Source: an uncultured Candidatus Poseidoniales archaeon (GTDB taxonomy: Archaea > Thermoplasmatota > Poseidoniia > Poseidoniales > Thalassarchaeaceae). Taken from it: a stretch of 51,404 nt of DNA. The position numbers and the translations under genes were made by a program. Below the pieces are notes generated by a model that was not told where the DNA came from, made no database searches, and saw only the letters and a list, made by a program, of their open reading frames with translations. The stretch lies in contig CABXQY010000002.1 of NCBI GenBank assembly GCA_902514485.1, forward strand, positions 1 to 51,404, given 5' to 3'. Below, piece after piece: positions 1 to 51,404 of this stretch (within the stretch, counting starts at the first letter, position 1; the number at the start of each line of letters is the position of its first letter).

Positions 1-1292
1 GTCACAGAAGATTGTGAGAATGATACTTGCCAGCCAGTAGGTACATTTGCAGCGCTAATCTGAATAGTGTCGACACCATTGCCCCGGTTTGTTATTGTCA
101 TAGAGACTGATTTCGAGGTCCCTGGTTCAACATTGGATAATGAAGACTGACTCAGTGATGCTGAAGCGTCATAAGATTGGCCGACATTTAGTGTTACTAT
201 TTTCTCACAACCAATCTCTGTACCAGAACGTCCTTGAATCTTTATTGGGACTTGTGTGCTAGCCTCAACAGAATCATCGGGAGTCACTTGGAACTCAAAT
301 GTATGTTCATCATCAGCAGTATTTTTCTCACCTAGGAATGCACTAGAAGGAGACGAAAAATCGACCCACTCGGAAACATCAAAATCATCAGCAACCGCTC
401 TGGCAGAGACTGTCCACTCAGTATTACCAGTATTTTCTACTGTGAATCGATTTGAACCTGTTTCCCCGGGATTAAGATTCATAGAGGTAAATTGAAGAGA
501 TGGATCACATTCTTTAACTTCTGGAATATTAACAGTTAATGTCAAATTATCTTCAGCCGGATCAGCAGCATTGGGATCATTACTAACGGTTGCTTTGATA
601 ATAAAACAATGAATTCCAGCCTCCGTAGAAGACCCATCAGGGAGGTCGACAGTTACATCAACAGTAGTAGAATCTCCTGAATCTAATTGAACTGTAGCAG
701 GGCTCACAGAAGCGTCTAGATCATCGGATTCACAATCATTATCTGAAGTCATCTCGAGTTGAATATTTTCTTGTTGCTCACCCGTATTTTCGACATCAAC
801 TTCCCAAACGACTTCATCATCTTCACCATCGTACGTAACAGTTTGATCATCTACAGTTAGAGTTACAGAATATAACCCACCATCACCTGCAGTTGTTGTA
901 ACCTTAACATCATCAGTTTTAGGTTGGTCAGGAGGAGTACCTGTTGCAGTCACAGTAACTGTAGTTTCGCATTCCCCTGTAGCCTGATCATTTACAGAAA
1001 CCGTCAAAGTTACAGTTTCACTACTACCTGATTCTATAGTCCCACTCACCTGTTCAACATTAGAAGTGAAACCGTTACAATCAGCAGCCTGCGATGTACT
1101 TAACGACACAGTAATATCATCATCACCTGTATTAGTTACTGTGATGTCATATTCAGCCGGATTATCTGCATCCGCTTCTTGAGAGCTTGGAGATGCCGAT
1201 ATTGAGACATCTACAGCCGCATAAACAGGAGGAGAAATTAAAGATAACAAAAGCAAAACAAGGACCAAACGCGCGGATTCCGCTCTCTTCAT
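1..1292 (-). CDS. Secreted surface protein, N-terminal part (gene runs off the left edge); tandem CARDB/Ig-like beta-sandwich modules
   Basis: Hand translation of the minus strand from the ATG at 1290-1292 stays open to base 1. It starts with a signal peptide, MKRAESARLVLVLLLLSLISPPVYA. Repeated modules follow (YDITVTNTGDDDITVSL, VVWEVDVENTGEQQENIQLEM, RFTVENTGNTEWTV, SMTITNRGNGVDTIQI), typical of CARDB-like surface domains. It is absent from the ORF track because no stop lies inside the window. Confidence 0.65.
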   Translation of the reverse strand, partial: MKRAESARLVLVLLLLSLISPPVYAAVDVSISASPSSQEADADNPAEYDITVTNTGDDDITVSLSTSQAADCNGFTSNVEQVSGTIESGSSETVTLTVSVNDQATGECETTVTVTATGTPPDQPKTDDVKVTTTAGDGGLYSVTLTVDDQTVTYDGEDDEVVWEVDVENTGEQQENIQLEMTSDNDCESDDLDASVSPATVQLDSGDSTTVDVTVDLPDGSSTEAGIHCFIIKATVSNDPNAADPAEDNLTLTVNIPEVKECDPSLQFTSMNLNPGETGSNRFTVENTGNTEWTVSARAVADDFDVSEWVDFSSPSSAFLGEKNTADDEHTFEFQVTPDDSVEASTQVPIKIQGRSGTEIGCEKIVTLNVGQSYDASASLSQSSLSNVEPGTSKSVSMTITNRGNGVDTIQISAANVPTGWQVSFSQSSV

Positions 1293-1359
1293 GTTTAGTC
1301 GGGAGCAATCTTCCCTCTAAGGGCTTCGCGCTTGAAGTGTACTATAATGTGTATATTTT

Positions 1360-4300
1360 TCATACTTCAGTGAGTTGGTCTATTCCAGCGTCACAGTGTA
1401 AACAATGGCTTTTTTCCATAATATTGCAACCTTGTACCTGACCATTCATGTGATATCTAGCCCCACATTCAAGACAAGCCCAAGTTTCACCAATAATTAC
1501 ATCTGCACTACATATCCAACAAGGAACTCCACTGGATTCTTCAGAAACATCTTCTGGCATAATCTGTTGGATTATTTTTTCTGGAATCAATGAGTTAATT
1601 GACCCTTCACGACGTAAATAAATAGTCAAACCAACTCCTCCTCCGAGTAGTATGATTATTATGATAATAATGAGTATTAAATTAATAGTTCCCATACTGT
1701 CGGAGGTTGCAGCGGGTAATACATCAATTTCTACATCTAATGAGGAACCAGTAATATCATCTGAATTTAAGAACGAAACCGTGACTACCCCATCAGTTCC
1801 TTTAGAGGGTGTATATGCAATTTCTACTGAACGTGTTTCACCGGGCCTCAAGTTAACAAATGAACTATCGAGTATTAATTCATTCCAATTATTGGGGGCT
1901 TCCAACTTCAAGATTTCTGAAATATCTGAATTACCTACATTCTGTAATTCAAGGGAAAGAGTAGTTTGGTAACCTTGCGGGGAAGGGTTTTGTTCGACTA
2001 TACTCCAAATAACTTCATTCACAGAATCAACATAAAGAGAAATTGTATTTTCAGAAGTTAGTCCCTCTCCGCTGAGAATTAGAGAAATTATCGGCTCGGA
2101 ACCTGCCTCAGCAGATAATGGAATTATAAGATTACAAATGATTGTTATCGTTGATCCTGAAGAGATTGTGGGATTACTATTTTGACACGAATATTCCCAA
2201 TCATCATTTGGTACATCCATAGAGACAGTTGGTCTCCATGTCATTGTACCATCGTTAGTGACTTTCCACAGTAAATCGAAACCAATACCACCTACAGGAT
2301 GTGAATCTACTCCGAGTGGAGTATCTGCTGAAGTCCCATCTGGTAATGCGACTTGATAGAATTCTATCGTAGGAACCGCCCCAGATAGTACATCAATTGT
2401 CCGGTTCCAGTCTATAGTAAATCCGTCCTCTGTAACAAATCTTAGCTTTAACTCACCACTCTTGGCTAGACCATTGCCTGTTATTGAAATCGGTAAATCA
2501 AATTGAGTTCCAGACGATACTATGAATGAGTTCTGACTACCTGTAAATGACCAACCATTAGGTTTAGAAAGAATATACGGGGTTAATTCTAAATCTCGAT
2601 TACCCTGATTATTGAAATTTATTTGCCATTCAAGTGTATCGTCAGCTGAAACCTCATATTCTGTTCCATCAGAAGTTGGAGTTAAAGTGACTACATCAAT
2701 ATTATCTACTATTAGAGTTATATCTTCGGACCAAGAATCCGAACTCACACGAGAGTGGACAGAAACTGCAGCGGAAAATACCGTACCTGCGGGAATCATC
2801 GCCCCAGGCGGATTGATGGTGATGTCAATTGTTCGAGATTCCCCTTTACCTAGAGAACCAGTAGACCCATGAGATGATCCAGCGAAAGAACCTATCGAAT
2901 CTAACCCAAGGCTCCAACCAGATGGTGAAATTAGTTCTACGTCATAAGTTTGTGGCCCGTTACCATCGTTCTGAATTTGAATCTGGAGCGGAGTTGAAAC
3001 AAGAGGATTTACTTTAATTTGACTAGTAGGAATTAGAACTTTTGCATCAGATAATAGTGGAACTTCTAGATATATCTCAAATTCGGATTCAATCTGATTT
3101 TCAACATCTGTTCCAGTAATCAACATTCTGTAAAGTCCTGGTTCAGGCGGTGCCGGATGTATCACTGACAGAATTACACTAGTAGATTCGGCAGGCATTA
3201 AATTAAACGTATTATTAGAAAATGATGAAAACCAGTCAAATTCAACTCCATCCTGCATCCTAATTGGTTCAGATACCTCAATTGTTGCATTTGTCTCAAA
3301 TAATGCAGTATTTGTCAAATCAAGGGACCAAGTAGTAGAACTATCAGTAGTCCCTTCAATTAATTTCATTGGGGCCTCACTAGTAACTCTGACACCAGGG
3401 ACGCTAACTATGACAATCTGAGTATATTGATTATTCGTATCAGATACTTCTTCAACCAAATCATTAGGGTCTATGTAGAAAGATACAGTATTTTCGCCCT
3501 CTACATCAGGAGTCCATTGCCATGTCAACTCAGCAGATTCTCCCGGAGAAAGACTGAGAGTTTTTGTACTAATTGTGGCACTATTAACCGCCGCTAATAC
3601 AGATAATTCAGGAATACTTCCTGCACCCTGATTAATCAAAGATATTGAAAATTCTACCTCTTCATCAACTTGAGGGATTGGCACTGATAACTCAAAAGAA
3701 TCGGATATAAATGTTGGGTCGGGATCTAAATCATTTACATTGACACCTCTAACTGCAAGGGAATAAGGTTGGTAGAAATTACTACCTCCATGAGATGAGT
3801 CTCTAACTCTAACAGTCCAAGTACCAACTGCAGCATTGTCAATAAGTACGACTTCAACATTGTTCTTCGAGTCTTTCTGGCCATTCGCTACTGACTCCCC
3901 ATTAGTGAAAACATTGCCTTTGAATAGTAGACCATTTGGATTAGTAATTTCTAAATCTAAATCATTTCTTAATTGGGTTGACGATGATGATGAACCTGGA
4001 TAATCAGACCAAGCTAGAACTACTTTGAGTTCCTCGCCACCTCTTGTAATATCGAATGAATAGTCACTAAACTGACCTGATGACAATCTAGATCTGTCAT
4101 CTACAAATATACCTACATCACTTTCAGGAATTAAGGAATTTACTAGATTGACGCGTCCCCATCCCTCGTTATTATTTGGTATGTCACGAACACCCATATC
4201 TTCCGCGCCTAATATCAATAATGCCTTAATCAGAGCGGCTTGAGGGGCGGGTCTAGATGCAATTTCCATTAGGTACTCGCGGACTAAAACGGCAGCCCCT

Positions 4301-5898
4301 GCTGCTGCTGGAGTAGCCATTGAAGTACCGCTATATTCTAGGTACCAATTATTGCTCCAAGAACCTGATGCACTACTCGCTTCTTGAGATTTGCAAGAAC
4401 GGACATAATCTCCCGGGCCCACTAAATCAGGTTTTATCCTGCCGTCATCAGTTGGTCCTCGGCTACTCCAATAATACATATCATCTGGTGCGCCGTTATA
4501 TCTGTTGACATGACCACCTACAGTTATGACATTCTTAGCAGTCCCTGGAGATGAAATTCCATCGTTCCTCTCATTGCCGGCTGCGAACAATACGGTCATT
4601 CCTTGGTATTGCCAATATTGATCCCATGTTGAGACTCTATCGTCAGCATCTTCAGACGAGGTTGTATATTCACCACCAGTTGGAGAACCCCAACTATTTG
4701 TATGCAAACGAGCACCTGCATTATATGCTTCATTAAGCATACTATTAATTCCAATAGAGTATAGAGCTCCTGAATCATCATCTTCCATTGCTTGGAAGTA
4801 AAGATTTGCTTCAGGTGCTATCCCTTGGTATTGGCCGTTACTCCTCATTCCATCACCAAGTACAGTACAGGCGACATGAGTTCCATGACCATCAGAAGGG
4901 TCGGCAGTGGAAGAGTCTCCTGGTGTAACCGAATCAAGACCTGAAATTCGACCATTGAAGTCTCCGTGGTCATCATCTAATCCTGAATCACCTACTGCAA
5001 TCTTTTGTCCAGAACCGTTTAATCCAGTAATAAAAAAATCTTCAACTGTATCTATACCCATATGATTTCTTGCTTCATTATTCATTAACTTAAGAATCGG
5101 AACTGGTGCAAGGTAAGAAACTGAAGGATGTTTTATTATTTCTGAAATATCATTTGTTTGAATTTCCCCCCATATAATTCCTGTATCGGGAGACCATGAG
5201 TTGGACAGCCAAGAGTTAGCAACATCTTGTAAATTGTCATCCAAAGATGATGTTTGACGAACTAGTTCTGAATTCTTCCAGCCAACTATCTCAACAACTA
5301 GACTTTGATCATTTGGAGCATCGCGGAGTGCTGAATGAATTAGAAGCCCTGCTGGAACCTCATGTACCGATTCCACTGAATTAAGTGATAGGAGATTTTT
5401 CAGTTGCTCAGAATTACCTTGAATTAAATATCCTGATGGTGGAATTGTAGAACGGATTTCAATTCCTGAAATTTCCATTATTTCCATTCTAGCATCCCAT
5501 AGTCCGGTATCTCCATCAATTATTACAATAGCAAGATCCATTCTTGAAAATGATATTTCTTGAGAAAGATAGACACTAGGGATTAGTCCGGAATGAGTAT
5601 AAACGCCGATAGTGGAGTCTGCACTTTCGGAACGCAATATCTCAGAACTGTTAGATATTCTTGGAGTTCCTAGATCTGAGATACTATTTGGGTCAGGAGA
5701 TATTTCTATCCTTTGGATTGATTCATCTAACTTCTCTGAGAATGAATCGGATGATTCATAGACATCATCACTAAGAGGTATGTAAGAAAGAAGAAGGACG
5801 CCCAAGATTAGGCATACTGTTCGCTTAGACATAGAGTTGCGCCTTCTAAAGACTGTTTTGAGCATATGGGTTAGTTGAACCCCTAGGAGTTCATACAT
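1360..5898 (-). CDS. Subtilisin-like (S8) serine protease, membrane-anchored, with a cytoplasmic Cys-rich zinc-ribbon tail
   Basis: 1512-aa ORF. The subtilase triad motifs occur in order: AVGDSGLDDDHGDF (Asp), HGTHVACTVLGDG (His), SGTSMATPAAAGAAVLV (Ser). A signal-like MSKRTVCLILGVLLLSYIPLS suggests the ATG at 5830-5832 may be the true start. A long Ig/CARDB-like region is followed by a TM (INLILIIIIIIILLGGGVGLTIYL) and an 83-aa tail with CWIC..CLEC..C..CLHC. Confidence 0.9.
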   Translation of the reverse strand: MYELLGVQLTHMLKTVFRRRNSMSKRTVCLILGVLLLSYIPLSDDVYESSDSFSEKLDESIQRIEISPDPNSISDLGTPRISNSSEILRSESADSTIGVYTHSGLIPSVYLSQEISFSRMDLAIVIIDGDTGLWDARMEIMEISGIEIRSTIPPSGYLIQGNSEQLKNLLSLNSVESVHEVPAGLLIHSALRDAPNDQSLVVEIVGWKNSELVRQTSSLDDNLQDVANSWLSNSWSPDTGIIWGEIQTNDISEIIKHPSVSYLAPVPILKLMNNEARNHMGIDTVEDFFITGLNGSGQKIAVGDSGLDDDHGDFNGRISGLDSVTPGDSSTADPSDGHGTHVACTVLGDGMRSNGQYQGIAPEANLYFQAMEDDDSGALYSIGINSMLNEAYNAGARLHTNSWGSPTGGEYTTSSEDADDRVSTWDQYWQYQGMTVLFAAGNERNDGISSPGTAKNVITVGGHVNRYNGAPDDMYYWSSRGPTDDGRIKPDLVGPGDYVRSCKSQEASSASGSWSNNWYLEYSGTSMATPAAAGAAVLVREYLMEIASRPAPQAALIKALLILGAEDMGVRDIPNNNEGWGRVNLVNSLIPESDVGIFVDDRSRLSSGQFSDYSFDITRGGEELKVVLAWSDYPGSSSSSTQLRNDLDLEITNPNGLLFKGNVFTNGESVANGQKDSKNNVEVVLIDNAAVGTWTVRVRDSSHGGSNFYQPYSLAVRGVNVNDLDPDPTFISDSFELSVPIPQVDEEVEFSISLINQGAGSIPELSVLAAVNSATISTKTLSLSPGESAELTWQWTPDVEGENTVSFYIDPNDLVEEVSDTNNQYTQIVIVSVPGVRVTSEAPMKLIEGTTDSSTTWSLDLTNTALFETNATIEVSEPIRMQDGVEFDWFSSFSNNTFNLMPAESTSVILSVIHPAPPEPGLYRMLITGTDVENQIESEFEIYLEVPLLSDAKVLIPTSQIKVNPLVSTPLQIQIQNDGNGPQTYDVELISPSGWSLGLDSIGSFAGSSHGSTGSLGKGESRTIDITINPPGAMIPAGTVFSAAVSVHSRVSSDSWSEDITLIVDNIDVVTLTPTSDGTEYEVSADDTLEWQINFNNQGNRDLELTPYILSKPNGWSFTGSQNSFIVSSGTQFDLPISITGNGLAKSGELKLRFVTEDGFTIDWNRTIDVLSGAVPTIEFYQVALPDGTSADTPLGVDSHPVGGIGFDLLWKVTNDGTMTWRPTVSMDVPNDDWEYSCQNSNPTISSGSTITIICNLIIPLSAEAGSEPIISLILSGEGLTSENTISLYVDSVNEVIWSIVEQNPSPQGYQTTLSLELQNVGNSDISEILKLEAPNNWNELILDSSFVNLRPGETRSVEIAYTPSKGTDGVVTVSFLNSDDITGSSLDVEIDVLPAATSDSMGTINLILIIIIIIILLGGGVGLTIYLRREGSINSLIPEKIIQQIMPEDVSEESSGVPCWICSADVIIGETWACLECGARYHMNGQVQGCNIMEKSHCLHCDAGIDQLTEV

Positions 5899-5916
5899 TG
5901 AGGAAAAATAGACGCA

Positions 5917-6477
5917 CTAAAAAAAGTCTATTCCAGTACCGTGACTGAATTGTTCCATCTTCCATTCACCGACTAAGTATTGCAATTCTATTTTAGAATC
6001 CTCTTTATTATTTTTAGTATATTGTAACTCAATATCTATTGTATAGTTTTCCCAAACAGATTCGCCAATTATTATTAGTTCTAAAGCATCACCAGAAACT
6101 GAACTATGTGCAGGAAGAGAAGATTTATTGAATGTAGTTCTATCTATCTCAATATTATCTGAATCTATAAACCGAATGATTAGAGTTAAGTCACTGATAT
6201 CTCTACTTCCATCATTATCAATCTGAGTTAGTATCACATGGCCTGAACTACTCTGGATATAAACAACATCAATTGTTACCTTTTCATATGGAACAACCCA
6301 AGTTAAAGCTACGAAAGTGGCAGCAAATAGCATTAGAGCCACGAATGACACTAGAATTACTCTCAATGGAGATATACGATCCATTGAATCTTCTAATCTA
6401 ACTAAAACCTCATGCGCAAACTCTTCATCAAGAGTTTCCTCTACTTCTTGATTACGTGATTTCTCAAGCAAGCCCAT
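5917..6477 (-). CDS. Small single-pass membrane protein, translationally coupled to the upstream giant ORF
   Basis: 186-aa ORF. Its ATG (6475-6477) directly abuts the TGA (6478-6480) of the upstream gene, reading TGAATG on the coding strand. It has one TM (VILVSFVALMLFAATFVALTWVV) and a ~120-aa ectodomain. No family was recognised. Confidence 0.6.
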   Translation of the reverse strand: MGLLEKSRNQEVEETLDEEFAHEVLVRLEDSMDRISPLRVILVSFVALMLFAATFVALTWVVPYEKVTIDVVYIQSSSGHVILTQIDNDGSRDISDLTLIIRFIDSDNIEIDRTTFNKSSLPAHSSVSGDALELIIIGESVWENYTIDIELQYTKNNKEDSKIELQYLVGEWKMEQFSHGTGIDFF

Positions 6478-9400
6478 TCAACCACCCCCTTCAGTTAGTG
6501 TCGCAATTACTGTGAGTATAGCAGAGGTAAATGGTTCAGGAACGAGTAAATGGTGCGTTGAGCCACTCAAACCCGGTACTAAATTAAGAATTGAAAGGTC
6601 AGAAGAAAGACCATTTACGCCAAGTGTAGTTCCAGTGGGAACACCTCCTGTAGTTTGTGCGTCAATTAGTACACCTCGAATTTGTATATCTCTTCCCGCG
6701 AATTCTGTTGTAACTCTAGCAGATGCTATGATTTTTCCACCATCTACATCATCGACTTCGATAACACTGTATGGCCCTACTAATTCCCTGATATGCAATG
6801 TTGCACTTCGAAGGTTCTCTCCCATTGCCTCCATTTCTTCAAGGAAAACTGGAGGTGTTCCGACTTGGCTAGATCCTGTAGGGACATCATTCATTCTGAC
6901 ATAAATTCTTTCAACACCACTTCCACCTGAACGAATTTCTAAACCAAAATCATTGGTTGGTTTAATTATCAATTTATCAGTCATACCCTCAGCTAACAAA
7001 ATAATATCTCCTCGAGAATTTATAGCTCTACCAAATGCCTCAATATATAGCGACATTCCATCATCTGAAGATGTAAAATCAAGGTTTGGTAAACCTTGGA
7101 ATGCAAGATTTCTAGTTATATCGAAATTCATTTCTGGAGCCGTTGTAAGATTAATATATCCAGGTATATCTTTCAAAAATACTGTAGCAGGCCACCAAAA
7201 ACCATCCATCCATTGCATCTGTTGTAACATTAACGAGCCTACTGCAAATCCTTCTATTCTCTGTTCTTCTGGAACACTCATATCTATAGAAATCGCTGTA
7301 CCCAGACTTGCCTGCAACGAAATAGACTTTGGAATCTCATTAATCAGCATCTCAGTTCTGCTTTGCGATTCTCGATTAATCAACATCATATGGATCCAAT
7401 CAAGCCTCTCTGACAACCCGAACTGAGCTCCTGTTGAGACCTGTGTTATACCTCCTGAATCTCGAATCTCGAAAACAGCATCAAGGAATAAATTTGTTGA
7501 TTTCCCCGGCTCAAGACCTTGCATTGTCAATAACATATCTTGACCATTGACCCCATAAGCATGAATCATAAATTCTTCACGCCCTGGTTCCCAACTATCC
7601 AATGATGCTTGAATATACCAATCCTCACCATTAACAAGAGTATTGCGAGAAATTGATAAATCAATTAATGGAGGTAAACCGGGTAACCAAGTCTTGAGAT
7701 GGAATCCTTCGGACAATCCGTTAGGAGATGATTGGAAAGAGATTCCATGCACCCATGGGGGTTCGTTAATAACCGGATCACCATAAGTTGCTTCTACAAT
7801 CAAATCGAATGAACTATCAGATTCTAGTTGTAAAGCGTATGAGAATGAATCATCAACTTCTTCAGTACCTGTTGAAATATCACTAGTAAACCCTGCAAGA
7901 ACTGAATTTATGGATCGGCCAAAGTTAGAGAATCCACCTATGAAGAAGGCTACACCCGATAGCCCCTTGGTGGAATTAAATTCTGGAAGTACTAATTCAG
8001 AACTGTTGTCTTTACCTGTTGGAATTTCGACTGAAAGATGTGATGGAAGAGGATCAATTAGAGCTAACGCAGACAGTCCTGATGAATCAGCAGTTGGAGC
8101 ATTATCTATATTGATACTCATAGGCCTGTCCCCTGCAGACTTCAAGAAAGCAGTACCTCGACCGGATGCTCCCAGGGCACCTTCTTCAATCGGAGATATC
8201 CATCCTAATTCTTTAATTCCTGTCAGACGTGTTGATATCGTAGATGTTTCATTTATTGAATCGTGATGGAATAAGAAATGGTCGCCAGTCATTGTTACTG
8301 GTTCGGATGCATTACTAATCTGGACTTCCACAGTACCTATTGGTTTTTCAGCAATAAAACTTGTTTGTTCACCAAACTCAAAAATAAACTCCGCAGGCAT
8401 ATCATGAATATTTGCACCTTGCCTCTGATTGCCATCAAGACCAACATAGGTCATCAATTCAATACCATCATTAGCGGCATAAGTTAGAGATTCTTCATCT
8501 ATTAGAACAGATATATTATTAGGGATATCTGATAAATGTAAGCTCTGAAAAGAGATGTTATCGATAGAATTACTATCGTGTTCAATAAAAGAAAATCTGA
8601 AAGGTTCACTAGAATCTGTGATTAGCCCAATTGATTGAGTTTCTAATACTTCATCATCACTAAATGTAAATTGTGAAAGACCACTAAACCTTACACTGGA
8701 TGCTACTGGAACTAATGGATCTCGAACTCCAAATTCTCCCATTACCTGATCTAGAACTCGATCTTTAGAAATTATTATATGATTACCGAGAGTTACTGGA
8801 TGAGGGCTAGAACCTATTTGCACAGCAAGTTCGTCAATGTGCATATTTACCCTATCGGCTAGTAAATTATCAGTCATAATTAAATTTACATCCCGCCCTG
8901 CAAATGAGTTAATTCCACCACTACCCGCATCTCCTGTAAGAACAGAGACTACTTCACTTGGAACTGAATTAATTATATCACCAATATCTAAAAACAGATT
9001 TACCAGATTAAGTATCACTGAATCTAAAATTTTGGACAGAAAATCAAGATTTTCTCCGCTGTCAAGACTTGTATCAGTTGAAGATGAACTACCCAGCTCA
9101 AATGAACCGTACAATGCTATCGAGGTTGGAATATTTTTCAATTCTAAGTGTATCTTACTGTGATCAGTAATTATATCTCCACGTTTATGCCATGAATCAT
9201 AATCTATAGACTGGATACTCTCTACAGAGCGAATAAGGACAAGAGTTTTTGGCGGATATGCAGGGTTTACAGGCAAAGTAGGGTCGTCAACATTCTGTGT
9301 TTCATCTCTAGAGAAGTTCTTTATTGCAATTATCATGCCTAATTTTTCTGGCTGACCACCAGGTAGTTCTGGTGATGATTTAGAGCCTAGCATGGTGAAT

Positions 9401-10896
9401 ACTCTGTCAATCTCATCTGTTGACAAACTACCTGCTGGCATACCTCTGAGCCATCCAATACTATCTGTTGAATTTCCTCTCTGGTCACCTGAGTTTTCCA
9501 CGGGTTTACCCGCTTTATTTTCATGGAAATGGACATGGAGGTCTGCTCTACGATCCGCATAGTATTCTATTGTATCAAGGGCATTTTCTCCGACTACACC
9601 AGGATCTTCAGCTAATGTCGTATCTGTTCTAATCACTAGATTTACTTCAGACGGAAGTCGAGTAGAAACACCGTTAGGGTGTACTGTTGCTTCTATGTAA
9701 GCAACTTCCCAAACTTCTCTATCTCCGTCAGTATTTGCAGGCGAGAAGTGGACGTATCCAAATCCAGCTACTACACCACATGAAATTTCATTGGAGGGGA
9801 GGGTGGATAACTCAATTTGAGAATAACGATCAGGGCAATATGTTTGTCCATTATTATTTATTAAAATAGCATATGGAGCAGAAAGACCAAGAAAAACAAT
9901 ATCTGATTCATCGGCACCAGGAATTGCTAGCCCTAAACCAATGAAAGATAGTAAACTTGTGACTAAGCTTGAACCTGCATCAGATATATCAAAAAAGATA
10001 CGTTCTAGACCTATGTTGATAGAAAAATCATTTGGTGGGGTAGTAAACCTTGAATCAATGACCCATACATAACTTTCGCCACCAGTGAGTATTCCTTCAG
10101 AATATGCGAAAGCCTTCATTAAAGATACTTGTAAGGTATCTAATTCGTCCCAATCTGAATCATCTCGACTATCTTCTAAAACTAGAACCGTAAAAGAAAT
10201 TGTTGGCTTGACCCAAAGAGTATCTCCTTCTATGCCAAAATCATCTCCTAAATCAAAGGAAATTTCTAAGCCTACTTGAATATCATTATCCCCATCATCA
10301 TCTATATCGATAGCATGTAGGAAGGAATTAGTCTCTGGGTCGAGTAATGAAAATAAACTTGCAGTGAATGTTACGACTTCGAATTTTTCCACTTCATTAC
10401 CATCTAAATCCATGTATTTGGTCCAGATTAAATAATCTGTCAAATTAAAAATTGTTTGCCAAACTGTATCTACCGCCCCAGGGGGTGATTTATCCGGATT
10501 AACTAGTATTTCATATGGACTAGGATGGGAAACTTCAGGAGGAGTTGTATCAACTATAGAAGCATCAGAAAACATATTTTCAATACCAAAAAGAGGGTCG
10601 TTACTTGTTGTATCTGCAACTGAGTTAGCTACTCCTTCAAGTGATGGACTTGCCATATTTTTCACTAATTCTGATGAAATTACACTTTCTCTTTCAGAAA
10701 GTACCGAACTTAAATCGTCAAGGATTTCAAAGTCATCCGCACTAATTCTAGTCTCAGCAGTAACTGAAGTTATTGGTGAAAACATTGGAAGTAAAAATAT
10801 CAAGACAAGGAGTATTGTCTGGGAATGATTGATGCCAGGGGACCTGCGAATAATGCGTACAGCACCTCCTTCCATGAACATACCTCTAAGATACAT
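6478..10896 (-). CDS. Giant secreted protein of unknown function
   Basis: 1472-aa uninterrupted ORF with a signal-like N-terminus (ILLVLIFLLPMFSPITSVTA). It contains an acidic D/G patch (DIDDDGDNDIQVG). No catalytic motif or internal TM was recognised by eye. Confidence 0.75.
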   Translation of the reverse strand: MYLRGMFMEGGAVRIIRRSPGINHSQTILLVLIFLLPMFSPITSVTAETRISADDFEILDDLSSVLSERESVISSELVKNMASPSLEGVANSVADTTSNDPLFGIENMFSDASIVDTTPPEVSHPSPYEILVNPDKSPPGAVDTVWQTIFNLTDYLIWTKYMDLDGNEVEKFEVVTFTASLFSLLDPETNSFLHAIDIDDDGDNDIQVGLEISFDLGDDFGIEGDTLWVKPTISFTVLVLEDSRDDSDWDELDTLQVSLMKAFAYSEGILTGGESYVWVIDSRFTTPPNDFSINIGLERIFFDISDAGSSLVTSLLSFIGLGLAIPGADESDIVFLGLSAPYAILINNNGQTYCPDRYSQIELSTLPSNEISCGVVAGFGYVHFSPANTDGDREVWEVAYIEATVHPNGVSTRLPSEVNLVIRTDTTLAEDPGVVGENALDTIEYYADRRADLHVHFHENKAGKPVENSGDQRGNSTDSIGWLRGMPAGSLSTDEIDRVFTMLGSKSSPELPGGQPEKLGMIIAIKNFSRDETQNVDDPTLPVNPAYPPKTLVLIRSVESIQSIDYDSWHKRGDIITDHSKIHLELKNIPTSIALYGSFELGSSSSTDTSLDSGENLDFLSKILDSVILNLVNLFLDIGDIINSVPSEVVSVLTGDAGSGGINSFAGRDVNLIMTDNLLADRVNMHIDELAVQIGSSPHPVTLGNHIIISKDRVLDQVMGEFGVRDPLVPVASSVRFSGLSQFTFSDDEVLETQSIGLITDSSEPFRFSFIEHDSNSIDNISFQSLHLSDIPNNISVLIDEESLTYAANDGIELMTYVGLDGNQRQGANIHDMPAEFIFEFGEQTSFIAEKPIGTVEVQISNASEPVTMTGDHFLFHHDSINETSTISTRLTGIKELGWISPIEEGALGASGRGTAFLKSAGDRPMSINIDNAPTADSSGLSALALIDPLPSHLSVEIPTGKDNSSELVLPEFNSTKGLSGVAFFIGGFSNFGRSINSVLAGFTSDISTGTEEVDDSFSYALQLESDSSFDLIVEATYGDPVINEPPWVHGISFQSSPNGLSEGFHLKTWLPGLPPLIDLSISRNTLVNGEDWYIQASLDSWEPGREEFMIHAYGVNGQDMLLTMQGLEPGKSTNLFLDAVFEIRDSGGITQVSTGAQFGLSERLDWIHMMLINRESQSRTEMLINEIPKSISLQASLGTAISIDMSVPEEQRIEGFAVGSLMLQQMQWMDGFWWPATVFLKDIPGYINLTTAPEMNFDITRNLAFQGLPNLDFTSSDDGMSLYIEAFGRAINSRGDIILLAEGMTDKLIIKPTNDFGLEIRSGGSGVERIYVRMNDVPTGSSQVGTPPVFLEEMEAMGENLRSATLHIRELVGPYSVIEVDDVDGGKIIASARVTTEFAGRDIQIRGVLIDAQTTGGVPTGTTLGVNGLSSDLSILNLVPGLSGSTHHLLVPEPFTSAILTVIATLTEGGG

Positions 10897-10967
10897 GGTA
10901 AAGGTTATTCCCCTACCTGATACAATATAAAATCAATTTTTTCTCATTTCTGAAAAATGGAAATACA

Positions 10968-11375
10968 CTAACCTAAATCATATTGTTCAGATGATTTTCT
11001 TCCAATCCATATACAAACTGCGATCAATAAAATCTGCACAGTTGCCCTAAATATGTGCCAATTGGTTCCAAACTTTGAACCCCCTATAGCAATATCATTA
11101 ACCCACATATTGAAATTTGCTGTGTACAAAACAACCAACATTAAAGCAATCCCATAACCAGAAATTTCACGAGTTTTAGGAATTATCAAACCAATCCCTA
11201 AGACTATCTCAAATACTCCACTAGCATATACCCAAAATGTAGGATAACCAATCAAATCAGGGACTATTGGTTCGAACCATGCCGGATCTTGAAAATGTAA
11301 AATTCCAATCCAAATTAATGGTAAGCCAAGAATTAATGACAATGTTGTCAATAAAATTTTAATCATAATAGTCAC
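10968..11375 (-). CDS. DoxX-like small integral membrane protein
   Basis: 135-aa ORF with four hydrophobic segments (LILGLPLIWIGILHF, FWVYASGVFEIVLGIGLII, GYGIALMLVVLYTANF, VQILLIAVCIWIG). The GTG start overlaps the upstream stop (GTGA); an alternative ATG lies at 11364-11366. The family call is tentative. Confidence 0.5.
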   Translation of the reverse strand: MTIMIKILLTTLSLILGLPLIWIGILHFQDPAWFEPIVPDLIGYPTFWVYASGVFEIVLGIGLIIPKTREISGYGIALMLVVLYTANFNMWVNDIAIGGSKFGTNWHIFRATVQILLIAVCIWIGRKSSEQYDLG

Positions 11376-13888
11376 TCAAAACGAATTGTCTCAATTGATT
11401 CGCAATGTGGGCAGGTCGTTCGAGCTATATCGACACCCTCGGGCATATCTACTTCGAACAACTTCTCACAGTTAGAACAAGAACTCCGGACTGTTCTGTT
11501 ACTTGTAACAGGCTCTGGTTCTGGTTCTGGCTCTGGCTCTGGTTCAAGTTCAGGTGCCTCGACAACTTCTGAGCCAGGAAGAGAAATACCTGCAAGTGGA
11601 TCTTCTGAAGGAGTCCATATTTCTTCTGAATTCGCTAAATCATCAAATACATGTTCAACATTTTCTATATCAACTGCATCATCTTCCAAGAAAGCAGAAA
11701 GCAACTCACTTGCTTGACTATTAGTAGGAGCGGAAGTCGGAGGCGGAGAAGAAGCCATTAGTTCCGCTAAATCTGGATCTAATTCGATTGTTGAAGAAAT
11801 CGTTGGTGTACCTGAAGGAGGAGGAGTAGGAAGTCCAGACATCCCCGAAGAGTAGCCTCCGAGGCCCGTCTGCATTCCAGGTTGTGAAAGAGGATTTACT
11901 GGATTTGATGAGCTGCCCCACATTGCTTTCTGTTCTTCAACAGAAGGAGGCGCTACATCTTTCGTAACCTCTTCTTCGGCCTGTTCGGCTAAAATCGCTG
12001 CTATTTTCCTATTCTCTAGTATTCTAAAAGTTACAAAACCAAGTATTGCAAGTATTACCGCTATAGCTACTATTATTGTAATGATTGATAACCAATCAAT
12101 GCCTTCTGAATTCCCAGTTGGCGACACTACAGTAACTAATATTTCTGCCTCTGTAGTGAGTCCTTCGTCATTCTCAATAGTACAGACTACCCAAAATACT
12201 CCCGCTTTAGGGAATACATGGTTGACCTGAGGGCCGACACCTTCATTGTCATTAGAAGTGATACCATCTCCGTCAGAATCTTTGTCTCTATCAAAGTCCC
12301 AAGTATAGATTAAATTGGTTGATTCAGAATCAGTTGCTGGAACTGAAAATGGGTAGGCTTGGTTAACTACGACTTGTAACTCCGACATAAATGTTGAATC
12401 GATACTAGGGGGAGTTGGATCGTATAGATTGATATTTGCAATATCATCTGTTATTAATCCTGAATTATCTGTAACTCGAAGAGTTATAGTATGCATTCCA
12501 GAAATATATGATGAGTCAAAAATATGGTTAAATGAGGTTGCTGATAAATCGGAGCCAGAATATGTTTCTAAAACCACACCATCGACCAACCATTCAACTG
12601 TTGCAACACCATAATTATCTGAAAATTGCCCACTGAGTACTATGTTTTCTCCATAACCACGAGTTATATCAGAAGTGATATCAATATCAGCAACTGGATT
12701 AGAAATATCTCTAACCTCTATGTCCTTGAAAACTGTTGAACTACGTGAATCTGTAGAAACAACAGTTAATTTGAGTGTGAGATTTGTTGGAGCATCCCAA
12801 GAAACATCTGTTGAGAATCCGCTAACATCGTTGAATCCATCTCCATCAATATCCCAATTCACACTATCTATTTGGTTTGATAGGTTTGGTGTTTCACTTG
12901 CGTTCAGTGTAATGACTTCTCCGACATCAATTAACGTTAAAGAATCAGAGTTTGAAAGTACTGCTTGGACTACTGGTGTCAAGGAAGAAACGACAGTTGT
13001 GGCAACGGCTGTAGTTCCTGCACCTCCGGCTCCTGCACGATTATCTACAATTATGTAAAGGGGAATCTCAGTGTATGGAGATATTGCAGACCAAACTGTA
13101 CTACCAGAACTTGTGACTGATAGTAAATCAGCTTGATTAATTCTTGAAGCGGCTACTGTTCCGTTCGCTGCTGCGGATTCATACGAATTCTTCTGTGCTT
13201 CTGTCATCAAAAATATATCTGGAGCACCTTCCATAGTTGTGACATCAATGGAAACTTGAGTTCCTTCATCTAAAGTAAATGGACCTGCTATTATTTCATA
13301 TCCATTATTATCAAGTCTAACTATTGTATCTGCAATTGAGAATTCAGGGCTTACAACCTGTTGAACATCCATGGCTACATTGGCTGTGCTACCTCCTTGG
13401 GCACCTTGACCACTATCTTGAGGATGGGCTAAATTATCTATCACCATGTACCAACGAGTAGATTGCCCCTCATCTGGAACTGTCCAGTGCCAAGAACCTT
13501 GACCACTAAATGATTCAAAGACTGAATCTTCTTCCCAAATTAGATCTGTTCGATAATTTTGTTCGTTTTGATAAGTAGTCCTAGCATTGGATGTGAAAAG
13601 TAGTATATCGATTTCTGAATCACTATCGATTTCAAATGAAAATGTCGTACCAGGAGCCAATACTTCGAGGAAATCTATAGTTACACAAGACTGATCGGAT
13701 ATCTCCCAACTTGCAGGCATCATACCTATATCCGCACTAGTACAACCGATAATTCCCTTGGAATCAGCAGATGCCAGAGGGCTAGCAATAGAAAGAATAA
13801 GGACAAGCAAAATGGCTGACGTGACTCTACGCATTACCTTAGCGTGAACTTTTCCTTTTTGAATCGTATTGTGGTTACGTTCGCCCAT
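11372..13888 (-). CDS. PKD-domain surface protein with TM anchor, (EP)6 tract and C-terminal zinc ribbon
   Basis: 838-aa ORF with a signal-like AILLVLILSIASPLASA. It has two PKD-like modules (NWDIDGDGFNDVSGF..LKLTVVSTD and YTWDFDRDKDSDGDG..HVFPKAGVFWVVCTIENDEG) and a TM (WLSIITIIVAIAVILAILGFVTF). The cytoplasmic tail is P/S/E-rich with EPEPEPEPEPEP and ends in CSNC-x18-CPHC. Confidence 0.8.
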   Translation of the reverse strand: MGERNHNTIQKGKVHAKVMRRVTSAILLVLILSIASPLASADSKGIIGCTSADIGMMPASWEISDQSCVTIDFLEVLAPGTTFSFEIDSDSEIDILLFTSNARTTYQNEQNYRTDLIWEEDSVFESFSGQGSWHWTVPDEGQSTRWYMVIDNLAHPQDSGQGAQGGSTANVAMDVQQVVSPEFSIADTIVRLDNNGYEIIAGPFTLDEGTQVSIDVTTMEGAPDIFLMTEAQKNSYESAAANGTVAASRINQADLLSVTSSGSTVWSAISPYTEIPLYIIVDNRAGAGGAGTTAVATTVVSSLTPVVQAVLSNSDSLTLIDVGEVITLNASETPNLSNQIDSVNWDIDGDGFNDVSGFSTDVSWDAPTNLTLKLTVVSTDSRSSTVFKDIEVRDISNPVADIDITSDITRGYGENIVLSGQFSDNYGVATVEWLVDGVVLETYSGSDLSATSFNHIFDSSYISGMHTITLRVTDNSGLITDDIANINLYDPTPPSIDSTFMSELQVVVNQAYPFSVPATDSESTNLIYTWDFDRDKDSDGDGITSNDNEGVGPQVNHVFPKAGVFWVVCTIENDEGLTTEAEILVTVVSPTGNSEGIDWLSIITIIVAIAVILAILGFVTFRILENRKIAAILAEQAEEEVTKDVAPPSVEEQKAMWGSSSNPVNPLSQPGMQTGLGGYSSGMSGLPTPPPSGTPTISSTIELDPDLAELMASSPPPTSAPTNSQASELLSAFLEDDAVDIENVEHVFDDLANSEEIWTPSEDPLAGISLPGSEVVEAPELEPEPEPEPEPEPVTSNRTVRSSCSNCEKLFEVDMPEGVDIARTTCPHCESIETIRFE

Positions 13889-13900
13889 GCATCATACAAA

Positions 13901-14182
13901 TTATGGCTTTTTAGGTATAGGAGTTGGAGGAAACCATCGTAGAATTACAACATCACCAATAGATCTGACCCAGCTCCAAGGTATGGCCACATGAATTCTT
14001 CCTTCAACCAGACTGGGGGGGGGATCTGAAACGAATAAATGAGTACAAGACCATGCTTCAGACTCTGCTGAAAGTACAGTATCGTGCACAGTCCCTAATA
14101 CTCTTCCATCAGGAATAATCACAGGAAGACCACGAATAGAACTCATGTCTCGCTCGACCATTGAGACAGTCGGTGAACTCAA
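13901..14182 (-). CDS. Small PRC-barrel-like protein (tentative)
   Basis: 93-aa ORF with a TTG start; the ATG at 14159-14161 would give 86 aa. The GLPVIIPDGRVLGTVHDTVL pattern resembles PRC-barrel strands. This is a weak motif-level call. Confidence 0.4.
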   Translation of the reverse strand: MSSPTVSMVERDMSSIRGLPVIIPDGRVLGTVHDTVLSAESEAWSCTHLFVSDPPPSLVEGRIHVAIPWSWVRSIGDVVILRWFPPTPIPKKP

Positions 14183-14210
14183 GTGAAATCAACCTTCGGC
14201 TGAATATTAC

Positions 14211-14801
14211 TTATTTACCACGGTTTTTGTTAGCCTTCAAGCTTGGGCGAAGTTTCTCTGCACCCTTACCTTTGTTGTATAGACCACGGCCGCGCTTTCC
14301 AGCACTTGTCATACCGCGCATGGCTCGTCCCTTGTGATGATTATCTGCAACCCAAGACCATTGACTATCCGCTTTAACAACTGGATGGTTAGGATCTAAT
14401 AGAATAACTTCGAAAAATTTGTTCTTTCCATCTTCTCCAACCCAATATGAGTTTAGAACTCTAAGGTTTGGATATCTTCGAGAAACACGCTCTTCTGCGA
14501 TTCTTTGAATTGACTTAGCCATAGTAATTTTTGTTACACCAGCCTTTGAAGGTTTACGCTTCATGTTTACTACACCCTTACGTAGTCCACCACGACGAAC
14601 ACGTGTTCTGCAGATTACTACACCTTGCTTTGCACGGTATCCAACACGACGAGCTGCATCAATACGAGTAGGTTTATCGATTCGCTGAAACACTGGTTCG
14701 TGGCGCCATACAGCCATTCGACCAGTCCTATGACGAGGTTCCATGCTTTGCTTTGGACTCTTCCAAGCCGAACGTACGTACTTTGTAACTCCCATATTCA
14801 T
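14211..14801 (-). CDS. rpl15e: 50S ribosomal protein L15e
   Basis: MNMGVTKYVRSAWKSPK matches the L15e N-terminal Y-x-R-x-AWK-x-P pattern, and the body is very basic (RVRRGGLRKG, KGRGLYNKGKGAEK). The ORF-track start at 14876 adds 25 non-conserved residues, so the ATG at 14799-14801 is preferred. Confidence 0.9.
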   Translation of the reverse strand: MNMGVTKYVRSAWKSPKQSMEPRHRTGRMAVWRHEPVFQRIDKPTRIDAARRVGYRAKQGVVICRTRVRRGGLRKGVVNMKRKPSKAGVTKITMAKSIQRIAEERVSRRYPNLRVLNSYWVGEDGKNKFFEVILLDPNHPVVKADSQWSWVADNHHKGRAMRGMTSAGKRGRGLYNKGKGAEKLRPSLKANKNRGK

Positions 14802-14913
14802 CCCTCGTAGCGAGTCGCCGACTTGACATCCCTTTATGAGTCTATATCCAAGACCTTGAACATGAAAATATATCAAAATCTTTCAAATCAATCAATTCCA
14901 TTGTTTAAAAATG

Positions 14914-15009
14914 CATTCATTGAGTCTGATTTGTATCATTAATTACCCATTCAAAAAATGATTCTAAACTAGGAAGAAGATTCGCACCAGAGTCTGTTAA
15001 CTAATACAC
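14914..15009 (-). pseudogene. Ghost copy of the 3' end of the FAS1-HxlR gene (last ~27 codons plus stop, with an in-frame TAG)
   Basis: An ungapped alignment of 14914-15009 to 16172-16267 gives 75 of 96 identical bases by hand count. The minus strand reads VY*LTDSGANLLPSLESFFEWVINDTNQTQ*. The intact gene's C-terminus reads VYKLTDSGASLLPSLETFFEWVLNDTNETE*. Confidence 0.7.
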
Positions 15010-15041
15010 TTCAGAGATTATACTCACAAGTATTTCCATTA

Positions 15042-15530
15042 TTATCTTTTGAGTATAAAGAATCCTATTATTATACCGAGAAATACCAATTCTAATGTTT
15101 CATGATTACTTGACCAATAGAGAAATTCTAACCAAGATTCATCGAATCCTATATTTTTCATTTCTTCATCAAAGTCTGAGATTCTAGAAATAAGATTAAT
15201 TATAGACAACAGAATAATAAAAATTCCAGAACCGACTCTTACAGTATTTGATTTAATATTACCAGTGAATTTTAAACCAGAGATAAGCAATATAGAAAAA
15301 ATTGTTGCTGTATACAATATCCAACTAATAATATCAGTGGTATCCCCTCCATATTCGAAATAATCAATAATATCTATATATTCTCCGAAAGCTAATATTG
15401 CAGTCGGAAGTAGTAGTAAGAGGCAAAAAATTCCAAAAATATACTCTAATGTATATTTCGAATCTTCAGATGATGTCAGCAATTTGTCATCATCCATGTT
15501 CATCGCAAAGGGTATTCGCCTTTCATACAT
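15042..15530 (-). CDS. Hypothetical multi-pass membrane protein
   Basis: 162-aa ORF with about four hydrophobic segments (IFGIFCLLLLLPTAILAF, ILYTATIFSILLISGL, GSGIFIILLSIINLI, LELVFLGIIIGFFIL). No family was recognised. Confidence 0.5.
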   Translation of the reverse strand: MYERRIPFAMNMDDDKLLTSSEDSKYTLEYIFGIFCLLLLLPTAILAFGEYIDIIDYFEYGGDTTDIISWILYTATIFSILLISGLKFTGNIKSNTVRVGSGIFIILLSIINLISRISDFDEEMKNIGFDESWLEFLYWSSNHETLELVFLGIIIGFFILKR

Positions 15531-16015
15531 ACGTCATATAAAATATCCATGAATTCAATTTGAATCATAGGGTCTTCAATGAGACAGTATCGGTTATACA
15601 AACACAAAATAATACAATAACCCTACAAGAACTCCAATATCTATAGTAACAAACAATATTTTCATTGGCAAAGGAGCAATTTTCCAAAAATGACCTAATC
15701 CTTTATTTTCTTCACTCATATTATGTCGAAATCAATAGAAGTATTAATTGTACCCCTGTTGAAAATCAAGGATAGCGTAATTAATGGAAATTACTGAGTT
15801 TTAGCTGTTTAACCTAATAATGGCGTAACACTCATCACTGTAATAGCGAAAGATGCGTAGAAGCCAATTAGTATTGTTAGTATGTGTCCTGCGTGCATTA
15901 TTATACGTCGTAATGATTCATTAATGAATGCCTGTTTACTTTTGTATTTTTGACTTAAATATACTTGTATCTTTTCGCACAATTTTGAAATTTAATTTTC
16001 TTAATTTGTGTTTTT

Positions 16016-16041
16016 TGGTCCGCGCTCCCGGACTTGAACCG
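16016..16041. repeat. att copy 1: 26-nt direct repeat identical to the 3' end of tRNA-Tyr (antisense)
   Basis: TGGTCCGCGCTCCCGGACTTGAACCG is identical to 19846-19871 and 27822-27847. Identity with copy 2 extends over 39 nt (16011-16049 = 19841-19879). Confidence 0.9.
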
Positions 16042-16171
16042 AAGTCCGGCAGGTAAGGAGGCATTTCTCTTACTGAGGGAGATATCTACACAGTATTTGG
16101 AAGATATTCGTAAAGGTAAAACTGGAACTGTAAAGCAGCTGCTGACTTTGCTTTCAGGGGTGAAACAATGA
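16016..16171 (+). pseudogene. Relic integrase C-terminal fragment, int(C)-like and AT-rich
   Basis: The frame entering the repeat as WSALPDLN continues RSPAGKEAFLLLREISTQYLEDIRKGKTGTVKQLLTLLSGVKQ to the TGA at 16169-16171. It has the same length as the tail at 19870-19998 and 23 of 43 residues are identical. No matching int(N) lies upstream of the next att copy. Confidence 0.7.
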
Positions 16172-16174
16172 CAT

Positions 16175-18979
16175 TTATTCAGTTTCATTTGTGTCATTGA
16201 GAACCCATTCAAAAAATGTCTCTAAACTAGGAAGGAGAGATGCACCGGAATCAGTCAATTTGTACACAACTGTCGGAGGTACAGTCTCAAAATCTGTTCT
16301 TTCTACTAGATTATGGTCCTCTAATTCACCCAGTCTTCTTGTTAGTGTGGTAGAAGAGGTATCAACTCTATTTTTTAATTCTGTAAATCGTATTGGATTT
16401 TCTTCTGAATGCAATGTATGAATAATTTGAACCATTTTTGATCTAGAAAGAAGTGTCAATAGTTCATCTGCTTCAACATCTTGTTTCATTATTATGGAAT
16501 CTAATCGTGACTTGGGGGATCTTATTGCAGCCGTACCGACTAGAACCAATACCATAGCGAACACTATTATCGCTCCAAAGATTGCACTGCTTTGACCTAA
16601 AATAACTGAAGGTCCACTGCCATCAACATTAGAGCTATCATCCTGTAAAGGTGTATCTTCAACTGGAGTTTCTATGGTTTTATCTACTGTTTCTTCCACA
16701 GGTTCTTCCACAGGTTCTTCCACAGGTTCTTCCACAGGTTCTTCCACAGGTTCTTCCACAGGTTCTTCCACAGGTTCTTCCACAGGTTCTTCCACTGGCT
16801 CCTCCACAGGTTCTTCCACTGGCTCCTCCACAGGTTCTTCCACTGGTTCTTCTACAGGTTCTTCTTCTGTTGGCATCAGTATTTTATCGATAATATAAAT
16901 CACACCATTTTCTACTCCTTGAGAATAAAGAATCTTTGCCTCATTAACGAAAATATTACCTTCACAATCATTTGTAATGGTTATCGGAAACGAATCCGTA
17001 GTTTCCATGTCGAACTCTGTAGGTGTGCATTCATCAGAGAATGATAATACCCAGTCAAATGAAATATGATTGAGAAGGATTTCAGACAATCCTTCGAGTT
17101 TCTGGAGACTATCATAATCGTCAAGATCTATTCCAGCTGCAGCAAATGCTTCATCTGTTGGAGCAAATATTGTCATCCCCATCTGAGGACTATTCTCTAC
17201 ATTAATATCGTCCATCAACATGGTCATTCCCAAAGCATCCATTAAATCTCCAAATTCTCCATCATTCTCTAGGTTGGATGGGATATCAAATCTAGGATTG
17301 AACCTTGGCTCATCATTATTCGGTGGCGTGAAATTAAAGCTTGAAGGAATTAGAACGCTATCAATGACTTGAATCATGCCGTTATCTGTAGCTGAAGAAA
17401 AAGAAGGCCAATCGGTAGTCTCGGAGAATCCATAAACTCGATTATCTGTATCAATGACATTAGCCTGATTAACTGTAACATTTCCTTGACAATCATTTGA
17501 AATTATGACGGTCTCTGTCCAAGAGCTGTAGTTAAATGGATCTGCATATTCTCCATTTTGCATTGGCGTCCAGTCTGTAGTGTAAGGCTGGCAATAAGGT
17601 TCGTATTCGCCACTCGAACTGTTGTAGGCCATTCCCATGTCCAATCCATATGGCCCTGCAAAAGTTACATGATAGAGCAAGACTTCTGTCAATACATCGA
17701 TCCCCTCTGGAGAATCAAAATCATCTAGATAAATGCCAGTGGCATCGAAAGCATCGTTGGTAGGAGCAAATACAGTATATCCCATCTGAGGAGTGTTTTC
17801 TGGACTAAGAACTTCTGTTAGATTAGTCATCTCTAAGGCTTGTAATAGCGTGCTAAAGTAGGGAGAATTTTGAAATGCCCACAAAACAGTATCGTGCTCA
17901 CTGATTCCATATTCATCTATCTCTAATTTACTCTGATCGTCATTTAACTCAAACCAATGTTCCCAGGAGTCTTCGGGGTATACAAAAGTATAGTCAAGGC
18001 AGTAATTTGCGTCCAAATCTGCTTCCAACCAGTCACCTCCTACTTCTGTAGCGTAGAATGCGTGCATTATGCAAATCTCTTCTGAGCCGCCTAGATAAGA
18101 CCATGAAGTGAGATCTTCATTTGTTCCAGCCGGAATGTATGATGTACCTTCTCCTTGGAAATATCCTAGAATGTTGCATCCCGAAGAATGAGCCATGCCT
18201 ATGTTATTTGCTGTTGAAACGGAAAAGCTAGCATCTTCTGCAGCACCTCCAAATCCATAATCACATAGCATTGATTGTACCGATATATCGAAAGCGGTTA
18301 CGTCTACAGATGTATCAATGGTCAGTACCATGGTTTCATTAGTTACATCACCAAAGCCGACGATCACTTCTGAGCTTGAATCCGATCCATCCACTACTTC
18401 TGAGTTCGCATATGGATTTTCTACCTCAGGTTCGCTTTCACCATCATCAAGTTCATACCATACATCATTCGGCCATTCAGTTTCATACCGAGTATAAGTC
18501 AGACAATCATTGGGATCAAAGTCTGCTTGTCGAGTTTCGAACTCCCCCTCAGTTAACATGACCGTATAGGACGCATTCCCGATGCATACCTCTGGGCTAT
18601 TAGATTGATAGTAGAAGGATGTGAGAGTATCATTACTACCTGAGGGGATCCATCTTTCTCCTTGCGCCCCGTAATAGTATCCTGAAGTAGAACATCCAGC
18701 ATAGAGGATGCTGACAAACAAATCATGTTCTTCAGAGAGTCCGCCCCATGATTGTACCCCACAATAAATAGACCCAGAATCCCAAACAAATGTTACGAAG
18801 TATGCATACACATCTACTGAGGTATCCATTGTTAGTACCATTGTATCATTAGTAACATCACCAAAACCAATAGTCACTTCTGAGTTTGAATTCGATTCAT
18901 CTACGTCAGCAGATACCTGGGATGCAGGAAGGGCAATCATCATTAAGCAAATTAATAGTACTCTCAATTGGGACATCAT
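16175..18979 (-). CDS. Type-I membrane protein: two N-terminal repeat modules + two FAS1 (fasciclin) domains + (EEPV)n linker + TM + cytoplasmic HxlR-type winged-helix DNA-binding domain
   Basis: 934-aa ORF with signal peptide LLICLMMIALPASQVSA. It has two paralogous modules (SEVTIGFGDVTNDTMVLTMDTSVDV and SEVIVGFGDVTNETMVLTIDTSVDV). FAS1 motifs occur twice (TVFAPTNDAFDATG..IQVIDSVLIP and TIFAPTDEAFAAAG..VIYIIDKILMP). After the TM (AIFGAIIVFAMVLVLVGTAAI), the last 115 aa carry an HxlR pattern: RFTELKNRV..SSTTLTRRLGELEDHNLVERTDFETVPPTVVYKLTDSGASL. Confidence 0.85.
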   Translation of the reverse strand: MMSQLRVLLICLMMIALPASQVSADVDESNSNSEVTIGFGDVTNDTMVLTMDTSVDVYAYFVTFVWDSGSIYCGVQSWGGLSEEHDLFVSILYAGCSTSGYYYGAQGERWIPSGSNDTLTSFYYQSNSPEVCIGNASYTVMLTEGEFETRQADFDPNDCLTYTRYETEWPNDVWYELDDGESEPEVENPYANSEVVDGSDSSSEVIVGFGDVTNETMVLTIDTSVDVTAFDISVQSMLCDYGFGGAAEDASFSVSTANNIGMAHSSGCNILGYFQGEGTSYIPAGTNEDLTSWSYLGGSEEICIMHAFYATEVGGDWLEADLDANYCLDYTFVYPEDSWEHWFELNDDQSKLEIDEYGISEHDTVLWAFQNSPYFSTLLQALEMTNLTEVLSPENTPQMGYTVFAPTNDAFDATGIYLDDFDSPEGIDVLTEVLLYHVTFAGPYGLDMGMAYNSSSGEYEPYCQPYTTDWTPMQNGEYADPFNYSSWTETVIISNDCQGNVTVNQANVIDTDNRVYGFSETTDWPSFSSATDNGMIQVIDSVLIPSSFNFTPPNNDEPRFNPRFDIPSNLENDGEFGDLMDALGMTMLMDDINVENSPQMGMTIFAPTDEAFAAAGIDLDDYDSLQKLEGLSEILLNHISFDWVLSFSDECTPTEFDMETTDSFPITITNDCEGNIFVNEAKILYSQGVENGVIYIIDKILMPTEEEPVEEPVEEPVEEPVEEPVEEPVEEPVEEPVEEPVEEPVEEPVEEPVEEPVEEPVEETVDKTIETPVEDTPLQDDSSNVDGSGPSVILGQSSAIFGAIIVFAMVLVLVGTAAIRSPKSRLDSIIMKQDVEADELLTLLSRSKMVQIIHTLHSEENPIRFTELKNRVDTSSTTLTRRLGELEDHNLVERTDFETVPPTVVYKLTDSGASLLPSLETFFEWVLNDTNETE
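16691..16870. repeat. 12-nt tandem repeat (about 15 units) encoding (EEPV)n within the FAS1-HxlR gene
   Basis: TTCTTCCACAGG is repeated head-to-tail, with a few CACTGGCTCC variants near the 3' side. On the coding (minus) strand it gives EEPVEEPVEEPV... Confidence 0.9.
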
Positions 18980-19292
18980 AACCTATCTCATCTACTTACC
19001 CCATATAAAGAACCGTTTTCATAGTAACAGACTCGTTACTGCCCTAGTAACATACCCGTAACCATTAAAATTTTATCAAAAAGTCATATTCTAGAGAAAT
19101 ATTTCAATTTCATGGAAATAATTTATCTCATAGTATGTCTTTAGTTTTCGGAAAAATTATCTGCTCGATTGAGCGCCCACAAGAGGTGTACTCAGCGATT
19201 TGGCCAATAGATATTGAGGTGTGAATGACATTTGCTCAATGATCGTTGATAAATAAACAAGTCTCTTTAAGCGAAAGTGTGAAGCCAAATAC

Positions 19293-19754
19293 ATGGATTT
19301 GTATGACTTTTCTTTCTTTTTCTCTACAATGTGGGTTGGACCTTTTTGGTTTGCGATGTTGTTATTCCCTGAACATGAAATGACTAAAAAAGCCCTCAAA
19401 GGTCCTTGGTTTTTCCTCGGACCACTAATTGTTTGGTGGCTAGTGACCATCGCTAATCCACAAGCAATGGTTGACTTAGCTAAAGATGCAGCAAATCCAA
19501 ATGCAATCCTTGACGGATTAGCTGCGATTATGGGCAGTCGACCCGGAGCTTCTGCAGCATGGGCTCACATGGTTGCTGGTGACATCTTCGTCACACGGTG
19601 GATCTGGCAGCGCTGCCTCAAGTATGACACTCCTCGTTGGATTGCTGCAACTTCGGTTTTCTTTGGCGTCATGCTGATGCCTATTGGATTAGCAATGTGT
19701 GCAATCCTAGTTAGAGATAAACAAGAAACCTCAGCGGCGCCAATTGAAGTCTAA
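19293..19754 (+). CDS. ABA4-like / DUF4281-like membrane protein
   Basis: 153-aa ORF with an ATG start and four hydrophobic segments. AAWAHMVAGDIFVTRWIW resembles the W-x-H-x(3)-x-D-x-F-V-x-RWI signature I associate with the ABA4-like family. This is a motif-level call. Confidence 0.55.
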   Translation: MDLYDFSFFFSTMWVGPFWFAMLLFPEHEMTKKALKGPWFFLGPLIVWWLVTIANPQAMVDLAKDAANPNAILDGLAAIMGSRPGASAAWAHMVAGDIFVTRWIWQRCLKYDTPRWIAATSVFFGVMLMPIGLAMCAILVRDKQETSAAPIEV

Positions 19755-19845
19755 GATTTCGATATAAATAGCCCCACCACACCTGTAACGCACTTGCCAG
19801 ATTTTATTGCAATAAAATCCTAAAGTAGAGATTATGATGATTTTT

Positions 19846-19871
19846 TGGTCCGCGCTCCCGGACTTGAACCG
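19846..19871. repeat. att copy 2 (attL of the 8-kb element)
   Basis: TGGTCCGCGCTCCCGGACTTGAACCG is identical to 27822-27847. Confidence 0.9.
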
Positions 19872-20001
19872 AAGTCCGGTACCAGATGAGGCGTTCGTGC
19901 TCCTGAGGGAGTTGTCACGACAGTGCCTGGAGGAAATCCAGAGGGGCAGAACTGCAACTACTAGGCAGCTGCTCTCTATGCTTGCGGAGGTGAGAGGATG
20001 A
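19846..20001 (+). other. int: int(C): detached 3' end of the element integrase gene
   Basis: It reads WSALPDLN|RSPVPDEAFVLLRELSRQCLEEIQRGRTATTRQLLSMLAEVRG, with the TGA at 19999-20001. The codon usage is GC-rich like int(N). Joining base 27821 to base 19846 gives one continuous ORF. Confidence 0.8.
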
Positions 20002-20054
20002 CCTCAAACTTGGCAAGGAATTTCTTGGCAAAACATACGATCTGTGAGATAATA

Positions 20055-20122
20055 TGGTCAACCATAGAAGGTAACCATGGTTATTTTTCATCTCATGGTT
20101 GTCAGGTTGCAAACAACCATGG
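20055..20122. promoter_or_regulatory. Cluster of four (C)AACCAT(GG) half-sites, a candidate operator or iteron
   Basis: The copies are CAACCAT at 20059-20065, the perfect palindrome TAACCATGGTTA at 20072-20083, and the inverted pair CATGGTTG (20094-20101) / CAACCATG (20114-20121) with a 12-nt spacer. The cluster lies between the int(C) stop and the RBS (GAGGTGA, 20133-20139) and ATG of the next ORF. Confidence 0.4.
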
Positions 20123-20143
20123 AATAATTTTCGAGGTGATTGT

Positions 20144-20896
20144 ATGATACGCTTCAATCCGGATACTGAAAGGAAGTTGAAAGAAGATTTGGCAAATGTT
20201 GGCAAAGCAAACCAGGGTTACAACATCTATGCTACCGTCAAAGGTTCGGCCAATCATCGAAGGATAGGAACCTTGGATTCGCAAAGAACGGCGATAACCT
20301 TCGATGGTACGAACAACCTTGCACCCATCATCAAGAAAGCGGAGTTGGAAGAAGGTGCTGTTGTTGGGGATGTTGCACTGGTCCCAATCCCGGTGGAGAC
20401 TATCCAATCCGCAGCAGGAAGGCTGAGCGAGACCAGGCGTGGCAAGGCAAGGAGTAACCTACTATCATCCATCAAGTCCCTAATCCAAAGAGGCGTGAAG
20501 ACGAATCCGACCAAGGACCCACTCAGGGTGATTGAGGAGAAGGACAGGGAGATCGATCATCTGAGGAGGATCATCAACGCCAACAACGGGCTGTATGCAG
20601 ACCAAATCGCGAGGGGGATGATGATTCCAAGCGTGGATGACTACCCATTCGATCCGAAGAAGCTCGTTCGCCTCGCCGATGGGTTCGATGGGGTGGCAGT
20701 TGAGATGGAGAGAAACAAGCTGAGGATTTACTTCGTAGAGGGAAACTATGCAGGTGAGTCAGGCATTCCCTCCATGACGGGCAGGCAGAGGGAGATGCGC
20801 AGGGCAATCAACCGTGGATGGGTGGAGGTCAGGCTCTGCCATCTGATATTGCATTCTGATGGTAGTCATGAATGGGAAATCACGGAGGAGCGATAA
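20144..20896 (+). CDS. Hypothetical protein (element-borne, GC-rich)
   Basis: The ATG at 20144 is preceded by GAGGTGA 4 nt upstream. It encodes 250 aa (MIRFNPDTERKLKEDL...). The composition is GC-rich like the integrase, and no motif was recognised. The ORF-track start at 20099 lacks an RBS. Confidence 0.6.
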   Translation: MIRFNPDTERKLKEDLANVGKANQGYNIYATVKGSANHRRIGTLDSQRTAITFDGTNNLAPIIKKAELEEGAVVGDVALVPIPVETIQSAAGRLSETRRGKARSNLLSSIKSLIQRGVKTNPTKDPLRVIEEKDREIDHLRRIINANNGLYADQIARGMMIPSVDDYPFDPKKLVRLADGFDGVAVEMERNKLRIYFVEGNYAGESGIPSMTGRQREMRRAINRGWVEVRLCHLILHSDGSHEWEITEER

Positions 20897-20940
20897 TTTG
20901 GTTAATTTGATAGCCATCAGGCGTTTAGAATTTGAATAAC

Positions 20941-22935
20941 ATGGATGGGGATAAAGTTGATTCCTATGAAAAAATCCCAATGGGATATTGGAAAAATCCC
21001 GACAACCATCTACTATGGTTTGAAGATTTTAGACGTCATTATGAATTAACCACATTCGAGAGTTTATACACTATTAATCAGAAGATGATTCGAGATTTTA
21101 ATGGAATCACATTAGTAAAAGAATATTATAAATCAATAATAAATTTGGTGAAATCGCTATATCCTGAATATGAATGGAAATCCTACAAATTCCCAAGACG
21201 GGCCAATGGTTATTGGGAGATTGAACGTCATCGTATAGAATGGTTTGAAGACTTTAGAAAGCACTATAATTTGGGATCATACAACAGCCTCTATGATATT
21301 AATTCTAAAATGATTGATGATTATTATGGTAAGACATTGAGAAATAATTACTACAAATCAATATTTATCATGGTACAATCACTTTGTCCTGAATTCGAAT
21401 GGAAATTTTACAAATTTCGTTATCTCAAAGGGCACTGGGGGGAGATAGAAAATCAAAAGTTATGGTTTGAGGACCTCCGTGATTTTTACGGTTTAACAAC
21501 AGTTGAGGATATTTATTCCCTAAATTTGAGGATGATTACTGATTTTTATGGGATCACATTAGTTAAGGAATATTATGGATCAATCCTGAATATGGTTGAA
21601 TCAATCTGTCCTGAATACGAATGGAAATTTTACAAATTTAGAGGTTCGAAGGGGTACTGGAGCGATCTTGAAAACCAAAGAATATGGTTTGAAGATTTAA
21701 GGGAGAACTACAATCTAACAACATCTGAGAGTCTTTACCAGATTAATAGTAAAATGATAAATGAATTCTATGGTGGTAATATTTGGAATTTCTACTCTAA
21801 AATACCTGAATTAGTTATGGCTCTATGCCCTAATCATGATTGGAAATTCTACAGATTTAGAGGTTCGCAGGGACACTGGAGTGATATTGAAAACCAGAAA
21901 TTATGGTTTAATGATCTAAGAGAACACTATGGGTTTGATTCAAACGAGGACTTGTACGATCTTACTGTGTCCAAAATTTCAGATTTCTATGGGATTACTT
22001 GTGTTGTTGCCCTCTATGACGGATCCCCGAGTGAATTAGTGCGAGCTTTGATCCCTGAATACGATTGGAAAATCTACAAATTTTCGAATACACCTCAGGG
22101 GTACTGGGACGATCGGAAAAACCTTCAATCATGGTTTGAGGACATGAGGAGGCATTATGGGTTTAACAAAAATGAGGACCTGTATAACATAAACCTGAAG
22201 ATGATTTTGGATTTCCATGGTAGGACTCCAATTTCAAAGTTTAACGATTCAAAAATAAATCTCATTAGACATCTAATCCCAGAATTTGATTGGAAGGAAT
22301 ACAAATTTGTTCAAACGAGGAAGAATTATTGGGATGATATCGAGAACCAGAAATCATGGTTCAGAGACTTCAGAGAACACTATGGATTGGATACATACGA
22401 GAGCCTTTACGATGTCAGTTCAAAGATGATAAGCGACTACTATGGAAGTGGGTTACTGACCAGGACAAAAACAAATTACGGAGGAAGCCCGTCTTTATTC
22501 GTCCCAACTATGTGTCCAGAGTATGACTGGGACCTTTCTAAATTCGCCAGTAACAGAAAAACGCAGAAATCCCTATTCAAAATTCTAAAGCAGAAGTTTC
22601 CAGATGCGATATGGGAATACAGGACCGAGGTTCGTTGGGATTTTAGGAACAAGATAGGGTACGATATTTTTGTTCCCTCAATGAATCTGGCCTTTGAGGG
22701 ACAGGGCCATCAACACTACATTCCAATAGAGATGTGGGGAGGTAGTGATGCTTTAACAAAGCAAAAACAAAGGGATGAGCAAAAGTCAGATTTGGCTCAG
22801 GAACTGGGGATAAGATTGGTTATCGTTCCTTTCTGTGATCTGGATCCTGAATTACCCAAATGGCAATCCAGCTGGGAGTCATTAGTTGAAATTTGCAAAT
22901 TACAGGGAATAAATCTGAGCTTGAATGCTCTGTGA
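20941..22935 (+). CDS. Seven tandem ~75-aa repeats fused to a C-terminal Vsr/DUF559-like (PD-(D/E)xK-type) nuclease domain
   Basis: The ORF-track start at 20932 is TTG; the first ATG is at 20941. The repeats span 20980-22560, with consensus GYWxDxENQKxWFEDLRxHYGLxTxESLYxINxKMIxDFYGxTL..YY.S...LV.SLCPEYEWKFYKF. The C-terminal 124 aa read SLFKILKQKFPD..GYDIFVPSMNLAFEGQGHQHY..QRDEQKSDLAQELGIRLVIVPF. This matches the D..(V/F)E.(D/Q)G..H...D..R...L...G..V.RF layout of Vsr/DUF559-type endonucleases. Confidence 0.75.
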   Translation: MDGDKVDSYEKIPMGYWKNPDNHLLWFEDFRRHYELTTFESLYTINQKMIRDFNGITLVKEYYKSIINLVKSLYPEYEWKSYKFPRRANGYWEIERHRIEWFEDFRKHYNLGSYNSLYDINSKMIDDYYGKTLRNNYYKSIFIMVQSLCPEFEWKFYKFRYLKGHWGEIENQKLWFEDLRDFYGLTTVEDIYSLNLRMITDFYGITLVKEYYGSILNMVESICPEYEWKFYKFRGSKGYWSDLENQRIWFEDLRENYNLTTSESLYQINSKMINEFYGGNIWNFYSKIPELVMALCPNHDWKFYRFRGSQGHWSDIENQKLWFNDLREHYGFDSNEDLYDLTVSKISDFYGITCVVALYDGSPSELVRALIPEYDWKIYKFSNTPQGYWDDRKNLQSWFEDMRRHYGFNKNEDLYNINLKMILDFHGRTPISKFNDSKINLIRHLIPEFDWKEYKFVQTRKNYWDDIENQKSWFRDFREHYGLDTYESLYDVSSKMISDYYGSGLLTRTKTNYGGSPSLFVPTMCPEYDWDLSKFASNRKTQKSLFKILKQKFPDAIWEYRTEVRWDFRNKIGYDIFVPSMNLAFEGQGHQHYIPIEMWGGSDALTKQKQRDEQKSDLAQELGIRLVIVPFCDLDPELPKWQSSWESLVEICKLQGINLSLNAL

Positions 22936-23104
22936 TTAGATTGTGTCCCAGAACACCGGGCTCCACTCAAGCTCAGCCGAGGTCAAACCCATGATTCCAC
23001 ATTTGCAGCACCTCTAACTCTGAAGGCAGCTCCCGTTGCACAGCCGTTGAAGGAATTACCGATACCCCCTACGCCAATGAGTTCAAAGAATGATTTACCT
23101 TATT

Positions 23105-25156
23105 TTAGTACTTCATCAACTTCTTTAGATTCCTAGAATAACGCCTAACATCAAACATGGGTAATGAATTCCTTAACCATGAAGTAAATTCAGATGGGAC
23201 TGGAATAATGATTTTTTCACCTCTTCTTTTGGGGCCTATACTTTCTGGGATTAGATCCATCTGTCTGTTTACTTCATATCTATCTTCGTTATTTGTAAAG
23301 GATAAGTACAGTTCTTTCTGTGGAGTGACTCGCCAATTAACATCACCGTTGTTTATCATAGATAGCCAATCAAGACCATTTCCATCGACGACTTTTTCGA
23401 GGGGTTGATTAGGAAAGAAATCAGGTATTTCGATACCGGCAATCTCGTACAGTTCCGTCATAACTAATCGACCTATGTTCATACAATCAGTATGGTCATA
23501 TTTATCGTCAATTCCATTGTTAAGCAATTCTAAATATTTCTTTGAAAAATATAAAAATATCGGGTTTTCTTCACTCATTATTTTAGAAACATGTTTGATA
23601 TTAGCTGTATTATCTTCGAATCTAGCATCCATAACGACTTCTTTCATTCTACCTTTCAGTTGTCCTTGTGGTATTCTTTTATTCGAGGTTACAATTAGTT
23701 GACTATGATTTTTTCCTGATTCCCACCAATTATCCCAATAGGAACGTACAATTTGATCCATGTATCTCTTACCCCATTTCGAATCACTTATATCATCATA
23801 AATTATTGGGAAAAGAGAACTCCAGGTTAGTAAATTCTTAACTTTTGTAGCAGAGAAATCATCATCATCATATGCTGCAACTTTGTTGTTGCTTCCTGTC
23901 AATAGTCTACTACAATATTGTAATAGATATGTTTTCCCATTTTTTGTGTTACCATAAATAGCTAGAGGTTTTGGTCCACGCTGATATTCCCAACCTAGGA
24001 TTCTTTTGCCTTGTTTCATGTATGCGTGATGGAAAGGAGATGTCAAGAAATACAACATCACTTCGTATATACTCATCTTAGCAAAACGAGGATTCTTACA
24101 ACTAGCTCTATCTATAGTCTCGACATATGAGTGAATTCCATTGATTCCTTTTTGGATTTCAGCAACATCATAGTTAGATGCTGTTCTGTTAATTGTCTCA
24201 CTACCGACCCTAAGTGATACAAAGTCATCATTCACGGTCATTAATGGGAATGTGCTAACTCTAGTATCAAGAAATGGACGTGTTGTAGCCCTAATTTTTC
24301 TACCCTCTCTTTGGACACCTGCTGGTGCTAAAATTCTTACAACTTCTTCTAAAACTGCTTCATTGGCCTCTGTTGTCAATTCGGTCATGATGATATCAGG
24401 ATCTGTGGAATCATTCAGTGCTCTTTCTTGGAACTCGTGAATGATAGCATGTACTTTAGTTACATCTGCTGATGATGATGAACCAGTGTAAGATACCCAG
24501 CGCTCAACAACTTCAATATCTGGAGCGTCATCTTTGTTTAGTAGGTCTACCAATTCGTCTAAATATTCCTCAGAATTTGAATGATACCAGTAATAGGTCT
24601 CACATAATTCCAGATATTCATCAGAATTTTTATATTCTCCTTGGATATTACGCACTCGTACTTGATTAGATTGTTTTCCAGATATACCTGAACCTCTTGA
24701 AGTCAGATTAGCTGTACCAAAGATATCTGAAAACTCGTTATCTTTCTCTGCTAATATCCACTTTTCATGGAAGGTTCGATTATTTTTTGGTACTCTAACA
24801 GTTAAACGGCCTTCTTCTATTAGTTTGGCAAGTCTAAGGAAAACCTCGGGTTCTGTGCTAGATCGATTCTTTGTAACAACTGAATCTCCAACAATAATTT
24901 CTGCTTTTTGAATGCCATATAAATCAAATAAATCAACAATGAAGTCTACTCTTTGGACATACATTACCATTCTAATTTCATTAAATCCTTCGATATGAGT
25001 CTGCAATGGTCGCTGCGGAGTTACTCTGAATATCTTTGATTCGAGAATCTCAAACTCAGGTTTTTTTGGTTTAATATCAGGGCTGAGATCACCCCAAAGT
25101 TTTCTCTCGTTTGTTGTACTGGTTTCTTCCTCAATTTTTTCTAATTTATTTTCCAT
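23105..25156 (-). CDS. PLD-family (single HKD) nuclease domain fused to a D5/P4-like superfamily-3 helicase; putative element replication protein
   Basis: 683-aa ORF. The HKD motif is FHEKWILAEKD..FGTANLTSRG (aa 129-155). Walker A is AIYGNTKNGKTYLL (aa 399-412) and Walker B is LFPIIYDD (aa 448-455). SF3 motif C is QLIVTSNKRIP (aa 486-496). Confidence 0.75.
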   Translation of the reverse strand: MENKLEKIEEETSTTNERKLWGDLSPDIKPKKPEFEILESKIFRVTPQRPLQTHIEGFNEIRMVMYVQRVDFIVDLFDLYGIQKAEIIVGDSVVTKNRSSTEPEVFLRLAKLIEEGRLTVRVPKNNRTFHEKWILAEKDNEFSDIFGTANLTSRGSGISGKQSNQVRVRNIQGEYKNSDEYLELCETYYWYHSNSEEYLDELVDLLNKDDAPDIEVVERWVSYTGSSSSADVTKVHAIIHEFQERALNDSTDPDIIMTELTTEANEAVLEEVVRILAPAGVQREGRKIRATTRPFLDTRVSTFPLMTVNDDFVSLRVGSETINRTASNYDVAEIQKGINGIHSYVETIDRASCKNPRFAKMSIYEVMLYFLTSPFHHAYMKQGKRILGWEYQRGPKPLAIYGNTKNGKTYLLQYCSRLLTGSNNKVAAYDDDDFSATKVKNLLTWSSLFPIIYDDISDSKWGKRYMDQIVRSYWDNWWESGKNHSQLIVTSNKRIPQGQLKGRMKEVVMDARFEDNTANIKHVSKIMSEENPIFLYFSKKYLELLNNGIDDKYDHTDCMNIGRLVMTELYEIAGIEIPDFFPNQPLEKVVDGNGLDWLSMINNGDVNWRVTPQKELYLSFTNNEDRYEVNRQMDLIPESIGPKRRGEKIIIPVPSEFTSWLRNSLPMFDVRRYSRNLKKLMKY

Positions 25157-25494
25157 GTTCTAATCACCTTGGCTTCTTGCGTCGAATCCCGAGGTAGCCA
25201 ACATCGGGCTTTGTTGGCCGCATATGTCGGGATATAAAGATTAAGTAAAGCAAGAAATTACTAATCCCTTTAGGGGATTATACTCAAAACGTGTTTCAGA
25301 ATATTCTTGTTTCTTCCTTAATTACACCTAATCGGAAGTGGTACCCATGTGGCTACTCCTAGAAATTATGTCATCTGATACTATATTCAGAAGGAACTAA
25401 TGAATGGGAGATAGTTGAGAATTCCAAAAATCCCATATAAACGTACTTCTCAAAGTACAAATTTAGCAGATATTAAAGTTATAATTTTAACACT

Positions 25495-26202
25495 TTAATT
25501 TTGTATCCTTTTGGTGCTTGGGGAGCCTATACCTTTAACTCCATCCGTTCTCAAGATTTCTCTTAGCTTTTCGGCTTCTTCTTGTTCCAATTGCCTTTGC
25601 TCAGTTTTAGCCTTCTTATCGGCTTCTTCTTCCTTCTGTTTCCGTTGGATAATAGTATCTACTCCTTGTTCGGAAATCCCATCAATGATCATTTTAGTTG
25701 CTTCAACATTATTCAGATATTTCTCGACTAAGCGTTTAGCCTCCTCAATTGTTGTATCTTTTTTGCCCACAGACTCCATCAGAGTGTAATGTTTCTTATT
25801 TTCCAAAATAAACTCACAATCCTCGATTGAAAGTTTATCTTTGTGATTTGGCTCTAAGAGAAATCGTTTAATTGCATCGATGGTTGATTTGTTACTAACG
25901 AGTTTCTTGAAAAATCCATTTGCATATGCTAAGTCGTCAAAGTTTGTTTTTACCGGATTTGCTAGTTGATGTACTTCCTCGGCTATTTTTTGATTTTTAC
26001 AGAAATCTCTGAATGGCTTCTCCTTAGCGGCCTTATCTTTGGCTCTCTTTTCTTCTTCTTTTCTCCGATAAATATGTGCATGCACATGACAATAACCACC
26101 GTCATTTTTAGTTGCAGGAAGTTTGCAAGGTCTTTTGGCTTCGAAATGCTGAACAATGTGCTTGCAGGCGGATTTTGGATCTCTTCGTCGCCGCGGAGTC
26201 AC
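25495..26202 (-). CDS. Basic protein with an N-terminal Cys/His cluster and K/E-rich coiled-coil segments (putative DNA-binding)
   Basis: 235-aa ORF with a GTG start. The N-terminus reads RRRRDPKSACKHIVQHFEAKRPCKLPATKNDGGYCHVHAH (C-x12-C-x11-C-x-H-x-H). Charged stretches follow: KEEEKRAKDKAAKEK and QRKQKEEEADKKAKTEQRQLEQEEAEKLRE. Confidence 0.55.
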   Translation of the reverse strand: MTPRRRRDPKSACKHIVQHFEAKRPCKLPATKNDGGYCHVHAHIYRRKEEEKRAKDKAAKEKPFRDFCKNQKIAEEVHQLANPVKTNFDDLAYANGFFKKLVSNKSTIDAIKRFLLEPNHKDKLSIEDCEFILENKKHYTLMESVGKKDTTIEEAKRLVEKYLNNVEATKMIIDGISEQGVDTIIQRKQKEEEADKKAKTEQRQLEQEEAEKLREILRTDGVKGIGSPSTKRIQN

Positions 26203-26576
26203 AAAACTCTACGCTAGGATATGCGTTAGAAAGTTATCTCCTTTGAATATCTGTACTTACTCATTTCAATTACCTCGGAGTAATTCGGTAGTCATATCTC
26301 TCAGCATTACCTTAAATTCATCTGATCTCTCTTTCTCTCCTTGCTCAAATAAATAATATTCAGATCAATGGAATGGTATTTTTCGATATAAAAAATGATA
26401 ATTAATGAGTGGATATTAGTTGATAATTGGATTTTTTAGTAGCACTACACATTGTAGAAGAAGTAATTGAGAATCCCAACGGCATTGTCGTTTGAAGCAA
26501 TAGGCATTCATGTTCAAACTCTGCATCATAGTACTGACAATAACCTTTCATACCTTCTCTTCGCTTCCAATATTCC

Positions 26577-27914
26577 ATGCCAGAGATACAGCCATGTAAT
26601 ACAGCCAGCCAAGATGAATACCCATACTGGGTCTCCGATGGAATGGACCAAGGAGAACCCTCGATTTACGATAATGTGATAATCTGGCTCAGAAGCCCTA
26701 GAAGATGGAAGGACAGGAATCTGAAGCGCTACAAAAACATCAGGTATTCGGCTCAGAAGTTCAGGCATACCCTAAGCAGCTTTACTCCCCACGACTTGAG
26801 AGACGATCAGAGGTATATCGAGTTCATCGAGTCATTACAGAGTGAGATTGAGAGTTCCGATCTGGCGCAAACGACTCTGGACGGGTACCTCGGCTATCTG
26901 ACTGGCAAGGTGTTGAAAAATGGAGAGGTCAATCCCCGGATAGTCGAGGAAATCAAAACCCAAATTTTTCTCATTAAGAAGGGGCTGAAGAGGAGAGAGG
27001 TTTTCCATAGGGGAATCGAGGAGGACGAGATCGTCGAGTTCATGAGGTCCCTAGACGAGATGTGCGAGAACCCAGAGACCGCCCCGAACCTCTCGAGGAT
27101 TGCGAACCCAAATTCCTCGAACGCTAAGTCAAAGCGGACTAGCCACCACCTGCTACTAGCACTGAGGGCGTATGCGTACCTGACTCTGGTAAGCGCAGGC
27201 AGGGCAAATTCTATCCGCCGAATCAGGATTTCAGAAGTTAATGAGGACTTTTTCATCAGAGAAATAAGCAAGATGAGAACTTACTCGGAGGCGGTCCGCA
27301 CCAGCATGCCCAAGTGGGTGTTCCAGAGGGTCGAGCCTTACCTAGAATACTGCAGGGAGAACCACCCGGATGCCATATTCCTGTTCAGCGAAGACGAGAA
27401 CAAAAGAGGGAGGGGGACAATCAACCCAAAGACTCTCCAAGAAATAAAGAAAGGTGCGATGAAGAATATCGGAATGGAGCCGACGAGCGCTGGCGGACTC
27501 TATAGGCTTCACGACCTGAGAACGGTTTGGTGCGATTGGATGTACAAGGGAGGCGCCTCAGTGGAGCAGATGTCCGTGTTCCTAGGCCACTCCTCCCCCA
27601 AAGTGACCACCAAGTACTACTTCGCACCGAAACACAAGGAGAGAATGAGACAGGAAGGATGGGAAGCAGGTATGAAAGGACTTGAGGCTCTCTTACAGAT
27701 ACGTGAGAATGCGGATAGGAAAATAGAGGATTTGTACAGGCAACTGCATGAAATCGGCTACTTCTCAGATGGGAAAGGAGGAGGAGTATACCCTGACTGC
27801 TGGGATGAAGTTGATGATAATTGGTCCGCGCTCCCGGACTTGAACCGGGGACCCCCTGATGGCTGCCTACAACCATGTGTTTCCAGTCTACAGTCAGGTG
27901 CTCTAGCCAACTGA
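26577..27914 (+). CDS. int: Tyrosine recombinase/integrase, int(N) form; the last 30 codons are read from the antisense strand of tRNA-Tyr
   Basis: 445-aa ORF. The catalytic boxes are LVSAGRANSIRRIRISE (Arg), LHDLRTVWCDW (HxxR) and FLGHSSPKVTTKYYF (His and the nucleophilic Tyr). The frame crosses the att core as WSALPDLN at 27822-27845 and stops at 27912-27914 inside the tRNA gene. Confidence 0.9.
   Translation: MPEIQPCNTASQDEYPYWVSDGMDQGEPSIYDNVIIWLRSPRRWKDRNLKRYKNIRYSAQKFRHTLSSFTPHDLRDDQRYIEFIESLQSEIESSDLAQTTLDGYLGYLTGKVLKNGEVNPRIVEEIKTQIFLIKKGLKRREVFHRGIEEDEIVEFMRSLDEMCENPETAPNLSRIANPNSSNAKSKRTSHHLLLALRAYAYLTLVSAGRANSIRRIRISEVNEDFFIREISKMRTYSEAVRTSMPKWVFQRVEPYLEYCRENHPDAIFLFSEDENKRGRGTINPKTLQEIKKGAMKNIGMEPTSAGGLYRLHDLRTVWCDWMYKGGASVEQMSVFLGHSSPKVTTKYYFAPKHKERMRQEGWEAGMKGLEALLQIRENADRKIEDLYRQLHEIGYFSDGKGGGVYPDCWDEVDDNWSALPDLNRGPPDGCLQPCVSSLQSGALAN
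27822..27847. repeat. att copy 3 (attR), within the intact tRNA-Tyr
   Basis: TGGTCCGCGCTCCCGGACTTGAACCG is the antisense of the T-loop, 3' T-stem, 3' acceptor strand, A73 and CCA. Confidence 0.9.
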
Positions 27915-27925
27915 GCTAAGCGCGG
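27822..27925 (-). tRNA. tRNA-Tyr (anticodon GUA) with a 27-nt intron at the canonical 37/38 position and an encoded CCA
   Basis: The minus strand folds by hand. The acceptor is CCGCGCT/AGCGCGG and the D arm is GCTC-AGTTGGCTA-GAGC. The anticodon stem is CCTGA/TCAGG and the loop is CTGTAG|intron|A, with anticodon GTA at 27889-27891. The intron is 27861-27887. The variable loop is GGGTC, the T arm is CCCGG-TTCAAGT-CCGGG, the discriminator is A, and CCA follows. The C1-G72 pair is the archaeal/eukaryal tRNA-Tyr identity pair. Confidence 0.85.
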
Positions 27926-28152
27926 GACGAAGCCTTCGAACCGCCATCACCTTATGTTGATTTCCGGTCGCAATTCGAGAGTTGGAGAAAAATAGTGATT
28001 CTCAAATCTGAAAAAAAACACATATCTGGTTCTGATAATCTACTGCGATAATCGGCCTCTTAGACCTAAGGTTATCCTCAACTGTTAATAATGCTAAGAA
28101 TTGCATTAGTGATTTGTAAGGCAGTAATGCCGGGGATGCACGGGGAGATATA

Positions 28153-29280
28153 ATGTCAGGATTACCTCAAGGTTCAGTTGGTATGGATGGCCGTACTACG
28201 ACTACGGGAAGAATCCCTACAGCACTCCGCGATCAGGAATTAGAATCATTTGGAACACCAGACCCTAGAATACTTGTTTGTGGATGCGGTGGTTCTGGAA
28301 ATAACACAATGAATCGTATTACACATATTGGAGTTGAAGGAGCTATTACGGTAGCAATCAATACCGATAAACAACACTTAGATCATACAAGAGCAATGCA
28401 AAAGCTGCTTGTAGGACGTCATATTACACGCGGTCTTGGAGCAGGAGGTGACCCGATAATGGGTCGAAGATGCGCCGAAGCAGGACGCGATGTAATCTCG
28501 AAAATAGTCAGTGGAGCTGACTTAGTTTTCGTTACCGCCGGATTAGGAGGGGGAACCGGCACAGGAATTGCTCCGATTGTGGCAGATGAAGCAAGGCGTG
28601 CAGGGGCCTTGGTTGTCGCAATCGTGACAACTCCTTTTACTGTTGAAAGAAAACAAAGAATGTCAAGAGCACTAGAAGGACTAGACTTATTGAGAAAAGA
28701 AGTAGATGCAGTTCTCGTTCTAGATAACAATAGATTACTGCATTTCGTTCCTAATATGCCACTTAATGAAGCATTCAGTATTATGGATCAATTAATTGCA
28801 GAGATTGTCAAGGGAGTTGTGGAAACAATTACTCTACCTAGTCTAATCAATCTTGATTTCGCAGACGTTCGAACTATCATGAAAGGAGGAGGAGTCACAA
28901 TGATGCTTTATGGTGAATCAGATCAAGGTCCTGAAGAAGTGGTACATGAATCTCTTAATCATCCATTATTGGATATTGATATTGAAGGTGCAACTGGAGC
29001 ACTAATACATGTTACAGGAGGGCCATATATGACTTTAGAACAAGCAAATCAGGTCTGTGATTTGATGACTTCAAAGCTATCTCCGACAGCACAAGTGATA
29101 TTCGGAGCAAGACATGATCCTGCTTTCGGAGATACAATCAAAGTTATGTCAATAATTACTGGTGTTGCAAATAAGAGGTTAGATCAAGAGTTAGTCAGTG
29201 CAGATATGCTTGGAGAAGCCCTAAATATAGCCAGAAAAGCCACAAATCAAGGTAATCAAAGGATCCAAAGATTCGATTAA
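28153..29280 (+). CDS. ftsZ: Cell division GTPase FtsZ
   Basis: It carries the tubulin/FtsZ signature [16 protein letters not shown], the N-terminal GCGGSGNN loop, NTDKQHL and DNNRLL. GGGGAG lies upstream of the ATG. Confidence 0.9.
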
Positions 29281-29333
29281 TCTTCAATCGAGCACCGGTA
29301 AGTTTCAAACCATACGGGTACCGACGGTAGTTC

Positions 29334-30155
29334 ATGGCAACCAACCTTAGGTTACAGTCTGCGGCATTAGTCGTACTACTTCTAGTGAGTTCAATCGGTG
29401 CCCCTACATCAGCACAATTTGTAGATCCTAAGCAACCATCTGTAGATAATCCTCATATGCATATTTATGGAAATAGTGACTTGTCAAATTGTTTTATGCA
29501 TTTCGATGGAAATGATTCTACTGGGTCAGCTGAAGAAGGATATGGAGAACAAGTGTGGCCTGAGCAAGTTAATCAACAGATAGATATGGATTATACTTGT
29601 AGAATGAGTGATAATTTCAAACAAGATATGTATTTGAATCCAAACGGAACTATACAAATAAAATTAGATTTTCAAATTGATGCTGCTGATTGTAATGATC
29701 AAAGTGAATGTCAGAACCTAACTTTGACTTTATACAAAGGAGGCATAGAACTTGCAATGGAAGAATTCCCTGCAATCGATTCAAATGGTAATGATGATTC
29801 ATTAACATGGAACATAGATGTGGACAGAAATATGACTAGATTTAATAAAAGTGGAGAAGAACCACAATTAAGAGTTGAATTCTCAAAACCAGGATATAAT
29901 GGATTCTTAGGTAACTGCTTTGCATTCAAATGTGGTGGAGAATTTAGAATGTATTATGCTGCGACAAATGGGAGCGATACAGGAATTGTTCAATTCCCAA
30001 TAATAAATCAATCTATGCCAGGAGATGGTATGGAAGATGATTCTACGCTCGGTGCTGTCGGTGATGCACTACCTGGATTTGGATTAATGGCTGGAATGAG
30101 CGCTCTTGCAATGGCTGCAGTAGCAGGTTCTAGAATCAATAGAAGAGAAGAATAA
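29334..30155 (+). CDS. Secreted protein with a PGF-CTERM archaeosortase sorting signal
   Basis: The signal peptide is LQSAALVVLLLVSSIGAPTSA. The C-terminus is LPGFGLMAGMSALAMAAVAGSRINRREE, which has the PGF motif, a TM and a basic tail. Confidence 0.75.
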   Translation: MATNLRLQSAALVVLLLVSSIGAPTSAQFVDPKQPSVDNPHMHIYGNSDLSNCFMHFDGNDSTGSAEEGYGEQVWPEQVNQQIDMDYTCRMSDNFKQDMYLNPNGTIQIKLDFQIDAADCNDQSECQNLTLTLYKGGIELAMEEFPAIDSNGNDDSLTWNIDVDRNMTRFNKSGEEPQLRVEFSKPGYNGFLGNCFAFKCGGEFRMYYAATNGSDTGIVQFPIINQSMPGDGMEDDSTLGAVGDALPGFGLMAGMSALAMAAVAGSRINRREE

Positions 30156-30218
30156 ATTAGATCGCTTTTACGGAAATTTATCTCAGACACCTTACATTCT
30201 CTCCTTCAATCGCGAATA

Positions 30219-31475
30219 TCAAAGAGATTCGACGTCTACATTGGTTTCTTCGCCTGTCTCTAAATCTTTGATTCGGACTTTACCATCTTTCCATTCATCT
30301 GGCATAACCATGACAAGACGTTGGGCGCCTGATCTTTCGGCATGTTTGAAAGCCCATTTCAATCTTTTATTCTCTAGAACTAAATCGACAGATCGGCCTC
30401 TTGCTCTAAGAGATGATGCGACATGCATTGCGGCATTTCTTAATTCAGGACTTAAAGAAATTACAACATCATCATTCCCACTTGTTAATTCTGGAACCAA
30501 TCCTTTCTCGGCTAATAGTTCCATGATTACCATGTCACCAAAACCAAATCCAGTTGCAGGTAAATCTTTACCACCTAATGTTGAAAGTAATTTGTCATAT
30601 CTCCCGCCACCACAAATTGCACGTAATTCTCCTGCTCTATCATGAGCTTCGAATACAGGTCCAGTATAGTATGCAAGGCCACGGACAATAGATGCATCAA
30701 ATTCAATCCATTCTGAGATACCATAAGCATCGAGAGCAGAAAATAAACTTGTCAATTCAATAACAGCAGGACTTTCTTCCCCTAACATACTTCTAAGAGA
30801 ATCCATGTCTTTGATACCAAGTGTTGACTGGATTGTCTTTATTGCATTTTCTTCAATACCTAAGGTAGATAATTGTTCACTCACAATATCTGCAGGTAAT
30901 TTATCCATTTTATCGACTATTATACAAGTTTGAGCAAACATATCTCCTACAATACCGAGTGAACCCAATACCTCTTCCAGAACCTTTCTACTGCTCATAC
31001 GAATTACTAAGTCTTCTTCAGTTAATCCTACTCCTTCAAAGAAGGTAACTAGAACAGAAATTAACTCAGCATCGGCTGAAATTTCATTTGTCCCCCAGAT
31101 ATCTACATTCCACTGATAATGTTCTCGCCCTCTACCTCTTTGTGTCCTCTCATATCTCCAACATTGAGGTATAGAATACCATTTGATTGGCATGGGCAGG
31201 GCACCAGCTCTTGACATTACCATTCGGGCTAAGGAAGGAGTCATTTCAGGCCTTAATGCAACCTTACGATCTCCTTTGTCTAGGAAGTTATACAGTTGTT
31301 GAGTGATTTCTTCACCTTGTTTTCTTGTATACAATTCCTCATGCTCGAGAACAGGTGCATCATATTCCTCAAAACCGTGCAATAGAGCCGCATCATCAAA
31401 ATTATCGAATAGCCAATTTCGAAGCCTCATATCCTCCGGATAGAAGTCGCGTGTGCCTCGAACGCCTTGTGCCAT
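30219..31475 (-). CDS. hisS: Histidyl-tRNA synthetase
   Basis: MAQGVRGTRDFYPEDM is the HisRS N-terminal motif, CWRYERTQRGRGREHYQWNVDIWG is motif 2, and CGGGRYDKL is motif 3. The ATG at 31473-31475 is preferred over the track start at 31520, which would overlap the upstream gene. Confidence 0.9.
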   Translation of the reverse strand: MAQGVRGTRDFYPEDMRLRNWLFDNFDDAALLHGFEEYDAPVLEHEELYTRKQGEEITQQLYNFLDKGDRKVALRPEMTPSLARMVMSRAGALPMPIKWYSIPQCWRYERTQRGRGREHYQWNVDIWGTNEISADAELISVLVTFFEGVGLTEEDLVIRMSSRKVLEEVLGSLGIVGDMFAQTCIIVDKMDKLPADIVSEQLSTLGIEENAIKTIQSTLGIKDMDSLRSMLGEESPAVIELTSLFSALDAYGISEWIEFDASIVRGLAYYTGPVFEAHDRAGELRAICGGGRYDKLLSTLGGKDLPATGFGFGDMVIMELLAEKGLVPELTSGNDDVVISLSPELRNAAMHVASSLRARGRSVDLVLENKRLKWAFKHAERSGAQRLVMVMPDEWKDGKVRIKDLETGEETNVDVESL

Positions 31476-31500
31476 GATTATTCCAACAGACAAAGCCACT

Positions 31501-32001
31501 TCAAGCCTTACGTCGTTCACGAAAGTTTTCGAGCCTTTCTTTACGTGTTACACGCCCATCAGAAAGTGGGAATGCATAAAATCTGAGGCCTAAGAATGTG
31601 AAAAATCCAAATGCAGTTGTATTGATTGCCCAAGATATTAGTTCGCCTAATTCGATAACTTCTACTAATACATAGAAAGTAGCTGTTGAAACTATCCAAA
31701 GAACTGTATAAACAATCATCATTTTGGTAAAACTAGTTTTTATGTTAGAATCAGATTCAAAAGTTAACCAACGGTGTAAAACAAAAGCTTGGGCCGAACT
31801 AATCGCAAAAGAAACAGCCCAGCCAAATGTCTCAGGAGAATTTGTAACAGTTAGATAATTAGAAAAGAACCAGTATAAACCTGCAAATATAGCTACGTTG
31901 ATACAACCAACTGCACAATACATCACATACTCTCGTAATAGCTTAGTCCAAGGGTATTCGTCACTTACAATCCTAGACATTCTATTCACAAAAGATTTCA
32001 C
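31501..32001 (-). CDS. GtrA-like membrane protein
   Basis: 166 aa with four TM segments. YVMYCAVGCINVAIFAGLYWFF..HRWLTF resembles the GtrA family pattern. The GTG start overlaps the upstream stop. Confidence 0.55.
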   Translation of the reverse strand: MKSFVNRMSRIVSDEYPWTKLLREYVMYCAVGCINVAIFAGLYWFFSNYLTVTNSPETFGWAVSFAISSAQAFVLHRWLTFESDSNIKTSFTKMMIVYTVLWIVSTATFYVLVEVIELGELISWAINTTAFGFFTFLGLRFYAFPLSDGRVTRKERLENFRERRKA

Positions 32002-33785
32002 GGCTGAGCATGTAGAGTATGTGTTTGTGTCTCTCCATAATCATTTATGAATGTCTCCGGTAGATTTTCTCCTGCTTCTACAATGAATGGATCATTTCCA
32101 CCAGGTAGGGTATCAATCGATACTTCTGCGCCAGTAGGCACATTTCTGTAAAGTGGACGAGGTTCTAAGTCCCAATTACGTGGCCAGATTGAACCATTGT
32201 ATGAGGTTACACGATTTACAAGAATATACTTATTCATACTAATGAATAAACCAGCAGTTACACCCCAGAATAGTAGAATAATAGAGATTCCATGAGCATT
32301 CGTTGGATTCCAAGGATCATGCACATTCAATATTAAATCACTGAAATATGATAGCATTAATACACCGAACATTATTGGGAATCCAAGGTACATGATATAG
32401 TCCCACCAACGACCAATCCACCAGTCATTGTCTCCAGTATTAATGAAATCGTCACGGAAAGGAGAAACTCCATTATCTAGATATTCTCTGAAATTAAATC
32501 CGCTAATATCATTCTCATCTTGCCATGCTCTATATTGGTTCCAGCCATACTTCCAGATTGAATAAGCAATAAATAATCCACTGAACATCAATCCATATCC
32601 CCAAATGTGGTCTTGAACTTCTAAGAACTGTGGAAATGCAACTCCTGAATCTTCGTCTACAAGAATCCATAGGCCTGCACTTGGTAAACCAAACAAAAAT
32701 ATTGCAAGAGTTGTGAAACCTACTGCCTTTTGTCTCTCAATACCGTGATCAACGAAGTTTCTCACGCAGAGTTCTACTGTTGATATCATTGAAGTTAAAG
32801 CAGCAAAAGAAAGTGCTAGGAAGAACATTGTGACCATTAGAAGTTGAACTACAGGACCTCCTGGAGCCTGAGCAAATACTTCTGGAAGAACAAGGAAAGT
32901 AATCGCACTGCTACCACCACTTACTGCACCTAGAGGGTCATCACTGACTGAGAATACTGCCATCATCACTGTCAAACCAGCAATTATGGAAATACTGTTG
33001 TTAGCAAGGCACATAGTAGCAGCATTGAGTGTTGTATCCTCATCTTTACGCATGTATACAGAGTAAGTTATTGCCATACCCATACCTGCAGAACAGGACC
33101 AAGCAGATTGCGATAAACCGTTTATCCATGTTTCAGGCTGAGAAAGATATCCAGGTTGGATACTAAACATGTAAACGAATCCGTCTAATGTGCCATCATC
33201 TAAGTCCATAACAAACGAAAGGAATAATGCTGCAAATAGAAGAATGAAAAGTGAGACCATTAATGTCACATTGACTTTTTCGATTGCCTTAGCACCTTTC
33301 CAGATTGCTGCCATTGTAATCATTACAGCAAGCGCTTGAAAGAAAATGACTTGGAAAGGGTCTTGGAGGAAATCATTCCATACTTGGACGGTATCGACTT
33401 CTGATCCCAATCCTCCGCGAATAGCAGTTTGGAAGTAGTTTATACACCATCCTGTAACTACTGCATAATAGAAACCAATGGCAGTGGATATCCAAGCAGT
33501 CCAGAGTCCCATCCAAGCAAATTTGTTACCTGCAAAAATACGGAAAGTACCGACTGTACCTGTACGACTTCTCTTACCTAGTGCGAATTCTGCTATGATT
33601 AAAGGAACGGACCATAGAAACAAGAAAATTAACCAAGGAACAAGGAAGGAACCTCCTCCATTTGCACCGACCATTCTTGGAAATCGCCAAATATTTCCTG
33701 TACCAATAGCAGCACCAATTGTAGCAAATATTAGCCCTAATCTACCACTAAACTCATCAGAGCTGGATTCACCAGAAGCTTGCAC
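31998..33785 (-). CDS. Sodium-dependent transporter, neurotransmitter:sodium symporter (SNF/NSS) family
   Basis: GAAIGTGNIWRFPRMVGANGGGSFLVPWLIFLFLWSVPLIIAEFALGKRSR matches the NSS TM1-TM2 signature. The protein is 595 aa and multi-pass. Confidence 0.85.
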   Translation of the reverse strand: MQASGESSSDEFSGRLGLIFATIGAAIGTGNIWRFPRMVGANGGGSFLVPWLIFLFLWSVPLIIAEFALGKRSRTGTVGTFRIFAGNKFAWMGLWTAWISTAIGFYYAVVTGWCINYFQTAIRGGLGSEVDTVQVWNDFLQDPFQVIFFQALAVMITMAAIWKGAKAIEKVNVTLMVSLFILLFAALFLSFVMDLDDGTLDGFVYMFSIQPGYLSQPETWINGLSQSAWSCSAGMGMAITYSVYMRKDEDTTLNAATMCLANNSISIIAGLTVMMAVFSVSDDPLGAVSGGSSAITFLVLPEVFAQAPGGPVVQLLMVTMFFLALSFAALTSMISTVELCVRNFVDHGIERQKAVGFTTLAIFLFGLPSAGLWILVDEDSGVAFPQFLEVQDHIWGYGLMFSGLFIAYSIWKYGWNQYRAWQDENDISGFNFREYLDNGVSPFRDDFINTGDNDWWIGRWWDYIMYLGFPIMFGVLMLSYFSDLILNVHDPWNPTNAHGISIILLFWGVTAGLFISMNKYILVNRVTSYNGSIWPRNWDLEPRPLYRNVPTGAEVSIDTLPGGNDPFIVEAGENLPETFINDYGETQTHTLHAQP

Positions 33786-35983
33786 TAAGCATCACCCTTA
33801 GTACGCATCTCTGCAGGTAAACCAAGTACATCGCGGTCGTCGTTAAACATCTCTTTCAGAGTGTATCCTAGACCACCCCAAACCATTGTTGCTATCAATG
33901 CAAACATCAATACAGCAAGTACTGAAGAACCAAATGAAGCTCTGTAAGGTATAGATAATTCGTAATAATTAGGTCCATCCGATATTGTAGGATATGAGAA
34001 TGGGAATGCCCCATTAGTTGTACCGAGCATCGCCTTGTAGTGTATTTTCCCAACAGAACTGTCTGGCACAGGAATTTTCGCCTGTAATACAGTACCATTA
34101 CTTCCATCCAAAAGGATACAAGAAGTACCAAGAGCTTCAAAGCCAGACATTTCCCAAGGAACTTCTATCCATTCAGTAGGGCCAAAGTCATCTTGCTGAC
34201 GATTTGGTTCTACTAGCCTCCACATTAAATGCGTGTAAGTCATATTGGTAGTATAAGGGAAAGTGACATCTAAACAGAAATCAATAGGGATATCTCCATT
34301 TTTCGGTACTGAAACGTCAACAGGTGGTGCTAGCCATTGAGAACCGGTGGTATTTTCAATACCGACAATAGCACGATATCTAGGGTCATCGGCCATTTCT
34401 ATCATGTAAAATGGAACTCCTAAATTCCTTACTGCGATATGAGCAACATCATCAGGATGTTGATGGAAGGCTGTACCTATCTCCATTGTATAACAATACG
34501 AGTTATGAACCCCATAATGCCAATCGCAGAAATCTCCTGTAGTAGGGTACAGATCTGAAGATTGCATTGGTGCATAATCTGTCATTTCACCCATTTTAAT
34601 TCCATGATATACTAGATATTCATCATCTGGAGAATAACAATTAGTGCAGTGACCCCATGGCCATAATACCAGTTCTGAGTATGAATGCCATGTTAATGTC
34701 GCTTTGAACTCGGATGCTCCATCTCCATCATCATCATTCATCTCAGTCATGTCTTGAATGAATTTTGTCTCAGGTTCGCTGTTTCCACCTAGCCAATCCT
34801 CGTCGACCTTACCATCTGCATCGTCGTCTTTGCCGTCCACGTGATCTTCATTTAATCGACCATCTTGATCTTGGTCAACAGTATCGACAGGCCCGTTGTA
34901 AACGTCGTTATTTGCACCCGCTTCACCTGCATAACACATGCCGGGGAAGAGAGGTCCGGTAGCGCCTAGAGGTGCACCCCACTCAAATTGATAATTACGA
35001 TTCAAATCTACTCCATCACAAGACGGGTCTACTTCTTCATCAATATCAGGAAGAGGAGTTACTCCCGTTACAGTATTATCGCGAAGATTCTTTCTCCAAC
35101 CAGATGTCGGACATGTTTCCCATGCATTTTCACCACAGTATTCCTCTCTATCATATCTGTTTCCATCAACATTAAGCATTGGAATCAGATATATTTCACG
35201 TGTATTAACTAAATCAGTAATCCATTGTTCTGAGAAGTCCTCGTCAACTCCAAGATCTCCAGGCCCACAAGGGTTACCATCGCCATTACTATCTTGAGCA
35301 CTAGCATTCAATCTTGAACAGTCTCCATCGTTATCTATGCCATCCCAGCCATCTTCATCGATTAGTCCGTCACCATCATTATCGACTCCAGCCATACCAT
35401 AGTAGTAAGCAACAGTCTCTAAGAAAAGCATAGGGACCTCATAAGACATCCACTCTCTAGCATGGTGATTACCGACTAACATTACATCAGGAATATCTGC
35501 ATAATTACCACAATCTCCAACAAAGACGTTGCATTCTCCTCCTGCAACACCTTCTAATTCTTCACCACCACCAGTAATTTTGACCCAAGGGCTTGCATGA
35601 TTGTAGTACCAGCCTTCGTAATCATTTGCAGTCATTTCTTGCCCGCGTGCGTTGACACCGCCAACTAGCCCTTCATGGAAACTCATTATCTCCATATTTT
35701 GGCCTGCTAGTTGTTGCATCCTATCCTTCATTGAAAAATAATCATGATATTCTCTAAATTGTAACTGATCATTACCTCCCCAAGGGAAAATCTGGTTAGA
35801 GTATGTAAATGACCAGATATCTTCAGGTTCTAAATTTTCATTTGCTTCTTGGGCACCAACTGGTGCAACCAATGCCACAGGTGCGAGAACTGACAGCAGT
35901 AAAGGCATTAGAAGTGCCATTGCTGGAATTCTACGAGGATTTGAGATGAATTTTGACTTGTTAGTCACGTCGCTGCTTACCAT
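33785..35983 (-). CDS. M14-family zinc carboxypeptidase, membrane-anchored, with Asp-rich Ca-binding-like inserts
   Basis: M14 motifs are HHAREWMSYEV (HxxE zinc site), NVDGNRY, GVDLNRNY and LTWHSYSELVLWPWGH. Inserts include VDNDGDGLIDEDGWDGIDNDGD and DQDQDGRLNEDHVDGKDDDADGKVDED. It has an N-terminal signal and a C-terminal TM (VLAVLMFALIATMVWGGLGY). Confidence 0.85.
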   Translation of the reverse strand: MVSSDVTNKSKFISNPRRIPAMALLMPLLLSVLAPVALVAPVGAQEANENLEPEDIWSFTYSNQIFPWGGNDQLQFREYHDYFSMKDRMQQLAGQNMEIMSFHEGLVGGVNARGQEMTANDYEGWYYNHASPWVKITGGGEELEGVAGGECNVFVGDCGNYADIPDVMLVGNHHAREWMSYEVPMLFLETVAYYYGMAGVDNDGDGLIDEDGWDGIDNDGDCSRLNASAQDSNGDGNPCGPGDLGVDEDFSEQWITDLVNTREIYLIPMLNVDGNRYDREEYCGENAWETCPTSGWRKNLRDNTVTGVTPLPDIDEEVDPSCDGVDLNRNYQFEWGAPLGATGPLFPGMCYAGEAGANNDVYNGPVDTVDQDQDGRLNEDHVDGKDDDADGKVDEDWLGGNSEPETKFIQDMTEMNDDDGDGASEFKATLTWHSYSELVLWPWGHCTNCYSPDDEYLVYHGIKMGEMTDYAPMQSSDLYPTTGDFCDWHYGVHNSYCYTMEIGTAFHQHPDDVAHIAVRNLGVPFYMIEMADDPRYRAIVGIENTTGSQWLAPPVDVSVPKNGDIPIDFCLDVTFPYTTNMTYTHLMWRLVEPNRQQDDFGPTEWIEVPWEMSGFEALGTSCILLDGSNGTVLQAKIPVPDSSVGKIHYKAMLGTTNGAFPFSYPTISDGPNYYELSIPYRASFGSSVLAVLMFALIATMVWGGLGYTLKEMFNDDRDVLGLPAEMRTKGDA

Positions 35984-36083
35984 GGTATCGTACCCTCGAG
36001 AAGTGTTTGGGTCTTGAAAGCCTCGGATTTACGGTACGTAGTACCGGAGAGGGTTTGATAAGTGGCAGTTAAGGCGGAGAAAC

Positions 36084-37160
36084 ATGAACCAACTCGATGA
36101 CTTCATGCAAGGAGACGCTGTTTTACAAGGTTTTTCTCAAGGTACTATCTTCATTTTCTTAACAATAATCACCTTCTCAGTTACTCTAGGAATTTTGTCG
36201 AGGAGATATGTTTTTCCAAGACTTATGGACATGTTTTCAAAGACAGAAAGAATCGATGGAAAAACATTGTTTGCACCAAGATCATTGGGTTGGATGATTG
36301 GAACTTTGGTTTTCGTTCAGTCGATAGAATATTTAGACGCAAATTTCACCCCTATATGGGATGACAGTATCATAAACCAATTGAATGATATTGTATTTAC
36401 TGCTTTCATAATAATGATGTTAGTTGCTGCTTACAGATTAGTTGACTATCTAGATGCTTTTATCGTAGTAGAAGGCGACGATAATATTGCTTCAAGACGC
36501 TCATTAGCAAGCGTTGCTGAATCTGTTGGGAGAGTCGCAGTAGTGGTAATTGGGGCATTCGTTCTTGCAGGCGTTGCAGGCGTTGATTTGAATGGGCTAA
36601 TTGCAGGTTTAGGAATTACTGGATTGGCACTAGCATTAGCTGCAAAAGATTCTGTCTCGAATATCTTCGGTGCAGTTTCAATACTAATCGATCAGCCCTT
36701 CAATGTGGGAGATTGGATTATAGTCGATGGGGTCGAAGGAGAGGTAGTAAATATTGGACTTAGAACTACTTTAATCAGGACTTCTGCAGATACAATGATT
36801 ACTGTCCCCAATTCAAACATGGTTAATTCACCTGTAGAAAATTTCAGTAAAAGAAGGTTCAGAAGAATTACTCCTAAATTTGAGCTAGAAGAAGACAGTA
36901 GTCCTGCTGCCCTGAAGGAATTTTGTGACATTCTACTAAAGAAAGTAAATGATGATGCGAGGTCGATAAAGGAAGAGGATTCTTGGGTTAGAGTTCAGAC
37001 ATTTGGGACTGCAATGGTTGTAGTCGCAGGAAACTTCTATTGTGTATCATCTGCATCTACGCAGAGAGAGTTGAATGAAGACATTCTAATGATGGCTAGA
37101 GAGGCTGCTGAGAAATTAGAGTTGATTTTCTTCGAACCACGTTTAAGAAGTAATAAGTGA
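36084..37160 (+). CDS. Small-conductance mechanosensitive channel (MscS family)
   Basis: The MscS core is SNIFGAVSILIDQPFNVGDWIIVDGVEGEVVNIGLRTTLIRTSADTMITVPNSNM, preceded by TM helices. Confidence 0.85.
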   Translation: MNQLDDFMQGDAVLQGFSQGTIFIFLTIITFSVTLGILSRRYVFPRLMDMFSKTERIDGKTLFAPRSLGWMIGTLVFVQSIEYLDANFTPIWDDSIINQLNDIVFTAFIIMMLVAAYRLVDYLDAFIVVEGDDNIASRRSLASVAESVGRVAVVVIGAFVLAGVAGVDLNGLIAGLGITGLALALAAKDSVSNIFGAVSILIDQPFNVGDWIIVDGVEGEVVNIGLRTTLIRTSADTMITVPNSNMVNSPVENFSKRRFRRITPKFELEEDSSPAALKEFCDILLKKVNDDARSIKEEDSWVRVQTFGTAMVVVAGNFYCVSSASTQRELNEDILMMAREAAEKLELIFFEPRLRSNK

Positions 37161-37169
37161 GGTGAGAAG

Positions 37170-37770
37170 TTGGCAATTCTTGTTCTTATTCGACATGGAC
37201 AGTCTCTATGGAATGCTGAAAATCGATTTACGGGATGGACAGATATTGACCTTTCTAAAAAAGGTGAGAATGAAGCTAGAGACGCTGGAGAAAAATTAGA
37301 AAATGTAGCATTTGATGTTGTTCATACTAGTGCTCTAATGAGAGCGCAGAGAACTGCTGAAATTATCATCAAACACAATAAAAAATCACAAGATATTCCT
37401 ACTTACAAAGATGAAAGGTTGAATGAGAGACATTATGGCTCATTACAGGGGTTAAATAAAACTGAAACTGCTGAAAAATATGGCGCAGAACAAGTGCACA
37501 TTTGGAGGCGCTCATTTGACATCTCCCCCCCCAGATGGTGAAAGTTTGAAAATGACTGCTGAAAGAACTCTACCTTACTTCAAAGAAGATGTATTAAAAC
37601 ATCTAAATGAAGGAAAAAATGTTCTTATTTCAGCACATGGTAATTCTCTGAGATCAATTGTTATGTTTATAGAAAATATATCAAAAGAAGATATTGTTAA
37701 ACTGGAAATCCAGACTGGCGTTCCAAGAACATATGAATATAAAGATAATACTTTTACAAAAATCGAATAA
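37170..37770 (+). pseudogene. gpmA: 2,3-bisphosphoglycerate-dependent phosphoglycerate mutase, interrupted by a +1 frameshift in a C8 run
   Basis: [18 protein letters not shown] is the RHG catalytic motif. Frame 1 ends [12 protein letters not shown] at 37541. The overlapping ORF 37480-37770 continues [28 protein letters not shown]. The frames switch at CCCCCCCC (37525-37532); seven Cs would give an intact ..FDISPPDGESL... Confidence 0.8.
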
Positions 37771-39027
37771 TTAATTCCATCTTCTTAGAATTGGAGTTTC
37801 AGGAGAAGGAGCTAGTTTCCGATATGAAAAGAATATACCCGCTGTGATTGGCACTAGTAACAATGGAAGCAGTAAGCTATCCGAATTTCCAACCCCATAC
37901 TGATAAAAGCCATTGACAGAGAAAAAACCACTCATAAAAGACAGAGCAGCTATAGTTCTATGACTGAACATTGATTTTTGTAAATAAGGTACATCTTGAA
38001 TTATAGATACCGCTGGTTCTGGCTTTCCAGATTGATGAGATACCGACTCAATTACATCTAGTAAGCACTGTTCATATTCCCAAAAAAATGTGCCTCCACG
38101 AGGGGTGTAGAATATCTCTTTAGAAGACCATTTTGCTGGCGCTGTTGATTTCCATCCTTCAATTAATGTAGATCGAAGTTCAGAAATCTTAAGTTCGGAG
38201 TCACAAAGAAAATATATTCTATTTAGATCATGAAGAAGTGAAGAAAAATCTCTAATGGCAGGGAATTCACATTCAGGTGGAATTATGCTATCTGCTAAAC
38301 GTGGTCGGGAAAAATGAATACTATATTCCTCCGAGTTATCATTAATCATATCTGAAAATCTAATGTCACCAATTGTAATTATACAATCTGTATATTTTGT
38401 ATGAGGGGCTCGCCAAATTGTATTTGCACGTAATCTGGCTTCGAGCTGTTCAAGTCTCTTATTCCATCTCTTAGGATCTCTAGGAGTAACTCTCGCATTT
38501 TCGACAGCGCTGTGATATCTACCCAGTGCTGCGGATGATTGAAAAATAATCTCCTTAGATATTTCTAAGTCATTGGAATTAATAGAATCATAAAGTTTAG
38601 AATCAACATCTCTAACCACTTCATTCCACTTTCTTACAGAAATAATATCCATACCGTTCCAATCATAACCGCCTACAGGAACGTCACTTCCCGATGGAGC
38701 TAAACTAATCCTAGCACGAAGTCTTCCATCTGTGCCCCAAGGGAAAAATTCGGCTAACCAGTATATTCCGCTATCATTTAATTTTAGATTAATCCCTCTG
38801 TCAGTATTAGATACTTCTTCGACGATTACATTTTCTGATGGAACTTCACCCCAAGATTTCAAATCTGATATTGTATTATTCCAATCATTCTCATCGACTG
38901 GTTCGAGCATTTTTGACTTCAAACCAATACCTGCAAAAATAAGCCATTTGAATCCTTTCGGTGCTTCGTTATCTGATTCAATTCGAGACATAGCAGCAGG
39001 TTTCCAACTATTCTCAGCCTCCGGCAT
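37771..39027 (-). CDS. Hypothetical protein with a C-terminal membrane anchor
   Basis: 418-aa ORF with an ATG start and two C-terminal hydrophobic segments (TIAALSFMSGFFSVNGF, LLLPLLLVPITAGIFF). No motif was recognised. Its stop abuts the gpmA stop. Confidence 0.5.
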   Translation of the reverse strand: MPEAENSWKPAAMSRIESDNEAPKGFKWLIFAGIGLKSKMLEPVDENDWNNTISDLKSWGEVPSENVIVEEVSNTDRGINLKLNDSGIYWLAEFFPWGTDGRLRARISLAPSGSDVPVGGYDWNGMDIISVRKWNEVVRDVDSKLYDSINSNDLEISKEIIFQSSAALGRYHSAVENARVTPRDPKRWNKRLEQLEARLRANTIWRAPHTKYTDCIITIGDIRFSDMINDNSEEYSIHFSRPRLADSIIPPECEFPAIRDFSSLLHDLNRIYFLCDSELKISELRSTLIEGWKSTAPAKWSSKEIFYTPRGGTFFWEYEQCLLDVIESVSHQSGKPEPAVSIIQDVPYLQKSMFSHRTIAALSFMSGFFSVNGFYQYGVGNSDSLLLPLLLVPITAGIFFSYRKLAPSPETPILRRWN

Positions 39028-39114
39028 ACATGCTCACCCATATCTACGAAGCAGTAGTGAACTTGATGCAATCGGTCAGGGAATCTTTGATATGGTGTTG
39101 GTTTAGGCAAGAAC

Positions 39115-39657
39115 ATGGACGAGGTATCGGACATCCCACTCGCAGTCGATATGGATGGTACGTTAATCCTGACTGACATGAGTTATATCAGTATCAGAAG
39201 AGTTCTACTGAGAAGGCCATGGATGATAGTTAGTATGCTTTCCAAAGAGTTCACAAATAAGAGAGCACAATGGAAAAGAGATTTAGCAGAAAGGCTTGTA
39301 TTTGATCCTGCAGAACTTGAATATCATACTGCATTTCTAGATTGGTTAACAGGTGAATATGCTCGAGGAAGAACTCTGATTCTCGCTACGGCTTCTGATA
39401 GAATTATTGCCGAACAAGTTGCTGCACATGTCGGATTATTTTCAGACGTAATGGCATCAGATTCTAAATATAATCTCCGTGGCAAGAAAAAAGCAGAAGC
39501 ACTAATAGCAAGATATGGAGATATGAAATTTGGTTATGCAGGAAATAGTCATCATGATTTACCTGTATGGGAACATTCAGGACAAATTATTGTAGTTAAT
39601 CCAGAAAAAAATCTACTTGACAAAGTGAATAATGATGCCCATATTGTATTCGAATAA
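39115..39657 (+). CDS. HAD-superfamily hydrolase
   Basis: LAVDMDGTLILTD is the DxDxT motif I, ILATASD is motif II-like, and GNSHHD is motif IV-like. Confidence 0.6.
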   Translation: MDEVSDIPLAVDMDGTLILTDMSYISIRRVLLRRPWMIVSMLSKEFTNKRAQWKRDLAERLVFDPAELEYHTAFLDWLTGEYARGRTLILATASDRIIAEQVAAHVGLFSDVMASDSKYNLRGKKKAEALIARYGDMKFGYAGNSHHDLPVWEHSGQIIVVNPEKNLLDKVNNDAHIVFE

Positions 39658-39705
39658 GGAATCTTCAATCCAACTACTTTAGACACAGGAGATATTCCCT
39701 CGAAC

Positions 39706-40587
39706 ATGGGTCGAGCGCGCAGAGAGGCAGGGCGCCGTATTGACTCTGTAGCAAAATGGCTTCTTAAGTTTAGAATAATTTCTATTCCAGCTAGAATTTT
39801 TGCAAGCTCAAGTTTGGCGTGGAGTTTCGTATCAAGAACAGACAGAATACGAACTAATAGATTGAAAGATCGTATCTTAAATTATGAAATGCCGAAACAT
39901 GTTTCAATCATAATGGATGGAAATAGAAGGTTTGCATGGAATAGGCAAATTGAAACTAATATTGGACATAAAAAAGGTAAGGAAAAACTAGAGCAGGTTA
40001 TGGACTGGGTGCTAGACCTGGGGATTCCATATCTTTCTGTATATGCTCTTTCTACAGAAAATATCAAAGAACGAAGCTCTGAAGAGTTGGAATCACTGTA
40101 TGCACTGTATTGTAATGGATTAAATGAAATGGCTGAAGATCCTAAAATTCATAACATGAAAGTCAAAGTTCAAGTTGTTGGTAGACTAGAAATGCTACCT
40201 GATGATGTAAGAAATGCCATATCAAACATAGAAGAAAAGACCGCTAAATACTCAAATTTCCTATTTACTGTATGTCTTGCATATGGAGGTAGAGAAGAGA
40301 TTGTAGATGCTGTTCGTAAAGTTGCAGATGAACACTCAAAGGGTGAAATAAAATTAGAAGAAATTGATACTAATAAGATTTCTAGTAAACTTTACACCGC
40401 AAATTTACCTGACCCAGACTTAGTCATTAGAACTAGTGGTGAAGAAAGAATTTCTAATTTCTTATTATGGCAAATCGCATATTCAGAATTACATTTTACT
40501 GATGTTCACTGGCCTTCTTTTGGCAAGCAAGATTTGTATGAAGCAATAGAATCTTATCAAAGGAGGAAGAGAAGGTATGGCAGTTGA
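39706..40587 (+). CDS. uppS: Undecaprenyl (cis-prenyl) diphosphate synthase
   Basis: Motifs are HVSIIMDGNRRFA, LSVYALSTENIKER and IRTSGEERISNFLLWQIAYSELHF. Confidence 0.9.
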   Translation: MGRARREAGRRIDSVAKWLLKFRIISIPARIFASSSLAWSFVSRTDRIRTNRLKDRILNYEMPKHVSIIMDGNRRFAWNRQIETNIGHKKGKEKLEQVMDWVLDLGIPYLSVYALSTENIKERSSEELESLYALYCNGLNEMAEDPKIHNMKVKVQVVGRLEMLPDDVRNAISNIEEKTAKYSNFLFTVCLAYGGREEIVDAVRKVADEHSKGEIKLEEIDTNKISSKLYTANLPDPDLVIRTSGEERISNFLLWQIAYSELHFTDVHWPSFGKQDLYEAIESYQRRKRRYGS

Positions 40588-41029
40588 AAGATGTTCAAAA
40601 TGCGGTAGAGACGACTATCAAAGCCCTTCCGTAACAGTTGATGCTATTGCGACCAGAAATATAAATGAAGATTTAGAAGTATTAATGATAAAGAGAGGTT
40701 CAAAGCCTCCGGAATGGAATGGAATGTGGGCATTCCCTGGAGGATTCGTAGATTATGGAGAAGATCCAGAAGATGCAGTGATAAGAGAATTACTAGAAGA
40801 GACAGGGGTCAAAGGAAGGTTTCCATTACCTCTTACTATACTAGGTCAGCCAGGAAGAGACCCGAGAAAACATTGTATAGGATTATTCTATTTAGTTGAA
40901 GTCGATTCAGATTCAGAACCTGTTGGAGGGGATGATGCAGTGGATGCTAAATGGGTGAATATCAATAAATTAACAGAGCAAAATGTAGCAGGAGACCACT
41001 CTAAGGTCATTGATATACTTCGTGAATAA
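40577..41029 (+). CDS. NUDIX hydrolase with an N-terminal CxxC knuckle
   Basis: The Nudix box is GGFVDYGEDPEDAVIRELLEETGV. The N-terminus has CSKCGR. It overlaps uppS by 11 nt. Confidence 0.85.
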   Translation: MAVERCSKCGRDDYQSPSVTVDAIATRNINEDLEVLMIKRGSKPPEWNGMWAFPGGFVDYGEDPEDAVIRELLEETGVKGRFPLPLTILGQPGRDPRKHCIGLFYLVEVDSDSEPVGGDDAVDAKWVNINKLTEQNVAGDHSKVIDILRE

Positions 41030-41059
41030 ACATATCAGCAACCACATACTGCGAGTGTT

Positions 41060-41437
41060 ATGGCACGTAAGTTAAAGATTGACAACGGAGGGAAAGTTTG
41101 GGCGCCATATAGCCCAGGAATTACAGTCAGAGATCATATCTGGCTTGCTGGACAAATAGGAATAGAGGGAGGAGAAGATGTTGTGTCTCAAACTCAAGAA
41201 GCTCTTAAAAAAATTGATAATTTATTAGAAATCGCCAATAGTTCCAGAGATGACCTCGTCATGGTAACTATCCTATTAACAAATATTGATTATTATTCGG
41301 ATGTTAACGAAGTATATGGTAAATGGTTAGGAAAATCAATGCCACCTGCAAGAGCGGCTTATGAAGTTAGTAAACTTCCAGGCAATGCATTGATTGAGAT
41401 TATTTGTGAAGCATTCAGAGGTTCAGGAACTGAGTAA
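41060..41437 (+). CDS. RidA/YjgF-family reactive-intermediate deaminase
   Basis: 125 aa. LAGQIGIEGGEDVVSQTQEALKKIDNLLE..DDLVMVTILLTNIDYYSDVNEVY..PARAAYEVSKLPGNALIEI follows the YjgF/RidA pattern. Confidence 0.8.
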   Translation: MARKLKIDNGGKVWAPYSPGITVRDHIWLAGQIGIEGGEDVVSQTQEALKKIDNLLEIANSSRDDLVMVTILLTNIDYYSDVNEVYGKWLGKSMPPARAAYEVSKLPGNALIEIICEAFRGSGTE

Positions 41438-41452
41438 AATAGGTGAGTTGAG

Positions 41453-42841
41453 ATGAGTGTTTTCAAAGCTTATGACATTCGTGGATTAGCATATTCTGAA
41501 TTAGATGCTAAATTCGCTGAAAGATTAGGTAGAGCTCTTGTAACACACCTTGATGCAAAAACAGTAGCAGTAGCATCCGATATAAGAGAATCAGGTCCAG
41601 AATTACATCAGGCCTTCCTGAAAGGATTAACTGATTCAGGAGCAGATGTTTTGGATCTAGGAATTACTACAACGGGAGTACTCTACAGAGCAACAGTCGA
41701 CTTACCAGTAGACGCCTCTGTGGTAATCACAGCAAGCCATAATCCTCCTGAATATAATGGATTTAAGATATGTAAAAAATCTCTACCAATGGCAGGTCAG
41801 GAATTACAAGAATTGAAAAAAACTTTTGATGATAATAATTTCAAAGAAGGAAGAGGGGTAATCAAAACACTACCTGAATTCGAAAAAGACTATTTGAAAA
41901 TAGTTACAGAAAATGCAGGGATTCCTCAACGCAAAATAAGAATTGCGATAGATTGCGGAAATGCAGTTCCAGGACCATTAACAATTAAATTAATGGAAAA
42001 ATTAGGAGTTGATTTAATCCCCGTACACTGTGAATGGGATAATAAATTTCCAAATCATCCACCTGATCCTACAAGACCTAAAAATATGGAAGATTTATCA
42101 AAAGCAGTTATTGAAAACAATGCTGAATTCGGTATTGGAATGGATGGAGACGGAGATAGAATTGGAGTAGTAGATGAAAAAGGGAGGTTTATTCATCCAG
42201 ATAGATTAATGACAATCTTTGCGAAAGACATACTCGGAGAAAGAAAAGGAGGAACTGATTTAGAAAGAACCGTTTTCTTTGATGTGAAATGTAGTATGGC
42301 GCTAGAAGACGCGATAATATCTGCAGGAGGGATACCAGTTATGGTTAGAACAGGGCATTCGTTTATGAAAAGAGAATTAAGAAACAATCCCGATTCACCT
42401 CTGGCTGGAGAAATGTCAGGTCACTTCTTCCTTAATGATAGATGGCCAGGATTTGATGATTCATTGTATAATACAGCGAGGCTGCTCGAAATAATAGGTA
42501 GAGAAAAATCCCCTGAAGAAGGTGGACCATTGTTCTCAGATTGGTTTATAGATCTACCAGATTATGCATCAACAGGAGAGGCTAAAGTTCCACTTACTAA
42601 AGATAGAGAAGAAACAATGGAAATAGTTTCTAATGCCTTCACGGATTTACAACAATCTACTGTAGATGGAGTAAGAGTTAGATATCCTAAAGGATGGTAT
42701 CTCTGTCGACCAAGTAATACTGAACCTATACTCGTAATGAGAGCAGAGGCTACTAGTGAAGAAGGGCTTAAGAAAATTAAAGAAGATGTGGAACATAGAC
42801 TAGGATCTGTGATTAACTTAAAGAAATTTCATGAATCTTAA
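41453..42841 (+). CDS. Phosphomannomutase/phosphoglucomutase (alpha-D-phosphohexomutase family)
   Basis: Motifs are FKAYDIRG, TASHNPPEYNGFK (phosphoserine loop), GMDGDGDRIGV (Mg site) and GEMSGHF. Confidence 0.85.
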   Translation: MSVFKAYDIRGLAYSELDAKFAERLGRALVTHLDAKTVAVASDIRESGPELHQAFLKGLTDSGADVLDLGITTTGVLYRATVDLPVDASVVITASHNPPEYNGFKICKKSLPMAGQELQELKKTFDDNNFKEGRGVIKTLPEFEKDYLKIVTENAGIPQRKIRIAIDCGNAVPGPLTIKLMEKLGVDLIPVHCEWDNKFPNHPPDPTRPKNMEDLSKAVIENNAEFGIGMDGDGDRIGVVDEKGRFIHPDRLMTIFAKDILGERKGGTDLERTVFFDVKCSMALEDAIISAGGIPVMVRTGHSFMKRELRNNPDSPLAGEMSGHFFLNDRWPGFDDSLYNTARLLEIIGREKSPEEGGPLFSDWFIDLPDYASTGEAKVPLTKDREETMEIVSNAFTDLQQSTVDGVRVRYPKGWYLCRPSNTEPILVMRAEATSEEGLKKIKEDVEHRLGSVINLKKFHES

Positions 42842-43197
42842 CTTATTGATTGAAATTTATTCATTAATTCAATCATTAAAAAATACCCAATTACTGTAGC
42901 GCATAGTCCGCTACCAAGTGCTGGATAAAAATTCCATCCGCGCTCAATTAATTCTGGCATCACAATAAATAATAATAATGATGGAAGAACCAACCAAACA
43001 ATATCTCTTGAGAACATAATTATTTCTTCACTAGTAGCGCCGTCTTGATTCATCCACATCATTGCGAGAACACTAACTAATGGTATAGATGCAAGTACTG
43101 CTGCAAGCAATGTATCTCTCTGACTTAACTGAGCTACTGCAAAAATTACCAACGCTGTCAAGAGAATCTTAAAAGTATCAAAAATTAGACTACTCAT
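42838..43197 (-). CDS. Small four-TM membrane protein (DUF3147-like, tentative)
   Basis: The track ORF starts at a TTG (43215); the ATG at 43195-43197 gives MSSLIFDTFKILLTALVIFAV... It has four hydrophobic segments. Confidence 0.4.
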   Translation of the reverse strand: MSSLIFDTFKILLTALVIFAVAQLSQRDTLLAAVLASIPLVSVLAMMWMNQDGATSEEIIMFSRDIVWLVLPSLLLFIVMPELIERGWNFYPALGSGLCATVIGYFLMIELMNKFQSIS

Positions 43198-43215
43198 ACT
43201 ATTACCGATTAACAA

Positions 43216-43752
43216 TCATTCCATTCCATGATTTGAAAGGAATAATGGCATTGCGACGATAATCCCGCAAATACCAGCACAAAATAGGCTGCATATTGCT
43301 GAAGCACCGCCTATTAACTCGGACAATCCACTAAATTCAGAAGCTTCAGGGGTTGAAGTCAACAGATAATCCGTACTTAAATAAGTCCAAATGGAATTAA
43401 TTATCCACCCAGCCGCTATAGCCCCCAAGGATATCCAGATACCTTGTTTTTTATAGGAATATATCAGAAAACCGGCATAAGCAGTAGCAACACTGAGAAT
43501 TAAACCTGTCAACATTTGTCCTATTATCAACCATGCCGGCAAACCGCCTTCATCAGCAGGGGCGAATAAACCAAATACTGAAGATAAAGCGCCAAGTGTC
43601 ATTAATACACCATAAATAATAACTAAAACTCCTATTACCTGAGGAGCGGAACTTCTCTCAACGTACATCATTGTACCTGCTGGTTGAACATTCACCATTT
43701 GTGGTTGCGTCCCTACTTTACCTGAAAATACATCATCCCCACCTTCGCTCAT
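43216..43752 (-). CDS. Hypothetical multi-pass membrane protein
   Basis: 178-aa ORF with an ATG start and four or five hydrophobic segments. No family was recognised. Confidence 0.45.
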   Translation of the reverse strand: MSEGGDDVFSGKVGTQPQMVNVQPAGTMMYVERSSAPQVIGVLVIIYGVLMTLGALSSVFGLFAPADEGGLPAWLIIGQMLTGLILSVATAYAGFLIYSYKKQGIWISLGAIAAGWIINSIWTYLSTDYLLTSTPEASEFSGLSELIGGASAICSLFCAGICGIIVAMPLFLSNHGME

Positions 43753-43800
43753 ACAAGTGTCTGATAAGTTAATACACTTAGAATTTGGGACGATTTAGAT

Positions 43801-45078
43801 TTATTTTTTAATGCCTAAAGCTTCTAGAATTGGACGAAATTTATTATTTGAACGATTTAAGGAATCTATGACTGGCATGAACCCTCCTGAAAGCATAGTG
43901 AGGCAAGCACCTCCACCAGTACTGTTGTGAGTTACTTGATCTACTGCACCCCTATTACTAACTAATGAACTGGTATGCCCTCCACCCACAATGGTAACGG
44001 CAGATGATTCGATACACATATTTAGAATCTCAATTGTCCCAAAGGCAAATCCAGGTAGTTCGAAATAAGATGCTGGGCCGTTCCACAGAATACACCCGGC
44101 ATTAATCAATAGAGGACTTATTTCTTGTAATGTTTGGATTCCAATATCATATATTGGATTATCTGTGGGTAAATCATCTACCATCATAGCAATTCTATCT
44201 CCATTTAATTCTACAGCTACATCGGCAGGTAAGAGAAAATATTCTGAGTGATTATCATGAAGATAAACGGCCATTTCCCATGTTTCTTCAAAATTATCAC
44301 CTAAAGTATTCCGAATAAATGATTTATTACCCTCACCAATATCCACTCCACTAGCCCACAGCATCATATTACCGACAACACCAACAACTGGGATTGAGTC
44401 AATTATCTCCTTATCGATTAAATTCTTAGCTACACGCAATGAATCATCACACTTCGTACCACCCAATATGGCAATATATGGGCGAGGAGGGTCATTTACT
44501 GCGATTTGTAGATTATCTATTTCTTTAGCCATTAATCTTCCAGCGATACAAGGAACGATTTCTGAAAAACCGGTGAGTGATGGGGAATTTCGATGAGCAG
44601 CAGCAAAAGCATCTGTTACGTAAACATCAATCAAAGGAGCTAACTTTTGTACAATTTCAGAAGTAGCGGTTTCCTCCGGCGACGCTTTCTTCATAGAATT
44701 CTCATCGTCATGCATTCTAATATTATCTAAAAATAACATCTCGCCTATCTTGAGTTTTTGAATAGCGGTAATTGCTTTATCTCCACAAATGTCTGATATG
44801 AAATGTACTTTTTTACCAATTAATCGAGATATTCTATCTGCATGTTGCGACATATCTGTGAAATCATTCTTACCAGGTCTTGATTGATGGCCTATCATAA
44901 CAACCTTAGAATTCTGTAATGACCTAAGAGTAGGTAAAATTGCTCTTAATCTACTATCATCAAGGAAGGCACCTGTTGATGGTTCTAGTGGAGAATTTAC
45001 GTCTACACGATACAGGACTACTTTGCCGCCAAGACCGACATCGTCCAGTGTAAGGACGCCACTCACGTTCAGGCCCAC
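43801..45078 (-). CDS. pgk: Phosphoglycerate kinase (archaeal type)
   Basis: Motifs are LTLDDVGLGGKVVLYRVDVNSPL, IGHQSRPGK, AILGGTKCDDS and GGGACL. It has a GTG start. Confidence 0.85.
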   Translation of the reverse strand: MGLNVSGVLTLDDVGLGGKVVLYRVDVNSPLEPSTGAFLDDSRLRAILPTLRSLQNSKVVMIGHQSRPGKNDFTDMSQHADRISRLIGKKVHFISDICGDKAITAIQKLKIGEMLFLDNIRMHDDENSMKKASPEETATSEIVQKLAPLIDVYVTDAFAAAHRNSPSLTGFSEIVPCIAGRLMAKEIDNLQIAVNDPPRPYIAILGGTKCDDSLRVAKNLIDKEIIDSIPVVGVVGNMMLWASGVDIGEGNKSFIRNTLGDNFEETWEMAVYLHDNHSEYFLLPADVAVELNGDRIAMMVDDLPTDNPIYDIGIQTLQEISPLLINAGCILWNGPASYFELPGFAFGTIEILNMCIESSAVTIVGGGHTSSLVSNRGAVDQVTHNSTGGGACLTMLSGGFMPVIDSLNRSNNKFRPILEALGIKK

Positions 45079-45165
45079 AGGCTAAGACTCTTTGACCGTA
45101 ATGGTTGAATTGTCCTTACATCCCTTCAGCAATACCTTTGTGATTGACACTCCCACGCACAATGC

Positions 45166-46422
45166 ATGGTATGGGATATGAGAGGATTGGTCGGACCAGA
45201 AGGCGCCGATTGGAGAGTCCCTGTACAAGAATTAGAAAACCGTAGAGCCAGATTGTCAGTCGCACTATCAGAAAATGGGATTGAGTCCGCTCTTATCGAT
45301 GATCCTGTGGAATTATATTGGCTAACTGGTGGAAGACAAAACGGAATTATTCTAATCGGTGGAAAAGATTCTGATGTACAAACGATTCATTGGGTGAAAA
45401 GATCACTTGAAAGAGCTAAATTTGAATCCGGAGGAGATGATTGCCCTGATCCTGTTATTGTTCAACCAAGAATGACAGACTTAGCGGATTCTATTAGAGA
45501 AATGGGGGGAACCGAAAAACCTGCGACATTAGAAGAGAAAATTCCTCATAATCGTTGGAAATTCATATCCAACAAGATGAAATCACTAGTTGGTGAATCA
45601 AAAGATTGTACATCAATAATGTATGGCTTGAGAGAAATGAAGTCAGATTGGGAAATTGAAATGCTTCGAGAGAGTGGACGGATTAACAAAGAAATGTTCG
45701 AATCAATCAAAGAAAAAGGAGGATTAGGGAAGACGGAACTGCAAATGGCTGCAGTTGCTGATGAAGTTAGTAGGAAAGCAGGCTTCGGGGGAAGAATAAG
45801 GATGAGGAAATGGCCTATGGATTGCGACAGAGTTGTGATTGTCGCTGGTGATTCTGCATCTATACCGTCATACTTTGATTCTGCAATTGGAGGAGTTGGC
45901 GCAAGCCCAATATCATCTCTTGGATCAGGGCATGCCAAAGTCAAATCTAATTCTCCAGTCACAGTAGATATTGTTCATCTACACCGTGGATATGTATCTG
46001 ATTGCACACGTATGTTTAGCGCAGGTGCCCTAGATAGTAAATGGATGGAAAGGCTCGATCACATGGTCGAAATTCGTAAAGCACTAGTTTCAAGCCTTTC
46101 TCGGGGAGATGATTGCTCTAAAACTTGGGAAATTGGAAGTTTAATGGCAAACGAAATGGGATATTCAGAAAATCTCATGGGAATGTATCCGGATAAATCT
46201 CACTTCTTAGGGCATTCAGTAGGATTAGAATTGGACGAAACGCCCGTAATTGCAAATGGATTTGACCGACCTTTGTGCATTGGAGGGACTATGGCAATAG
46301 AGCCTAAAGTAATATATCCAGATGGTTGTATAGGAACTGAGGACACCTTTGTAAGAACTAGAGATGGCATGGAATGCCTAACAATGGGAGATTCTTTTCC
46401 ATTATTTACAGACTGGAATTAA
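45166..46422 (+). CDS. M24-family peptidase (Xaa-Pro aminopeptidase/creatinase fold)
   Basis: Metal-ligand contexts are VTVDIVHLHRGYVSDCTRMF, GHSVGLELDETP and MAIEPKV..GTEDTF. Confidence 0.8.
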   Translation: MVWDMRGLVGPEGADWRVPVQELENRRARLSVALSENGIESALIDDPVELYWLTGGRQNGIILIGGKDSDVQTIHWVKRSLERAKFESGGDDCPDPVIVQPRMTDLADSIREMGGTEKPATLEEKIPHNRWKFISNKMKSLVGESKDCTSIMYGLREMKSDWEIEMLRESGRINKEMFESIKEKGGLGKTELQMAAVADEVSRKAGFGGRIRMRKWPMDCDRVVIVAGDSASIPSYFDSAIGGVGASPISSLGSGHAKVKSNSPVTVDIVHLHRGYVSDCTRMFSAGALDSKWMERLDHMVEIRKALVSSLSRGDDCSKTWEIGSLMANEMGYSENLMGMYPDKSHFLGHSVGLELDETPVIANGFDRPLCIGGTMAIEPKVIYPDGCIGTEDTFVRTRDGMECLTMGDSFPLFTDWN

Positions 46423-46467
46423 ACAATCAAGCGATTATACTAATTCCCAATACCTCTACGGCGTGTC

Positions 46468-46761
46468 GTGTCTCAAGCATCTAATGCGGTTCAACGCCGA
46501 TTAGCTAAAATTCTCAGGGAAAGGAAGGAGCCACATGGTAAGTTATTCAAAGATAAGGAAATTTTGAAGGGCGTCGAAATAAGTGAATCGGGCATTGCAG
46601 AACTTTGGGTAAAACCTACACATCCCTACTGTCCGTGTTGTATTAATGACTTGATTGAATTAAGAAAGGAAATCACTTCTACAAAGGGGATTCTAGCCTG
46701 TCACATTGAAGTAGTTTCAATACCACAAGCAAAAAGATGGACTGCTGCAATAAACGAATAG
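46468..46761 (+). CDS. Small DUF59/MIP18-like protein (tentative)
   Basis: 97 aa with a GTG start. GIAELWVKPTHPYCPCCINDLIELRKEI resembles the DUF59 T-x-x-x-CP motif. Confidence 0.35.
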   Translation: MSQASNAVQRRLAKILRERKEPHGKLFKDKEILKGVEISESGIAELWVKPTHPYCPCCINDLIELRKEITSTKGILACHIEVVSIPQAKRWTAAINE

Positions 46762-46933
46762 TCGAAATTATTTTTCGTCTCTTTCCCATCTCTTCGATTT
46801 TCTTAAATTGACTTCATCTATTTTCGACTTAACACGCCTAGATAACCACCATAGAGCAAATGTTACAGCTAAAATATCAAAAGCCAGAATTAATAAAAAT
46901 TCTTGATTATTCCAGTCAACCATAATTTAACCC

Positions 46934-47221
46934 TCATAATGGCGGAATAACGTCAATATCACAGGCGCCTTCTGGTATCATACAACAAGAAAGAATACCT
47001 CCCTCTTCGATTAAAAATTCATCTAGACCAGGAGGTAGAGGTTCGGGATACGGAACATTTCCAGAGACTAATCTTACAAGACAAGTTCCGCAATTTCCAG
47101 ATGTACAATTTCTAGGTATATCGATTCCCGCACGATCTGCAGCCTCTACTAGAAACTCATCTTCTTTGAGTTCAATAGAACGCAGAAGCAACCTTCCACG
47201 GAAGAAGCGGACTATAGCCAT
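46934..47221 (-). CDS. Plant-type [2Fe-2S] ferredoxin
   Basis: 95 aa. CTSGNCGTCLVRL (C-x4-C-x2-C) plus the downstream LSCC. Confidence 0.75.
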   Translation of the reverse strand: MAIVRFFRGRLLLRSIELKEDEFLVEAADRAGIDIPRNCTSGNCGTCLVRLVSGNVPYPEPLPPGLDEFLIEEGGILSCCMIPEGACDIDVIPPL

Positions 47222-47285
47222 GATTAACCCATAGAGAAGGGTATCTTCAATCCATCCAATAGGCGAATTTGAATCAGAATGATTC

Positions 47286-48380
47286 TCAACGGTCTTCCCA
47301 GCGAGTCCAACGGCCTGTTTGTTTGTTGAAATATAGTCCTGCTTTCTTCATCCATTTGTTAAATTTAGTAGCACCTGCACCAGTGGCAAGAATGAATTCT
47401 TCTCTGTGTTCTTGAGCTTGGATATATCCTTTGTCTGCGATTTTCTGTTCAATCCAATCTTCGATACTCATTAATCCTCCAGATAACTTACTCGCTTCAA
47501 CTGCTGCTTCAACTTCCGCGAAAGATGCCCCTGTCTTCTTTAGGTCTCTTTTAATTAAGTCATCAACACTAAGTGATTCTGATTTCTTAGGAGGTTGGAA
47601 TACTTCCAATCTTGGGCCTCTCTGTGGATCAATTGTTAACCTATCTCCATTTTCTAATTTATTATCTACGACTTCTGCCATAGGTGCTCGGAACTCTTTC
47701 TCACAATCCCAGCAAATCAAAACAAAGTCAGTCATATCTTCCATGACATTGCCTCCACGAGGATCTATCTCTTCCCCACATTCTGGACATGCATGCATAC
47801 ACAATACGGGAGCTATCTTACGTCGGAAATCAACTATATCTTGAGGAGTTCCTGATAAATCCAATAATTCATGATCTCTAGCGGCCTCAAGTCCTCTAGT
47901 CTCTAGTTGATCCCTGAGTTTTGTACGCTGTTCATCCTTACCCTCTTCATCAAAGGTATTTTCTAATTTAACTATGAGTTCAACTGTCTTACCCAATCTA
48001 TTCATCACTAACTTCTTTTCACGAAACTGCTCTACTCTAGCAATTCTTAACTGCTCTTTCTTTTCAAGAAGTTCTGAGTGCAAATCTTTCTGTTCTCTCT
48101 TAAATCTCTGCTCTTCAATCTTATCAACTTTCTTTGGACCACCAGTATCCGAAAGAACATCTGCAAGATACCTCTGCTTTGATGAAGAACGGGGGCCAGA
48201 TTTTACCGCATCTAATACTGAAGTTGCTATCTCTTTTTTGAGACCGTAGTTATTAGTTAATGTCTCGACATCAAGACTTTTCAAATCACCGACCTTGATT
48301 CCACCATCTGACAGAATTTGAGCAGTTTTTTCATCTATCCCACGACGTAATAATGCGAGATAGGTGTCCTTCTTTGCCAT
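47286..48380 (-). CDS. Hypothetical protein with an N-terminal helix-hairpin-helix-like region and a central zinc ribbon
   Basis: 364-aa ORF. It has GIDEKTAQILSDGGIKVGDLKSLDVETL (HhH-like), a charged coiled-coil segment, and CPECGEE..x..CWDCEKEF. Confidence 0.5.
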   Translation of the reverse strand: MAKKDTYLALLRRGIDEKTAQILSDGGIKVGDLKSLDVETLTNNYGLKKEIATSVLDAVKSGPRSSSKQRYLADVLSDTGGPKKVDKIEEQRFKREQKDLHSELLEKKEQLRIARVEQFREKKLVMNRLGKTVELIVKLENTFDEEGKDEQRTKLRDQLETRGLEAARDHELLDLSGTPQDIVDFRRKIAPVLCMHACPECGEEIDPRGGNVMEDMTDFVLICWDCEKEFRAPMAEVVDNKLENGDRLTIDPQRGPRLEVFQPPKKSESLSVDDLIKRDLKKTGASFAEVEAAVEASKLSGGLMSIEDWIEQKIADKGYIQAQEHREEFILATGAGATKFNKWMKKAGLYFNKQTGRWTRWEDR

Positions 48381-48472
48381 ATTAATGCCCCCTTGCGCGA
48401 ATGTATGTCTGCTGCGCAGTAGTCCCGCCGAACCATGCGTATAATATCAAGTCACGGTCAAAATTATCTTAT

Positions 48473-49378
48473 TTATTCGTTAAATGAAGATATTCTATTA
48501 GCAATTATTGCCCATTCTTCAGGTTCTAACATATCTGGCCTGTTGTCAAACCATTCATTAGAAAATGCATCAGGAGGATTTTCAAATAAATCTTCCACTG
48601 CTAACTTCCAACGTGATTTATGCCATCCTTTTATTCGGCTAATTCTTCGAGGAACCTGAGATAATAAAGTTCTAATTTTTTTCCGGCGACTTGAGAAACA
48701 ATGTTGAGTTATTATCTTAAACATCTTGCGAGAAATATCTCCATTCTCTTGAGAACGATCTACAGGTATCAAAGTGACAATTCGGGAATTAACTCGAGGA
48801 GCAGGGCTAAAAGCACCACCAGGTACTTTTTTGTCTAATTTAACATCAAAATCAAGCCATAAAGATAGCCCTAGAGGGCTTAATGAACCAAAATGTTCCA
48901 TGGACATTCGCTCTGCGAATTCATCTTGAACAAGTAATACAATAACATTGAGAGGGTTTTTAAGATGATATTGTTGAATTTTATCAAGAACTGGGCTTGA
49001 GATTTGATAAGGTAAATTTGCCACTATGTGTGTTAAACCAATAGGCCAATTTAGCTTAAGAGCATCGCCAGATATGATTTCTAGTTGGCCATCGGCATCT
49101 CCGAATACTCTATCTAAATGAAGAATCGCTTCTTCATCAATTTCTATTCCACAAACATGAGCATCATGTCTCAAAAGATAGAGAGTCAATGAACCTGGAC
49201 CAGGCCCTATCTCAAGAATCTTAGATTCCGAATTAATTGGAAAACCCTCTTCACTACAAATTTCAATAGAACGAGATATTACTTTCGTATCTAAAAGAAA
49301 ATGCTGGCCCAATGATTTGTCAGGAACAATATGGTCTCTAAGTAAATCGACAAGGAGCCGGGGGGTTAAATCATCCAT
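48473..49378 (-). CDS. ksgA: 16S rRNA (adenine1518/1519-N6) dimethyltransferase KsgA/Dim1
   Basis: Motifs are LGQHFL, ILEIGPGPGSLT (SAM motif I) and VANLPYQISSP. Confidence 0.9.
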   Translation of the reverse strand: MDDLTPRLLVDLLRDHIVPDKSLGQHFLLDTKVISRSIEICSEEGFPINSESKILEIGPGPGSLTLYLLRHDAHVCGIEIDEEAILHLDRVFGDADGQLEIISGDALKLNWPIGLTHIVANLPYQISSPVLDKIQQYHLKNPLNVIVLLVQDEFAERMSMEHFGSLSPLGLSLWLDFDVKLDKKVPGGAFSPAPRVNSRIVTLIPVDRSQENGDISRKMFKIITQHCFSSRRKKIRTLLSQVPRRISRIKGWHKSRWKLAVEDLFENPPDAFSNEWFDNRPDMLEPEEWAIIANRISSFNE

Positions 49379-49390
49379 GTTAATTCCTAA

Positions 49391-49972
49391 TTAATTAGAC
49401 GTACGTATTAGATGATCAAGAATGCTACGATTGTTTAGAGGATCTTCGATTTCGATAAGATATCTCTCTGCTAGTAATTTAACTGAATCTATCTCACAGG
49501 CCTCATCAACTTCTGAAAATTCCATCCACCCTGCCATCCCGCGAGATTGTACCATTTTTTGTGCCTTAGACTTGCCTATTCCAGGGAGAAGTTGGAAAGC
49601 ATGCACTTTCAGAGAAATATTATTAGCACGATTATAGAAACCAAGATGTAGTTCAGAATTGTCCCTTATGGCGCCAACTAACTCATTGAGAAGTTCATCT
49701 TCACTAGTTGTTGAAAGATCACGATATCGTAGTAGAGACATTGGCCCTAGTTTATTTTCAGCCACTGCTACTTTTGTACCATTACTTACGCCATCTTTGA
49801 CTAATACTTTAGCACGAACCAAGTATAGAGATGGTTCTGTTAATGCGTGTACTTCATGACCAACAGGCCTTCTATCGGACATGTCTAATATTCTCAGGTG
49901 TGTTTCACCAGAAAAAGGAGATACAGAACCATCTCCGGCCTCAGAAGGGGAACTCGCATGCATTACGCTCAA
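49391..49972 (-). CDS. DUF655-family HhH protein (conserved archaeal neighbour of ksgA and rpoF)
   Basis: FYNRANNISLKVHAFQLLPGIGKSKAQKMVQSR is the HhH region. The gene order matches the usual archaeal cluster. It has a TTG start, with an alternative ATG at 49961-49963. Confidence 0.7.
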   Translation of the reverse strand: MSVMHASSPSEAGDGSVSPFSGETHLRILDMSDRRPVGHEVHALTEPSLYLVRAKVLVKDGVSNGTKVAVAENKLGPMSLLRYRDLSTTSEDELLNELVGAIRDNSELHLGFYNRANNISLKVHAFQLLPGIGKSKAQKMVQSRGMAGWMEFSEVDEACEIDSVKLLAERYLIEIEDPLNNRSILDHLIRTSN

Positions 49973-50032
49973 CCACCTCAGACAGGTCTTTATTCAAGAA
50001 TTAATTCATTGAAGAAACACAGATTTCTACAC

Positions 50033-50386
50033 TCAAAGTACGTGTTGGCGGATGGTAGTAATGATATCTTCAACCTCTGAAGTATCCATTGCAATTCTTT
50101 TACTTGAAATTATAACTCTAACTCCTTTGACGTTTAATGGAGTTAATTCTGCTAATTTAGAACATATTTCTGGATATTGTGATAATTTTTCATTTTCAGA
50201 TAGAGCATTGTATAATGCAACGAAAACCTTAGGATCCGTTTTTGTTCCACCACGATTAGTGGATGCTGCCCACTCTGCATGTTGAAGAGCCATGATTTGC
50301 TCGTACGAAAGATCTCCTCGTCTTTCGCGCGCATCAGATAAAAGTTCACGTACAGTAGCAAAATCTACAAATTCTTTTTCAGTCAT
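50033..50386 (-). CDS. rpoF: DNA-directed RNA polymerase subunit F (Rpo4)
   Basis: It encodes a ~117-aa helical protein (MTEKEFVDFATVRELLSDARERRGDLSYEQ..). Its position between rpl21e and DUF655 matches many archaea. The track start at 50395 is TTG; the ATG at 50384-50386 lies 6 nt after the rpl21e stop. Confidence 0.65.
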   Translation of the reverse strand: MTEKEFVDFATVRELLSDARERRGDLSYEQIMALQHAEWAASTNRGGTKTDPKVFVALYNALSENEKLSQYPEICSKLAELTPLNVKGVRVIISSKRIAMDTSEVEDIITTIRQHVL

Positions 50387-50391
50387 TAAAA

Positions 50392-50688
50392 TCAATCCTT
50401 AATTGGTTTAAGATGCTCAGGGCGAGCAACTACGGTCTTTTTCATATTACCGTCTTTGAAATTAACAACATAAGCTCGACCTTGCTTTCCAGCAATAATG
50501 CCAGTTCTACCTTGGAATCTACGGTGGGGCATACCTTTGTGCTGGGCACCATCTAAAACAATAGCAACTCTGTCTCCTTCTGCATACGGGTACATTACTC
50601 TATTAATGAAGACTCGACCTTTGTCACGCTTACTTTTCTTAAGAATTGAACGTGTTCCTTGGCGTTGTCCATGCGTCCTTGTTACCAT
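50392..50688 (-). CDS. rpl21e: 50S ribosomal protein L21e
   Basis: 98 aa. MVTRTHGQRQGTRSILKK..GDRVAIVLDGAQHKGMPHRRFQGRTGII is typical of L21e. Confidence 0.85.
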   Translation of the reverse strand: MVTRTHGQRQGTRSILKKSKRDKGRVFINRVMYPYAEGDRVAIVLDGAQHKGMPHRRFQGRTGIIAGKQGRAYVVNFKDGNMKKTVVARPEHLKPIKD

Positions 50689-50767
50689 GATATCACCTTA
50701 CAGACCATAGGTCTTGGAAGCGGTCGACCTGCCTCGTATTCTTAAGGACTCGGATTTGATAAAATAC

Positions 50768-51404
50768 TCAATCATAGTGAATATCTTCAACATCTAGCCA
50801 AAGAACTGTACATTCTTTGTCCCCTAACACACTACGAACTGAGGGTACTGTTCGGCCTTCGTCGGAGTGAACGAGCTCCTTGACATACGTCCCAGCCTCA
50901 CATCTAACAGAAAATTGGATTTCATCATCTTCAACAATAATATCAGAAAGTGAAACTACTTTTCTTTTCCTATTTTTAGCCGCACGGCGATGAGAAACAC
51001 GCTTGGGAGTTTCTTGAGATAATTCTACACCTGAAAGGGAGGAGATTGCTTTGATTGCCATCTCTTCATCTGGTATATCTTCTACTTTGAATCGTATTGT
51101 ATATGATTTCTCAGAACGACTCTCTTTGACTTTAACTACCTCACGACGATCTGACCACCTCAAACTATTAATTTCGACCTTATCGATTGCATTTTCGTTA
51201 ACTGCTTTTTGAATTTCTTCAAGATTAGCTAACCTAGTTGCTGGTTTTTTAATTTCAATAACAAAAGGACGTCCCATACCTAAACATCTGACATCTATAT
51301 CTTCTCGACCCATCCCATGGAAAGAGGTGTCTTCTGCGCCTAACGAAAGGCGAATTGGCTCACCAATGAGATCTTGTACAGAGTCAGGATATTGTAACCC
51401 AGTT
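50768..51404 (-). CDS. pus10: tRNA pseudouridine synthase Pus10, C-terminal part (gene continues past the right edge)
   Basis: GMGREDIDVRCLGMGRPFVIEIKKP is the Pus10 catalytic-Asp motif. Hand translation upstream of the track's Met (..TGLQYPDSVQDLIGEPIRLSLGAEDTSFHG) stays open to base 51404. Confidence 0.8.
   Translation of the reverse strand, partial: TGLQYPDSVQDLIGEPIRLSLGAEDTSFHGMGREDIDVRCLGMGRPFVIEIKKPATRLANLEEIQKAVNENAIDKVEINSLRWSDRREVVKVKESRSEKSYTIRFKVEDIPDEEMAIKAISSLSGVELSQETPKRVSHRRAAKNRKRKVVSLSDIIVEDDEIQFSVRCEAGTYVKELVHSDEGRTVPSVRSVLGDKECTVLWLDVEDIHYD

Follow-up and report, generated by a model that had tools for sequence, protein, structure and literature searches.

A candidate membrane-tethered HxlR-type transcription regulator with an adhesion-type ectodomain in Marine Group II archaea (Poseidoniales)

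Introduction

Can a protein that displays adhesion domains on the outside of an archaeal cell also carry, at its other end, a domain that binds DNA inside it? The question is raised by a gene in the window, as we call the whole 51,404-nucleotide stretch of Poseidoniales DNA that was analyzed. From the sequence of this stretch, it had been predicted that one ORF joins extracellular FAS1 (fasciclin) domains, through a single transmembrane (TM) helix, to an HxlR-type winged helix-turn-helix (wHTH). Such a fusion may let the cell alter gene expression when its surface touches something. The Marine Group II archaea are uncultured and rank among the most abundant archaea of the surface ocean, and no chemotaxis genes have been found in them (PMC6461757). 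Transmembrane transcription regulators (TTRs) form an accepted class, with members in the archaea as well (PMC10269533, PMC6396743). Of the 50,302 TTRs in the published census, 294 are HxlR proteins, and the census contains neither Fasciclin nor Poseidoniales (PMC10269533).

Results

The ORF proved to be uninterrupted, as predicted, and encodes a protein of 934 aa that comprises, from the N to the C terminus, a signal peptide, two paralogous beta-sandwich modules, two FAS1 domains, an (EEPV)14 stalk, a TM helix and an HxlR domain (Table 1). Kyte-Doolittle hydropathy analysis revealed only two hydrophobic segments, at aa 1 to 24 and aa ~799 to 819, and the predicted signal-peptide cleavage point falls between ...SQVSA and DVDE. 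The two modules that follow are 41% identical over 169 aa (E = 1.8e-27) and have four Cys residues each, so that both the signal peptide and the paired Cys-containing modules of the original prediction were borne out.

Table 1. Features of the tethered HxlR gene and its surroundings, in window coordinates
Feature	Position	Strand	Evidence or remark
Tethered HxlR gene, complete, 934 aa	16175..18979	-	Uninterrupted ORF; Pfam Fasciclin (x2) and HxlR
Signal peptide, aa 1-24 (MMSQLRVLLICLMMIALPASQVSA, followed by D)	18908..18979	-	Hydrophobic segment; kept in full-length homologues
N-terminal module 1, aa 25-195, four-Cys beta-sandwich	18395..18907	-	AF2 pLDDT 82.7, all-beta
N-terminal module 2, aa 196-~360, paralogue of module 1	17900..18394	-	Sequence identity
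FAS1 domain a, aa ~362-545 (TVFAPTNDAF ... VIDSVLIP)	17345..17896	-	Pfam Fasciclin, landmark motifs
FAS1 domain b, aa ~565-703 (TIFAPTDEAF ... IIDKILMP)	16871..17287	-	Best Pfam Fasciclin stretch, aa 576-703
Acidic stalk, including (EEPV)14 at 16685-16864	16586..16870	-	12-nt tandem repeat, 14 EEPV copies
Single TM helix, aa 799-819	16523..16585	-	Hydropathy peak 2.69; helix in AF2 prediction
Cytoplasmic juxtamembrane linker (predicted), aa 820-851 (RSPKSR...)	16427..16522	-	K/R cluster right after TM helix
HxlR-type wHTH, aa 852-929; recognition helix SSTTLTRRL at 16331-16357	16193..16426	-	PF01638
Four GTWAC boxes, candidate operator, -84 to -45 from ATG	19024..19063	-	Conserved, unique in window
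AAACGG and TTTATAT (TATA box at -30 from ATG), predicted core promoter	19003..19018	-	Conserved upstream-alignment columns
Remnant of soluble hxlR 3' end (..WALNRADNFSEN, then stop)	19141..19179	-	Aligns with 3' ends of the L007 and L009 soluble genes
att core copy A (16015-16041, identical to tRNA 3' end) and 43-codon integrase C-terminal fragment	16011..16173	+	Repeats
att core copy B (19845-19871) and integrase C-terminal fragment	19845..20002	+	Left end of 8-kb element

Module 1 is the constant part of the ectodomain, with alignment columns that are nearly invariant across homologues, and module 2 is missing from many homologues, which have a single copy. The N-terminal modules gave no match to Pfam, the cohesin HMM included; the best Foldseek matches of module 1 were nevertheless cohesin modules, if weakly so (E = 4e-4, TM-score of 0.39 to 0.48, rmsd of 5 to 8 Å). 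The two predicted FAS1 domains were recognized by Pfam Fasciclin (PF02469) in two stretches (E = 1.8e-28), with 99.7 bits against a gathering score of 22. In the family as a whole, FAS1 is not constant and is swapped for TSP3 repeats, the N-module and the TM-HxlR portion being the constant elements. Because FAS1 and TSP3 are exchangeable, the sensing part of the ectodomain need not be FAS1 and may be something else. The stalk, for which about 15 EEPV copies had been claimed, is encoded by the 12-nt tandem repeat at 16620 to 16888, and its copy number varies among homologues. The net charge of the ectodomain is approximately -150.

The signal peptide, the single TM segment, the K/R cluster right after it and the Cys-, sequon- and FAS1-rich sequence before it together led us to infer a type-I single-pass topology with the wHTH on the cytoplasmic side, where it had been predicted to lie. 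Every Cys residue beyond the signal peptide and 9 of the 11 N-x-S/T sequons precede the TM helix, and there is no Cys after it in the 934-aa protein. At its TM helix, this protein has a strong positive-inside bias, which is only modest in the Poseidoniaceae-type members. Every complete homologue has one TM segment at a constant distance from the HxlR domain, with about 22 aa between the end of the helix and the motif LL[SG][RK]SKM in all of them, and the juxtamembrane linker runs into helix alpha1 of the wHTH.

The identity of the tail was supported by HMM search, by sequence matches to solved structures and by predicted fold. HxlR (PF01638) matched aa 852 to 929 with an E value of 8.5e-13 (48.4 bits against a gathering score of 20.8), and the tail matched the solved HxlR, YodB and QsrR structures by sequence (Bacillus subtilis HxlR, 7bze, E = 1.5e-10). 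The AF2 model of the domain (pLDDT of ~90) had YodB (5hs7) as its top Foldseek match (TM-score of 0.83, rmsd of 1.5), other matches being HxlR (7bzd and 7bzg), QsrR (4hqe) and CdTR (7kd3). The predicted fold is thus that of a complete HxlR-type winged-helix domain with a long C-terminal helix. It is under purifying selection, with a dN/dS of 0.05 to 0.15 in 10 pairs. Typical HxlR relatives are 100 to 150 aa long, compared with 934 aa, a signal peptide and a TM helix here, and Pfam found no Trans_reg_C match in the protein.

In principle, misassembly or a frameshift within the EEPV repeat could fuse a surface-protein gene to a small hxlR gene. Several database entries are indeed partial, and the assembly of a same-species single-cell genome (SAG AG-313-L18) breaks inside the repeat, so that the join is not confirmed by that genome alone. 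However, the layout of signal peptide, N-module, variable middle (FAS1 or TSP3), TM helix and HxlR domain is common to about 100 protein clusters, drawn from independent MAGs, SAGs and metagenomes in ENA, JGI, NCBI and Logan assemblies, and a precomputed PF01638 assignment is present on about 100 homologues. The whole gene is spanned by single contigs of independent assemblies (L001, L003, L007, L009, L011 and others), that of L009 being a 451-kb SAG contig; moreover, the repeat comes before the TM helix, and that helix and the HxlR domain form one contiguous stretch with a constant spacing between them. The recurrent layout and the gene-spanning contigs effectively refute a two-gene artefact, to which we assign a negligible probability, and the FAS1-HxlR join stands as a single gene, as originally read.

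The layout recurs across a protein family that spans both Poseidoniales families; outside the Poseidoniales, none was found save on three probably mis-binned contigs. In a search of 1.84 billion proteins, the only long single-pass proteins with a C-terminal HxlR domain among the best 150 representatives of 2,829 HxlR relatives belonged to this family. No paper on the combination of FAS1 and HxlR was found in the literature searched; both halves are named only in automatic annotations. The fusion is a conserved, undescribed family of Marine Group II (Poseidoniales). In one natural variant (P0006 in L005, found in three samples) the HxlR tail is missing, and the ectodomain and TM helix can therefore persist without it.

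The tethered tail is 50 to 57% identical to a soluble, Cys-bearing Poseidoniales HxlR. In most relatives, the gene for this soluble protein is the immediate upstream neighbor of the tethered gene and is divergent from a Zn-ADH gene; the upstream position, on the same strand, was observed in L001, L002, L003, L007, L009, L014, L022, L031 and L045. The recognition helix (S-TT--RRLGELE) is common to both proteins, although many other positions differ consistently between them, and the conserved Cys of the soluble protein (SMCESA) has its position taken by the linker in the tethered form. In several genomes, the two genes are unlinked (L019 versus L012/L015; L024 versus L021). Deletion has removed the adjacent soluble hxlR and ADH genes from both the window and the same-species SAG, where the tethered gene, its tail and its upstream box array are intact; the sister SAG L044 retains 32 codons of the soluble hxlR 3' end. 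Judged from these sequence comparisons, the tethered HxlR domain arose by duplication of the neighboring soluble HxlR, an electrophile-sensor-type regulator paired with the divergent Zn-ADH, and the tethered copy kept the recognition helix and lost the N-terminal sensing Cys, with a membrane tether in its place.

Upstream of every family gene, just before the TATA box, there are three or four GTWAC boxes spaced 11 to 12 bp apart, which read GGTTAC-N5-TGTTAC-N6-AGTAAC-N5-TGTTAC in the window. The array is conserved at unlinked copies, in TSP3 variants and in the window, where the soluble gene is deleted. A chain of at least three boxes occurs only once in the 51 kb, where 300 simulations gave an expectation of 0. 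In 448 kb of related loci, we found 14 such chains, 13 of them 82 to 86 nt upstream of family start codons and the 14th abutting a contig end, and all 22 of the 22 family loci in a metagenome scan carried the array. Neither the 51-kb window nor the 448 kb of loci nor the metagenome scan yielded a second target for it. The soluble hxlR/ADH intergenic region has an invariant TTGTAAC-N4-TTGTAAC, the half-site of which resembles that of the array; this soluble-type operator is absent from the window. From homology and this phylogenetic footprint we infer that the tail binds DNA, and the tethered regulator is probably autoregulatory, although the candidate array could be bound instead by the soluble paralogue or by an unrelated factor. 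By analogy with archaeal promoter architecture, the conserved elements downstream of the array would form the core promoter, and the mRNA is probably leaderless.

The gene had also been placed in an att-bounded accessory segment. It does lie between two tRNA-derived att cores, and the integrase fragment at core A abuts its stop codon and continues the integrase ORF in frame; of the integrase, the stretch between cores A and B has a C-terminal fragment and lacks the N-terminal part. The position of the gene itself, however, is syntenic in relatives: L005, L006, L009 and L044 have it at the same FtsZ-tRNA-linked position (FtsZ-tRNA-...-FAS1 gene). Other relatives have the gene elsewhere, beside ADH/hxlR, without the tRNA core. 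The recent integrated element is the neighboring 8-kb segment only, and this segment is absent from the sister SAG L044.

Discussion

With a TM region and a DNA-binding domain in one polypeptide, the protein falls within the published TTR definition (PMC10269533). That it works as a type-I single-pass transmembrane transcription regulator of Marine Group II (Poseidoniales) is the reading that we favor, with a confidence only a little above even. Outside the cell, one or two cohesin-like modules, FAS1 adhesion domains and an acidic glycoprotein-like stalk would form the ectodomain; inside it, the TM helix and the linker of ~20 residues would hold the HxlR wHTH against the cytoplasmic face of the membrane. 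There the tail, as a dimer or a dimer of dimers, would bind the three or four helically spaced GTWAC boxes of its own gene, upstream of the BRE/TATA elements, which would make for autoregulation, possibly shared with the soluble paralogue. The input would be the state of the ectodomain, whether attached to particles, polymers or other cells or clustered in dependence on a ligand or on Ca, and this state would change how the tail oligomerizes at the membrane, as in regulators of the ToxR/CadC/TcpP type. Activation (positive feedback on the adhesin) is slightly favored over repression, given that the boxes lie upstream of the TATA box. The linker is short (~20 aa compared with ~50 in CadC), so the DNA would need to come very close to the membrane.

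More tentatively still, and with the balance of probability against it, the protein may be a one-protein contact-sensing pathway, in which engagement of the adhesin with particles, algal surfaces or sister cells would be passed to transcription, either by clustering of the tail on the four-box operator or by Notch-like release. If this is right, archaea would have their first described fusion of an adhesion receptor with a transcription factor, and the most abundant archaea of the surface ocean would have a means to switch between a free-living and an attached life.

Release, which had already been put forward in the original prediction, would make the tethered protein an inactive precursor. 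Ectodomain engagement or shedding would trigger intramembrane or juxtamembrane cleavage, for a type-I substrate by a rhomboid or presenilin-type enzyme, and the freed ~13-kDa HxlR domain, nearly the size of the soluble paralogue, would then act as an ordinary soluble regulator on the GTWAC boxes. The type-I topology, the large sheddable ectodomain and the long low-complexity stalk would suit this Notch-like proteolysis, as would the very short linker, which makes DNA binding at the membrane sterically demanding. We nonetheless consider it rather unlikely: no conserved protease gene adjoins the family genes in the loci with listed called genes, the window encodes no intramembrane protease, no recognizable cleavage motif was found in the protein and its sequence features do not separate release from the tethered mode.

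Two further alternatives would deny the tail a promoter of its own to regulate, and we give little credence to either. The tail could heterodimerize with the soluble HxlR and sequester or release it at the membrane in the manner of an anti-sigma factor, so that surface status would modulate the ADH/hxlR regulon. The upstream position of the soluble gene, on the same strand in at least nine loci, is consistent with such partnership, and the identity between the two proteins extends to the helices at the dimer interface of HxlR-family structures. However, the tethered gene, tail and boxes outlived the adjacent soluble and ADH genes in the window and the same-species SAG, the two genes are unlinked elsewhere, the paralogues differ consistently at many positions and the recognition helix is conserved in the tail no less than in the soluble protein, a conservation that a pure decoy could do without. 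Alternatively, the protein could be a surface adhesin with a wHTH recruited for a role other than transcription, such as anchoring the nucleoid or a cytoplasmic partner at the site of adhesion. Poseidoniales are thought to depend on adhesion (PMC6461757), the ectodomain is built of adhesion-type modules (FAS1, TSP3, cohesin-like) and a tail-less variant exists; yet the tail has preserved, under strong purifying selection, both the full HxlR fold and the residues with which the soluble paralogue reads DNA, and a dedicated operator-like array co-occurs with the gene.

A tethered transcription regulator of this kind resembles several known systems in part. Soluble HxlR/DUF24 proteins (B. subtilis HxlR, YodB and HypR; Staphylococcus aureus QsrR) belong to the same DNA-binding family by HMM, sequence and predicted fold, and the immediate ancestor would be the Poseidoniales soluble HxlR, the divergent Zn-ADH of which is the classic HxlR/DUF24 arrangement. 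Those proteins are cytoplasmic, 100 to 130 aa long and sense electrophiles or aldehydes through an N-terminal Cys, whereas the domain here is the Cys-free tail of a type-I glycoprotein-like protein with a presumably extracellular input. In ToxR, CadC and TcpP, too, a single polypeptide has a domain outside the cytoplasm, one TM helix and a DNA-binding domain within the cytoplasm (PMC10269533). They are, however, bacterial and type II (N-in, with no signal peptide), with an N-terminal OmpR-type wHTH (Trans_reg_C) and a linker of ~50 aa, whereas the archaeal protein described here is type I and has a cleavable signal peptide, a C-terminal HxlR wHTH, a linker of ~20 aa and an adhesion-type ectodomain. 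ArnR of Sulfolobus acidocaldarius has an N-terminal HTH, a HAMP-like region, two C-terminal TM helices and almost no extracellular domain, and it is not known to share homology with the tethered HxlR protein beyond a generic HTH. ArnR and ArnR1 are likewise archaeal, membrane-anchored one-component regulators, and they control surface structures (PMC6396743). The likeness to Notch, SREBP and ATF6 is one of layout only (type-I ectodomain, single TM helix, cytoplasmic transcription-factor moiety); these are eukaryotic, nonhomologous and freed by regulated intramembrane proteolysis, whereas cleavage and a partner protease are hypothetical for the tethered HxlR protein.

The TTR class would thereby come to include type-I proteins that bear a signal peptide and have their DNA-binding domain at the C terminus and, in archaea, the HxlR family. 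With its exchangeable adhesion ectodomain, HxlR tail and predicted operator, the family is a concrete candidate for a signaling device for sensing particles or phytoplankton. It also points to a route from a cytoplasmic Cys-based electrophile sensor to a surface receptor, in which the wHTH was duplicated and the sensing N terminus gave way to a membrane tether.

FAS1, well above the Pfam threshold here, is common to the tethered HxlR protein and to the secreted or anchored FAS1 and TSP3 surface proteins of bacteria and archaea, but the latter have sorting signals or no anchor and are without a cytoplasmic DNA-binding domain. The more distant matches came from bacteria, in FAS1 proteins that carry a Por/T9SS C-terminal sorting domain (PF18962).

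The tethered HxlR gene encodes a single-pass membrane protein

The gene, which had been reported as one uninterrupted reading frame, is present on the minus strand and encodes 934 aa. Both claimed FAS1 stretches matched Pfam Fasciclin (E = 1.8e-28), and the C-terminal HxlR domain was recovered as PF01638 at residues 852 to 929, with 48.4 bits versus a gathering score of 20.8. Over this last stretch, other wHTH families (MarR, HVO_A0261_N, and PadR) gave weaker Pfam matches, and NCBIfam gave distant MarR/RrpA-type matches only. The two Cys-containing N-terminal modules, proposed to be paralogous, are 41% identical over 169 aa, and we counted 14 repeats in the EEPV stalk, for which about 15 copies had been noted. 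Since all the parts were found, every element listed in the original prediction lies where it had been placed, and the observation of a tethered HxlR gene is confirmed. The coordinates of features in the window are collected in the table.

Features of the window
Feature	Position (strand)	Description
Run of very large secreted or surface proteins	1360-13888 (-)
S8 subtilase with CARDB/NEW3 domains	within 1360-13888 (-)	1,512 aa
Protein without Pfam match	within 1360-13888 (-)	1,472 aa
PKD/Big_7 protein	within 1360-13888 (-)	838 aa; C-terminal zinc-ribbon-like match
Repeats near core A	14914-15009 and 16172-16267
Remnant of another tethered-type HxlR gene	14920-15009 (-)	last 30 codons, stop included (..LTDSGANLLPSLESFFEWVINDTNQTQ)
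Low-GC segment	15010-16010	1 kb; 29.7% GC
Multi-pass membrane ORF	15042-15530	162 aa; no Pfam match
Integrase C-terminal fragment plus att core	16011-16173
Core A	16015-16041	att core copy
Tethered HxlR gene	16175-18979 (-)	934 aa
GTWAC boxes	19024-19063	GGTTAC-N5-TGTTAC-N6-AGTAAC-N5-TGTTAC
Remnant of soluble HxlR gene	19141-19179	last 12 codons and stop (WALNRADNFSEN)
ABA4-like membrane protein gene	19293-19754 (+)	PF14108
Core B	19845-19871	att core copy
Integrated element	19845-27847	8 kb
Integrase C-terminal part	19872-20002	43 codons
Repeat protein in element	20932-22935	667 aa; ~75-aa repeats
Integrase ORF	26577-27914	N-terminal and catalytic part
tRNA with intron	27825-27925 (-)	101 nt

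The claimed signal peptide and single TM helix agree with hydropathy, which gave only two hydrophobic segments, one at residues 1 to 24 (the signal peptide, ending in SQVSA and followed by DVDE) and one at residues ~799 to 819, followed by RSPKSR. Ahead of the TM helix the protein is extremely acidic (net charge, about -150), and all of the post-signal Cys residues and 9 of 11 N-x-S/T sequons are found there; no Cys occurs in the 115-aa tail that follows the helix. When positive-inside bias at the TM helix was tested across the family, it was only modest in Poseidoniaceae-type members, so the topology argument is based mainly on the signal peptide and the single TM helix. The N-terminal module gave no match in Pfam and NCBIfam searches and weak similarity to cohesin in a fold search, and a homologue search with it returned 14 fragments, all from the same family.

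A modular protein family in Poseidoniales

In a search of 5.8 billion proteins, PF02469 and PF01638 were found together in about 100 clusters, each of 620 to 940 aa. The chimeric join that was to be excluded is thereby set aside: there is a family of clusters, and independent single contigs cover the entire gene. The assembly of the same-species single-cell genome AG-313-L18 (L044) breaks within the EEPV repeat.

All complete family members have a signal peptide and one TM helix, and each carries the motif LL[SG][RK]SKM ~22 residues past the helix and an HxlR tail of 89 to 99 residues. The middle is modular and carries between one and three FAS1 domains, which are replaced by thrombospondin type-3 (TSP3) repeats in P0098-P0108; the N-terminal module is present in one or two copies. 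Judged from these sequences, the constant parts of the family are the N-terminal module and the TM-HxlR unit. A conserved LDL-receptor class A-like Cys motif (W/ECMDGT.I....DDGKFDCPDGTDE) was also seen in Poseidoniaceae-type stalks (P0012, P0019, P0021, P0052, and others), between the FAS1 domain and the TM helix; the window protein has the EEPV repeat in its place.

A scan of species-representative genomes found 37 family loci, all in Poseidoniales of both families except for three contigs in bacterial MAGs, which are probably mis-binned. The homologues are named as Poseidoniaceae, Thalassarchaeaceae, Poseidoniales, or Euryarchaeota MAGs. One natural allele (P0006, from locus L005) has no tail, the gene ending just past the juxtamembrane region, where an integrase fragment has been joined to it and cuts it short; the existence of this allele implies that the ectodomain has value by itself. 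In the MAG contig L036 (88-764), a ~330-nt insertion splits the HxlR tail between tail residues 59 and 60, and in L010 the tail-containing ORF is only 314 aa long; allele decay or errors in MAG assembly could explain both.

The tail resembles a working HxlR domain

The best solved relative of the tail by sequence was Bacillus subtilis HxlR (7bze, E = 1.5e-10), followed by YodB, QsrR, YtcD, and HypR. An AlphaFold model of residues 786 to 934 had a pLDDT of ~90 across the wHTH, and its top structural match was YodB (TM score, 0.83; rmsd, 1.5 Å), with further matches to HxlR with and without DNA, the QsrR-DNA complex, and CdTR. Pairwise dN/dS values for the tail were 0.05 to 0.15 in ten comparisons. 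From its sequence and predicted model, then, the tail looks like a functional HxlR domain. Sequence and fold make the tethered protein a member of the HxlR family, but it departs from all three of the defining habits of that family, whose members are small, soluble, and Cys sensing.

HMMER, run exhaustively against 1.84 billion representatives, yielded 2,829 relatives. Within the best 150 of these, long single-pass proteins ending in an HxlR domain were confined to the tethered family; the other types were soluble proteins of ~110 to 150 aa, tandem HxlR-HxlR proteins of ~210 to 330 aa, and a protein with a sensor domain and two HxlR domains.

Transmembrane transcription regulators (TTRs) are an established class, archaea included (PMC10269533; ArnR/ArnR1, PMC6396743). 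A published census placed HxlR domains in 294 of 50,302 TTRs and contains zero Fasciclin and zero Poseidoniales entries, and the HxlR examples seen there are proteins of ~140 aa (PMC10269533). The adhesion traits mentioned by Rinke et al. are thrombospondin and flotillin genes only. Our literature search returned no paper pairing fasciclin with HxlR, or Poseidoniales/MGII with either term; automatic annotation (IMG and NCBI) already names both halves of the fusion. What is new is the architecture of the family, in which the N-terminal module and the TM-HxlR unit are constant and the adhesion modules exchangeable, the paralogy of its tail with an ADH-linked soluble sensor, whose sensing Cys the tethered form has lost, and a specific, testable operator prediction.

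Kinship with a soluble, ADH-linked HxlR protein

A gene for a soluble HxlR protein of 117 to 125 aa lies directly upstream of the tethered gene on the same strand in L001, L002, L003, L007, L009, L014, L022, L031, and L045, with a Zn-dependent ADH gene divergent from it wherever the flank is available. This divergent pair is conserved across Poseidoniales (L001, L003, L007, L009, and L013-L035; e.g., L007 3157-3245) and was found in at least 23 loci, many without a tethered gene nearby. The ~90-nt ADH/hxlR intergenic region contains a near-invariant TTGTAAC-N4-TTGTAAC sequence between two TATA-like elements (exact in 22 loci), which amounts to two GTAAC boxes 11 bp apart and probably serves a Cys-based sensor of electrophiles or aldehydes as its operator.

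The tail and the soluble paralogue are 50 to 57% identical, and family-wise comparison showed that they have the recognition helix S-TT--RRLGELE in common. An N-terminal Cys (SMCESA), as is characteristic of electrophile-sensing HxlR/YodB/QsrR proteins, is conserved in the soluble form; the same position falls in the juxtamembrane linker of the tethered form. The simplest history would be that a soluble sensor was duplicated and then fused to a surface protein, its cytoplasmic Cys input being swapped for a membrane tether.

The window lacks the ADH and soluble HxlR genes, retaining only the end of the latter, of which 32 codons remain in the sister single-cell genome (L044). Their site in relatives is occupied here by the ABA4-like gene, divergent from the tethered gene; in L003, the ADH/HxlR/tethered-gene triad has an ABA4-like gene 3 kb upstream.

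A candidate operator upstream of the family genes

We aligned the 200 nt 5' of 17 family genes and found little conservation outside one block, which consists of three or four GTWAC boxes 11 to 12 bp apart, then AAAC(G/T)G, and then TTTA(T/A)AT ~30 nt before the ATG, the last being the likely TATA box of a leaderless mRNA. Defined as at least three GTWAC boxes at 10- to 13-bp spacing, a chain occurs once in the 51.4-kb window and in 0 of 300 Markov simulations. Related loci totaling 448 kb contain 14 chains, each 82 to 86 nt upstream of a family start codon wherever the start is known, and no other gene there or in the window has the array that would mark a regulon. TSP3 variants carry the identical type of array. 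Among at least 120 matches to a three-box pattern in metagenomes, 22 were family loci, each with box 1, the AAAC...TATA element, and the start of the N-module ~143 nt downstream; the other 98 listed matches came from unrelated environments, lacked the full array, and are uninformative on further targets. An Rfam search of 15900-20100 at a permissive threshold gave no noncoding RNA beyond a chance-level match to sR2.

We also considered the soluble-type operator for the tethered gene. TTGTAAC-N4-TTGTAAC was not found in the window with up to three mismatches, and thus could not be placed at this gene, the GTAAC half-site being the only link; among the loci, it was confined to a single copy per locus, within the ADH/hxlR intergenic region. 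The shared half-site and recognition helix suggest that the GTWAC boxes are read by HxlR-type domains. The array is intact despite deletion of the soluble gene in the window and L044 and where the two genes are unlinked (L004-L006, L010, L011, L024, and L046), a persistence consistent with the tethered tail itself binding the boxes.

A candidate membrane-bound regulator and its alternatives

The interpretation of the protein as a candidate membrane-bound one-component regulator is supported. On balance, we lean toward a type I transmembrane regulator in which the adhesion-type ectodomain would set the oligomeric state of the HxlR tail, and the tail, as a dimer or tetramer, would bind the promoter of its own gene from the membrane. 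Such a protein would act in the manner of ToxR-type regulators, although it is not one of them. The dimerization core of HxlR/MarR-type dimers is built from the terminal helices and faces away from the DNA-reading lobes, so the geometry would allow a domain on a short N-terminal tether to bind DNA below the membrane. Activation is slightly favored, as the boxes are upstream of the BRE/TATA.

All of the observations are also compatible with a Notch-like proteolytic release of the tail, which we consider unlikely; no conserved partner protease is encoded nearby. Sequestration of the soluble paralogue by the tethered tail is more doubtful still, given that the soluble gene has been lost here or is unlinked elsewhere. 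We give as little credence to an adhesin with a nontranscriptional tail, against which stand a recognition helix under selection and a dedicated GTWAC array. That the 934-aa fusion is itself an artefact is extremely improbable.

The gene lies beside an apparent integration hot spot

The intron-containing tRNA was detected with Rfam (56 bits) and missed by ARAGORN, and its 3' 27 nt are repeated identically as cores A and B. The integrase ORF reads through the att core into the tRNA in antisense and, when it is joined to the sequence that follows either core copy, its frame continues for 43 similar codons; as read from these frames, it is an SSV-type integrase split by integration. The 8-kb segment is a complete element integrated at the tRNA 3' end, with GC-rich patches (48 to 52%) at both ends. 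It is absent from AG-313-L18, whose contigs are 96 to 97% identical to the window and which is therefore of the same species; there, the tRNA directly precedes core B and the ABA4-like gene. Besides the repeat protein, the cargo includes ORFs of 683, 265, and 235 aa without a Pfam match.

The tethered gene had been assigned to an att-bounded accessory segment. This is literally so, as it lies with the ABA4-like gene between cores A and B, but it is not demonstrably element cargo and is a widespread gene of the lineage. An integrated element simply carrying it would be expected to have the integrase N-terminal part, which is missing between the two cores. An integrase C-terminal fragment with an att core adjoins the stop codon of the tethered gene, and the surroundings of core A are a mosaic of repeats, core, and integrase fragment. 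The order FtsZ, tRNA, (ADH, soluble HxlR), tethered gene, integrase C-terminal fragment, and core is found in L009, L005, and L006, and the junction of core and integrase C terminus recurs in L005 (9373-9546, inside the gene and removing the tail), L009 (7421-7518), and L008. Poseidoniaceae-type loci have the ADH/HxlR/tethered-gene triad elsewhere, without the tRNA core. The same tRNA adjoins FtsZ in L005 and L006, the latter with a second core copy 3 kb away, and seems to be a hot spot for repeated integration; the tethered gene is in a recombination-prone island beside it.

The second HxlR remnant and the C terminus of the tethered gene share 80% identity; a distance of 40 nt separates the remnant from the L15e start codon. 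The 137-aa protein P0121 ends in the same sequence, and the single-cell genome AH-273-K03 has an equivalent remnant 8 kb from the gene. Between the remnant and core A lies the low-GC segment with its membrane ORF. The window also encodes the archaeal housekeeping proteins ribosomal protein L15e, FtsZ, HisRS, PGK, KsgA, Pus10, and an Rpb4-like protein, as well as the very large secreted or surface proteins listed in the table.

What the first reader, a model, noticed from the sequence alone, without database searches (positions are those of the whole stretch)
19846..27847. 8-kb integrated element in tRNA-Tyr whose integrase gene is split by its own att site, but at the 3' end so int(N) keeps all catalytic boxes
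The 26-nt string TGGTCCGCGCTCCCGGACTTGAACCG occurs at 27822-27847 (antisense of the tRNA-Tyr 3' part) and at 19846-19871. The tyrosine-recombinase ORF 26577-27914 crosses the right copy in frame (..DDNWSALPDLN|RGPPDGCLQP..) and terminates 30 codons after the start of the copy, inside the tRNA antisense strand. At the left copy the same frame (WSALPDLN) continues for 43 codons to the TGA at 19999-20001. Joining 27821 to 19846 restores one uninterrupted int gene, so attP lies inside int. This is the hallmark of SSV1-type partitioning integrases. In SSV1 the split detaches the catalytic part. Here the Arg box, HxxR, GH and KYY all remain in int(N), and only the tail is swapped for a tRNA-antisense-encoded peptide. 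The integrated copy might therefore still be active. No capsid-like gene is present, so the element looks plasmid-like. I do not know of a described element of this architecture in this type of marine archaeon.
Basis: partly seen in the sequence, partly recalled or inferred. Interest (0 to 1): 0.8.

Follow-up and report, generated by a model that had tools for sequence, protein, structure and literature searches.

The report
Integrase that swaps its tail on integration
An 8-kb mobile element sits in the tRNA-Tyr gene of a Marine Group II archaeon, and its attachment site lies inside the last tenth of its own integrase gene, so integration keeps the catalytic part of the enzyme and removes a conserved 40-residue tail, an arrangement not found in the literature searched.

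Summary
The 26-nt tRNA-Tyr 3' end is repeated at 19846 and 27822.

Contigs from strains with an identical FtsZ have the left flank joined directly to an intact tRNA-Tyr. So 19846-27821 is a clean 7,976-bp insertion.

The integrase ORF crosses the right repeat. A conserved tail of about 40 aa begins at the left repeat with no start codon of its own. It evolves as coding sequence (pN/pS 0.37). In all 7 complete elements found it is in the same frame as the integrase, although two different frames cross the same att core. Every reconstructed gene is exactly 466 aa.

All catalytic residues stay in Int(N). The enzyme is XerA-like (PF00589), not SSV-type (PF16795).

The family is confined to Poseidoniales and always sits at the tRNA-Tyr/ftsZ hotspot, next to many integrase-less remnants.

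No circular copy with the intact gene was found. One 734-nt contig carries the joined junction. Whether the truncated enzyme is active is untested.

Verdict: a new variant of the 'suicidal integrase' principle, probably of independent origin. Interest 0.65.

The parts
19846..19871 (+). attL core: copy of the tRNA-Tyr 3' end. The identity with attR is 27 nt (19845-19871). Together with the next 8 nt it forms the dyad CCGGACTT-GAACCG-AAGTCCGG.
   Evidence: In empty-site contigs the host flank to its left joins directly to the tRNA.
19846..20001 (+). int(C): att-encoded segment plus the conserved two-helix-like tail (WSALPDLNRSPVPDEAFVLLRELSRQCLEEIQRGRTATTRQLLSMLAEVRG*). It has no conserved start codon of its own.
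   Evidence: (pN/pS 0.37)
20002..20143 (+). Conserved spacer between the tail stop codon and p265. Invariant motifs: TTGGCAAG..CTTGGCAAAA, GGTCAACC, ACCATGGTT, AACAACCAT, and a GAGGTGA ribosome-binding-like site. Candidate arm-type or regulatory sites.
   Evidence: alignment A3
20144..20896 (+). p265/p250: the second backbone gene of the family, always directly downstream of attL. Function unknown.
   Evidence: 28 loci at 73-92% identity; 17 protein clusters, all named hypothetical; no family hits; structure model unusable
20932..22935 (+). Cargo: 667-aa protein with about eight repeats of about 60 aa and a C-terminal HNH/homing-endonuclease-like region.
   Evidence: Not found in the other loci.
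23105..25156 (-). Cargo: 683-aa protein with an HKD/PLD-like motif near the N-terminus and a Walker A motif (GNTKNGKT).
   Evidence: sequence; weak DrmC hit, E 0.006; homologs at 97-98% identity only in L059 and L070; no PDB sequence relative
25495..26202 (-). Cargo: 235-aa lysine/glutamate-rich protein, function unknown.
26402..26578 (-). Small ORF (58 aa) divergent from int. Weakly conserved upstream of int in 7 other loci.
26577..27821 (+). int(N): 415 codons holding the whole tyrosine-recombinase catalytic domain (R209, K232, H312-x-x-R315, H338, Y348), a long helix and an acidic Gly-rich linker.
   Evidence: PF00589 at residues 195-349; invariant columns; pN/pS 0.19 among integrated copies
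27822..27847 (+). attR core. The int ORF reads on through the tRNA antisense strand to the stop at 27912-27914 (21 non-native residues after the core-encoded segment).
27822..27925 (-). tRNA-Tyr(GTA) gene with a 27-nt intron and encoded CCA. It is the integration target and is left intact by the insertion.
16016..16171 (+). Outer (third) att copy followed by a second, diverged tail ORF (tail_A): the left end of an older insertion, or a secondary att site.
   Evidence: The same structure is present in L012 and L010. In L116 an element sits at this copy.
16172..19845 (.). Segment between att copies 1 and 2. It carries host-type genes: a 934-aa fasciclin/HxlR protein on the minus strand and a 153-aa ABA4-like protein. 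In empty-site strains the ABA4-like gene is the native neighbour of the tRNA.

Best explanation
Window 19846-27847 is a cryptic integrative element of a family specific to Poseidoniales (Marine Group II archaea).

**Free form (inferred).** The element is presumably a circle. Its XerA-like tyrosine integrase is a 466-aa protein, and codons 416-424 of its gene are the attP core. That core is a 26-27-bp copy of the 3' end of tRNA-Tyr, read antisense.

**Integration.** Recombination with the chromosomal tRNA-Tyr gene next to ftsZ rebuilds the tRNA and cuts the int gene near its 3' end. Int(N) keeps the N-terminal domain, the full catalytic domain and the long post-tyrosine helix. It then runs into the tRNA antisense strand: 21 foreign residues in frame a, as in the window, or 3 in frame c. 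The conserved 40-residue tail, the conserved spacer and the backbone gene p265 end up 8 kb away at attL, without the int promoter.

**Consequence (inferred).** Integration is therefore a switch between two integrase isoforms, Int-466 and Int-445/427. It probably also uncouples p265 from int transcription.

**What is shown:** the precise insertion, the att repeats, the reading-frame continuity and the coding nature of the tail.

**What is inferred:** the circular intermediate, and any functional difference between isoforms. My best guess is that the tail-less enzyme keeps catalytic competence, and that the tail modulates assembly, arm binding or direction rather than chemistry.
For: - **Clean insertion.** The insertion is 7,976 bp. 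L011, L015 and L018 align with the window up to 19871 and resume at 27807-27821.
- **att repeat.** The exact repeat is not expected by chance. The target is tRNA-Tyr.
- **Catalytic domain.** It lies entirely upstream of the core.
- **Tail.** There are 62 distinct DNA versions with a fixed stop position. pN/pS is 0.37 in frame against 1.3-1.4 out of frame, and third codon positions carry twice the entropy. The sequence upstream of the core is not conserved in attL ORFs.
- **Frame matching.** Two reading frames cross the same core. In 7 of 7 elements with a complete int the tail is in the matching frame, through compensating 1-nt indels, and all joined proteins are 466 aa.
- **Joined junction.** L143 carries int 3' end, core, tail, spacer and p265 as contiguous DNA, 94.8% identical to the window's predicted joint.
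- **Distant relatives.** Integrases at 39-59% identity, including Poseidoniaceae loci, also read through the tRNA 3' end.
- **Integrated int genes are not decaying.** pN/pS is 0.19.
- **Precedent.** The same alternate-frame behaviour is documented for pT26-2-type suicidal integrases (PMC7253208).
Against: - No contig or protein with an intact 466-aa gene was found among 5.8 billion clustered proteins, 1.84 billion representatives, IMG/VR or 120 junction contigs.
- L143 is a deletion derivative and could be a tandem junction rather than a circle.
- Most inserts at this site lack int yet keep the tail. Part of the tail's conservation could therefore be historical, or act at the DNA level as arm sites.
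- Both structure predictions failed, so nothing is known about what the tail does.
- No experiment bears on the activity of either isoform.
Confidence: 0.8

Rival explanations
1. Truly suicidal variant. The tail is essential, for example for tetramer assembly or arm binding, so the integrated Int-445/427 is inactive. The element is then trapped unless a full-length integrase is supplied in trans by an incoming relative, as proposed for SSV, pTN3 and pT26-2.
For: - The tail is strongly conserved, so it matters in some state.
- The site is littered with integrase-less and decayed inserts and captured genes, as expected for trapped elements.
- The literature model for suicidal integrases is of this kind (PMC8371274).
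Against: - All catalytic residues and the post-tyrosine helix remain in Int(N).
- Integrated int genes are under purifying selection.
- Empty sites exist in strains with an identical FtsZ. These may, however, never have been occupied.
Confidence: 0.35
2. The tail is not part of the integrase. On this view int naturally ends at or just after the core, as the frame-c form does in the chromosome. The conserved stretch after attL would be an independent small gene, or a DNA-level arm or regulatory region that happens to be open.
For: - No full-length 466-aa protein exists in any database searched.
- Gene callers annotate the tail as small ORFs of 51-106 aa.
- The adjacent spacer has invariant DNA motifs.
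Against: - The small ORFs have unrelated N-termini and no conserved start.
- Variation is codon-position specific, and pN/pS is 0.37 only in the int-continuous frame.
- The tail frame follows the int frame in 7 of 7 complete elements, with a constant total of 466 aa.
- L143 shows the continuous ORF.
Confidence: 0.07
3. There is no mobile element. The repeats would be duplicated tRNA fragments, and the 8 kb between them ordinary variable chromosome.
For: The segment between copies 1 and 2 (16016-19846) does carry host-type genes.
Against: - There is a precise presence/absence polymorphism bounded by the repeats.
- A tyrosine recombinase abuts attR in every occupied locus.
- The backbone genes are at 50% GC against 39% for the host.
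- The same backbone carries different cargo in different strains.
Confidence: 0.01

Closest known systems
SSV-type ('suicidal', type I) archaeal integrases: SSV1/2, pTN3, pT26-2 (PMC7253208, PMC8371274)
   Same: - attP lies inside the integrase ORF.
- The target is the 3' part of a tRNA gene antiparallel to int.
- Integration splits int into int(N) at attR and int(C) at attL.
- The same att core is read in alternate frames, with compensating indels.
- Tandem and decayed copies and captured genes occur at the site.
   Different: - The protein family differs: PF00589/XerA-like, with no PF16795 signal.
- The split is at residue 416 of 466, downstream of the catalytic tyrosine, so Int(N) keeps the whole catalytic domain. 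In the known families Int(C) carries it.
- The hosts are mesophilic marine Poseidoniales, not hyperthermophiles.
Integration-dependent immunity of mycobacteriophages BPs, Brujita and Charlie (PMC3694055, PMC4557955)
   Same: attP lies within the 3' part of a gene, so the free and integrated genomes express proteins that differ only at the C-terminus. Integration itself is the switch.
   Different: - There the gene is the repressor, and the removed piece is a degradation tag. Here the gene is the integrase itself, and the role of the tail is unknown.
- That system is bacterial; the family here is archaeal and unrelated.
Archaeal XerA and classical (pNOB8-type/lambda-like) tyrosine integrases
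   Same: XerA is the closest sequence relative: 4a8e at E 0.003 and NCBIfam XerA at E 1e-5. The catalytic R-K-H-R-H-Y set is complete and stays intact after integration, as in classical integrases.
   Different: - Classical integrases have attP outside the gene and are unchanged by integration.
- This enzyme has a C-terminal extension of about 115 residues after the tyrosine, and that extension contains the att site.
Cryptic integrated elements of mesophilic archaea (Thaumarchaeota, PMC6563490) and Charybdis elements of Poseidoniales (bioRxiv 10.1101/2025.08.03.668216)
   Same: - They are small integrase-bearing elements at tRNA genes with no recognisable virus or plasmid hallmark genes.
- NitEve-E3 has a split SSV1-like integrase.
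- Charybdis clade P integrates next to tRNA genes in MGII archaea.
   Different: - NitEve-E3 is SSV1-like.
- Charybdis elements are about 4.6 kb, abundant in IMG/VR, and defined by a double Greek-key Gp3. This integrase has no relative in IMG/VR, and the elements here are 5-10 kb with a different backbone (p265).
- None of the contig prefixes I tried occur in the Charybdis main text. A relation was not properly tested.

Membership tests
SSV-type / suicidal integrases | attP core lies within the integrase ORF, so int is partitioned into int(N) and int(C) on integration | tested here: met
   The ORF crosses attR. The tail begins at attL in the matching frame in 7 of 7 complete elements, and the joined length is always 466 aa. 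The joined junction is seen in L143.
SSV-type / suicidal integrases | Target is the 3' part of a tRNA gene antiparallel to int | tested here: met
   tRNA-Tyr(GTA) on the minus strand and int on the plus strand; the core is the last 26 nt of the tRNA including CCA.
SSV-type / suicidal integrases | Phage_integr_3 (PF16795) domain and membership of the monophyletic SSV/pTN3/pT26-2 superfamily (PMC8371274) | tested here: not met
   Only PF00589 is found, even at E<=10. The PDB profile search finds XerA 4a8e and no SSV1 integrase chain.
SSV-type / suicidal integrases | Int(C) carries the catalytic domain, so both fragments lack a complete enzyme | tested here: not met
   The catalytic domain is at residues 195-349, and R209, K232, H312, R315, H338 and Y348 are all in Int(N). 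Int(C) is a 51-residue tail.
Tyrosine recombinase superfamily | PF00589 match above the gathering score, with a complete catalytic residue set | tested here: met
   44.5 bits against a cutoff of 27.1. The catalytic columns are invariant across 13 sequences down to 44% identity.
Classical (pNOB8-type / lambda-like) integrases | attP lies outside the int gene, and the int ORF is unchanged by integration | tested here: not met
   The last 51 codons are exchanged on integration.
Integration-dependent C-terminal switch (mycobacteriophage BPs type) | attP in the 3' part of a gene, so free and integrated forms encode proteins with different C-termini | tested here: met
   Int-466 (joined) against Int-445 or Int-427 (integrated). 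The gene concerned is int, not a repressor.
Integration-dependent C-terminal switch (mycobacteriophage BPs type) | The removed C-terminus is a proteolytic degradation tag | not testable with these tools
   Tails end in ..AEVRG..AGVEE or ..SGVKQ. The tail matched no Pfam family at significant E. Stability would need an experiment.
Charybdis elements | Circle of about 4.6 kb encoding the Gp3 double Greek-key protein; abundant in IMG/VR | tested here: inconclusive
   There is no relative of this integrase in IMG/VR. The elements here are 5.2-9.8 kb. The p265 model is too poor to compare, and no Gp3 sequence was available.

The most novel reading that the evidence does not exclude
A second, independent invention of 'attP inside int' in a XerA-like recombinase lineage of mesophilic marine archaea. 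Here the split does not kill the enzyme. Instead it converts it from a tail-bearing form made by the free element into a tail-less form made by the integrated element. Integration would then serve as a built-in control of directionality or expression, replacing a separate excisionase.
Probability: 0.3. Interest if true: 0.85.

Novelty: new variant of a known kind. Interest (0 to 1): 0.65.

Why it matters
Integrases that carry their own target site are currently described as one monophyletic group of hyperthermophile enzymes that destroy themselves on integration (PMC8371274). How such enzymes persist is discussed as a paradox.

This family shows the same principle in an unrelated recombinase lineage, in one of the most abundant archaeal groups of the surface ocean. 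The cut is placed so that the catalytic part survives. That has three consequences:
- It gives a natural comparison for the 'suicide' paradox.
- It suggests a way to couple the integration state to the enzyme isoform without an accessory factor.
- It identifies the tRNA-Tyr/ftsZ locus as a hotspot through which Poseidoniales exchange cargo such as restriction-modification systems.

Poseidoniales are uncultured, and a self-contained int-att module with a defined 27-bp target could also be a starting point for genetic tools.

Tried and rejected
1. I first read 'gattatgatgattttt' left of copy 2 as a remnant of a deleted frame-c int(N). I rejected this because empty-site contigs show it is the native flank of the tRNA. 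Frame-c int genes simply extend the att identity by TTTTT.
2. L027 (6.4 kb, two junctions 6.2 kb apart) looked like a circular contig. It has no terminal overlap, and its right junction is a palindrome.
3. The five int|core|AAGTCC junctions (L003, L104, L116, L128, L129) are frame-mismatched tandem junctions with an older tail, not attP.
4. IMG/VR searches: the junction pattern hit only 3 large contigs, which I did not examine further, and the integrase profile hit none.
5. Structure prediction gave unusable models: the joined Int submitted as a single sequence (pLDDT 38) and p265 with a 13-sequence alignment (pLDDT 45). I did not run fold searches.
6. Searches of Pfam, PHROGs, NCBIfam, PADLOC and PDB gave no function for p265, p235 or p58, and only weak hints for p683 and p667.
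7. The sigma-70 promoter scan is not meaningful for an archaeon.
8. Link to Charybdis elements: the contig prefixes I tried are not in the paper's main text. The question is unresolved.
Full report
**Observation**

None is expected in shuffled sequence.

The right copy is the antisense of the last 26 nt, CCA included, of a tRNA gene on the minus strand. Default ARAGORN reports nothing because the gene has an intron. Rfam scores it at 56 bits at 27825-27925.

ORF 26577-27914 (445 aa) crosses the right copy in frame. At the left copy the same frame continues to the TGA at 19999-20001. Joining 27821 to 19846 gives a 466-codon ORF.

**Is it an insertion?**

Yes. I looked up contigs that encode exactly the window's FtsZ, the gene just right of the tRNA. 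In L011, L015, L017, L018 and L019, the ABA4-like gene (window 19293-19754) and its 3' flank run straight into an intact tRNA-Tyr and ftsZ.

By blastn, L011, L015 and L018 match the window up to 19871 and resume at 27807-27821. The window therefore carries a clean 7,976-bp insertion bounded by the repeat. The hosts are Poseidoniales (Marine Group II), mostly Thalassarchaeaceae (record titles).

**The integrase**

The protein has a PF00589 catalytic domain at residues 195-349. R209, K232, H312-x-x-R315, H338 and Y348 are invariant across relatives down to 44% identity.

It shows no PF16795 (Phage_integr_3) signal, even at E<=10. PF16795 marks the SSV, pTN3 and pT26-2 'suicidal' families (PMC8371274). 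Its nearest solved relative is archaeal XerA (4a8e, E 0.003), and its best NCBIfam hit is XerA. It is not an SSV-family protein.

**Is the tail really part of int?**

A search of 5.8 billion clustered proteins with the joined sequence gave 44 clusters. None has a contiguous tail. They end either in ...WSALPDLNRGPPDGCLQPCVSSLQSGALAN (445 aa, as in the window) or in ...VRAPGLEPGTP (427 aa).

The second ending is the same tRNA and the same att core read in another frame (L001). This gave a test. If the tail belongs to int, its frame must follow the frame of int. The results were as follows.

- **Tail conservation.** The tail is a conserved module of about 40 aa (..EE[PA]F.LLRELS.QCLEDI.KGRTAT.RQLLSMLAGV.E*). 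It occurs in 62 distinct DNA versions, in two frames relative to the core, with a fixed stop position.
- **Coding signature.** pN/pS is 0.37 in frame against 1.3-1.4 in the shifted frames. Third codon positions carry twice the entropy of first and second.
- **Frame matching.** All 7 elements with a complete int have the tail in the int frame: the window and L002 in frame a, and L004, L027, L051, L070 and L123 in frame c. The only mismatch is L121, a decayed element that retains just 25 integrase codons.
- **Constant length.** All 7 reconstructed proteins are exactly 466 aa (415+51 or 416+50). They differ essentially only in the roughly 10 residues encoded by the core. Compensating 1-nt indels lie on each side of it.
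- **No separate gene.** An exhaustive phmmer search of the tail against 1.84 billion representatives found only short ORFs at attL with unrelated N-termini.
- **One joined junction.** The exception among those hits is P0063. Its 734-nt contig L143 reads: p265 3' part, last ~19 int codons, core, tail, spacer, p265. It is 94.8% identical over 537 nt to the window's predicted joint. The joined junction therefore exists physically. It is in a deletion derivative that could be a circle or a tandem.

Badel et al. describe the same alternate-frame and indel behaviour for pT26-2 integrases (PMC7253208).

**What was not found**

No circular contig and no database protein has the intact 466-aa gene. The five junctions with int upstream of an attP-type core (L003, L104, L116, L128, L129) are frame-mismatched. 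By alignment, L116 is an element sitting at the outer att copy next to the old tail_A, so these are tandem junctions.

**Anatomy of the element family**

The backbone is: core, tail, a spacer of about 145 nt with invariant motifs and a GAGGTGA ribosome-binding-like site, p265 (28 loci, 73-92% identity), variable cargo, a small divergent ORF, int(N), core.

In a circle, int, the tail and p265 would be co-directional and adjacent. Integration would therefore also separate p265 from int (inference).

Backbone genes are about 50% GC, against 36-39% for cargo and 39% for the host.

Cargo differs between elements:
- L004 carries a type II restriction-modification pair.
- The window carries a repeat-rich protein with an HNH-like end, an HKD-plus-Walker-A protein with a weak DrmC hit, and an unknown 235-aa protein.

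No capsid and no replication protein was recognised. 'Cryptic integrative element' is a safer label than 'plasmid-like'.

Attachment sites of the attP/attL type contain the perfect dyad CCGGACTT-GAACCG-AAGTCCGG in 64 of 117 distinct junctions. This fits two inverted core-binding sites around a 6-bp overlap (inference from general tyrosine-recombinase knowledge).

**The locus is a hotspot**

Strains with an identical FtsZ carry nothing, a 3.1-kb integrase-less insert (L012-L014, L016), or a decayed insert with an int remnant (L010). Dozens of integrase-less inserts of 0.4-6 kb lie between att copies.

The window's segment 16016-19846 is bounded by att copies. It carries a second, diverged tail and host-type genes, which resembles the 'gene capture' described for SSV-type elements (PMC8371274).

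Relatives at 39-40% identity in Poseidoniaceae also read through the tRNA 3' end, one in each frame. The architecture is therefore old within the order.

**Mechanism and rivals**

- **Shown:** the precise insertion, attP within the int ORF, the catalytic domain retained in Int(N), and integrated int genes under purifying selection (pN/pS 0.19).
- **Inferred:** a circular intermediate, and a functional difference between Int-466 and the integrated Int-445/427.

The main open alternative is that the tail is essential and the integrated enzyme is dead, which would be a classical suicidal outcome. The many decayed inserts fit that view. The intact catalytic domain and post-tyrosine helix argue the other way.

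The idea that the tail is a separate gene, or only a DNA element, is disfavoured by the frame matching and the constant length. A non-mobile origin is refuted by the empty sites.

**Comparison and novelty**

The principle matches suicidal integrases. The family, the position of the split and the host ecology do not. The nearest functional analogy is mycobacteriophage integration-dependent immunity, where attP in the 3' part of the repressor gene makes integration remove a C-terminal tag (PMC3694055).

A split SSV1-like integrase is known in one thaumarchaeon (PMC6563490). Charybdis elements integrate next to tRNA genes in Poseidoniales. In the papers I searched, nothing describes a 3'-terminal split or this integrase family.

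I rate it a new variant of a known kind, with interest 0.65.

Noticed in passing
window 16016-16171: A third exact att copy followed by a second, diverged tail ORF (WSALPDLNRSPAGKEAFLLLREISTQYLEDIRKGKTGTVKQLLTLLSGVKQ*). This 'tail_A' type is common in metagenomes in both frames. It serves as a secondary integration site: in L116, int(N) abuts it.
   Followed up: partly
window 16175-18979 (minus strand): A 934-aa protein with an unusual architecture: signal peptide, two fasciclin domains, PVEE repeats, a transmembrane helix and a C-terminal HxlR-type HTH. It could be a membrane-tethered transcription factor. It lies between att copies 1 and 2 in the window, but to the left of the flank in L002, so the locus is rearranged between strains.
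   Followed up: partly
L027 (reverse strand) about 6246-6300; protein P0018 (44 member sequences): int(N) and core are followed not by the tRNA or a tail but by an inverted copy of the tRNA 3' end and the inverted host flank (TGGTCCGCGCTCCCGG-ACTTGAACCGAAG-CCCGGGAGCGTGGACCAaaaaa). Legitimate site-specific recombination should not make this head-to-head palindromic junction. Its origin is unexplained.
   Followed up: no
window 20002-20143 (alignment A3 columns 156-298): The spacer between the tail and p265 is in places more conserved than the coding tail. It holds a direct repeat TTGGCAAG-N-CTTGGCAAAA, the palindrome TAACCATGGTTA, an inverted repeat CCATGGTTG..CAACCATGG and a GAGGTGA site. These are candidate binding sites or an origin.
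   Followed up: partly
window 20099-20896 and 26577-27821 versus 20932-26202: The backbone genes (p265 and int) are 50-51% GC. The cargo genes are 36-39% and the host is 39%. The cargo looks host-adapted or locally acquired, and the backbone looks foreign.
   Followed up: no
L012 1457-4617, also L013, L014, L016, L046, L091: A 3.1-kb insert with no integrase occupies the same att site in strains with an identical FtsZ. Its attL tail is identical to the window's for 42 nt and then diverges, and its five ORFs have no family hits. It could be a deletion hybrid or a non-autonomous element mobilised in trans.
   Followed up: partly
L004 7657-9643: A 5.2-kb member of the element family carries a complete type II restriction-modification pair as its main recognisable cargo (REase_II E 1e-24, MTase_II E 3e-21). 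These elements move defence genes between Poseidoniales strains.
   Followed up: partly
window 20932-22935: A 667-aa protein built of about eight tandem repeats of about 60 aa (..YWxxxENxxxWFEDxRxHYxLxxxExLYxINxKMIxDFYG..YEWKxYKF), followed by an HNH/homing-endonuclease-like C-terminus. It was not found in any other locus fetched.
   Followed up: no
window 27822-27925 (minus strand): The tRNA-Tyr gene has a 27-nt intron and an encoded CCA. Default ARAGORN misses it, so tRNA-based screens for integration sites in these archaea need intron-aware settings.
   Followed up: yes
window 19834-19845: The host flank supplies two in-frame ATG codons (ATGATGATTTTT) directly before attL. In this strain the orphaned tail could therefore be translated as a 55-aa peptide. 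In other loci the region upstream of the core is unrelated, so this is probably fortuitous.
   Followed up: partly

What the first reader, a model, noticed from the sequence alone, without database searches (positions are those of the whole stretch)
20941..22935. Seven tandem ~75-aa repeats fused to a Vsr/DUF559-like endonuclease domain: a repeat-array nuclease
Residues 17-543 (20980-22560) are seven head-to-tail repeats of 73-79 aa. They share a strongly conserved aromatic and acidic scaffold (GYW.D.ENQK.WFEDLR.HYGL.T.ESLY.IN.KMI.DFYG.TL..YY.S...LV.SLCPEYEWKFYKF), with variable positions between the conserved ones. The last 124 aa carry the layout of Vsr/DUF559-type PD-(D/E)xK endonucleases (GYDIFVPSMNLAFEGQGHQHY ... 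QRDEQKSDLAQELGIRLVIVPF). I do not recognise the repeat as a named family. An array of helical repeats joined to a nuclease suggests modular nucleic-acid recognition. The function could be homing-endonuclease-like, restriction-like, or element-versus-element defence. The gene is the most AT-rich part of the element.
Basis: partly seen in the sequence, partly recalled or inferred. Interest (0 to 1): 0.75.

Follow-up and report, generated by a model that had tools for sequence, protein, structure and literature searches.

The report
Helical repeat array fused to Vsr-type nuclease
An archaeal genomic island carries an intact gene for seven copies of an undescribed 75-residue five-helix domain joined to a Vsr-fold nuclease related to phage homing endonucleases, most likely a mobile site-specific DNA cutter whose repeat array chooses the target.

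Summary
ORF 20941-22935 (664 aa) holds seven tandem 73-80-aa repeats, and the weakest repeat pair scores z=22.6 against shuffles. A 123-aa C-terminal domain follows.

AlphaFold models are confident (pLDDT 91 for the full protein, 94 for one repeat). Each repeat is an autonomous five-helix domain with no significant PDB match and no Pfam, NCBIfam or PHROG model. The C-terminus has the Vsr fold (1vsr, probability 0.98). All family-invariant catalytic-type residues are present: D575, E586, H592, D612, K615. The domain is homologous to phage intron-borne "VSR homing endonucleases".

The repeat defines a large unnamed family of 9,580 cluster representatives, with arrays of 4-25 units. It is fused to three different Vsr/DUF559-type nucleases and occurs in giant-virus-like, bacterial and archaeal contigs.

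The gene sits in an integrase island bounded by 27-nt tRNA-derived direct repeats. A second archaeal genome carries a copy that is 96-100% identical at both ends of the module, whereas host genes are 84-89% identical. Its central repeats are replaced, giving 9 repeats instead of 7.

Best reading: a mobile, homing-type site-specific DNA endonuclease with a new modular recognition array. Target binding and cleavage are untested.

The parts
20941..22935 (+). Whole ORF: 664 aa plus stop (an alternative in-frame TTG start lies at 20932). It encodes the repeat-array nuclease.
   Evidence: AF2 mean pLDDT 90.9
20983..21207 (+). Repeat 1 (aa 15-89), a five-helix unit
   Evidence: It is 100% identical in protein to repeat 1 of L004.
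21208..21429 (+). Repeat 2 (aa 90-163)
   Evidence: 99% identical to L004 repeat 2
21430..21651 (+). Repeat 3 (aa 164-237)
   Evidence: 99% identical to L004 repeat 3. The 98%-identity DNA tract ends at about 21701.
21652..21870 (+). Repeat 4 (aa 238-310). It has no counterpart in the otherwise near-identical L004 allele.
   Evidence: at most 56% aa and 59-62% DNA identity to any L004 repeat
21871..22098 (+). Repeat 5 (aa 311-386), a diverged counterpart of L004 repeat 7
   Evidence: 71% aa, 72.8% DNA
22099..22323 (+). Repeat 6 (aa 387-461), a diverged counterpart of L004 repeat 8
   Evidence: 61% aa, 68% DNA
22324..22563 (+). Repeat 7 (aa 462-541). It is the nuclease-proximal repeat and has a 5-residue insertion. 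It is conserved across the four archaeal-clade proteins.
   Evidence: 96% aa identity to L004 repeat 9
22564..22932 (+). C-terminal Vsr-fold nuclease domain (aa 542-664) of the 'EYQGxQH' subtype. Invariant or near-invariant residues are Q542, D575, E586, Q588, G589, H592, G600, D612 and K615.
22663..22785 (+). Catalytic-core codons: D575 (22663), E586 (22696), Q588 (22702), H592 (22714), D612 (22774), K615 (22783)
   Evidence: These are invariant columns of A3.
20099..20896 (+). Upstream 265-aa ORF of unknown function (GC 0.506, pI 9.1). It is co-transferred with the nuclease gene and is 99.2% identical in L004.
19845..19871 (.). Left att-like copy of the 27-nt direct repeat TTGGTCCGCGCTCCCGGACTTGAACCG (left island boundary)
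27821..27847 (.). Right att-like copy of the same 27-nt repeat, lying inside the tRNA 3' end (right island boundary)
27825..27925 (-). tRNA gene with an intron of about 30 nt. The anticodon loop reads GUA (Tyr). It is the integration target.
   Evidence: ARAGORN missed it.
26577..27914 (+). Tyrosine integrase of the island (GC 0.505)
23105..25156 (-). Island cargo: a 683-aa protein with a P-loop (GNTKNGKT) and a PLD-like HEKW motif. Function is unknown.
   Evidence: weak DrmC hit, E 0.006

Best explanation
The gene encodes a two-part, site-specific DNA endonuclease of the free-standing homing (selfish or competitive) type.

Shown:
- The C-terminal 123 aa fold as a Vsr-type alpha-beta-beta-beta-alpha-beta nuclease core.
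- This core keeps every residue that is invariant in its subfamily: D575, E586, H592, D612 and K615, plus Q542 and Q588. These sit where Vsr has E25, D51, T63/H64, H69 and D97.
- The domain is homologous to the nuclease of phage proteins that split essential genes as intron-borne homing endonucleases.
- The N-terminal 527 aa are seven autonomous five-helix domains joined by short aromatic linkers (W.FYKF...GYW).

Inferred:
- The array lies along DNA and supplies most of the binding energy and target choice.
- It thereby places the nuclease, possibly as a dimer as in I-Bth0305I, at a long and rare target.
- Gain, loss or replacement of central repeats changes the target.

The gene travels as a two-gene module with the upstream 265-aa ORF, inside an integrase island inserted at a tRNA-Tyr gene of a marine euryarchaeon. 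It has moved between lineages recently.

Its likely biological role is self-propagation, or exclusion of competing elements or viruses that carry the uninterrupted target.
For: Nuclease:
- The AF2 topology is alpha-beta-beta-beta-alpha-beta with pLDDT about 80-92.
- Foldseek matches 1vsr (probability 0.98, TM 0.56 on the target) and 1cw0 (0.97).
- BFVD matches phage 'homing endonuclease' proteins and giant-virus 'endonuclease-like' proteins at probability 1.0.
- PHROG 559 matches at 5e-17 and PHROG 9084 'homing endonuclease' at 1e-10.
- tblastn finds 232 phage records. One is Enterococcus phage 113 ORF171, 'group I intron-associated VSR homing endonuclease', which splits the terminase large subunit.
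- Seven invariant columns are all kept in the window protein.
- The motif spacing parallels Vsr.
- hhalign aligns QRDEQK..ELGIRLVIV to Vsr ERDRRD..ELGWRVLIV.

Array as a portable targeting module:
- A single repeat folds alone (pLDDT 94.3, pTM 0.81).
- The same repeat array is fused to three different Vsr/DUF559-type nuclease subtypes. It also occurs alone, with 1-2 repeats, and as arrays of up to 25 repeats.
- Family arrays are mostly basic (median pI 8.8).
- Variable positions are surface-exposed and rich in K/R.
- Homologous phage nucleases use other modular N-terminal DNA-binding arrays, namely CapR and treble-clef Zn fingers and NUMODs (PMC3239194).

Mobility and retargeting:
- The island is bounded by an exact 27-nt tRNA-derived repeat and carries an integrase.
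- ORF265 through repeat 3 is 98-100% identical to L004, and repeat 7 plus the nuclease are 96-97% identical. Host genes are 84-89% identical.
- The central repeats are replaced, giving 7 against 9 repeats.
- The island sits differently relative to the ABA4-like gene in the two genomes.
- There are 11 synonymous against 2 nonsynonymous differences across the N-terminus to repeat 3, which indicates constraint.
Against: - No binding or cleavage data exist, and no target site could be inferred.
- The repeat has no significant similarity to any known DNA-binding fold. The best Foldseek hits are SAM domains at E>3, and SAM domains are mainly protein-interaction modules.
- The window array is net acidic (pI 5.9). 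The host proteome is also acidic (median pI 5.3), so this is weak evidence.
- The gene is not inside an intron or intein, and its island has its own integrase. Homing is therefore not required for its spread.
- The residue-level match to Vsr rests on manual motif alignment and a statistically weak hhalign (probability 1.7%).
- Sequence searches do not link the domain to I-Bth0305I.
- Vsr's Zn-binding Cys/His cluster is absent.
- pTM of 0.60 leaves the overall shape of the array uncertain.
Confidence: 0.5

Rival explanations
1. It is a defence or exclusion nuclease that works for the island or host, in a restriction-like way. The array recognises foreign DNA (viral or rival elements), and the nuclease destroys it. 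It may act together with the neighbouring PLD/P-loop protein or the upstream 265-aa ORF.
For: - The gene is cargo of an integrative island, next to a protein with a P-loop and a weak DrmC/PLD signal.
- The central repeats turn over rapidly, as expected in an arms race.
- Homing endonucleases have been proposed to act in virus-versus-virus competition (PMC5871332).
Against: - PADLOC gives no hit for the nuclease, ORF265, the 235-aa ORF or the integrase.
- No methylase or other self-protection partner is recognisable.
- The same architecture is abundant inside giant-virus-like contigs, which fits a selfish or competitive gene better than host immunity.
- At the molecular level this rival overlaps the best explanation.
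Confidence: 0.2
2. It is an RNA-binding or RNA-processing protein analogous to the RAP-domain helical-repeat proteins (FASTK, OPR, HPR). In those, a repeat array reads RNA and a Vsr-like C-terminal domain cleaves or anchors it.
For: - The architecture is the same: helical repeats followed by a Vsr-fold C-terminal domain. RAP domains are best modelled on Vsr and 3r3p (PMC5449608).
- The top whole-chain Foldseek hits are helical proteins of the Toxoplasma and Tetrahymena mitoribosomes.
- DUF559-type family members give faint RAP hits (E 0.02-0.03).
Against: - Those Foldseek hits are not significant (E 0.03-0.8, TM about 0.1).
- The window protein gives no Pfam RAP hit even at E<=10.
- The closest homologs of its nuclease domain are phage DNA homing endonucleases.
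- The 75-aa five-helix units are unlike the 35-40-aa hairpin repeats of HPR, OPR and PPR proteins.
Confidence: 0.12
3. The repeats are protein-protein interaction or oligomerisation modules (SAM-like), or a delivery scaffold. The nuclease is then a non-specific toxin or effector whose activity is controlled by partners, for example the co-transferred upstream ORF acting as an immunity or regulator protein.
For: - The only structural neighbours of the repeat, all weak, are SAM domains and SAM_TNK Pfam hits in 2 of 80 members.
- The window array is acidic.
- The gene is tightly co-inherited with ORF265.
Against: - The SAM similarity is not significant (E>3, probability at most 0.14).
- There is no secretion signal or trafficking domain, and N-terminal flanks are only 0-74 aa.
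- In polymorphic toxins the C-terminal tip varies, whereas here the nuclease is conserved and the repeats vary.
- Most family arrays are basic.
Confidence: 0.1
4. It is a decaying or inactive relic with no current function.
For: - The archaeal clade is very rare: four sequences in 5.8 billion.
- The island copy in L004 has lost its integrase.
Against: - The 664-codon ORF is intact here, and an 815-codon ORF is intact in L004.
- All invariant residues are kept.
- The synonymous to nonsynonymous ratio is 11:2 in the shared 5' part.
- The AF2 models are confident.
Confidence: 0.05

Closest known systems
Phage intron-associated 'VSR homing endonucleases' of the EYQGxQH nuclease subtype. Examples are Enterococcus phage 113 ORF171 (QVW54593.1) and PHROG 559 / 9084 / 34504 members in Herelleviridae, SPbeta-like and jumbo phages.
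   Same: - The nuclease domain is homologous, with the same invariant D...E.QG.QH...GG...D..K motifs.
- The nuclease is C-terminal.
- A modular N-terminal array precedes it.
   Different: - The phage proteins use CapR-homology and treble-clef Zn-finger modules or other N-terminal regions, and lack the 75-aa repeat.
- They sit in introns that split essential genes, whereas this gene is free-standing cargo of an archaeal integrative island.
- To my knowledge no member of this nuclease subtype has been characterised biochemically.
EDxHD family homing endonucleases (I-Bth0305I, PDB 3r3p; Taylor et al. 2011, PMC3239194)
   Same: - The domain order is the same: an N-terminal DNA-binding region followed by a C-terminal Vsr-fold nuclease.
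- The composite catalytic motif is conserved in kind: D575, H592 and D612, with Q542 where E is expected.
   Different: - Single-sequence and profile searches of the PDB detect no sequence relationship to 3r3p.
- The N-terminus is seven 75-aa five-helix repeats instead of two NUMOD/HTH motifs.
- The gene is not associated with an intron or intein.
E. coli Vsr (very short patch repair endonuclease; PDB 1vsr, 1cw0)
   Same: - The fold matches (Foldseek probability 0.97-0.98).
- Equivalents of D51, H69 and D97 occur at similar spacing.
   Different: - There is no Pfam Vsr hit.
- The Zn-binding Cys/His cluster and the intercalating Trp residues are absent.
- Vsr is a single-domain T:G mismatch nickase coupled to Dcm. 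This protein has a 527-aa repeat array.
RAP-domain helical-repeat RNA-binding proteins (FASTK/FASTKD, OPR-RAP, HPR-RAP; PMC5449608, PMC8190603, PMC6212722)
   Same: The architectural logic is the same: an array of helical repeats followed by a Vsr-like PD-(D/E)xK-fold C-terminal domain.
   Different: - These are organellar RNA-binding proteins of eukaryotes.
- Their repeats are 35-40-aa helical hairpins.
- The Pfam RAP model does not match the window protein.
The unnamed family of 75-aa-repeat arrays found here in metagenomes (for example P0006, P0007 and P0008 on giant-virus-like contigs, and P0005 on a bacterial chromosome)
   Same: - The repeat unit is the same, matching the profile at 1e-20 to 1e-30 per unit.
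- The array-plus-C-terminal-nuclease layout is the same.
   Different: - The family has no description in Pfam, NCBIfam, PHROGs or the searchable literature.
- Most members are basic, whereas the window clade is acidic.
- Many carry a classical Vsr-type (ADGY..EFHGDYWHGNP) or DUF559-type nuclease instead.

Membership tests
Vsr-fold (PD-(D/E)xK-like) endonuclease superfamily | alpha-beta-beta-beta-alpha-beta core, and structural similarity to solved Vsr | tested here: met
   The AF2 secondary structure is H540-552, E559-566, E570-578, E583-587, H601-621, E625-629. Foldseek matches 1vsr at probability 0.98 (TM 0.56 on the target) and 1cw0 at probability 0.97.
Vsr-fold (PD-(D/E)xK-like) endonuclease superfamily | Metal-binding Asp on the first core strand (Vsr D51), plus His and Asp equivalents (H69, D97) | tested here: met
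   D575, H592 and D612 are invariant in the subfamily alignment. Their spacing parallels Vsr. The D612 segment aligns to the Vsr D97 segment by hhalign, though with low probability. This is a motif-level alignment, not a structural superposition.
Vsr proper (Pfam PF03852; T:G mismatch nickase) | Match to the Vsr model, and the Zn-binding GCFWHxHxC / Cys cluster | tested here: not met
   There is no Pfam hit at E<=10. The window has GQGHQHY where Vsr has HGCFWHHHHC, so the Cys ligands are missing.
DUF559 (Pfam PF04480) | Match to the family model above the gathering score | tested here: not met
   The window protein gives no hit. Only the 'IELDGRQHF' subtype of array proteins passes (28.8 bits against a 20.6 cutoff), and only 2 of 80 members hit.
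EDxHD homing endonucleases (I-Bth0305I) | Detectable sequence relationship to the family or to 3r3p | tested here: not met
   phmmer and a profile hmmsearch against PDB sequences give no 3r3p hit at E<=10.
EDxHD homing endonucleases (I-Bth0305I) | Composite E-D-x-H-D catalytic motif | tested here: inconclusive
   D575, H592 and D612 are present. The position expected for E is Q542, which is Q in nearly all array proteins and E in the phage homolog.
EDxHD homing endonucleases (I-Bth0305I) | N-terminal NUMOD/HTH DNA-binding motifs, and residence in a group I intron or intein | tested here: not met
   The N-terminus is seven 75-aa repeats with no NUMOD Pfam hit. The gene is free-standing between ORF265 and a convergent 683-aa ORF.
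Phage EYQGxQH-type VSR homing endonucleases (PHROG 559 / 9084) | Homologous nuclease domain with D...E.QG.QH...GG...D..K | tested here: met
   PHROG 559 matches at 5e-17 and PHROG 9084 at 1e-10. tblastn to Enterococcus phage 113 ORF171 gives 38% identity and E 7e-10.
Homing endonucleases in general | Site-specific cleavage of the cognate 'empty' allele, and presence/absence polymorphism at a fixed locus | not testable with these tools
   Only two genomic contexts exist. They show recent transfer and different placement, but no empty target site could be defined.
RAP-domain helical-repeat proteins (FASTK/OPR/HPR) | Match to Pfam RAP (PF08373), and 35-40-aa hairpin repeats | tested here: not met
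   The window protein gives no RAP hit. The repeats are 75-aa five-helix domains.
TALE/PUF-like coded repeat arrays | Near-identical repeats that differ mainly at a few specificity residues | tested here: not met
   The repeats are only 38-58% identical. High-entropy positions are spread over helices 1, 3, 4 and 5.
Unnamed 75-aa five-helix repeat family (this work) | Match of each unit to the repeat profile (G.W...N...Y..WL...LG...EDWY......G..LL..Y..S.....PE..W..W.F) | tested here: met
   Each of the seven units matches at 1e-26 to 1e-30. The profile finds 9,580 cluster representatives at E<=1e-3.
Known anti-phage defence systems (PADLOC) | Match to any PADLOC protein model | tested here: not met
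   The nuclease and ORF265 give no hit. Only a weak DrmC hit (E 0.006) appears, in the neighbouring 683-aa protein.

The most novel reading that the evidence does not exclude
The 75-aa five-helix repeat is a new modular nucleic-acid-reading unit in which each repeat contacts a fixed stretch of DNA. Arrays of 4-25 units would then spell out long targets. Replacing central repeats would retarget the attached nuclease, as seen between the two near-identical archaeal alleles (7 against 9 repeats). This would be a natural, re-programmable recognition scaffold, widespread in giant viruses, bacteria and archaea, and distinct from zinc fingers, TALEs, PUF and PPR proteins.
Probability: 0.2. Interest if true: 0.9.

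Novelty: new variant of a known kind. Interest (0 to 1): 0.62.

Why it matters
The nuclease half is ordinary: a Vsr-fold homing-type domain. The targeting half is a confidently folding domain with no structural or family assignment. It forms arrays of 4-25 units in thousands of proteins from giant viruses, bacteria and archaea, and it has been joined independently to three nuclease subtypes.

If the array reads DNA, it would be a previously unrecognised class of modular DNA-recognition domain. The natural exchange of central repeats seen here would then be an example of retargeting, which is relevant to mobile-element biology, virus-virus competition and possibly genome engineering.

The finding also documents gene flow of a mostly giant-virus-associated selfish gene family into a tRNA-integrating island of marine Euryarchaeota.

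Tried and rejected
- Tandem Repeats Finder on the DNA found nothing. The repeats are too diverged at nucleotide level, so I used protein-level analysis.
- Pfam, NCBIfam and PADLOC gave no usable hits on the protein. The weak PF25760 and phrog_3826 hits cover only helix 1 of one repeat.
- PDB sequence searches found nothing. I tried the C-terminal domain, the phage homolog domain, the classical-Vsr-type tail, and profiles A1 and A3. The hits to de novo TIM barrels are low-complexity artefacts.
- Two word-index homolog searches were unproductive: the short C-terminal domain and the repeat profile.
- Single-protein and tight-alignment scans of GTDB genomes, IMG/VR and JGI metagenomes found no close relatives.
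- hhalign of the nuclease profile against one Vsr sequence gave only a 27-column, low-probability match.
- Self-BLAST suppressed the internal HSPs, so I replaced it with a Smith-Waterman shuffle test.
- tblastn of the array against 50,697 phage records gave no match.
- Literature searches for DUF4046/PF13255 and for giant-virus Vsr repeat proteins found nothing.
- I considered and rejected a polymorphic-toxin reading. There is no secretion or trafficking domain, and the variable part is the repeats, not the C-terminal tip.
- I considered net charge as evidence against DNA binding and rejected it, because the host proteome is acidic.
- I noticed that the Gly-rich loops between helices 1/2 and 3/4 might be helix-hairpin-helix-like. 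Foldseek gives no support for this, so I make no claim.
Full report
**1. The observation**

An intact ORF runs from ATG 20941 (or an in-frame TTG at 20932) to the stop ending at 22935 on the + strand, encoding 664 aa. Residues 15-541 are seven head-to-tail repeats of 73-80 aa. Mean pairwise identity is 46% at protein level and 57% at DNA level.

Smith-Waterman scores of the 21 repeat pairs are 144-241. Composition-preserving shuffles give 26.7 +/- 5.2, so the weakest pair has z=22.6. Tandem Repeats Finder misses the array at DNA level. The repeat finder does detect 60-79% DNA similarity at 219-228-nt spacing.

The last 123 aa carry GYDIFVPSMNLAFEGQGHQHY ... QRDEQKSDLAQELGIRLVIVPF.

The AT-richness remark is only roughly right. 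The gene's GC is 0.365 and the neighbouring 683-aa ORF's is 0.356. The lowest kilobase in the whole window is 15-16 kb.

**2. The C-terminal domain is a Vsr-fold nuclease of a homing-endonuclease subtype**

No Pfam, NCBIfam or PDB sequence match exists. PHROG profiles do match strongly: phrog_559 at 5e-17 and phrog_9084 'homing endonuclease' at 1e-10.

tblastn finds the domain in 232 phage records. In Enterococcus phage 113 it is the C-terminus of ORF171, annotated 'group I intron-associated VSR homing endonuclease'. That gene splits the terminase large subunit into two ORFs.

The AlphaFold2 model has mean pLDDT 90.9 and gives the domain an alpha-beta-beta-beta-alpha-beta topology. Foldseek matches E. 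coli Vsr: 1vsr at probability 0.98 (TM 0.56 on the target) and 1cw0 at 0.97. In the viral structure library it matches phage 'homing endonucleases' and giant-virus 'endonuclease-like' proteins at probability 1.0.

In an alignment of 17 domains of this subtype, the invariant columns are D, E, G, H, G, D and K, and Q is near-invariant at three positions. All are present in the window protein as D575, E586, G589, H592, G600, D612 and K615, plus Q542, Q588 and Q591.

Placed beside Vsr, D575, E586-x-Q588, H592 and D612 fall where Vsr has D51, T63-H64, H69 and D97, with nearly the same spacing. Q542 falls where Vsr has E25. hhalign aligns the QRDEQK...ELGIRLVIV segment to Vsr ERDRRD...ELGWRVLIV, but at low probability. 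This is therefore a motif-level argument backed by the fold match, not a structural superposition. The roles of the Vsr residues come from the I-Bth0305I paper (PMC3239194) and from my own knowledge of Vsr.

The domain is not a member of Pfam Vsr, DUF559 or RAP. It lacks Vsr's Zn-binding cysteines.

**3. The repeat is an autonomous five-helix domain with no known relative**

In the full-length model each repeat forms five helices of about 14, 5, 6, 5 and 8 residues. A single repeat, modelled with a 49-sequence repeat alignment, folds on its own with pLDDT 94.3 and pTM 0.81.

Foldseek of that unit against the PDB gives nothing significant. The best hits are SAM domains at E>3, probability at most 0.14 and TM 0.34-0.42. 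The repeat profile finds no PDB sequence. Pfam and NCBIfam scans of 80 family members find no model covering the repeat. Full-text searches found no description of it.

Conserved positions are aromatic, Gly or Pro core positions: W3, Y/W12, L16, L20, W28, Y29, G41, P61, W65 and F70. High-entropy positions lie on the faces of helices 1, 3, 4 and 5 and are rich in K/R and polar residues. There is no TALE-like hypervariable pair.

**4. It belongs to a very large unnamed family**

An exhaustive profile search of 1.84 billion cluster representatives gave 9,580 proteins at E<=1e-3. Of these, 5,902 reach E<=1e-10 and 2,224 reach E<=1e-30. The listed top hits carry 4-25 repeats.

I inspected 80 members:
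- Nearly all have a short N-terminal flank (0-74 aa) followed by the array.
- 47 have a C-terminal tail of at least 100 aa.
- 29 of those tails are of the window's EYQGxQH type.
- 7 are of the classical Vsr type (ADGY..EFHGDYWHGNP).
- 3 are of the DUF559 type (IELDGRQHF), which passes the Pfam DUF559 cutoff.

Array-only proteins also exist. P0005 lies on a bacterial chromosome beside ruvA and ruvC. Proteins with one or two repeats plus the nuclease occur on L015, and single-repeat proteins exist as well.

Three distant homologs lie on contigs with giant-virus-type neighbours. These include P9_TM, DUF5899 and DUF5757, a fused mRNA-capping enzyme and an HMG box. Assigning those Pfam families to Nucleocytoviricota rests on my own knowledge.

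No annotated phage encodes the repeat. The homologous phage nucleases use CapR-homology or treble-clef Zn-finger arrays instead.

One repeat array joined to three nuclease subtypes, and one nuclease joined to several unrelated modular arrays, is the pattern expected of a portable targeting module. This is the main argument, by inference, that the array recognises nucleic acid.

Family arrays are mostly basic: median pI is 8.8 and 66% are above 8. The window array has pI 5.9, but the host proteome here has a median pI of 5.3. The acidity therefore looks like host adaptation.

**5. Genomic setting and recent mobility**

The window is an archaeal chromosome fragment. It carries ribosomal L15e, FtsZ, and PKD and fasciclin surface proteins. 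Its closest relative is a 'Euryarchaeota archaeon' MAG.

An exact 27-nt direct repeat, TTGGTCCGCGCTCCCGGACTTGAACCG, occurs at 16015, 19845 and 27821. The last copy is the 3' end of an intron-containing tRNA at 27825-27925 on the minus strand (Rfam 56 bits). Its anticodon loop reads GUA, for Tyr.

The island at 19872-27820 carries:
- the 265-aa ORF
- the repeat nuclease
- a 683-aa P-loop/PLD-like protein
- a 235-aa ORF
- a tyrosine integrase

In the related MAG (L004) the ABA4-like and FtsZ genes are adjacent. The nuclease module there lies beyond another att copy, so it is placed differently.

Host genes are 84-89% identical between the two genomes. The module shows a mosaic:

| Segment | DNA identity |
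|---|---|
| ORF265 | 99.2% |
| Intergenic plus N-terminus | 100% |
| Repeats 1-3 | 97.9% |
| Repeat 7 | 97.4% |
| Nuclease | 96.1% |
| Repeat W5 vs L7 | 72.8% |
| Repeat W6 vs L8 | 68.0% |
| Repeat W4 | no counterpart (59-62%) |

L004 has three extra central repeats, and two of them are a recent duplication (83% aa). The L004 ORF is intact from the same ATG, giving 815 aa and 9 repeats.

The gene has therefore moved recently between lineages, and its central repeats have been exchanged while both ends stayed fixed. Differences in the shared 5' part are 11 synonymous to 2 nonsynonymous, consistent with a functional gene.

The archaeal clade is very rare. It has four sequences, with none in GTDB representatives, IMG/VR or JGI metagenomes.

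**6. Mechanism**

Shown:
- a Vsr-fold domain with all invariant residues
- homology to intron-borne phage homing endonucleases
- seven autonomous helical domains
- family-wide modular shuffling
- recent horizontal transfer with exchange of central repeats

Inferred:
- The array binds DNA along an extended target.
- It positions the nuclease, which may dimerise as I-Bth0305I does (PMC3239194).
- Repeat turnover changes the target.
- The gene behaves as a selfish or competitive element. This parallels what has been proposed for homing endonucleases in giant-virus competition (PMC5871332).

Confidence is about 0.8 that this is a real nuclease of this fold and about 0.6 that the array binds nucleic acid. 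For the full statement it is about 0.5.

**7. Rivals**

- A defence or exclusion role for the island is the same chemistry with a different beneficiary. I put it at 0.2, and PADLOC gives no support.
- An RNA-directed, RAP-like role shares the architecture (PMC5449608). However, the Foldseek hits to mitoribosomal helical proteins are insignificant, and there is no RAP match.
- A SAM-like protein-interaction scaffold with a toxin-like nuclease rests only on insignificant SAM hits.
- A decaying relic is contradicted by the intact ORFs and conserved residues.

**8. Novelty and verdict**

The kind is known: a modular binding region plus a Vsr-fold nuclease of homing type. The recognition module is new and defines a large unannotated family. 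The window adds an archaeal, island-borne clade with a natural repeat-swap polymorphism.

I rate it 'new variant of a known kind' with interest 0.62. The most novel reading not excluded is a new codable DNA-reading repeat, with probability about 0.2.

Noticed in passing
window 27825-27925 (-), with repeats at 16015-16041, 19845-19871 and 27821-27847: An intron-containing tRNA (anticodon loop reads GUA, Tyr) was missed by ARAGORN but found by Rfam at 56 bits. Its 3' 27 nt recur exactly twice upstream. This implies two stacked insertions at one tRNA: 16042-19844 and 19872-27820.
   Followed up: partly
window 26577-27914 (+): The tyrosine integrase ORF overlaps the 3' end of the tRNA on the opposite strand. 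It is GC-rich (0.505) against a host GC of about 0.39, as is the 265-aa ORF (0.506), while the cargo genes between them are AT-rich.
   Followed up: partly
window 23105-25156 (-): A 683-aa protein has a Walker-A-like GNTKNGKT motif and a PLD-like HEKW motif. It has no Pfam or PHROG hit and only a weak PADLOC DrmC hit (E 0.006). It could be a nuclease/NTPase of the island.
   Followed up: partly
window 20099-20896 (+): A basic 265-aa ORF with no family hit is 99.2% identical in the other MAG and always sits directly upstream of the nuclease gene. It may be a functional partner.
   Followed up: partly
window 16172-19199 (gene 16175-18979, -): A 934-aa protein combines fasciclin domains, a PT-repeat linker (a 12-nt tandem repeat of at least 15 copies at 16620-16888) and a C-terminal HxlR/MarR-type HTH. 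This is an unusual mix of a surface-type domain and a transcription-factor domain. The gene is absent from the related MAG.
   Followed up: no
L015 (SCLJ03000007.1) 589-9223: Five tandem ~2-kb paralogous units (67-74% identical, GC 0.30) each encode lysine-rich KEY.REYY.QNKDK repeats, 1-2 copies of the 75-aa repeat, and the window-type nuclease. The nuclease is split across two frames, by short introns or by decay. The source may be a eukaryotic genome.
   Followed up: partly
L006 8001-9653 (P0005): A seven-repeat array without any nuclease domain is encoded on a bacterial chromosome, beside ruvA/ruvC and type II secretion or pilus genes. The array can therefore exist and presumably function on its own.
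   Followed up: no
L001 537-3657 (Enterococcus phage 113): The terminase large subunit is split into two ORFs by the VSR homing endonuclease gene. That protein's N-terminus is three CapR-homology/treble-clef Zn-finger modules.
   Followed up: partly

Follow-up and report, generated by a model that had tools for sequence, protein, structure and literature searches.

We identified, in an uncultured Marine Group II (MGII) archaeon, a member of the AgaP family, i.e. a homolog, judged by sequence similarity, of the Ago-associated PLD protein of the haloarchaeal defence system APAP. The gene lies within a 51,404-nt stretch of DNA (the whole of which was analysed, and which is referred to here as the window), on a mobile element of about 8 kb. 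The gene is cargo of the element, and it is quite likely that its 683-aa product is a defence-type, ATP-powered nuclease. The original prediction had proposed a new type of replication initiator, which nicks DNA through a phosphohistidine, and had named a defence-type nuclease-ATPase as the alternative. It is the alternative that agrees with the AgaP homology and with the location of relatives beside pAgo, Mre11/Rad50-like or restriction genes.

The open reading frame and all of the motifs cited in that prediction are real, as read in translation. The features of the gene and of the encoded protein are the following:

23105..25156, minus strand: AgaP-family gene, 683 aa (ORF with an ATG start; homologs; BLASTP to N. 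pellirubrum AgaP; dN/dS); domain order PLD nuclease, linker/N-domain, Cch-like AAA+ ATPase, winged-helix-like C-terminus
24632..25024, minus strand: PLD-superfamily nuclease domain, about aa 45-175 (Foldseek, and Pfam matches of homologs at equivalent positions)
24707..24769, minus strand: single HKD catalytic motif, H130-x-K132 ... G147-T-x-N150 (translation; conservation)
23987..24619, minus strand: helical linker, small alpha/beta N-domain and two long helices, about aa 180-390 (as predicted in the AF2 model)
23477..23974, minus strand: P-loop (AAA+/SF3-like) ATPase core, about aa 395-560 (Foldseek; BFVD matches)
23930..23953, minus strand: Walker A, GNTKNGKT, aa 402-409 (translation; conservation)
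23792..23812, minus strand: Walker B, FPIIYDD, aa 449-455 (translation; conservation)
23648..23698, minus strand: motif C/sensor-1, LIVTSN (N492), aa 487-492, and candidate arginine finger R503 (translation; conservation)
23108..23404, minus strand: C-terminal alpha/beta domain, about aa 585-683, with a putative winged-helix-like fold (secondary-structure order in the high-confidence model)

The HKD stretch, HEKWILAEKDNEFSDIFGTAN, comprises aa 130-150 of the translated protein and has an HxK-to-GTxN spacing of 17 aa; the spacing in the family consensus is likewise short. The ATPase core displays an SF3-style set of motifs in compact spacing (Walker A and B, a motif C whose last residue is Asn, and an Arg further along), all of which are conserved. 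In an alignment of 52 homologs, sharing 19-30% identity (about 22%) with the exception of one at 60%, residues H130, K132, N150, G402, G407, K408, P450, N492 and R503 are invariant, and D454 and D455 of Walker B are kept in at least 90% of the sequences. Since the catalytic positions are invariant or nearly so across such diverse homologs, the alignment indicates that these motifs are not chance matches.

The window protein itself gave no significant match in Pfam, NCBIfam or PHROG, or among PDB sequences. HflX, the sole return of a profile of close homologs searched against PDB sequences, was judged spurious. Pfam matches (E up to 0.01) were obtained among the 52 homologs to RE_NgoFVII (27 proteins), PLDc_2 (21) and Tyr-DNA_phospho (14); they are placed at about residues 60-210 in the eight homologs checked for coordinates, and their scores exceed the gathering score in several proteins (P0158, P0202 and P0053). 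Foldseek analysis of the N-terminus of the AF2 model returned NgoAVII R as the top PDB match (4rct; 1e-6), together with Nuc (1byr; 9e-5), BfiI (2c1l; 2e-3) and Tdp1. These matches bear out the predicted assignment of the N-terminus, which is a single-HKD PLD nuclease domain.

Nuc and BfiI are homodimers that build a single active site and perform metal-independent cleavage via a phosphohistidine, and in NgoAVII and CglI a PLD nuclease is combined with an NTP-hydrolysing motor protein. NgoAVII, CglI and BfiI share the single-HKD nuclease fold with the 683-aa protein, but carry a B3-like DNA-recognition domain, which was not detected in the latter. The motor of the NgoAVII/CglI type is a separate, SF2-type protein, whereas in the 683-aa protein it is fused and AAA+/Cch-like. 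Unlike the genes of these PLD restriction enzymes, the AgaP-family gene described here is not adjoined by a methyltransferase gene.

The C-terminal 460 aa (aa 225-683) were modelled with a pLDDT of 92.7 (AF2 model maca6d6f8dbad). Their best Foldseek match is Cch of SCCmec (5dgk; 4.5e-7), with approximately 400 aligned columns, within which the linker/N-domain region (about aa 180-390) also falls. ASFV PrimPol and MPXV E5 (D5-type; 8xj8 and 8iqh) were matched at about 2e-3, which is no better than the generic AAA+ proteins (proteasomal, FtsH and p97; 3e-4 to 2e-3). The structure matches in BFVD comprise phage DUF927/Toprim proteins, D5-like and P4-type primase-helicases, VirE and DUF3987, and the TM-scores of the Cch-, D5- and P4-type comparisons are low (about 0.3). 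Pfam returned only single weak matches for this half across the homologs (DUF927 and RNA_helicase), and in an hhalign comparison of the family profile with P4 alpha the Walker A alone was aligned (probability 3%). In terms of the modelled fold, the C-terminus holds up as a P-loop ATPase of helicase-like type; the proteins nearest to it in structure appear to be replicative helicases of mobile elements, i.e. Cch/DUF927 and then the D5 type. The predicted SF3 (D5/P4-like) helicase half is therefore borne out as regards its motifs and its P-loop ATPase, but a strict SF3 assignment found no sequence-profile support, and the D5 fold is a weaker match than Cch/DUF927. A precomputed Pfam assignment, PF27394 (Aq_aa27), is present on nearly all full-length homologs; its name suggests an uncharacterised protein from an Aquifex plasmid, and searching the literature for aq_aa27 produced irrelevant DOI-string matches only.

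Cch/DUF927 proteins have been described as MCM-like. Cch, which is related to SaPI Rep, loads itself and serves an integrative element as its replicative helicase (PMC7581432). The order of N-domain, P-loop core (Walker A/B, sensor Asn and Arg) and C-terminal winged-helix-like domain is common to Cch and the model of the 683-aa protein, and both genes are located on integrase-bearing islands. They differ, however, in the N-terminal partner, which is a PLD nuclease in the 683-aa protein and a primase or origin-binding domain in Cch, SaPI Rep and the D5/P4 helicases, as well as in their genomic company, which in the AgaP family, unlike in these helicases, consists of pAgo and other defence genes.

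The relationship to AgaP is visible in both parts of the protein. BLASTP against AgaP of Natrinema pellirubrum (for which the 717-aa ORF L066:5870-8023 served as the reference) revealed 33% identity over 90 aa in the N-terminus (aa 49-137; E=6e-9) and 27% identity over 336 aa in the C-terminal half (aa 333-664; E=2e-32). APAP of N. pellirubrum is a defence system composed of a long-A pAgo and a PLD protein (Cheng et al. 2024, mLife, PMC11442185). Its AgaP was experimentally active in the restriction of a plasmid and a virus, and both its toxicity and the restriction of the plasmid depended on the HxK and GSxN residues; in Haloarcula, AgaP by itself was toxic, and pAgo suppressed this toxicity (PMC11442185). 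AgaP was treated in that study as a PLD protein only, and the ATPase two-thirds were not discussed (PMC11442185). The N. pellirubrum and MGII proteins are alike in having an N-terminal PLD domain with HxK and G[ST]xN, and in the positions of Walker A/B, the Asn and the Arg. The differences concern (i) pAgo, which is encoded beside AgaP in APAP and is absent from the element and the window here, (ii) the HxK-to-GSxN/GTxN spacing of about 50 aa, called distinctive of haloarchaeal AgaPs (PMC11442185), as opposed to the 17 aa of the window copy, and (iii) the host, a marine planktonic MGII archaeon in which the gene resides on a small tRNA-integrated element. A long acidic insert in the haloarchaeal AgaP appears, from the sequences compared, to be specific to haloarchaea. 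The "Agap" described with AmAgo (PMC11162769), a HEPN RNase, is not related to AgaP, and Makarova et al. (2009) make no mention of PLD.

The same fusion was found elsewhere, in MGII archaea and on haloarchaeal plasmids. A long-A pAgo gene is situated directly beside the AgaP gene, in the same orientation, in six dereplicated MGII groups, including the 89%-identical relative L019, in which it is immediately upstream. The pAgo encoded in MGII carries a DEDD tetrad and is similar to CpAgo and CbAgo; in these close relatives, as in APAP, a DEDD-type long pAgo adjoins the gene. The haloarchaeal homologs are located on megaplasmids of 100-540 kb, in operons with pAgo, which is adjacent and co-oriented in five of eight plasmid loci examined; this count does not include the N. 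pellirubrum reference locus, in which about 65 nt separate ago from agaP. Other relatives are found in Mre11/Rad50-like operons, beside GmrSD and NYN genes, beside a type IIG RM gene, or among toxin-antitoxin genes. Members without pAgo also occur on Acetobacteraceae plasmids, in the Mre11/Rad50-like operons and in other contexts, which argues against a general need of the family for pAgo. The 51-kb window was found to encode neither a Piwi domain nor anything similar to pAgo, and the pAgo-less gene is present on at least seven independent contigs of a 97-99%-identical lineage, one of which (L015) shows the full stretch from the integrase to the terminal gene. A separate primase, which the original prediction considered might always accompany the homologs, was not seen near any homolog examined. 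A tblastn search of phage genomes with the protein gave no match, and neither the protein family nor the integrase retrieved anything from IMG/VR; a prophage or virus replication module was rejected, there being no viral gene or viral-contig match. A scan of genome contigs returned one MAG only, from the Thalassarchaeaceae, and a word-indexed search with a diverse alignment returned almost exclusively the close MGII set.

The element that carries the gene comprises the following features:

19845..19871, no strand: attL, 27-nt exact direct repeat, duplicated tRNA 3' end (repeat family D10, 100% identity)
20099..20896, plus strand: conserved backbone gene at the attL end, 265 aa (no recognised family)
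20932..22935, plus strand: variable cargo, 667 aa, about seven 75-aa repeats and a C-terminal endonuclease-like domain
25495..26202, minus strand: variable cargo, 235 aa, Cys/His-rich N-terminus and coiled coil, upstream of the AgaP gene
26577..27914, plus strand: tyrosine integrase, its ORF running through attR (Pfam Phage_integrase, 1.8e-11)
27821..27847, no strand: attR, 27-nt exact direct repeat within the tRNA gene
27825..27925, minus strand: target tRNA gene, 101 nt (Rfam RF00005, 56.4 bits; missed by ARAGORN)

The target is probably an intron-containing tRNA-Tyr(GUA), according to the anticodon read by eye. Homologs of the integrase (74-89% identity) occupy the same site in other MGII genomes. 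Two of these sister elements, L073 and L076, are complete and bounded by the 27-mer att (up to 3 mismatches), with the same integrase and terminal gene; a third, L074, is only partly covered by its contig and agrees with them in integrase, att site and terminal gene. The 265-aa backbone protein is encoded in L073 and L076 (74-86% identity) and in five further, AgaP-bearing loci. No AgaP or helicase was found in L073, L076 or the visible part of L074, which carries a type II RM system in place of AgaP. Because these elements lack AgaP while sharing the integrase, att and terminal gene, the AgaP gene is interchangeable cargo and very probably not a replication gene of the element. The original description of it as the only replication-type gene is literally true, in that the 8 kb contain no further recognisable helicase, primase or Rep, but it is misleading, since such a gene is missing altogether from the sister elements.

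The remaining cargo is also variable. The 667-aa protein contains repeat families D1-D4 and matches phrog_559 and phrog_9084 at aa 540-650; it has no relatives in the fetched related loci (singleton cluster c251; tblastn against L073-L077). The 235-aa protein gave weak matches only (e.g. DUF5763, E=0.14), and its position is held by the pAgo gene in L019. The upstream intergenic DNA also contains 44 nt that repeat, at 77% identity, the 3' end of the 265-aa gene, which may suggest a past rearrangement.

The more surprising reading is that of a new replication initiator, whose PLD domain would nick the origin via a covalent phosphohistidine and whose SF3/Cch-like helicase would unwind the excised circle, like SaPI Rep or SCCmec Cch. 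It could draw on Cch as the top-ranking structure for the C-terminal 460 aa, on the primase-helicases among the viral fold matches, on the location of the gene on an integrase-bearing element with no other recognisable replication gene, and on homologs lacking a separate primase. We nevertheless consider it very improbable, as it fails against the sister elements: with an integrase 74-89% identical, the same 27-nt att and the same terminal gene, they lack AgaP and any helicase, and hence this element family does not need AgaP. The haloarchaeal megaplasmid homologs are placed in pAgo operons, one of them having been shown to restrict a plasmid and a virus, and there are no phage-genome or viral-contig matches. 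Furthermore, no iterons or short direct repeats were found in the intergenic DNA at 25157-25494, 26203-26576 and 22936-23104, in which only one 11-nt inverted pair was noted.

The lack of a pAgo allows two other readings. The gene might be a decaying remnant, left without current function after loss of pAgo, and the partial copy of the 265-aa gene, as a hint of past rearrangement, could be seen in the same light. However, the 683-aa ORF is intact, with every family-invariant catalytic residue, and the dN/dS of 0.04-0.12 against six pAgo-less relatives shows strong purifying selection, so the gene is in use; decay is essentially refuted by this ratio together with the conservation of the motifs. 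Somewhat less remote, though still unlikely, is that the protein works only together with a long-A pAgo whose gene lies outside the window, and which would supply target recognition and restraint. This would agree with the purifying selection, with the upstream pAgo gene of the 89%-identical L019 and with the suppression of AgaP toxicity by pAgo in Haloarcula (PMC11442185), but not with the persistence of the pAgo-less gene on at least seven independent contigs at 97-99% identity, nor with the other family members that lack pAgo, whether on Acetobacteraceae plasmids, in operons of the Mre11/Rad50-like kind or in further contexts.

For the preferred reading, a defence-type nuclease, the following mode of action may be proposed. 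By analogy with Nuc and BfiI, the PLD domains of two copies would together build one active site that needs no metal and cuts phosphodiester bonds through a phosphohistidine intermediate. The Cch/DUF927-like AAA+ module would probably oligomerise on DNA, the presumed substrate, and translocate along or unwind it, thereby feeding it to the nuclease. The 683-aa protein could thus be viewed as a fused counterpart of the split PLD-nuclease and ATPase enzymes of the NgoAVII/CglI type. In the related loci, a catalytically competent long-A pAgo would target extrachromosomal DNA and restrain the toxicity of AgaP, as in APAP. Given that there is no pAgo within 51 kb, the window copy may act alone, with the product of a neighbouring cargo gene, or with a pAgo from elsewhere in the genome. 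Several observations speak against this reading, among them the HxK-GTxN spacing of 17 aa, instead of the approximately 50 aa of haloarchaeal AgaPs, and the toxicity in Haloarcula of AgaP alone, because of which something must differ in a copy that has no pAgo partner.

The predicted kinship of the ATPase fold with replicative helicases of integrative elements also counts against the preferred reading, and would fit an origin of this module in replication. A bolder and rather doubtful extension is that AgaP is an exapted, self-loading helicase of the Cch/SaPI Rep kind that acquired a PLD domain. The pAgo-less copies would then be autonomous, ATP-driven nucleases serving stand-alone defence or competition between elements, pAgo would be an optional add-on sensor and not an obligatory partner, and some role in the replication or destruction of episomal circles, including the excised form of the element itself, might remain.

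These results extend the APAP (pAgo-PLD) family from haloarchaea to the uncultured, globally abundant MGII archaea, in which AgaP is swappable cargo on small tRNA-integrated elements, alongside pAgo, GmrSD and restriction-modification modules. The copies that lack pAgo, yet are under constraint, raise the question of how a nuclease that is toxic on its own is restrained. Two-thirds of AgaP, passed over in the sole experimental study, constitute a conserved Cch-like ATPase with invariant catalytic residues, and for this reason APAP-type systems are probably ATP-driven.

Translation of the minus-strand gene under study confirmed the ORF and the motifs cited in the original prediction:

23105-25156, minus strand, AgaP-family ORF (ATG start, 683 aa)
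aa 130-150, HKD motif HEKWILAEKDNEFSDIFGTAN, read from the translation
aa 402-409, Walker A motif GNTKNGKT, read from the translation
aa 449-455, Walker B motif FPIIYDD, read from the translation
LIVTSN, followed by R503, read from the translation

The 683-aa protein has no significant match in Pfam, PHROGs, NCBIfam or the PDB sequences, and the domain assignments were therefore tested through its homologs and by structure prediction. A word-indexed search revealed 51 close relatives (56-99% identity), whose sources are exclusively marine metagenomes and MAGs of Thalassarchaeaceae (Marine Group II; MGII); all but one have a precomputed assignment to Pfam PF27394 ('Aq_aa27'). When 1.8 billion cluster representatives were searched exhaustively with a profile, 365 relatives were obtained (E up to 1e-3). 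Since the majority of these (640-720 aa) were matched across nearly their full length, the PLD plus ATPase architecture is the norm of the family and not an isolated fusion. When 52 of them were aligned (one at 60% identity to the window protein, the others at 19-30%), the columns without variation were found to include H130, K132 and N150 (HKD motif), G402, G407 and K408 (Walker A), as well as N492 and R503; D454 and D455 are kept in at least 90% of the sequences. A subset of the MGII homologs (P0011, P0037, P0038, P0040-P0042, P0044 and P0046) carries a zinc-ribbon-like N-terminal extension of ~50 aa (CxxC...CxxC; columns 1-100 of alignment A1), which is absent from the window protein.

The assignment of the N-terminus to the PLD nucleases was upheld by both approaches. 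Pfam RE_NgoFVII (N-terminal PLD domain) was matched by 27 of the 52 homologs, PLDc_2 by 21 and Tyr-DNA_phospho by 14 (E up to 0.01); the coordinates, checked for eight homologs, place the PLD-type matches at residues 60-210, several of them above the gathering score. The first AF2 model (pLDDT 75.5) matched the known structures of the NgoAVII R protein (1e-6) and Nuc (9e-5), as well as phosphatidylserine synthase, Tdp1 and BfiI. Because each chain contains one HKD motif, an active site would require dimerization, as in Nuc and BfiI.

A second model, comprising aa 225-683 and built on a diverse alignment of 60 sequences (pLDDT 92.7, pTM 0.89), was compared with the PDB using Foldseek. The best match was the SCCmec Cch helicase (5dgk; E=4.5e-7, ~400 columns), a DUF927-carrying protein described as an MCM-like, self-loading replicative helicase and a relative of the SaPIbov1 Rep helicase (PMC7581432). 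The predicted viral structures resembling the full-length model (1e-7 to 5e-3) were those of Toprim/DUF927 primase-helicases, D5-like helicase-primases, the C-terminal domain of P4-type primase, VirE and DUF3987 proteins. Sequence-profile matches of the homologs to helicase families (DUF927 and RNA_helicase) were isolated and weak. As modelled, the C-terminal two-thirds of the protein is a helicase-like P-loop ATPase, nearest to the replicative helicases of mobile elements. The predicted SF3 (D5/P4-like) helicase thus stands as a helicase-like ATPase with Cch as its nearest fold, and is a possible SF3 member in the strict sense: D5-type helicases (MPXV E5, 8xj8; ASFV PrimPol, 8iqh) matched at ~2e-3, no better than generic AAA+ ATPases (proteasomal Rpt, FtsH and p97; 3e-4 to 2e-3), and hhalign against P4 alpha aligned Walker A alone, with 3% probability.

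Using tblastn against plasmids, we detected partial matches in Acetobacteraceae and full-length homologs (21-25% identity) on haloarchaeal megaplasmids, the latter annotated as phospholipase D family protein or tyrosyl-DNA phosphodiesterase. In 5 of the 8 haloarchaeal loci inspected, the homolog immediately adjoins a Piwi-domain gene of the same orientation, the two overlapping by up to 8 nt or lying up to 140 nt apart. PLD proteins were listed among pAgo-associated nucleases in earlier surveys (PMC6299218), and the haloarchaeal pAgo-PLD pair constitutes the APAP system, whose PLD partner was named AgaP (Cheng et al. 2024, PMC11442185). According to that study, ago and agaP of N. pellirubrum are transcribed together, and AgaP is by itself toxic in Haloarcula, an effect relieved by pAgo; H105, K107, G157, S158 and N160 are needed for toxicity and plasmid restriction, and the pAgo active site is the main determinant of immunity to an ssDNA virus, which AgaP enhances (PMC11442185). 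The N. pellirubrum agaP gene is fragmented in the RefSeq/PLSDB table (just a 375-aa 'hypothetical protein' over the C-terminal half, plus two antisense hypothetical ORFs). We recovered it as a 717-aa ORF of plasmid pNATPE02 (NC_019963.1 121345-123498; positions 5870-8023 of fetched locus L066), whose product the window protein matches across the C-terminal 336 aa (E=2e-32) and at the N-terminus (E=6e-9).

A Piwi-domain gene (~735 aa) also repeatedly adjoins the AgaP homolog in MGII contigs, being located immediately downstream and co-directional (loci L001, L002-L005, L023, L026 and L028), in divergent orientation and separated from it by a small HTH gene (L006-L009 and L037), or immediately upstream (L019, whose AgaP homolog is 89% identical to the window protein). 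The encoded pAgo resembles CpAgo, CbAgo and TtAgo and retains the DEDD tetrad. It was seen in 6 of 31 MGII groups (dereplicated at 95% identity) and in 6 of the 9 informative ones, defined as groups with pAgo or with both flanks long enough; this latter count is biased towards pAgo-positive groups, and despite this the linkage is clear. No paper linking Argonaute to MGII was found in the literature searched. Other recurring partners of the homologs are Mre11/Rad50/NurA-like operons, UvrD plus PD-(D/E)XK genes, GmrSD and NYN genes, a type IIG RM gene, toxin-antitoxin clusters and a conjugative element.

In two unrelated loci (L069 3747-10163 and L058 7083-15643) an operon of Mre11-like (metallophosphoesterase) and Rad50/SMC-like genes includes or adjoins the AgaP-family gene, which starts 2 nt past the SMC gene end in L069, with NurA and ATP-binding protein genes coming next in L058; this hints at a second, pAgo-independent partnership. 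In 12 loci (including L001, L002-L005, L022, L028, L038, L052 and L057), whether or not pAgo is present, the AgaP homolog has a divergently oriented, conserved gene of ~396 aa upstream of it (no Pfam match, possibly a C-terminal wHTH domain), which the window lacks. All five of the haloarchaeal loci L059, L062, L063, L065 and L066 contain an 'AAA family ATPase' gene (~530-565 aa), and L059 and L066 an MBL-fold hydrolase gene (~750 aa); these are placed divergently upstream of the ago-agaP pair in four loci, the ATPase gene of L063 being convergently downstream, and may represent further components of the system.

The window gene resides in an integrated element of 8.0 kb, flanked by host genes including ftsZ and hisS. 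Its boundaries, and those of two complete sister elements, are as follows:

19845-19871 and 27821-27847, 27-nt exact direct repeat (att), corresponding to the 3′ end of a tRNA gene
27825-27925, minus strand, target tRNA gene (Rfam, 56.4 bits; 101 nt; missed by ARAGORN)
L073, 3342 and 11245, att copies of a complete element with the same integrase and the 265-aa terminal gene (74% identity)
L076, 46 and 9783, att copies of a complete element with the same integrase and the 265-aa terminal gene (86% identity)

The five genes of the element encode a 265-aa protein of no known function, a repeat protein of 667 aa whose C-terminus is endonuclease-like, the 683-aa protein, a 235-aa protein and a tyrosine integrase. 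By eye, the target resembles tRNA-Tyr(GUA) with a ~27-nt intron after position 37. The integrase ORF (26577-27914, plus strand) continues across attR (27821-27847) into the antisense of the tRNA gene, and a short ORF (19834-20001, plus strand) beginning at attL is in phase with it when the att cores are aligned, so that excision would swap the last ~22 integrase codons for ~43 others (466 aa predicted in the episomal form, 445 aa integrated). Integrase homologs in databases occur as 445-aa and 427-aa forms. The 667-aa protein (20932-22935, plus strand) comprises about seven tandem repeats of ~75 aa (W..ENQ..WFED.R..YG ... PEYEWK.YKF) and a C-terminal ~110 aa matching PHROG 'HNH/homing endonuclease' families (7e-16); it has no Pfam match and no relative in any fetched related locus. 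In L013 and L018 a cargo slot is filled by a differently built HNH-plus-repeat protein of 530 aa. A 44-nt intergenic stretch upstream of the AgaP gene (25369-25412), spanned by no ORF, shares 77% identity with the 3′-terminal part of the 265-aa gene (20837-20880; CHLILHSDGSHEWEI versus CHLILYSEGTNEWEI in translation) and may be a recombination scar of cargo exchange.

The original prediction favoured a new type of PLD-helicase replication initiator, with a defence-type nuclease-ATPase as the alternative, and the comparison of sister elements separates the two by placing the gene in the backbone or in the cargo. Other MGII genomes have integrase homologs (74-89% identity) at this same chromosomal position, beside ftsZ. 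Neither L073 nor L076 contains an AgaP homolog detectable by tblastn or any large helicase-sized gene, and in L074 a type II methyltransferase and a BglII/BamHI-like endonuclease lie between a terminal-gene fragment and the integrase. The backbone therefore comprises the 265-aa gene and the integrase, which enclose a variable region and are themselves enclosed by the att copies, and AgaP is one interchangeable cargo module, like the pAgo, GmrSD, HNH-repeat and RM genes. The intergenic regions proposed as origins contain no iterons, just one 11-nt inverted pair. No primase was found among the Pfam-annotated genes of any homolog locus inspected, so that constant pairing with a separate primase, which was to make the PLD domain an accessory, is not seen. 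An initiator is thus not supported by the sister elements or the proposed origins, whereas AgaP homology, pAgo and other defence neighbours and the cargo status support a defence nuclease-ATPase. Neither the AgaP family nor the integrase occurs in phage genomes or IMG/VR. Rotating defence-type cargo (long-A pAgo, GmrSD, a type II RM pair, NYN RNase and HNH proteins) was observed in small MGII elements or neighbourhoods (L002-L005, L023, L026, L028, L006-L009 and L074), which suggests that tRNA-integrating islands of uncultured marine archaea are a hotspot of defence cargo.

No Piwi domain or pAgo-like sequence was found in the 51-kb window. Six other contigs (L012-L017) carry copies 97-99% identical to the window gene, again with no pAgo and with different neighbouring cargo. 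The window gene is not decaying, as indicated by its dN/dS of 0.04-0.12 against these copies and 0.057 against that of L019.

We infer the oligomerization, the substrate and the motor-nuclease coupling in the following scheme. AgaP would be an ATP-driven PLD nuclease, in which an oligomeric Cch-like motor would load onto DNA, move along it and deliver it to a dimeric HKD site. Guide-loaded pAgo would steer this activity or hold it back in APAP loci; the window protein may need no partner, or may work together with another cargo gene or a pAgo encoded at a distance.

The window protein adds to the known AgaP family a member from a new host lineage, found in an orphan configuration. The study of the haloarchaeal system treats AgaP as a PLD protein and makes no mention of an ATPase, Walker motif or helicase domain within it (PMC11442185), and no further papers on the family were found in the literature searched. 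The under-appreciated point is that a conserved ATPase module makes up two-thirds of AgaP.
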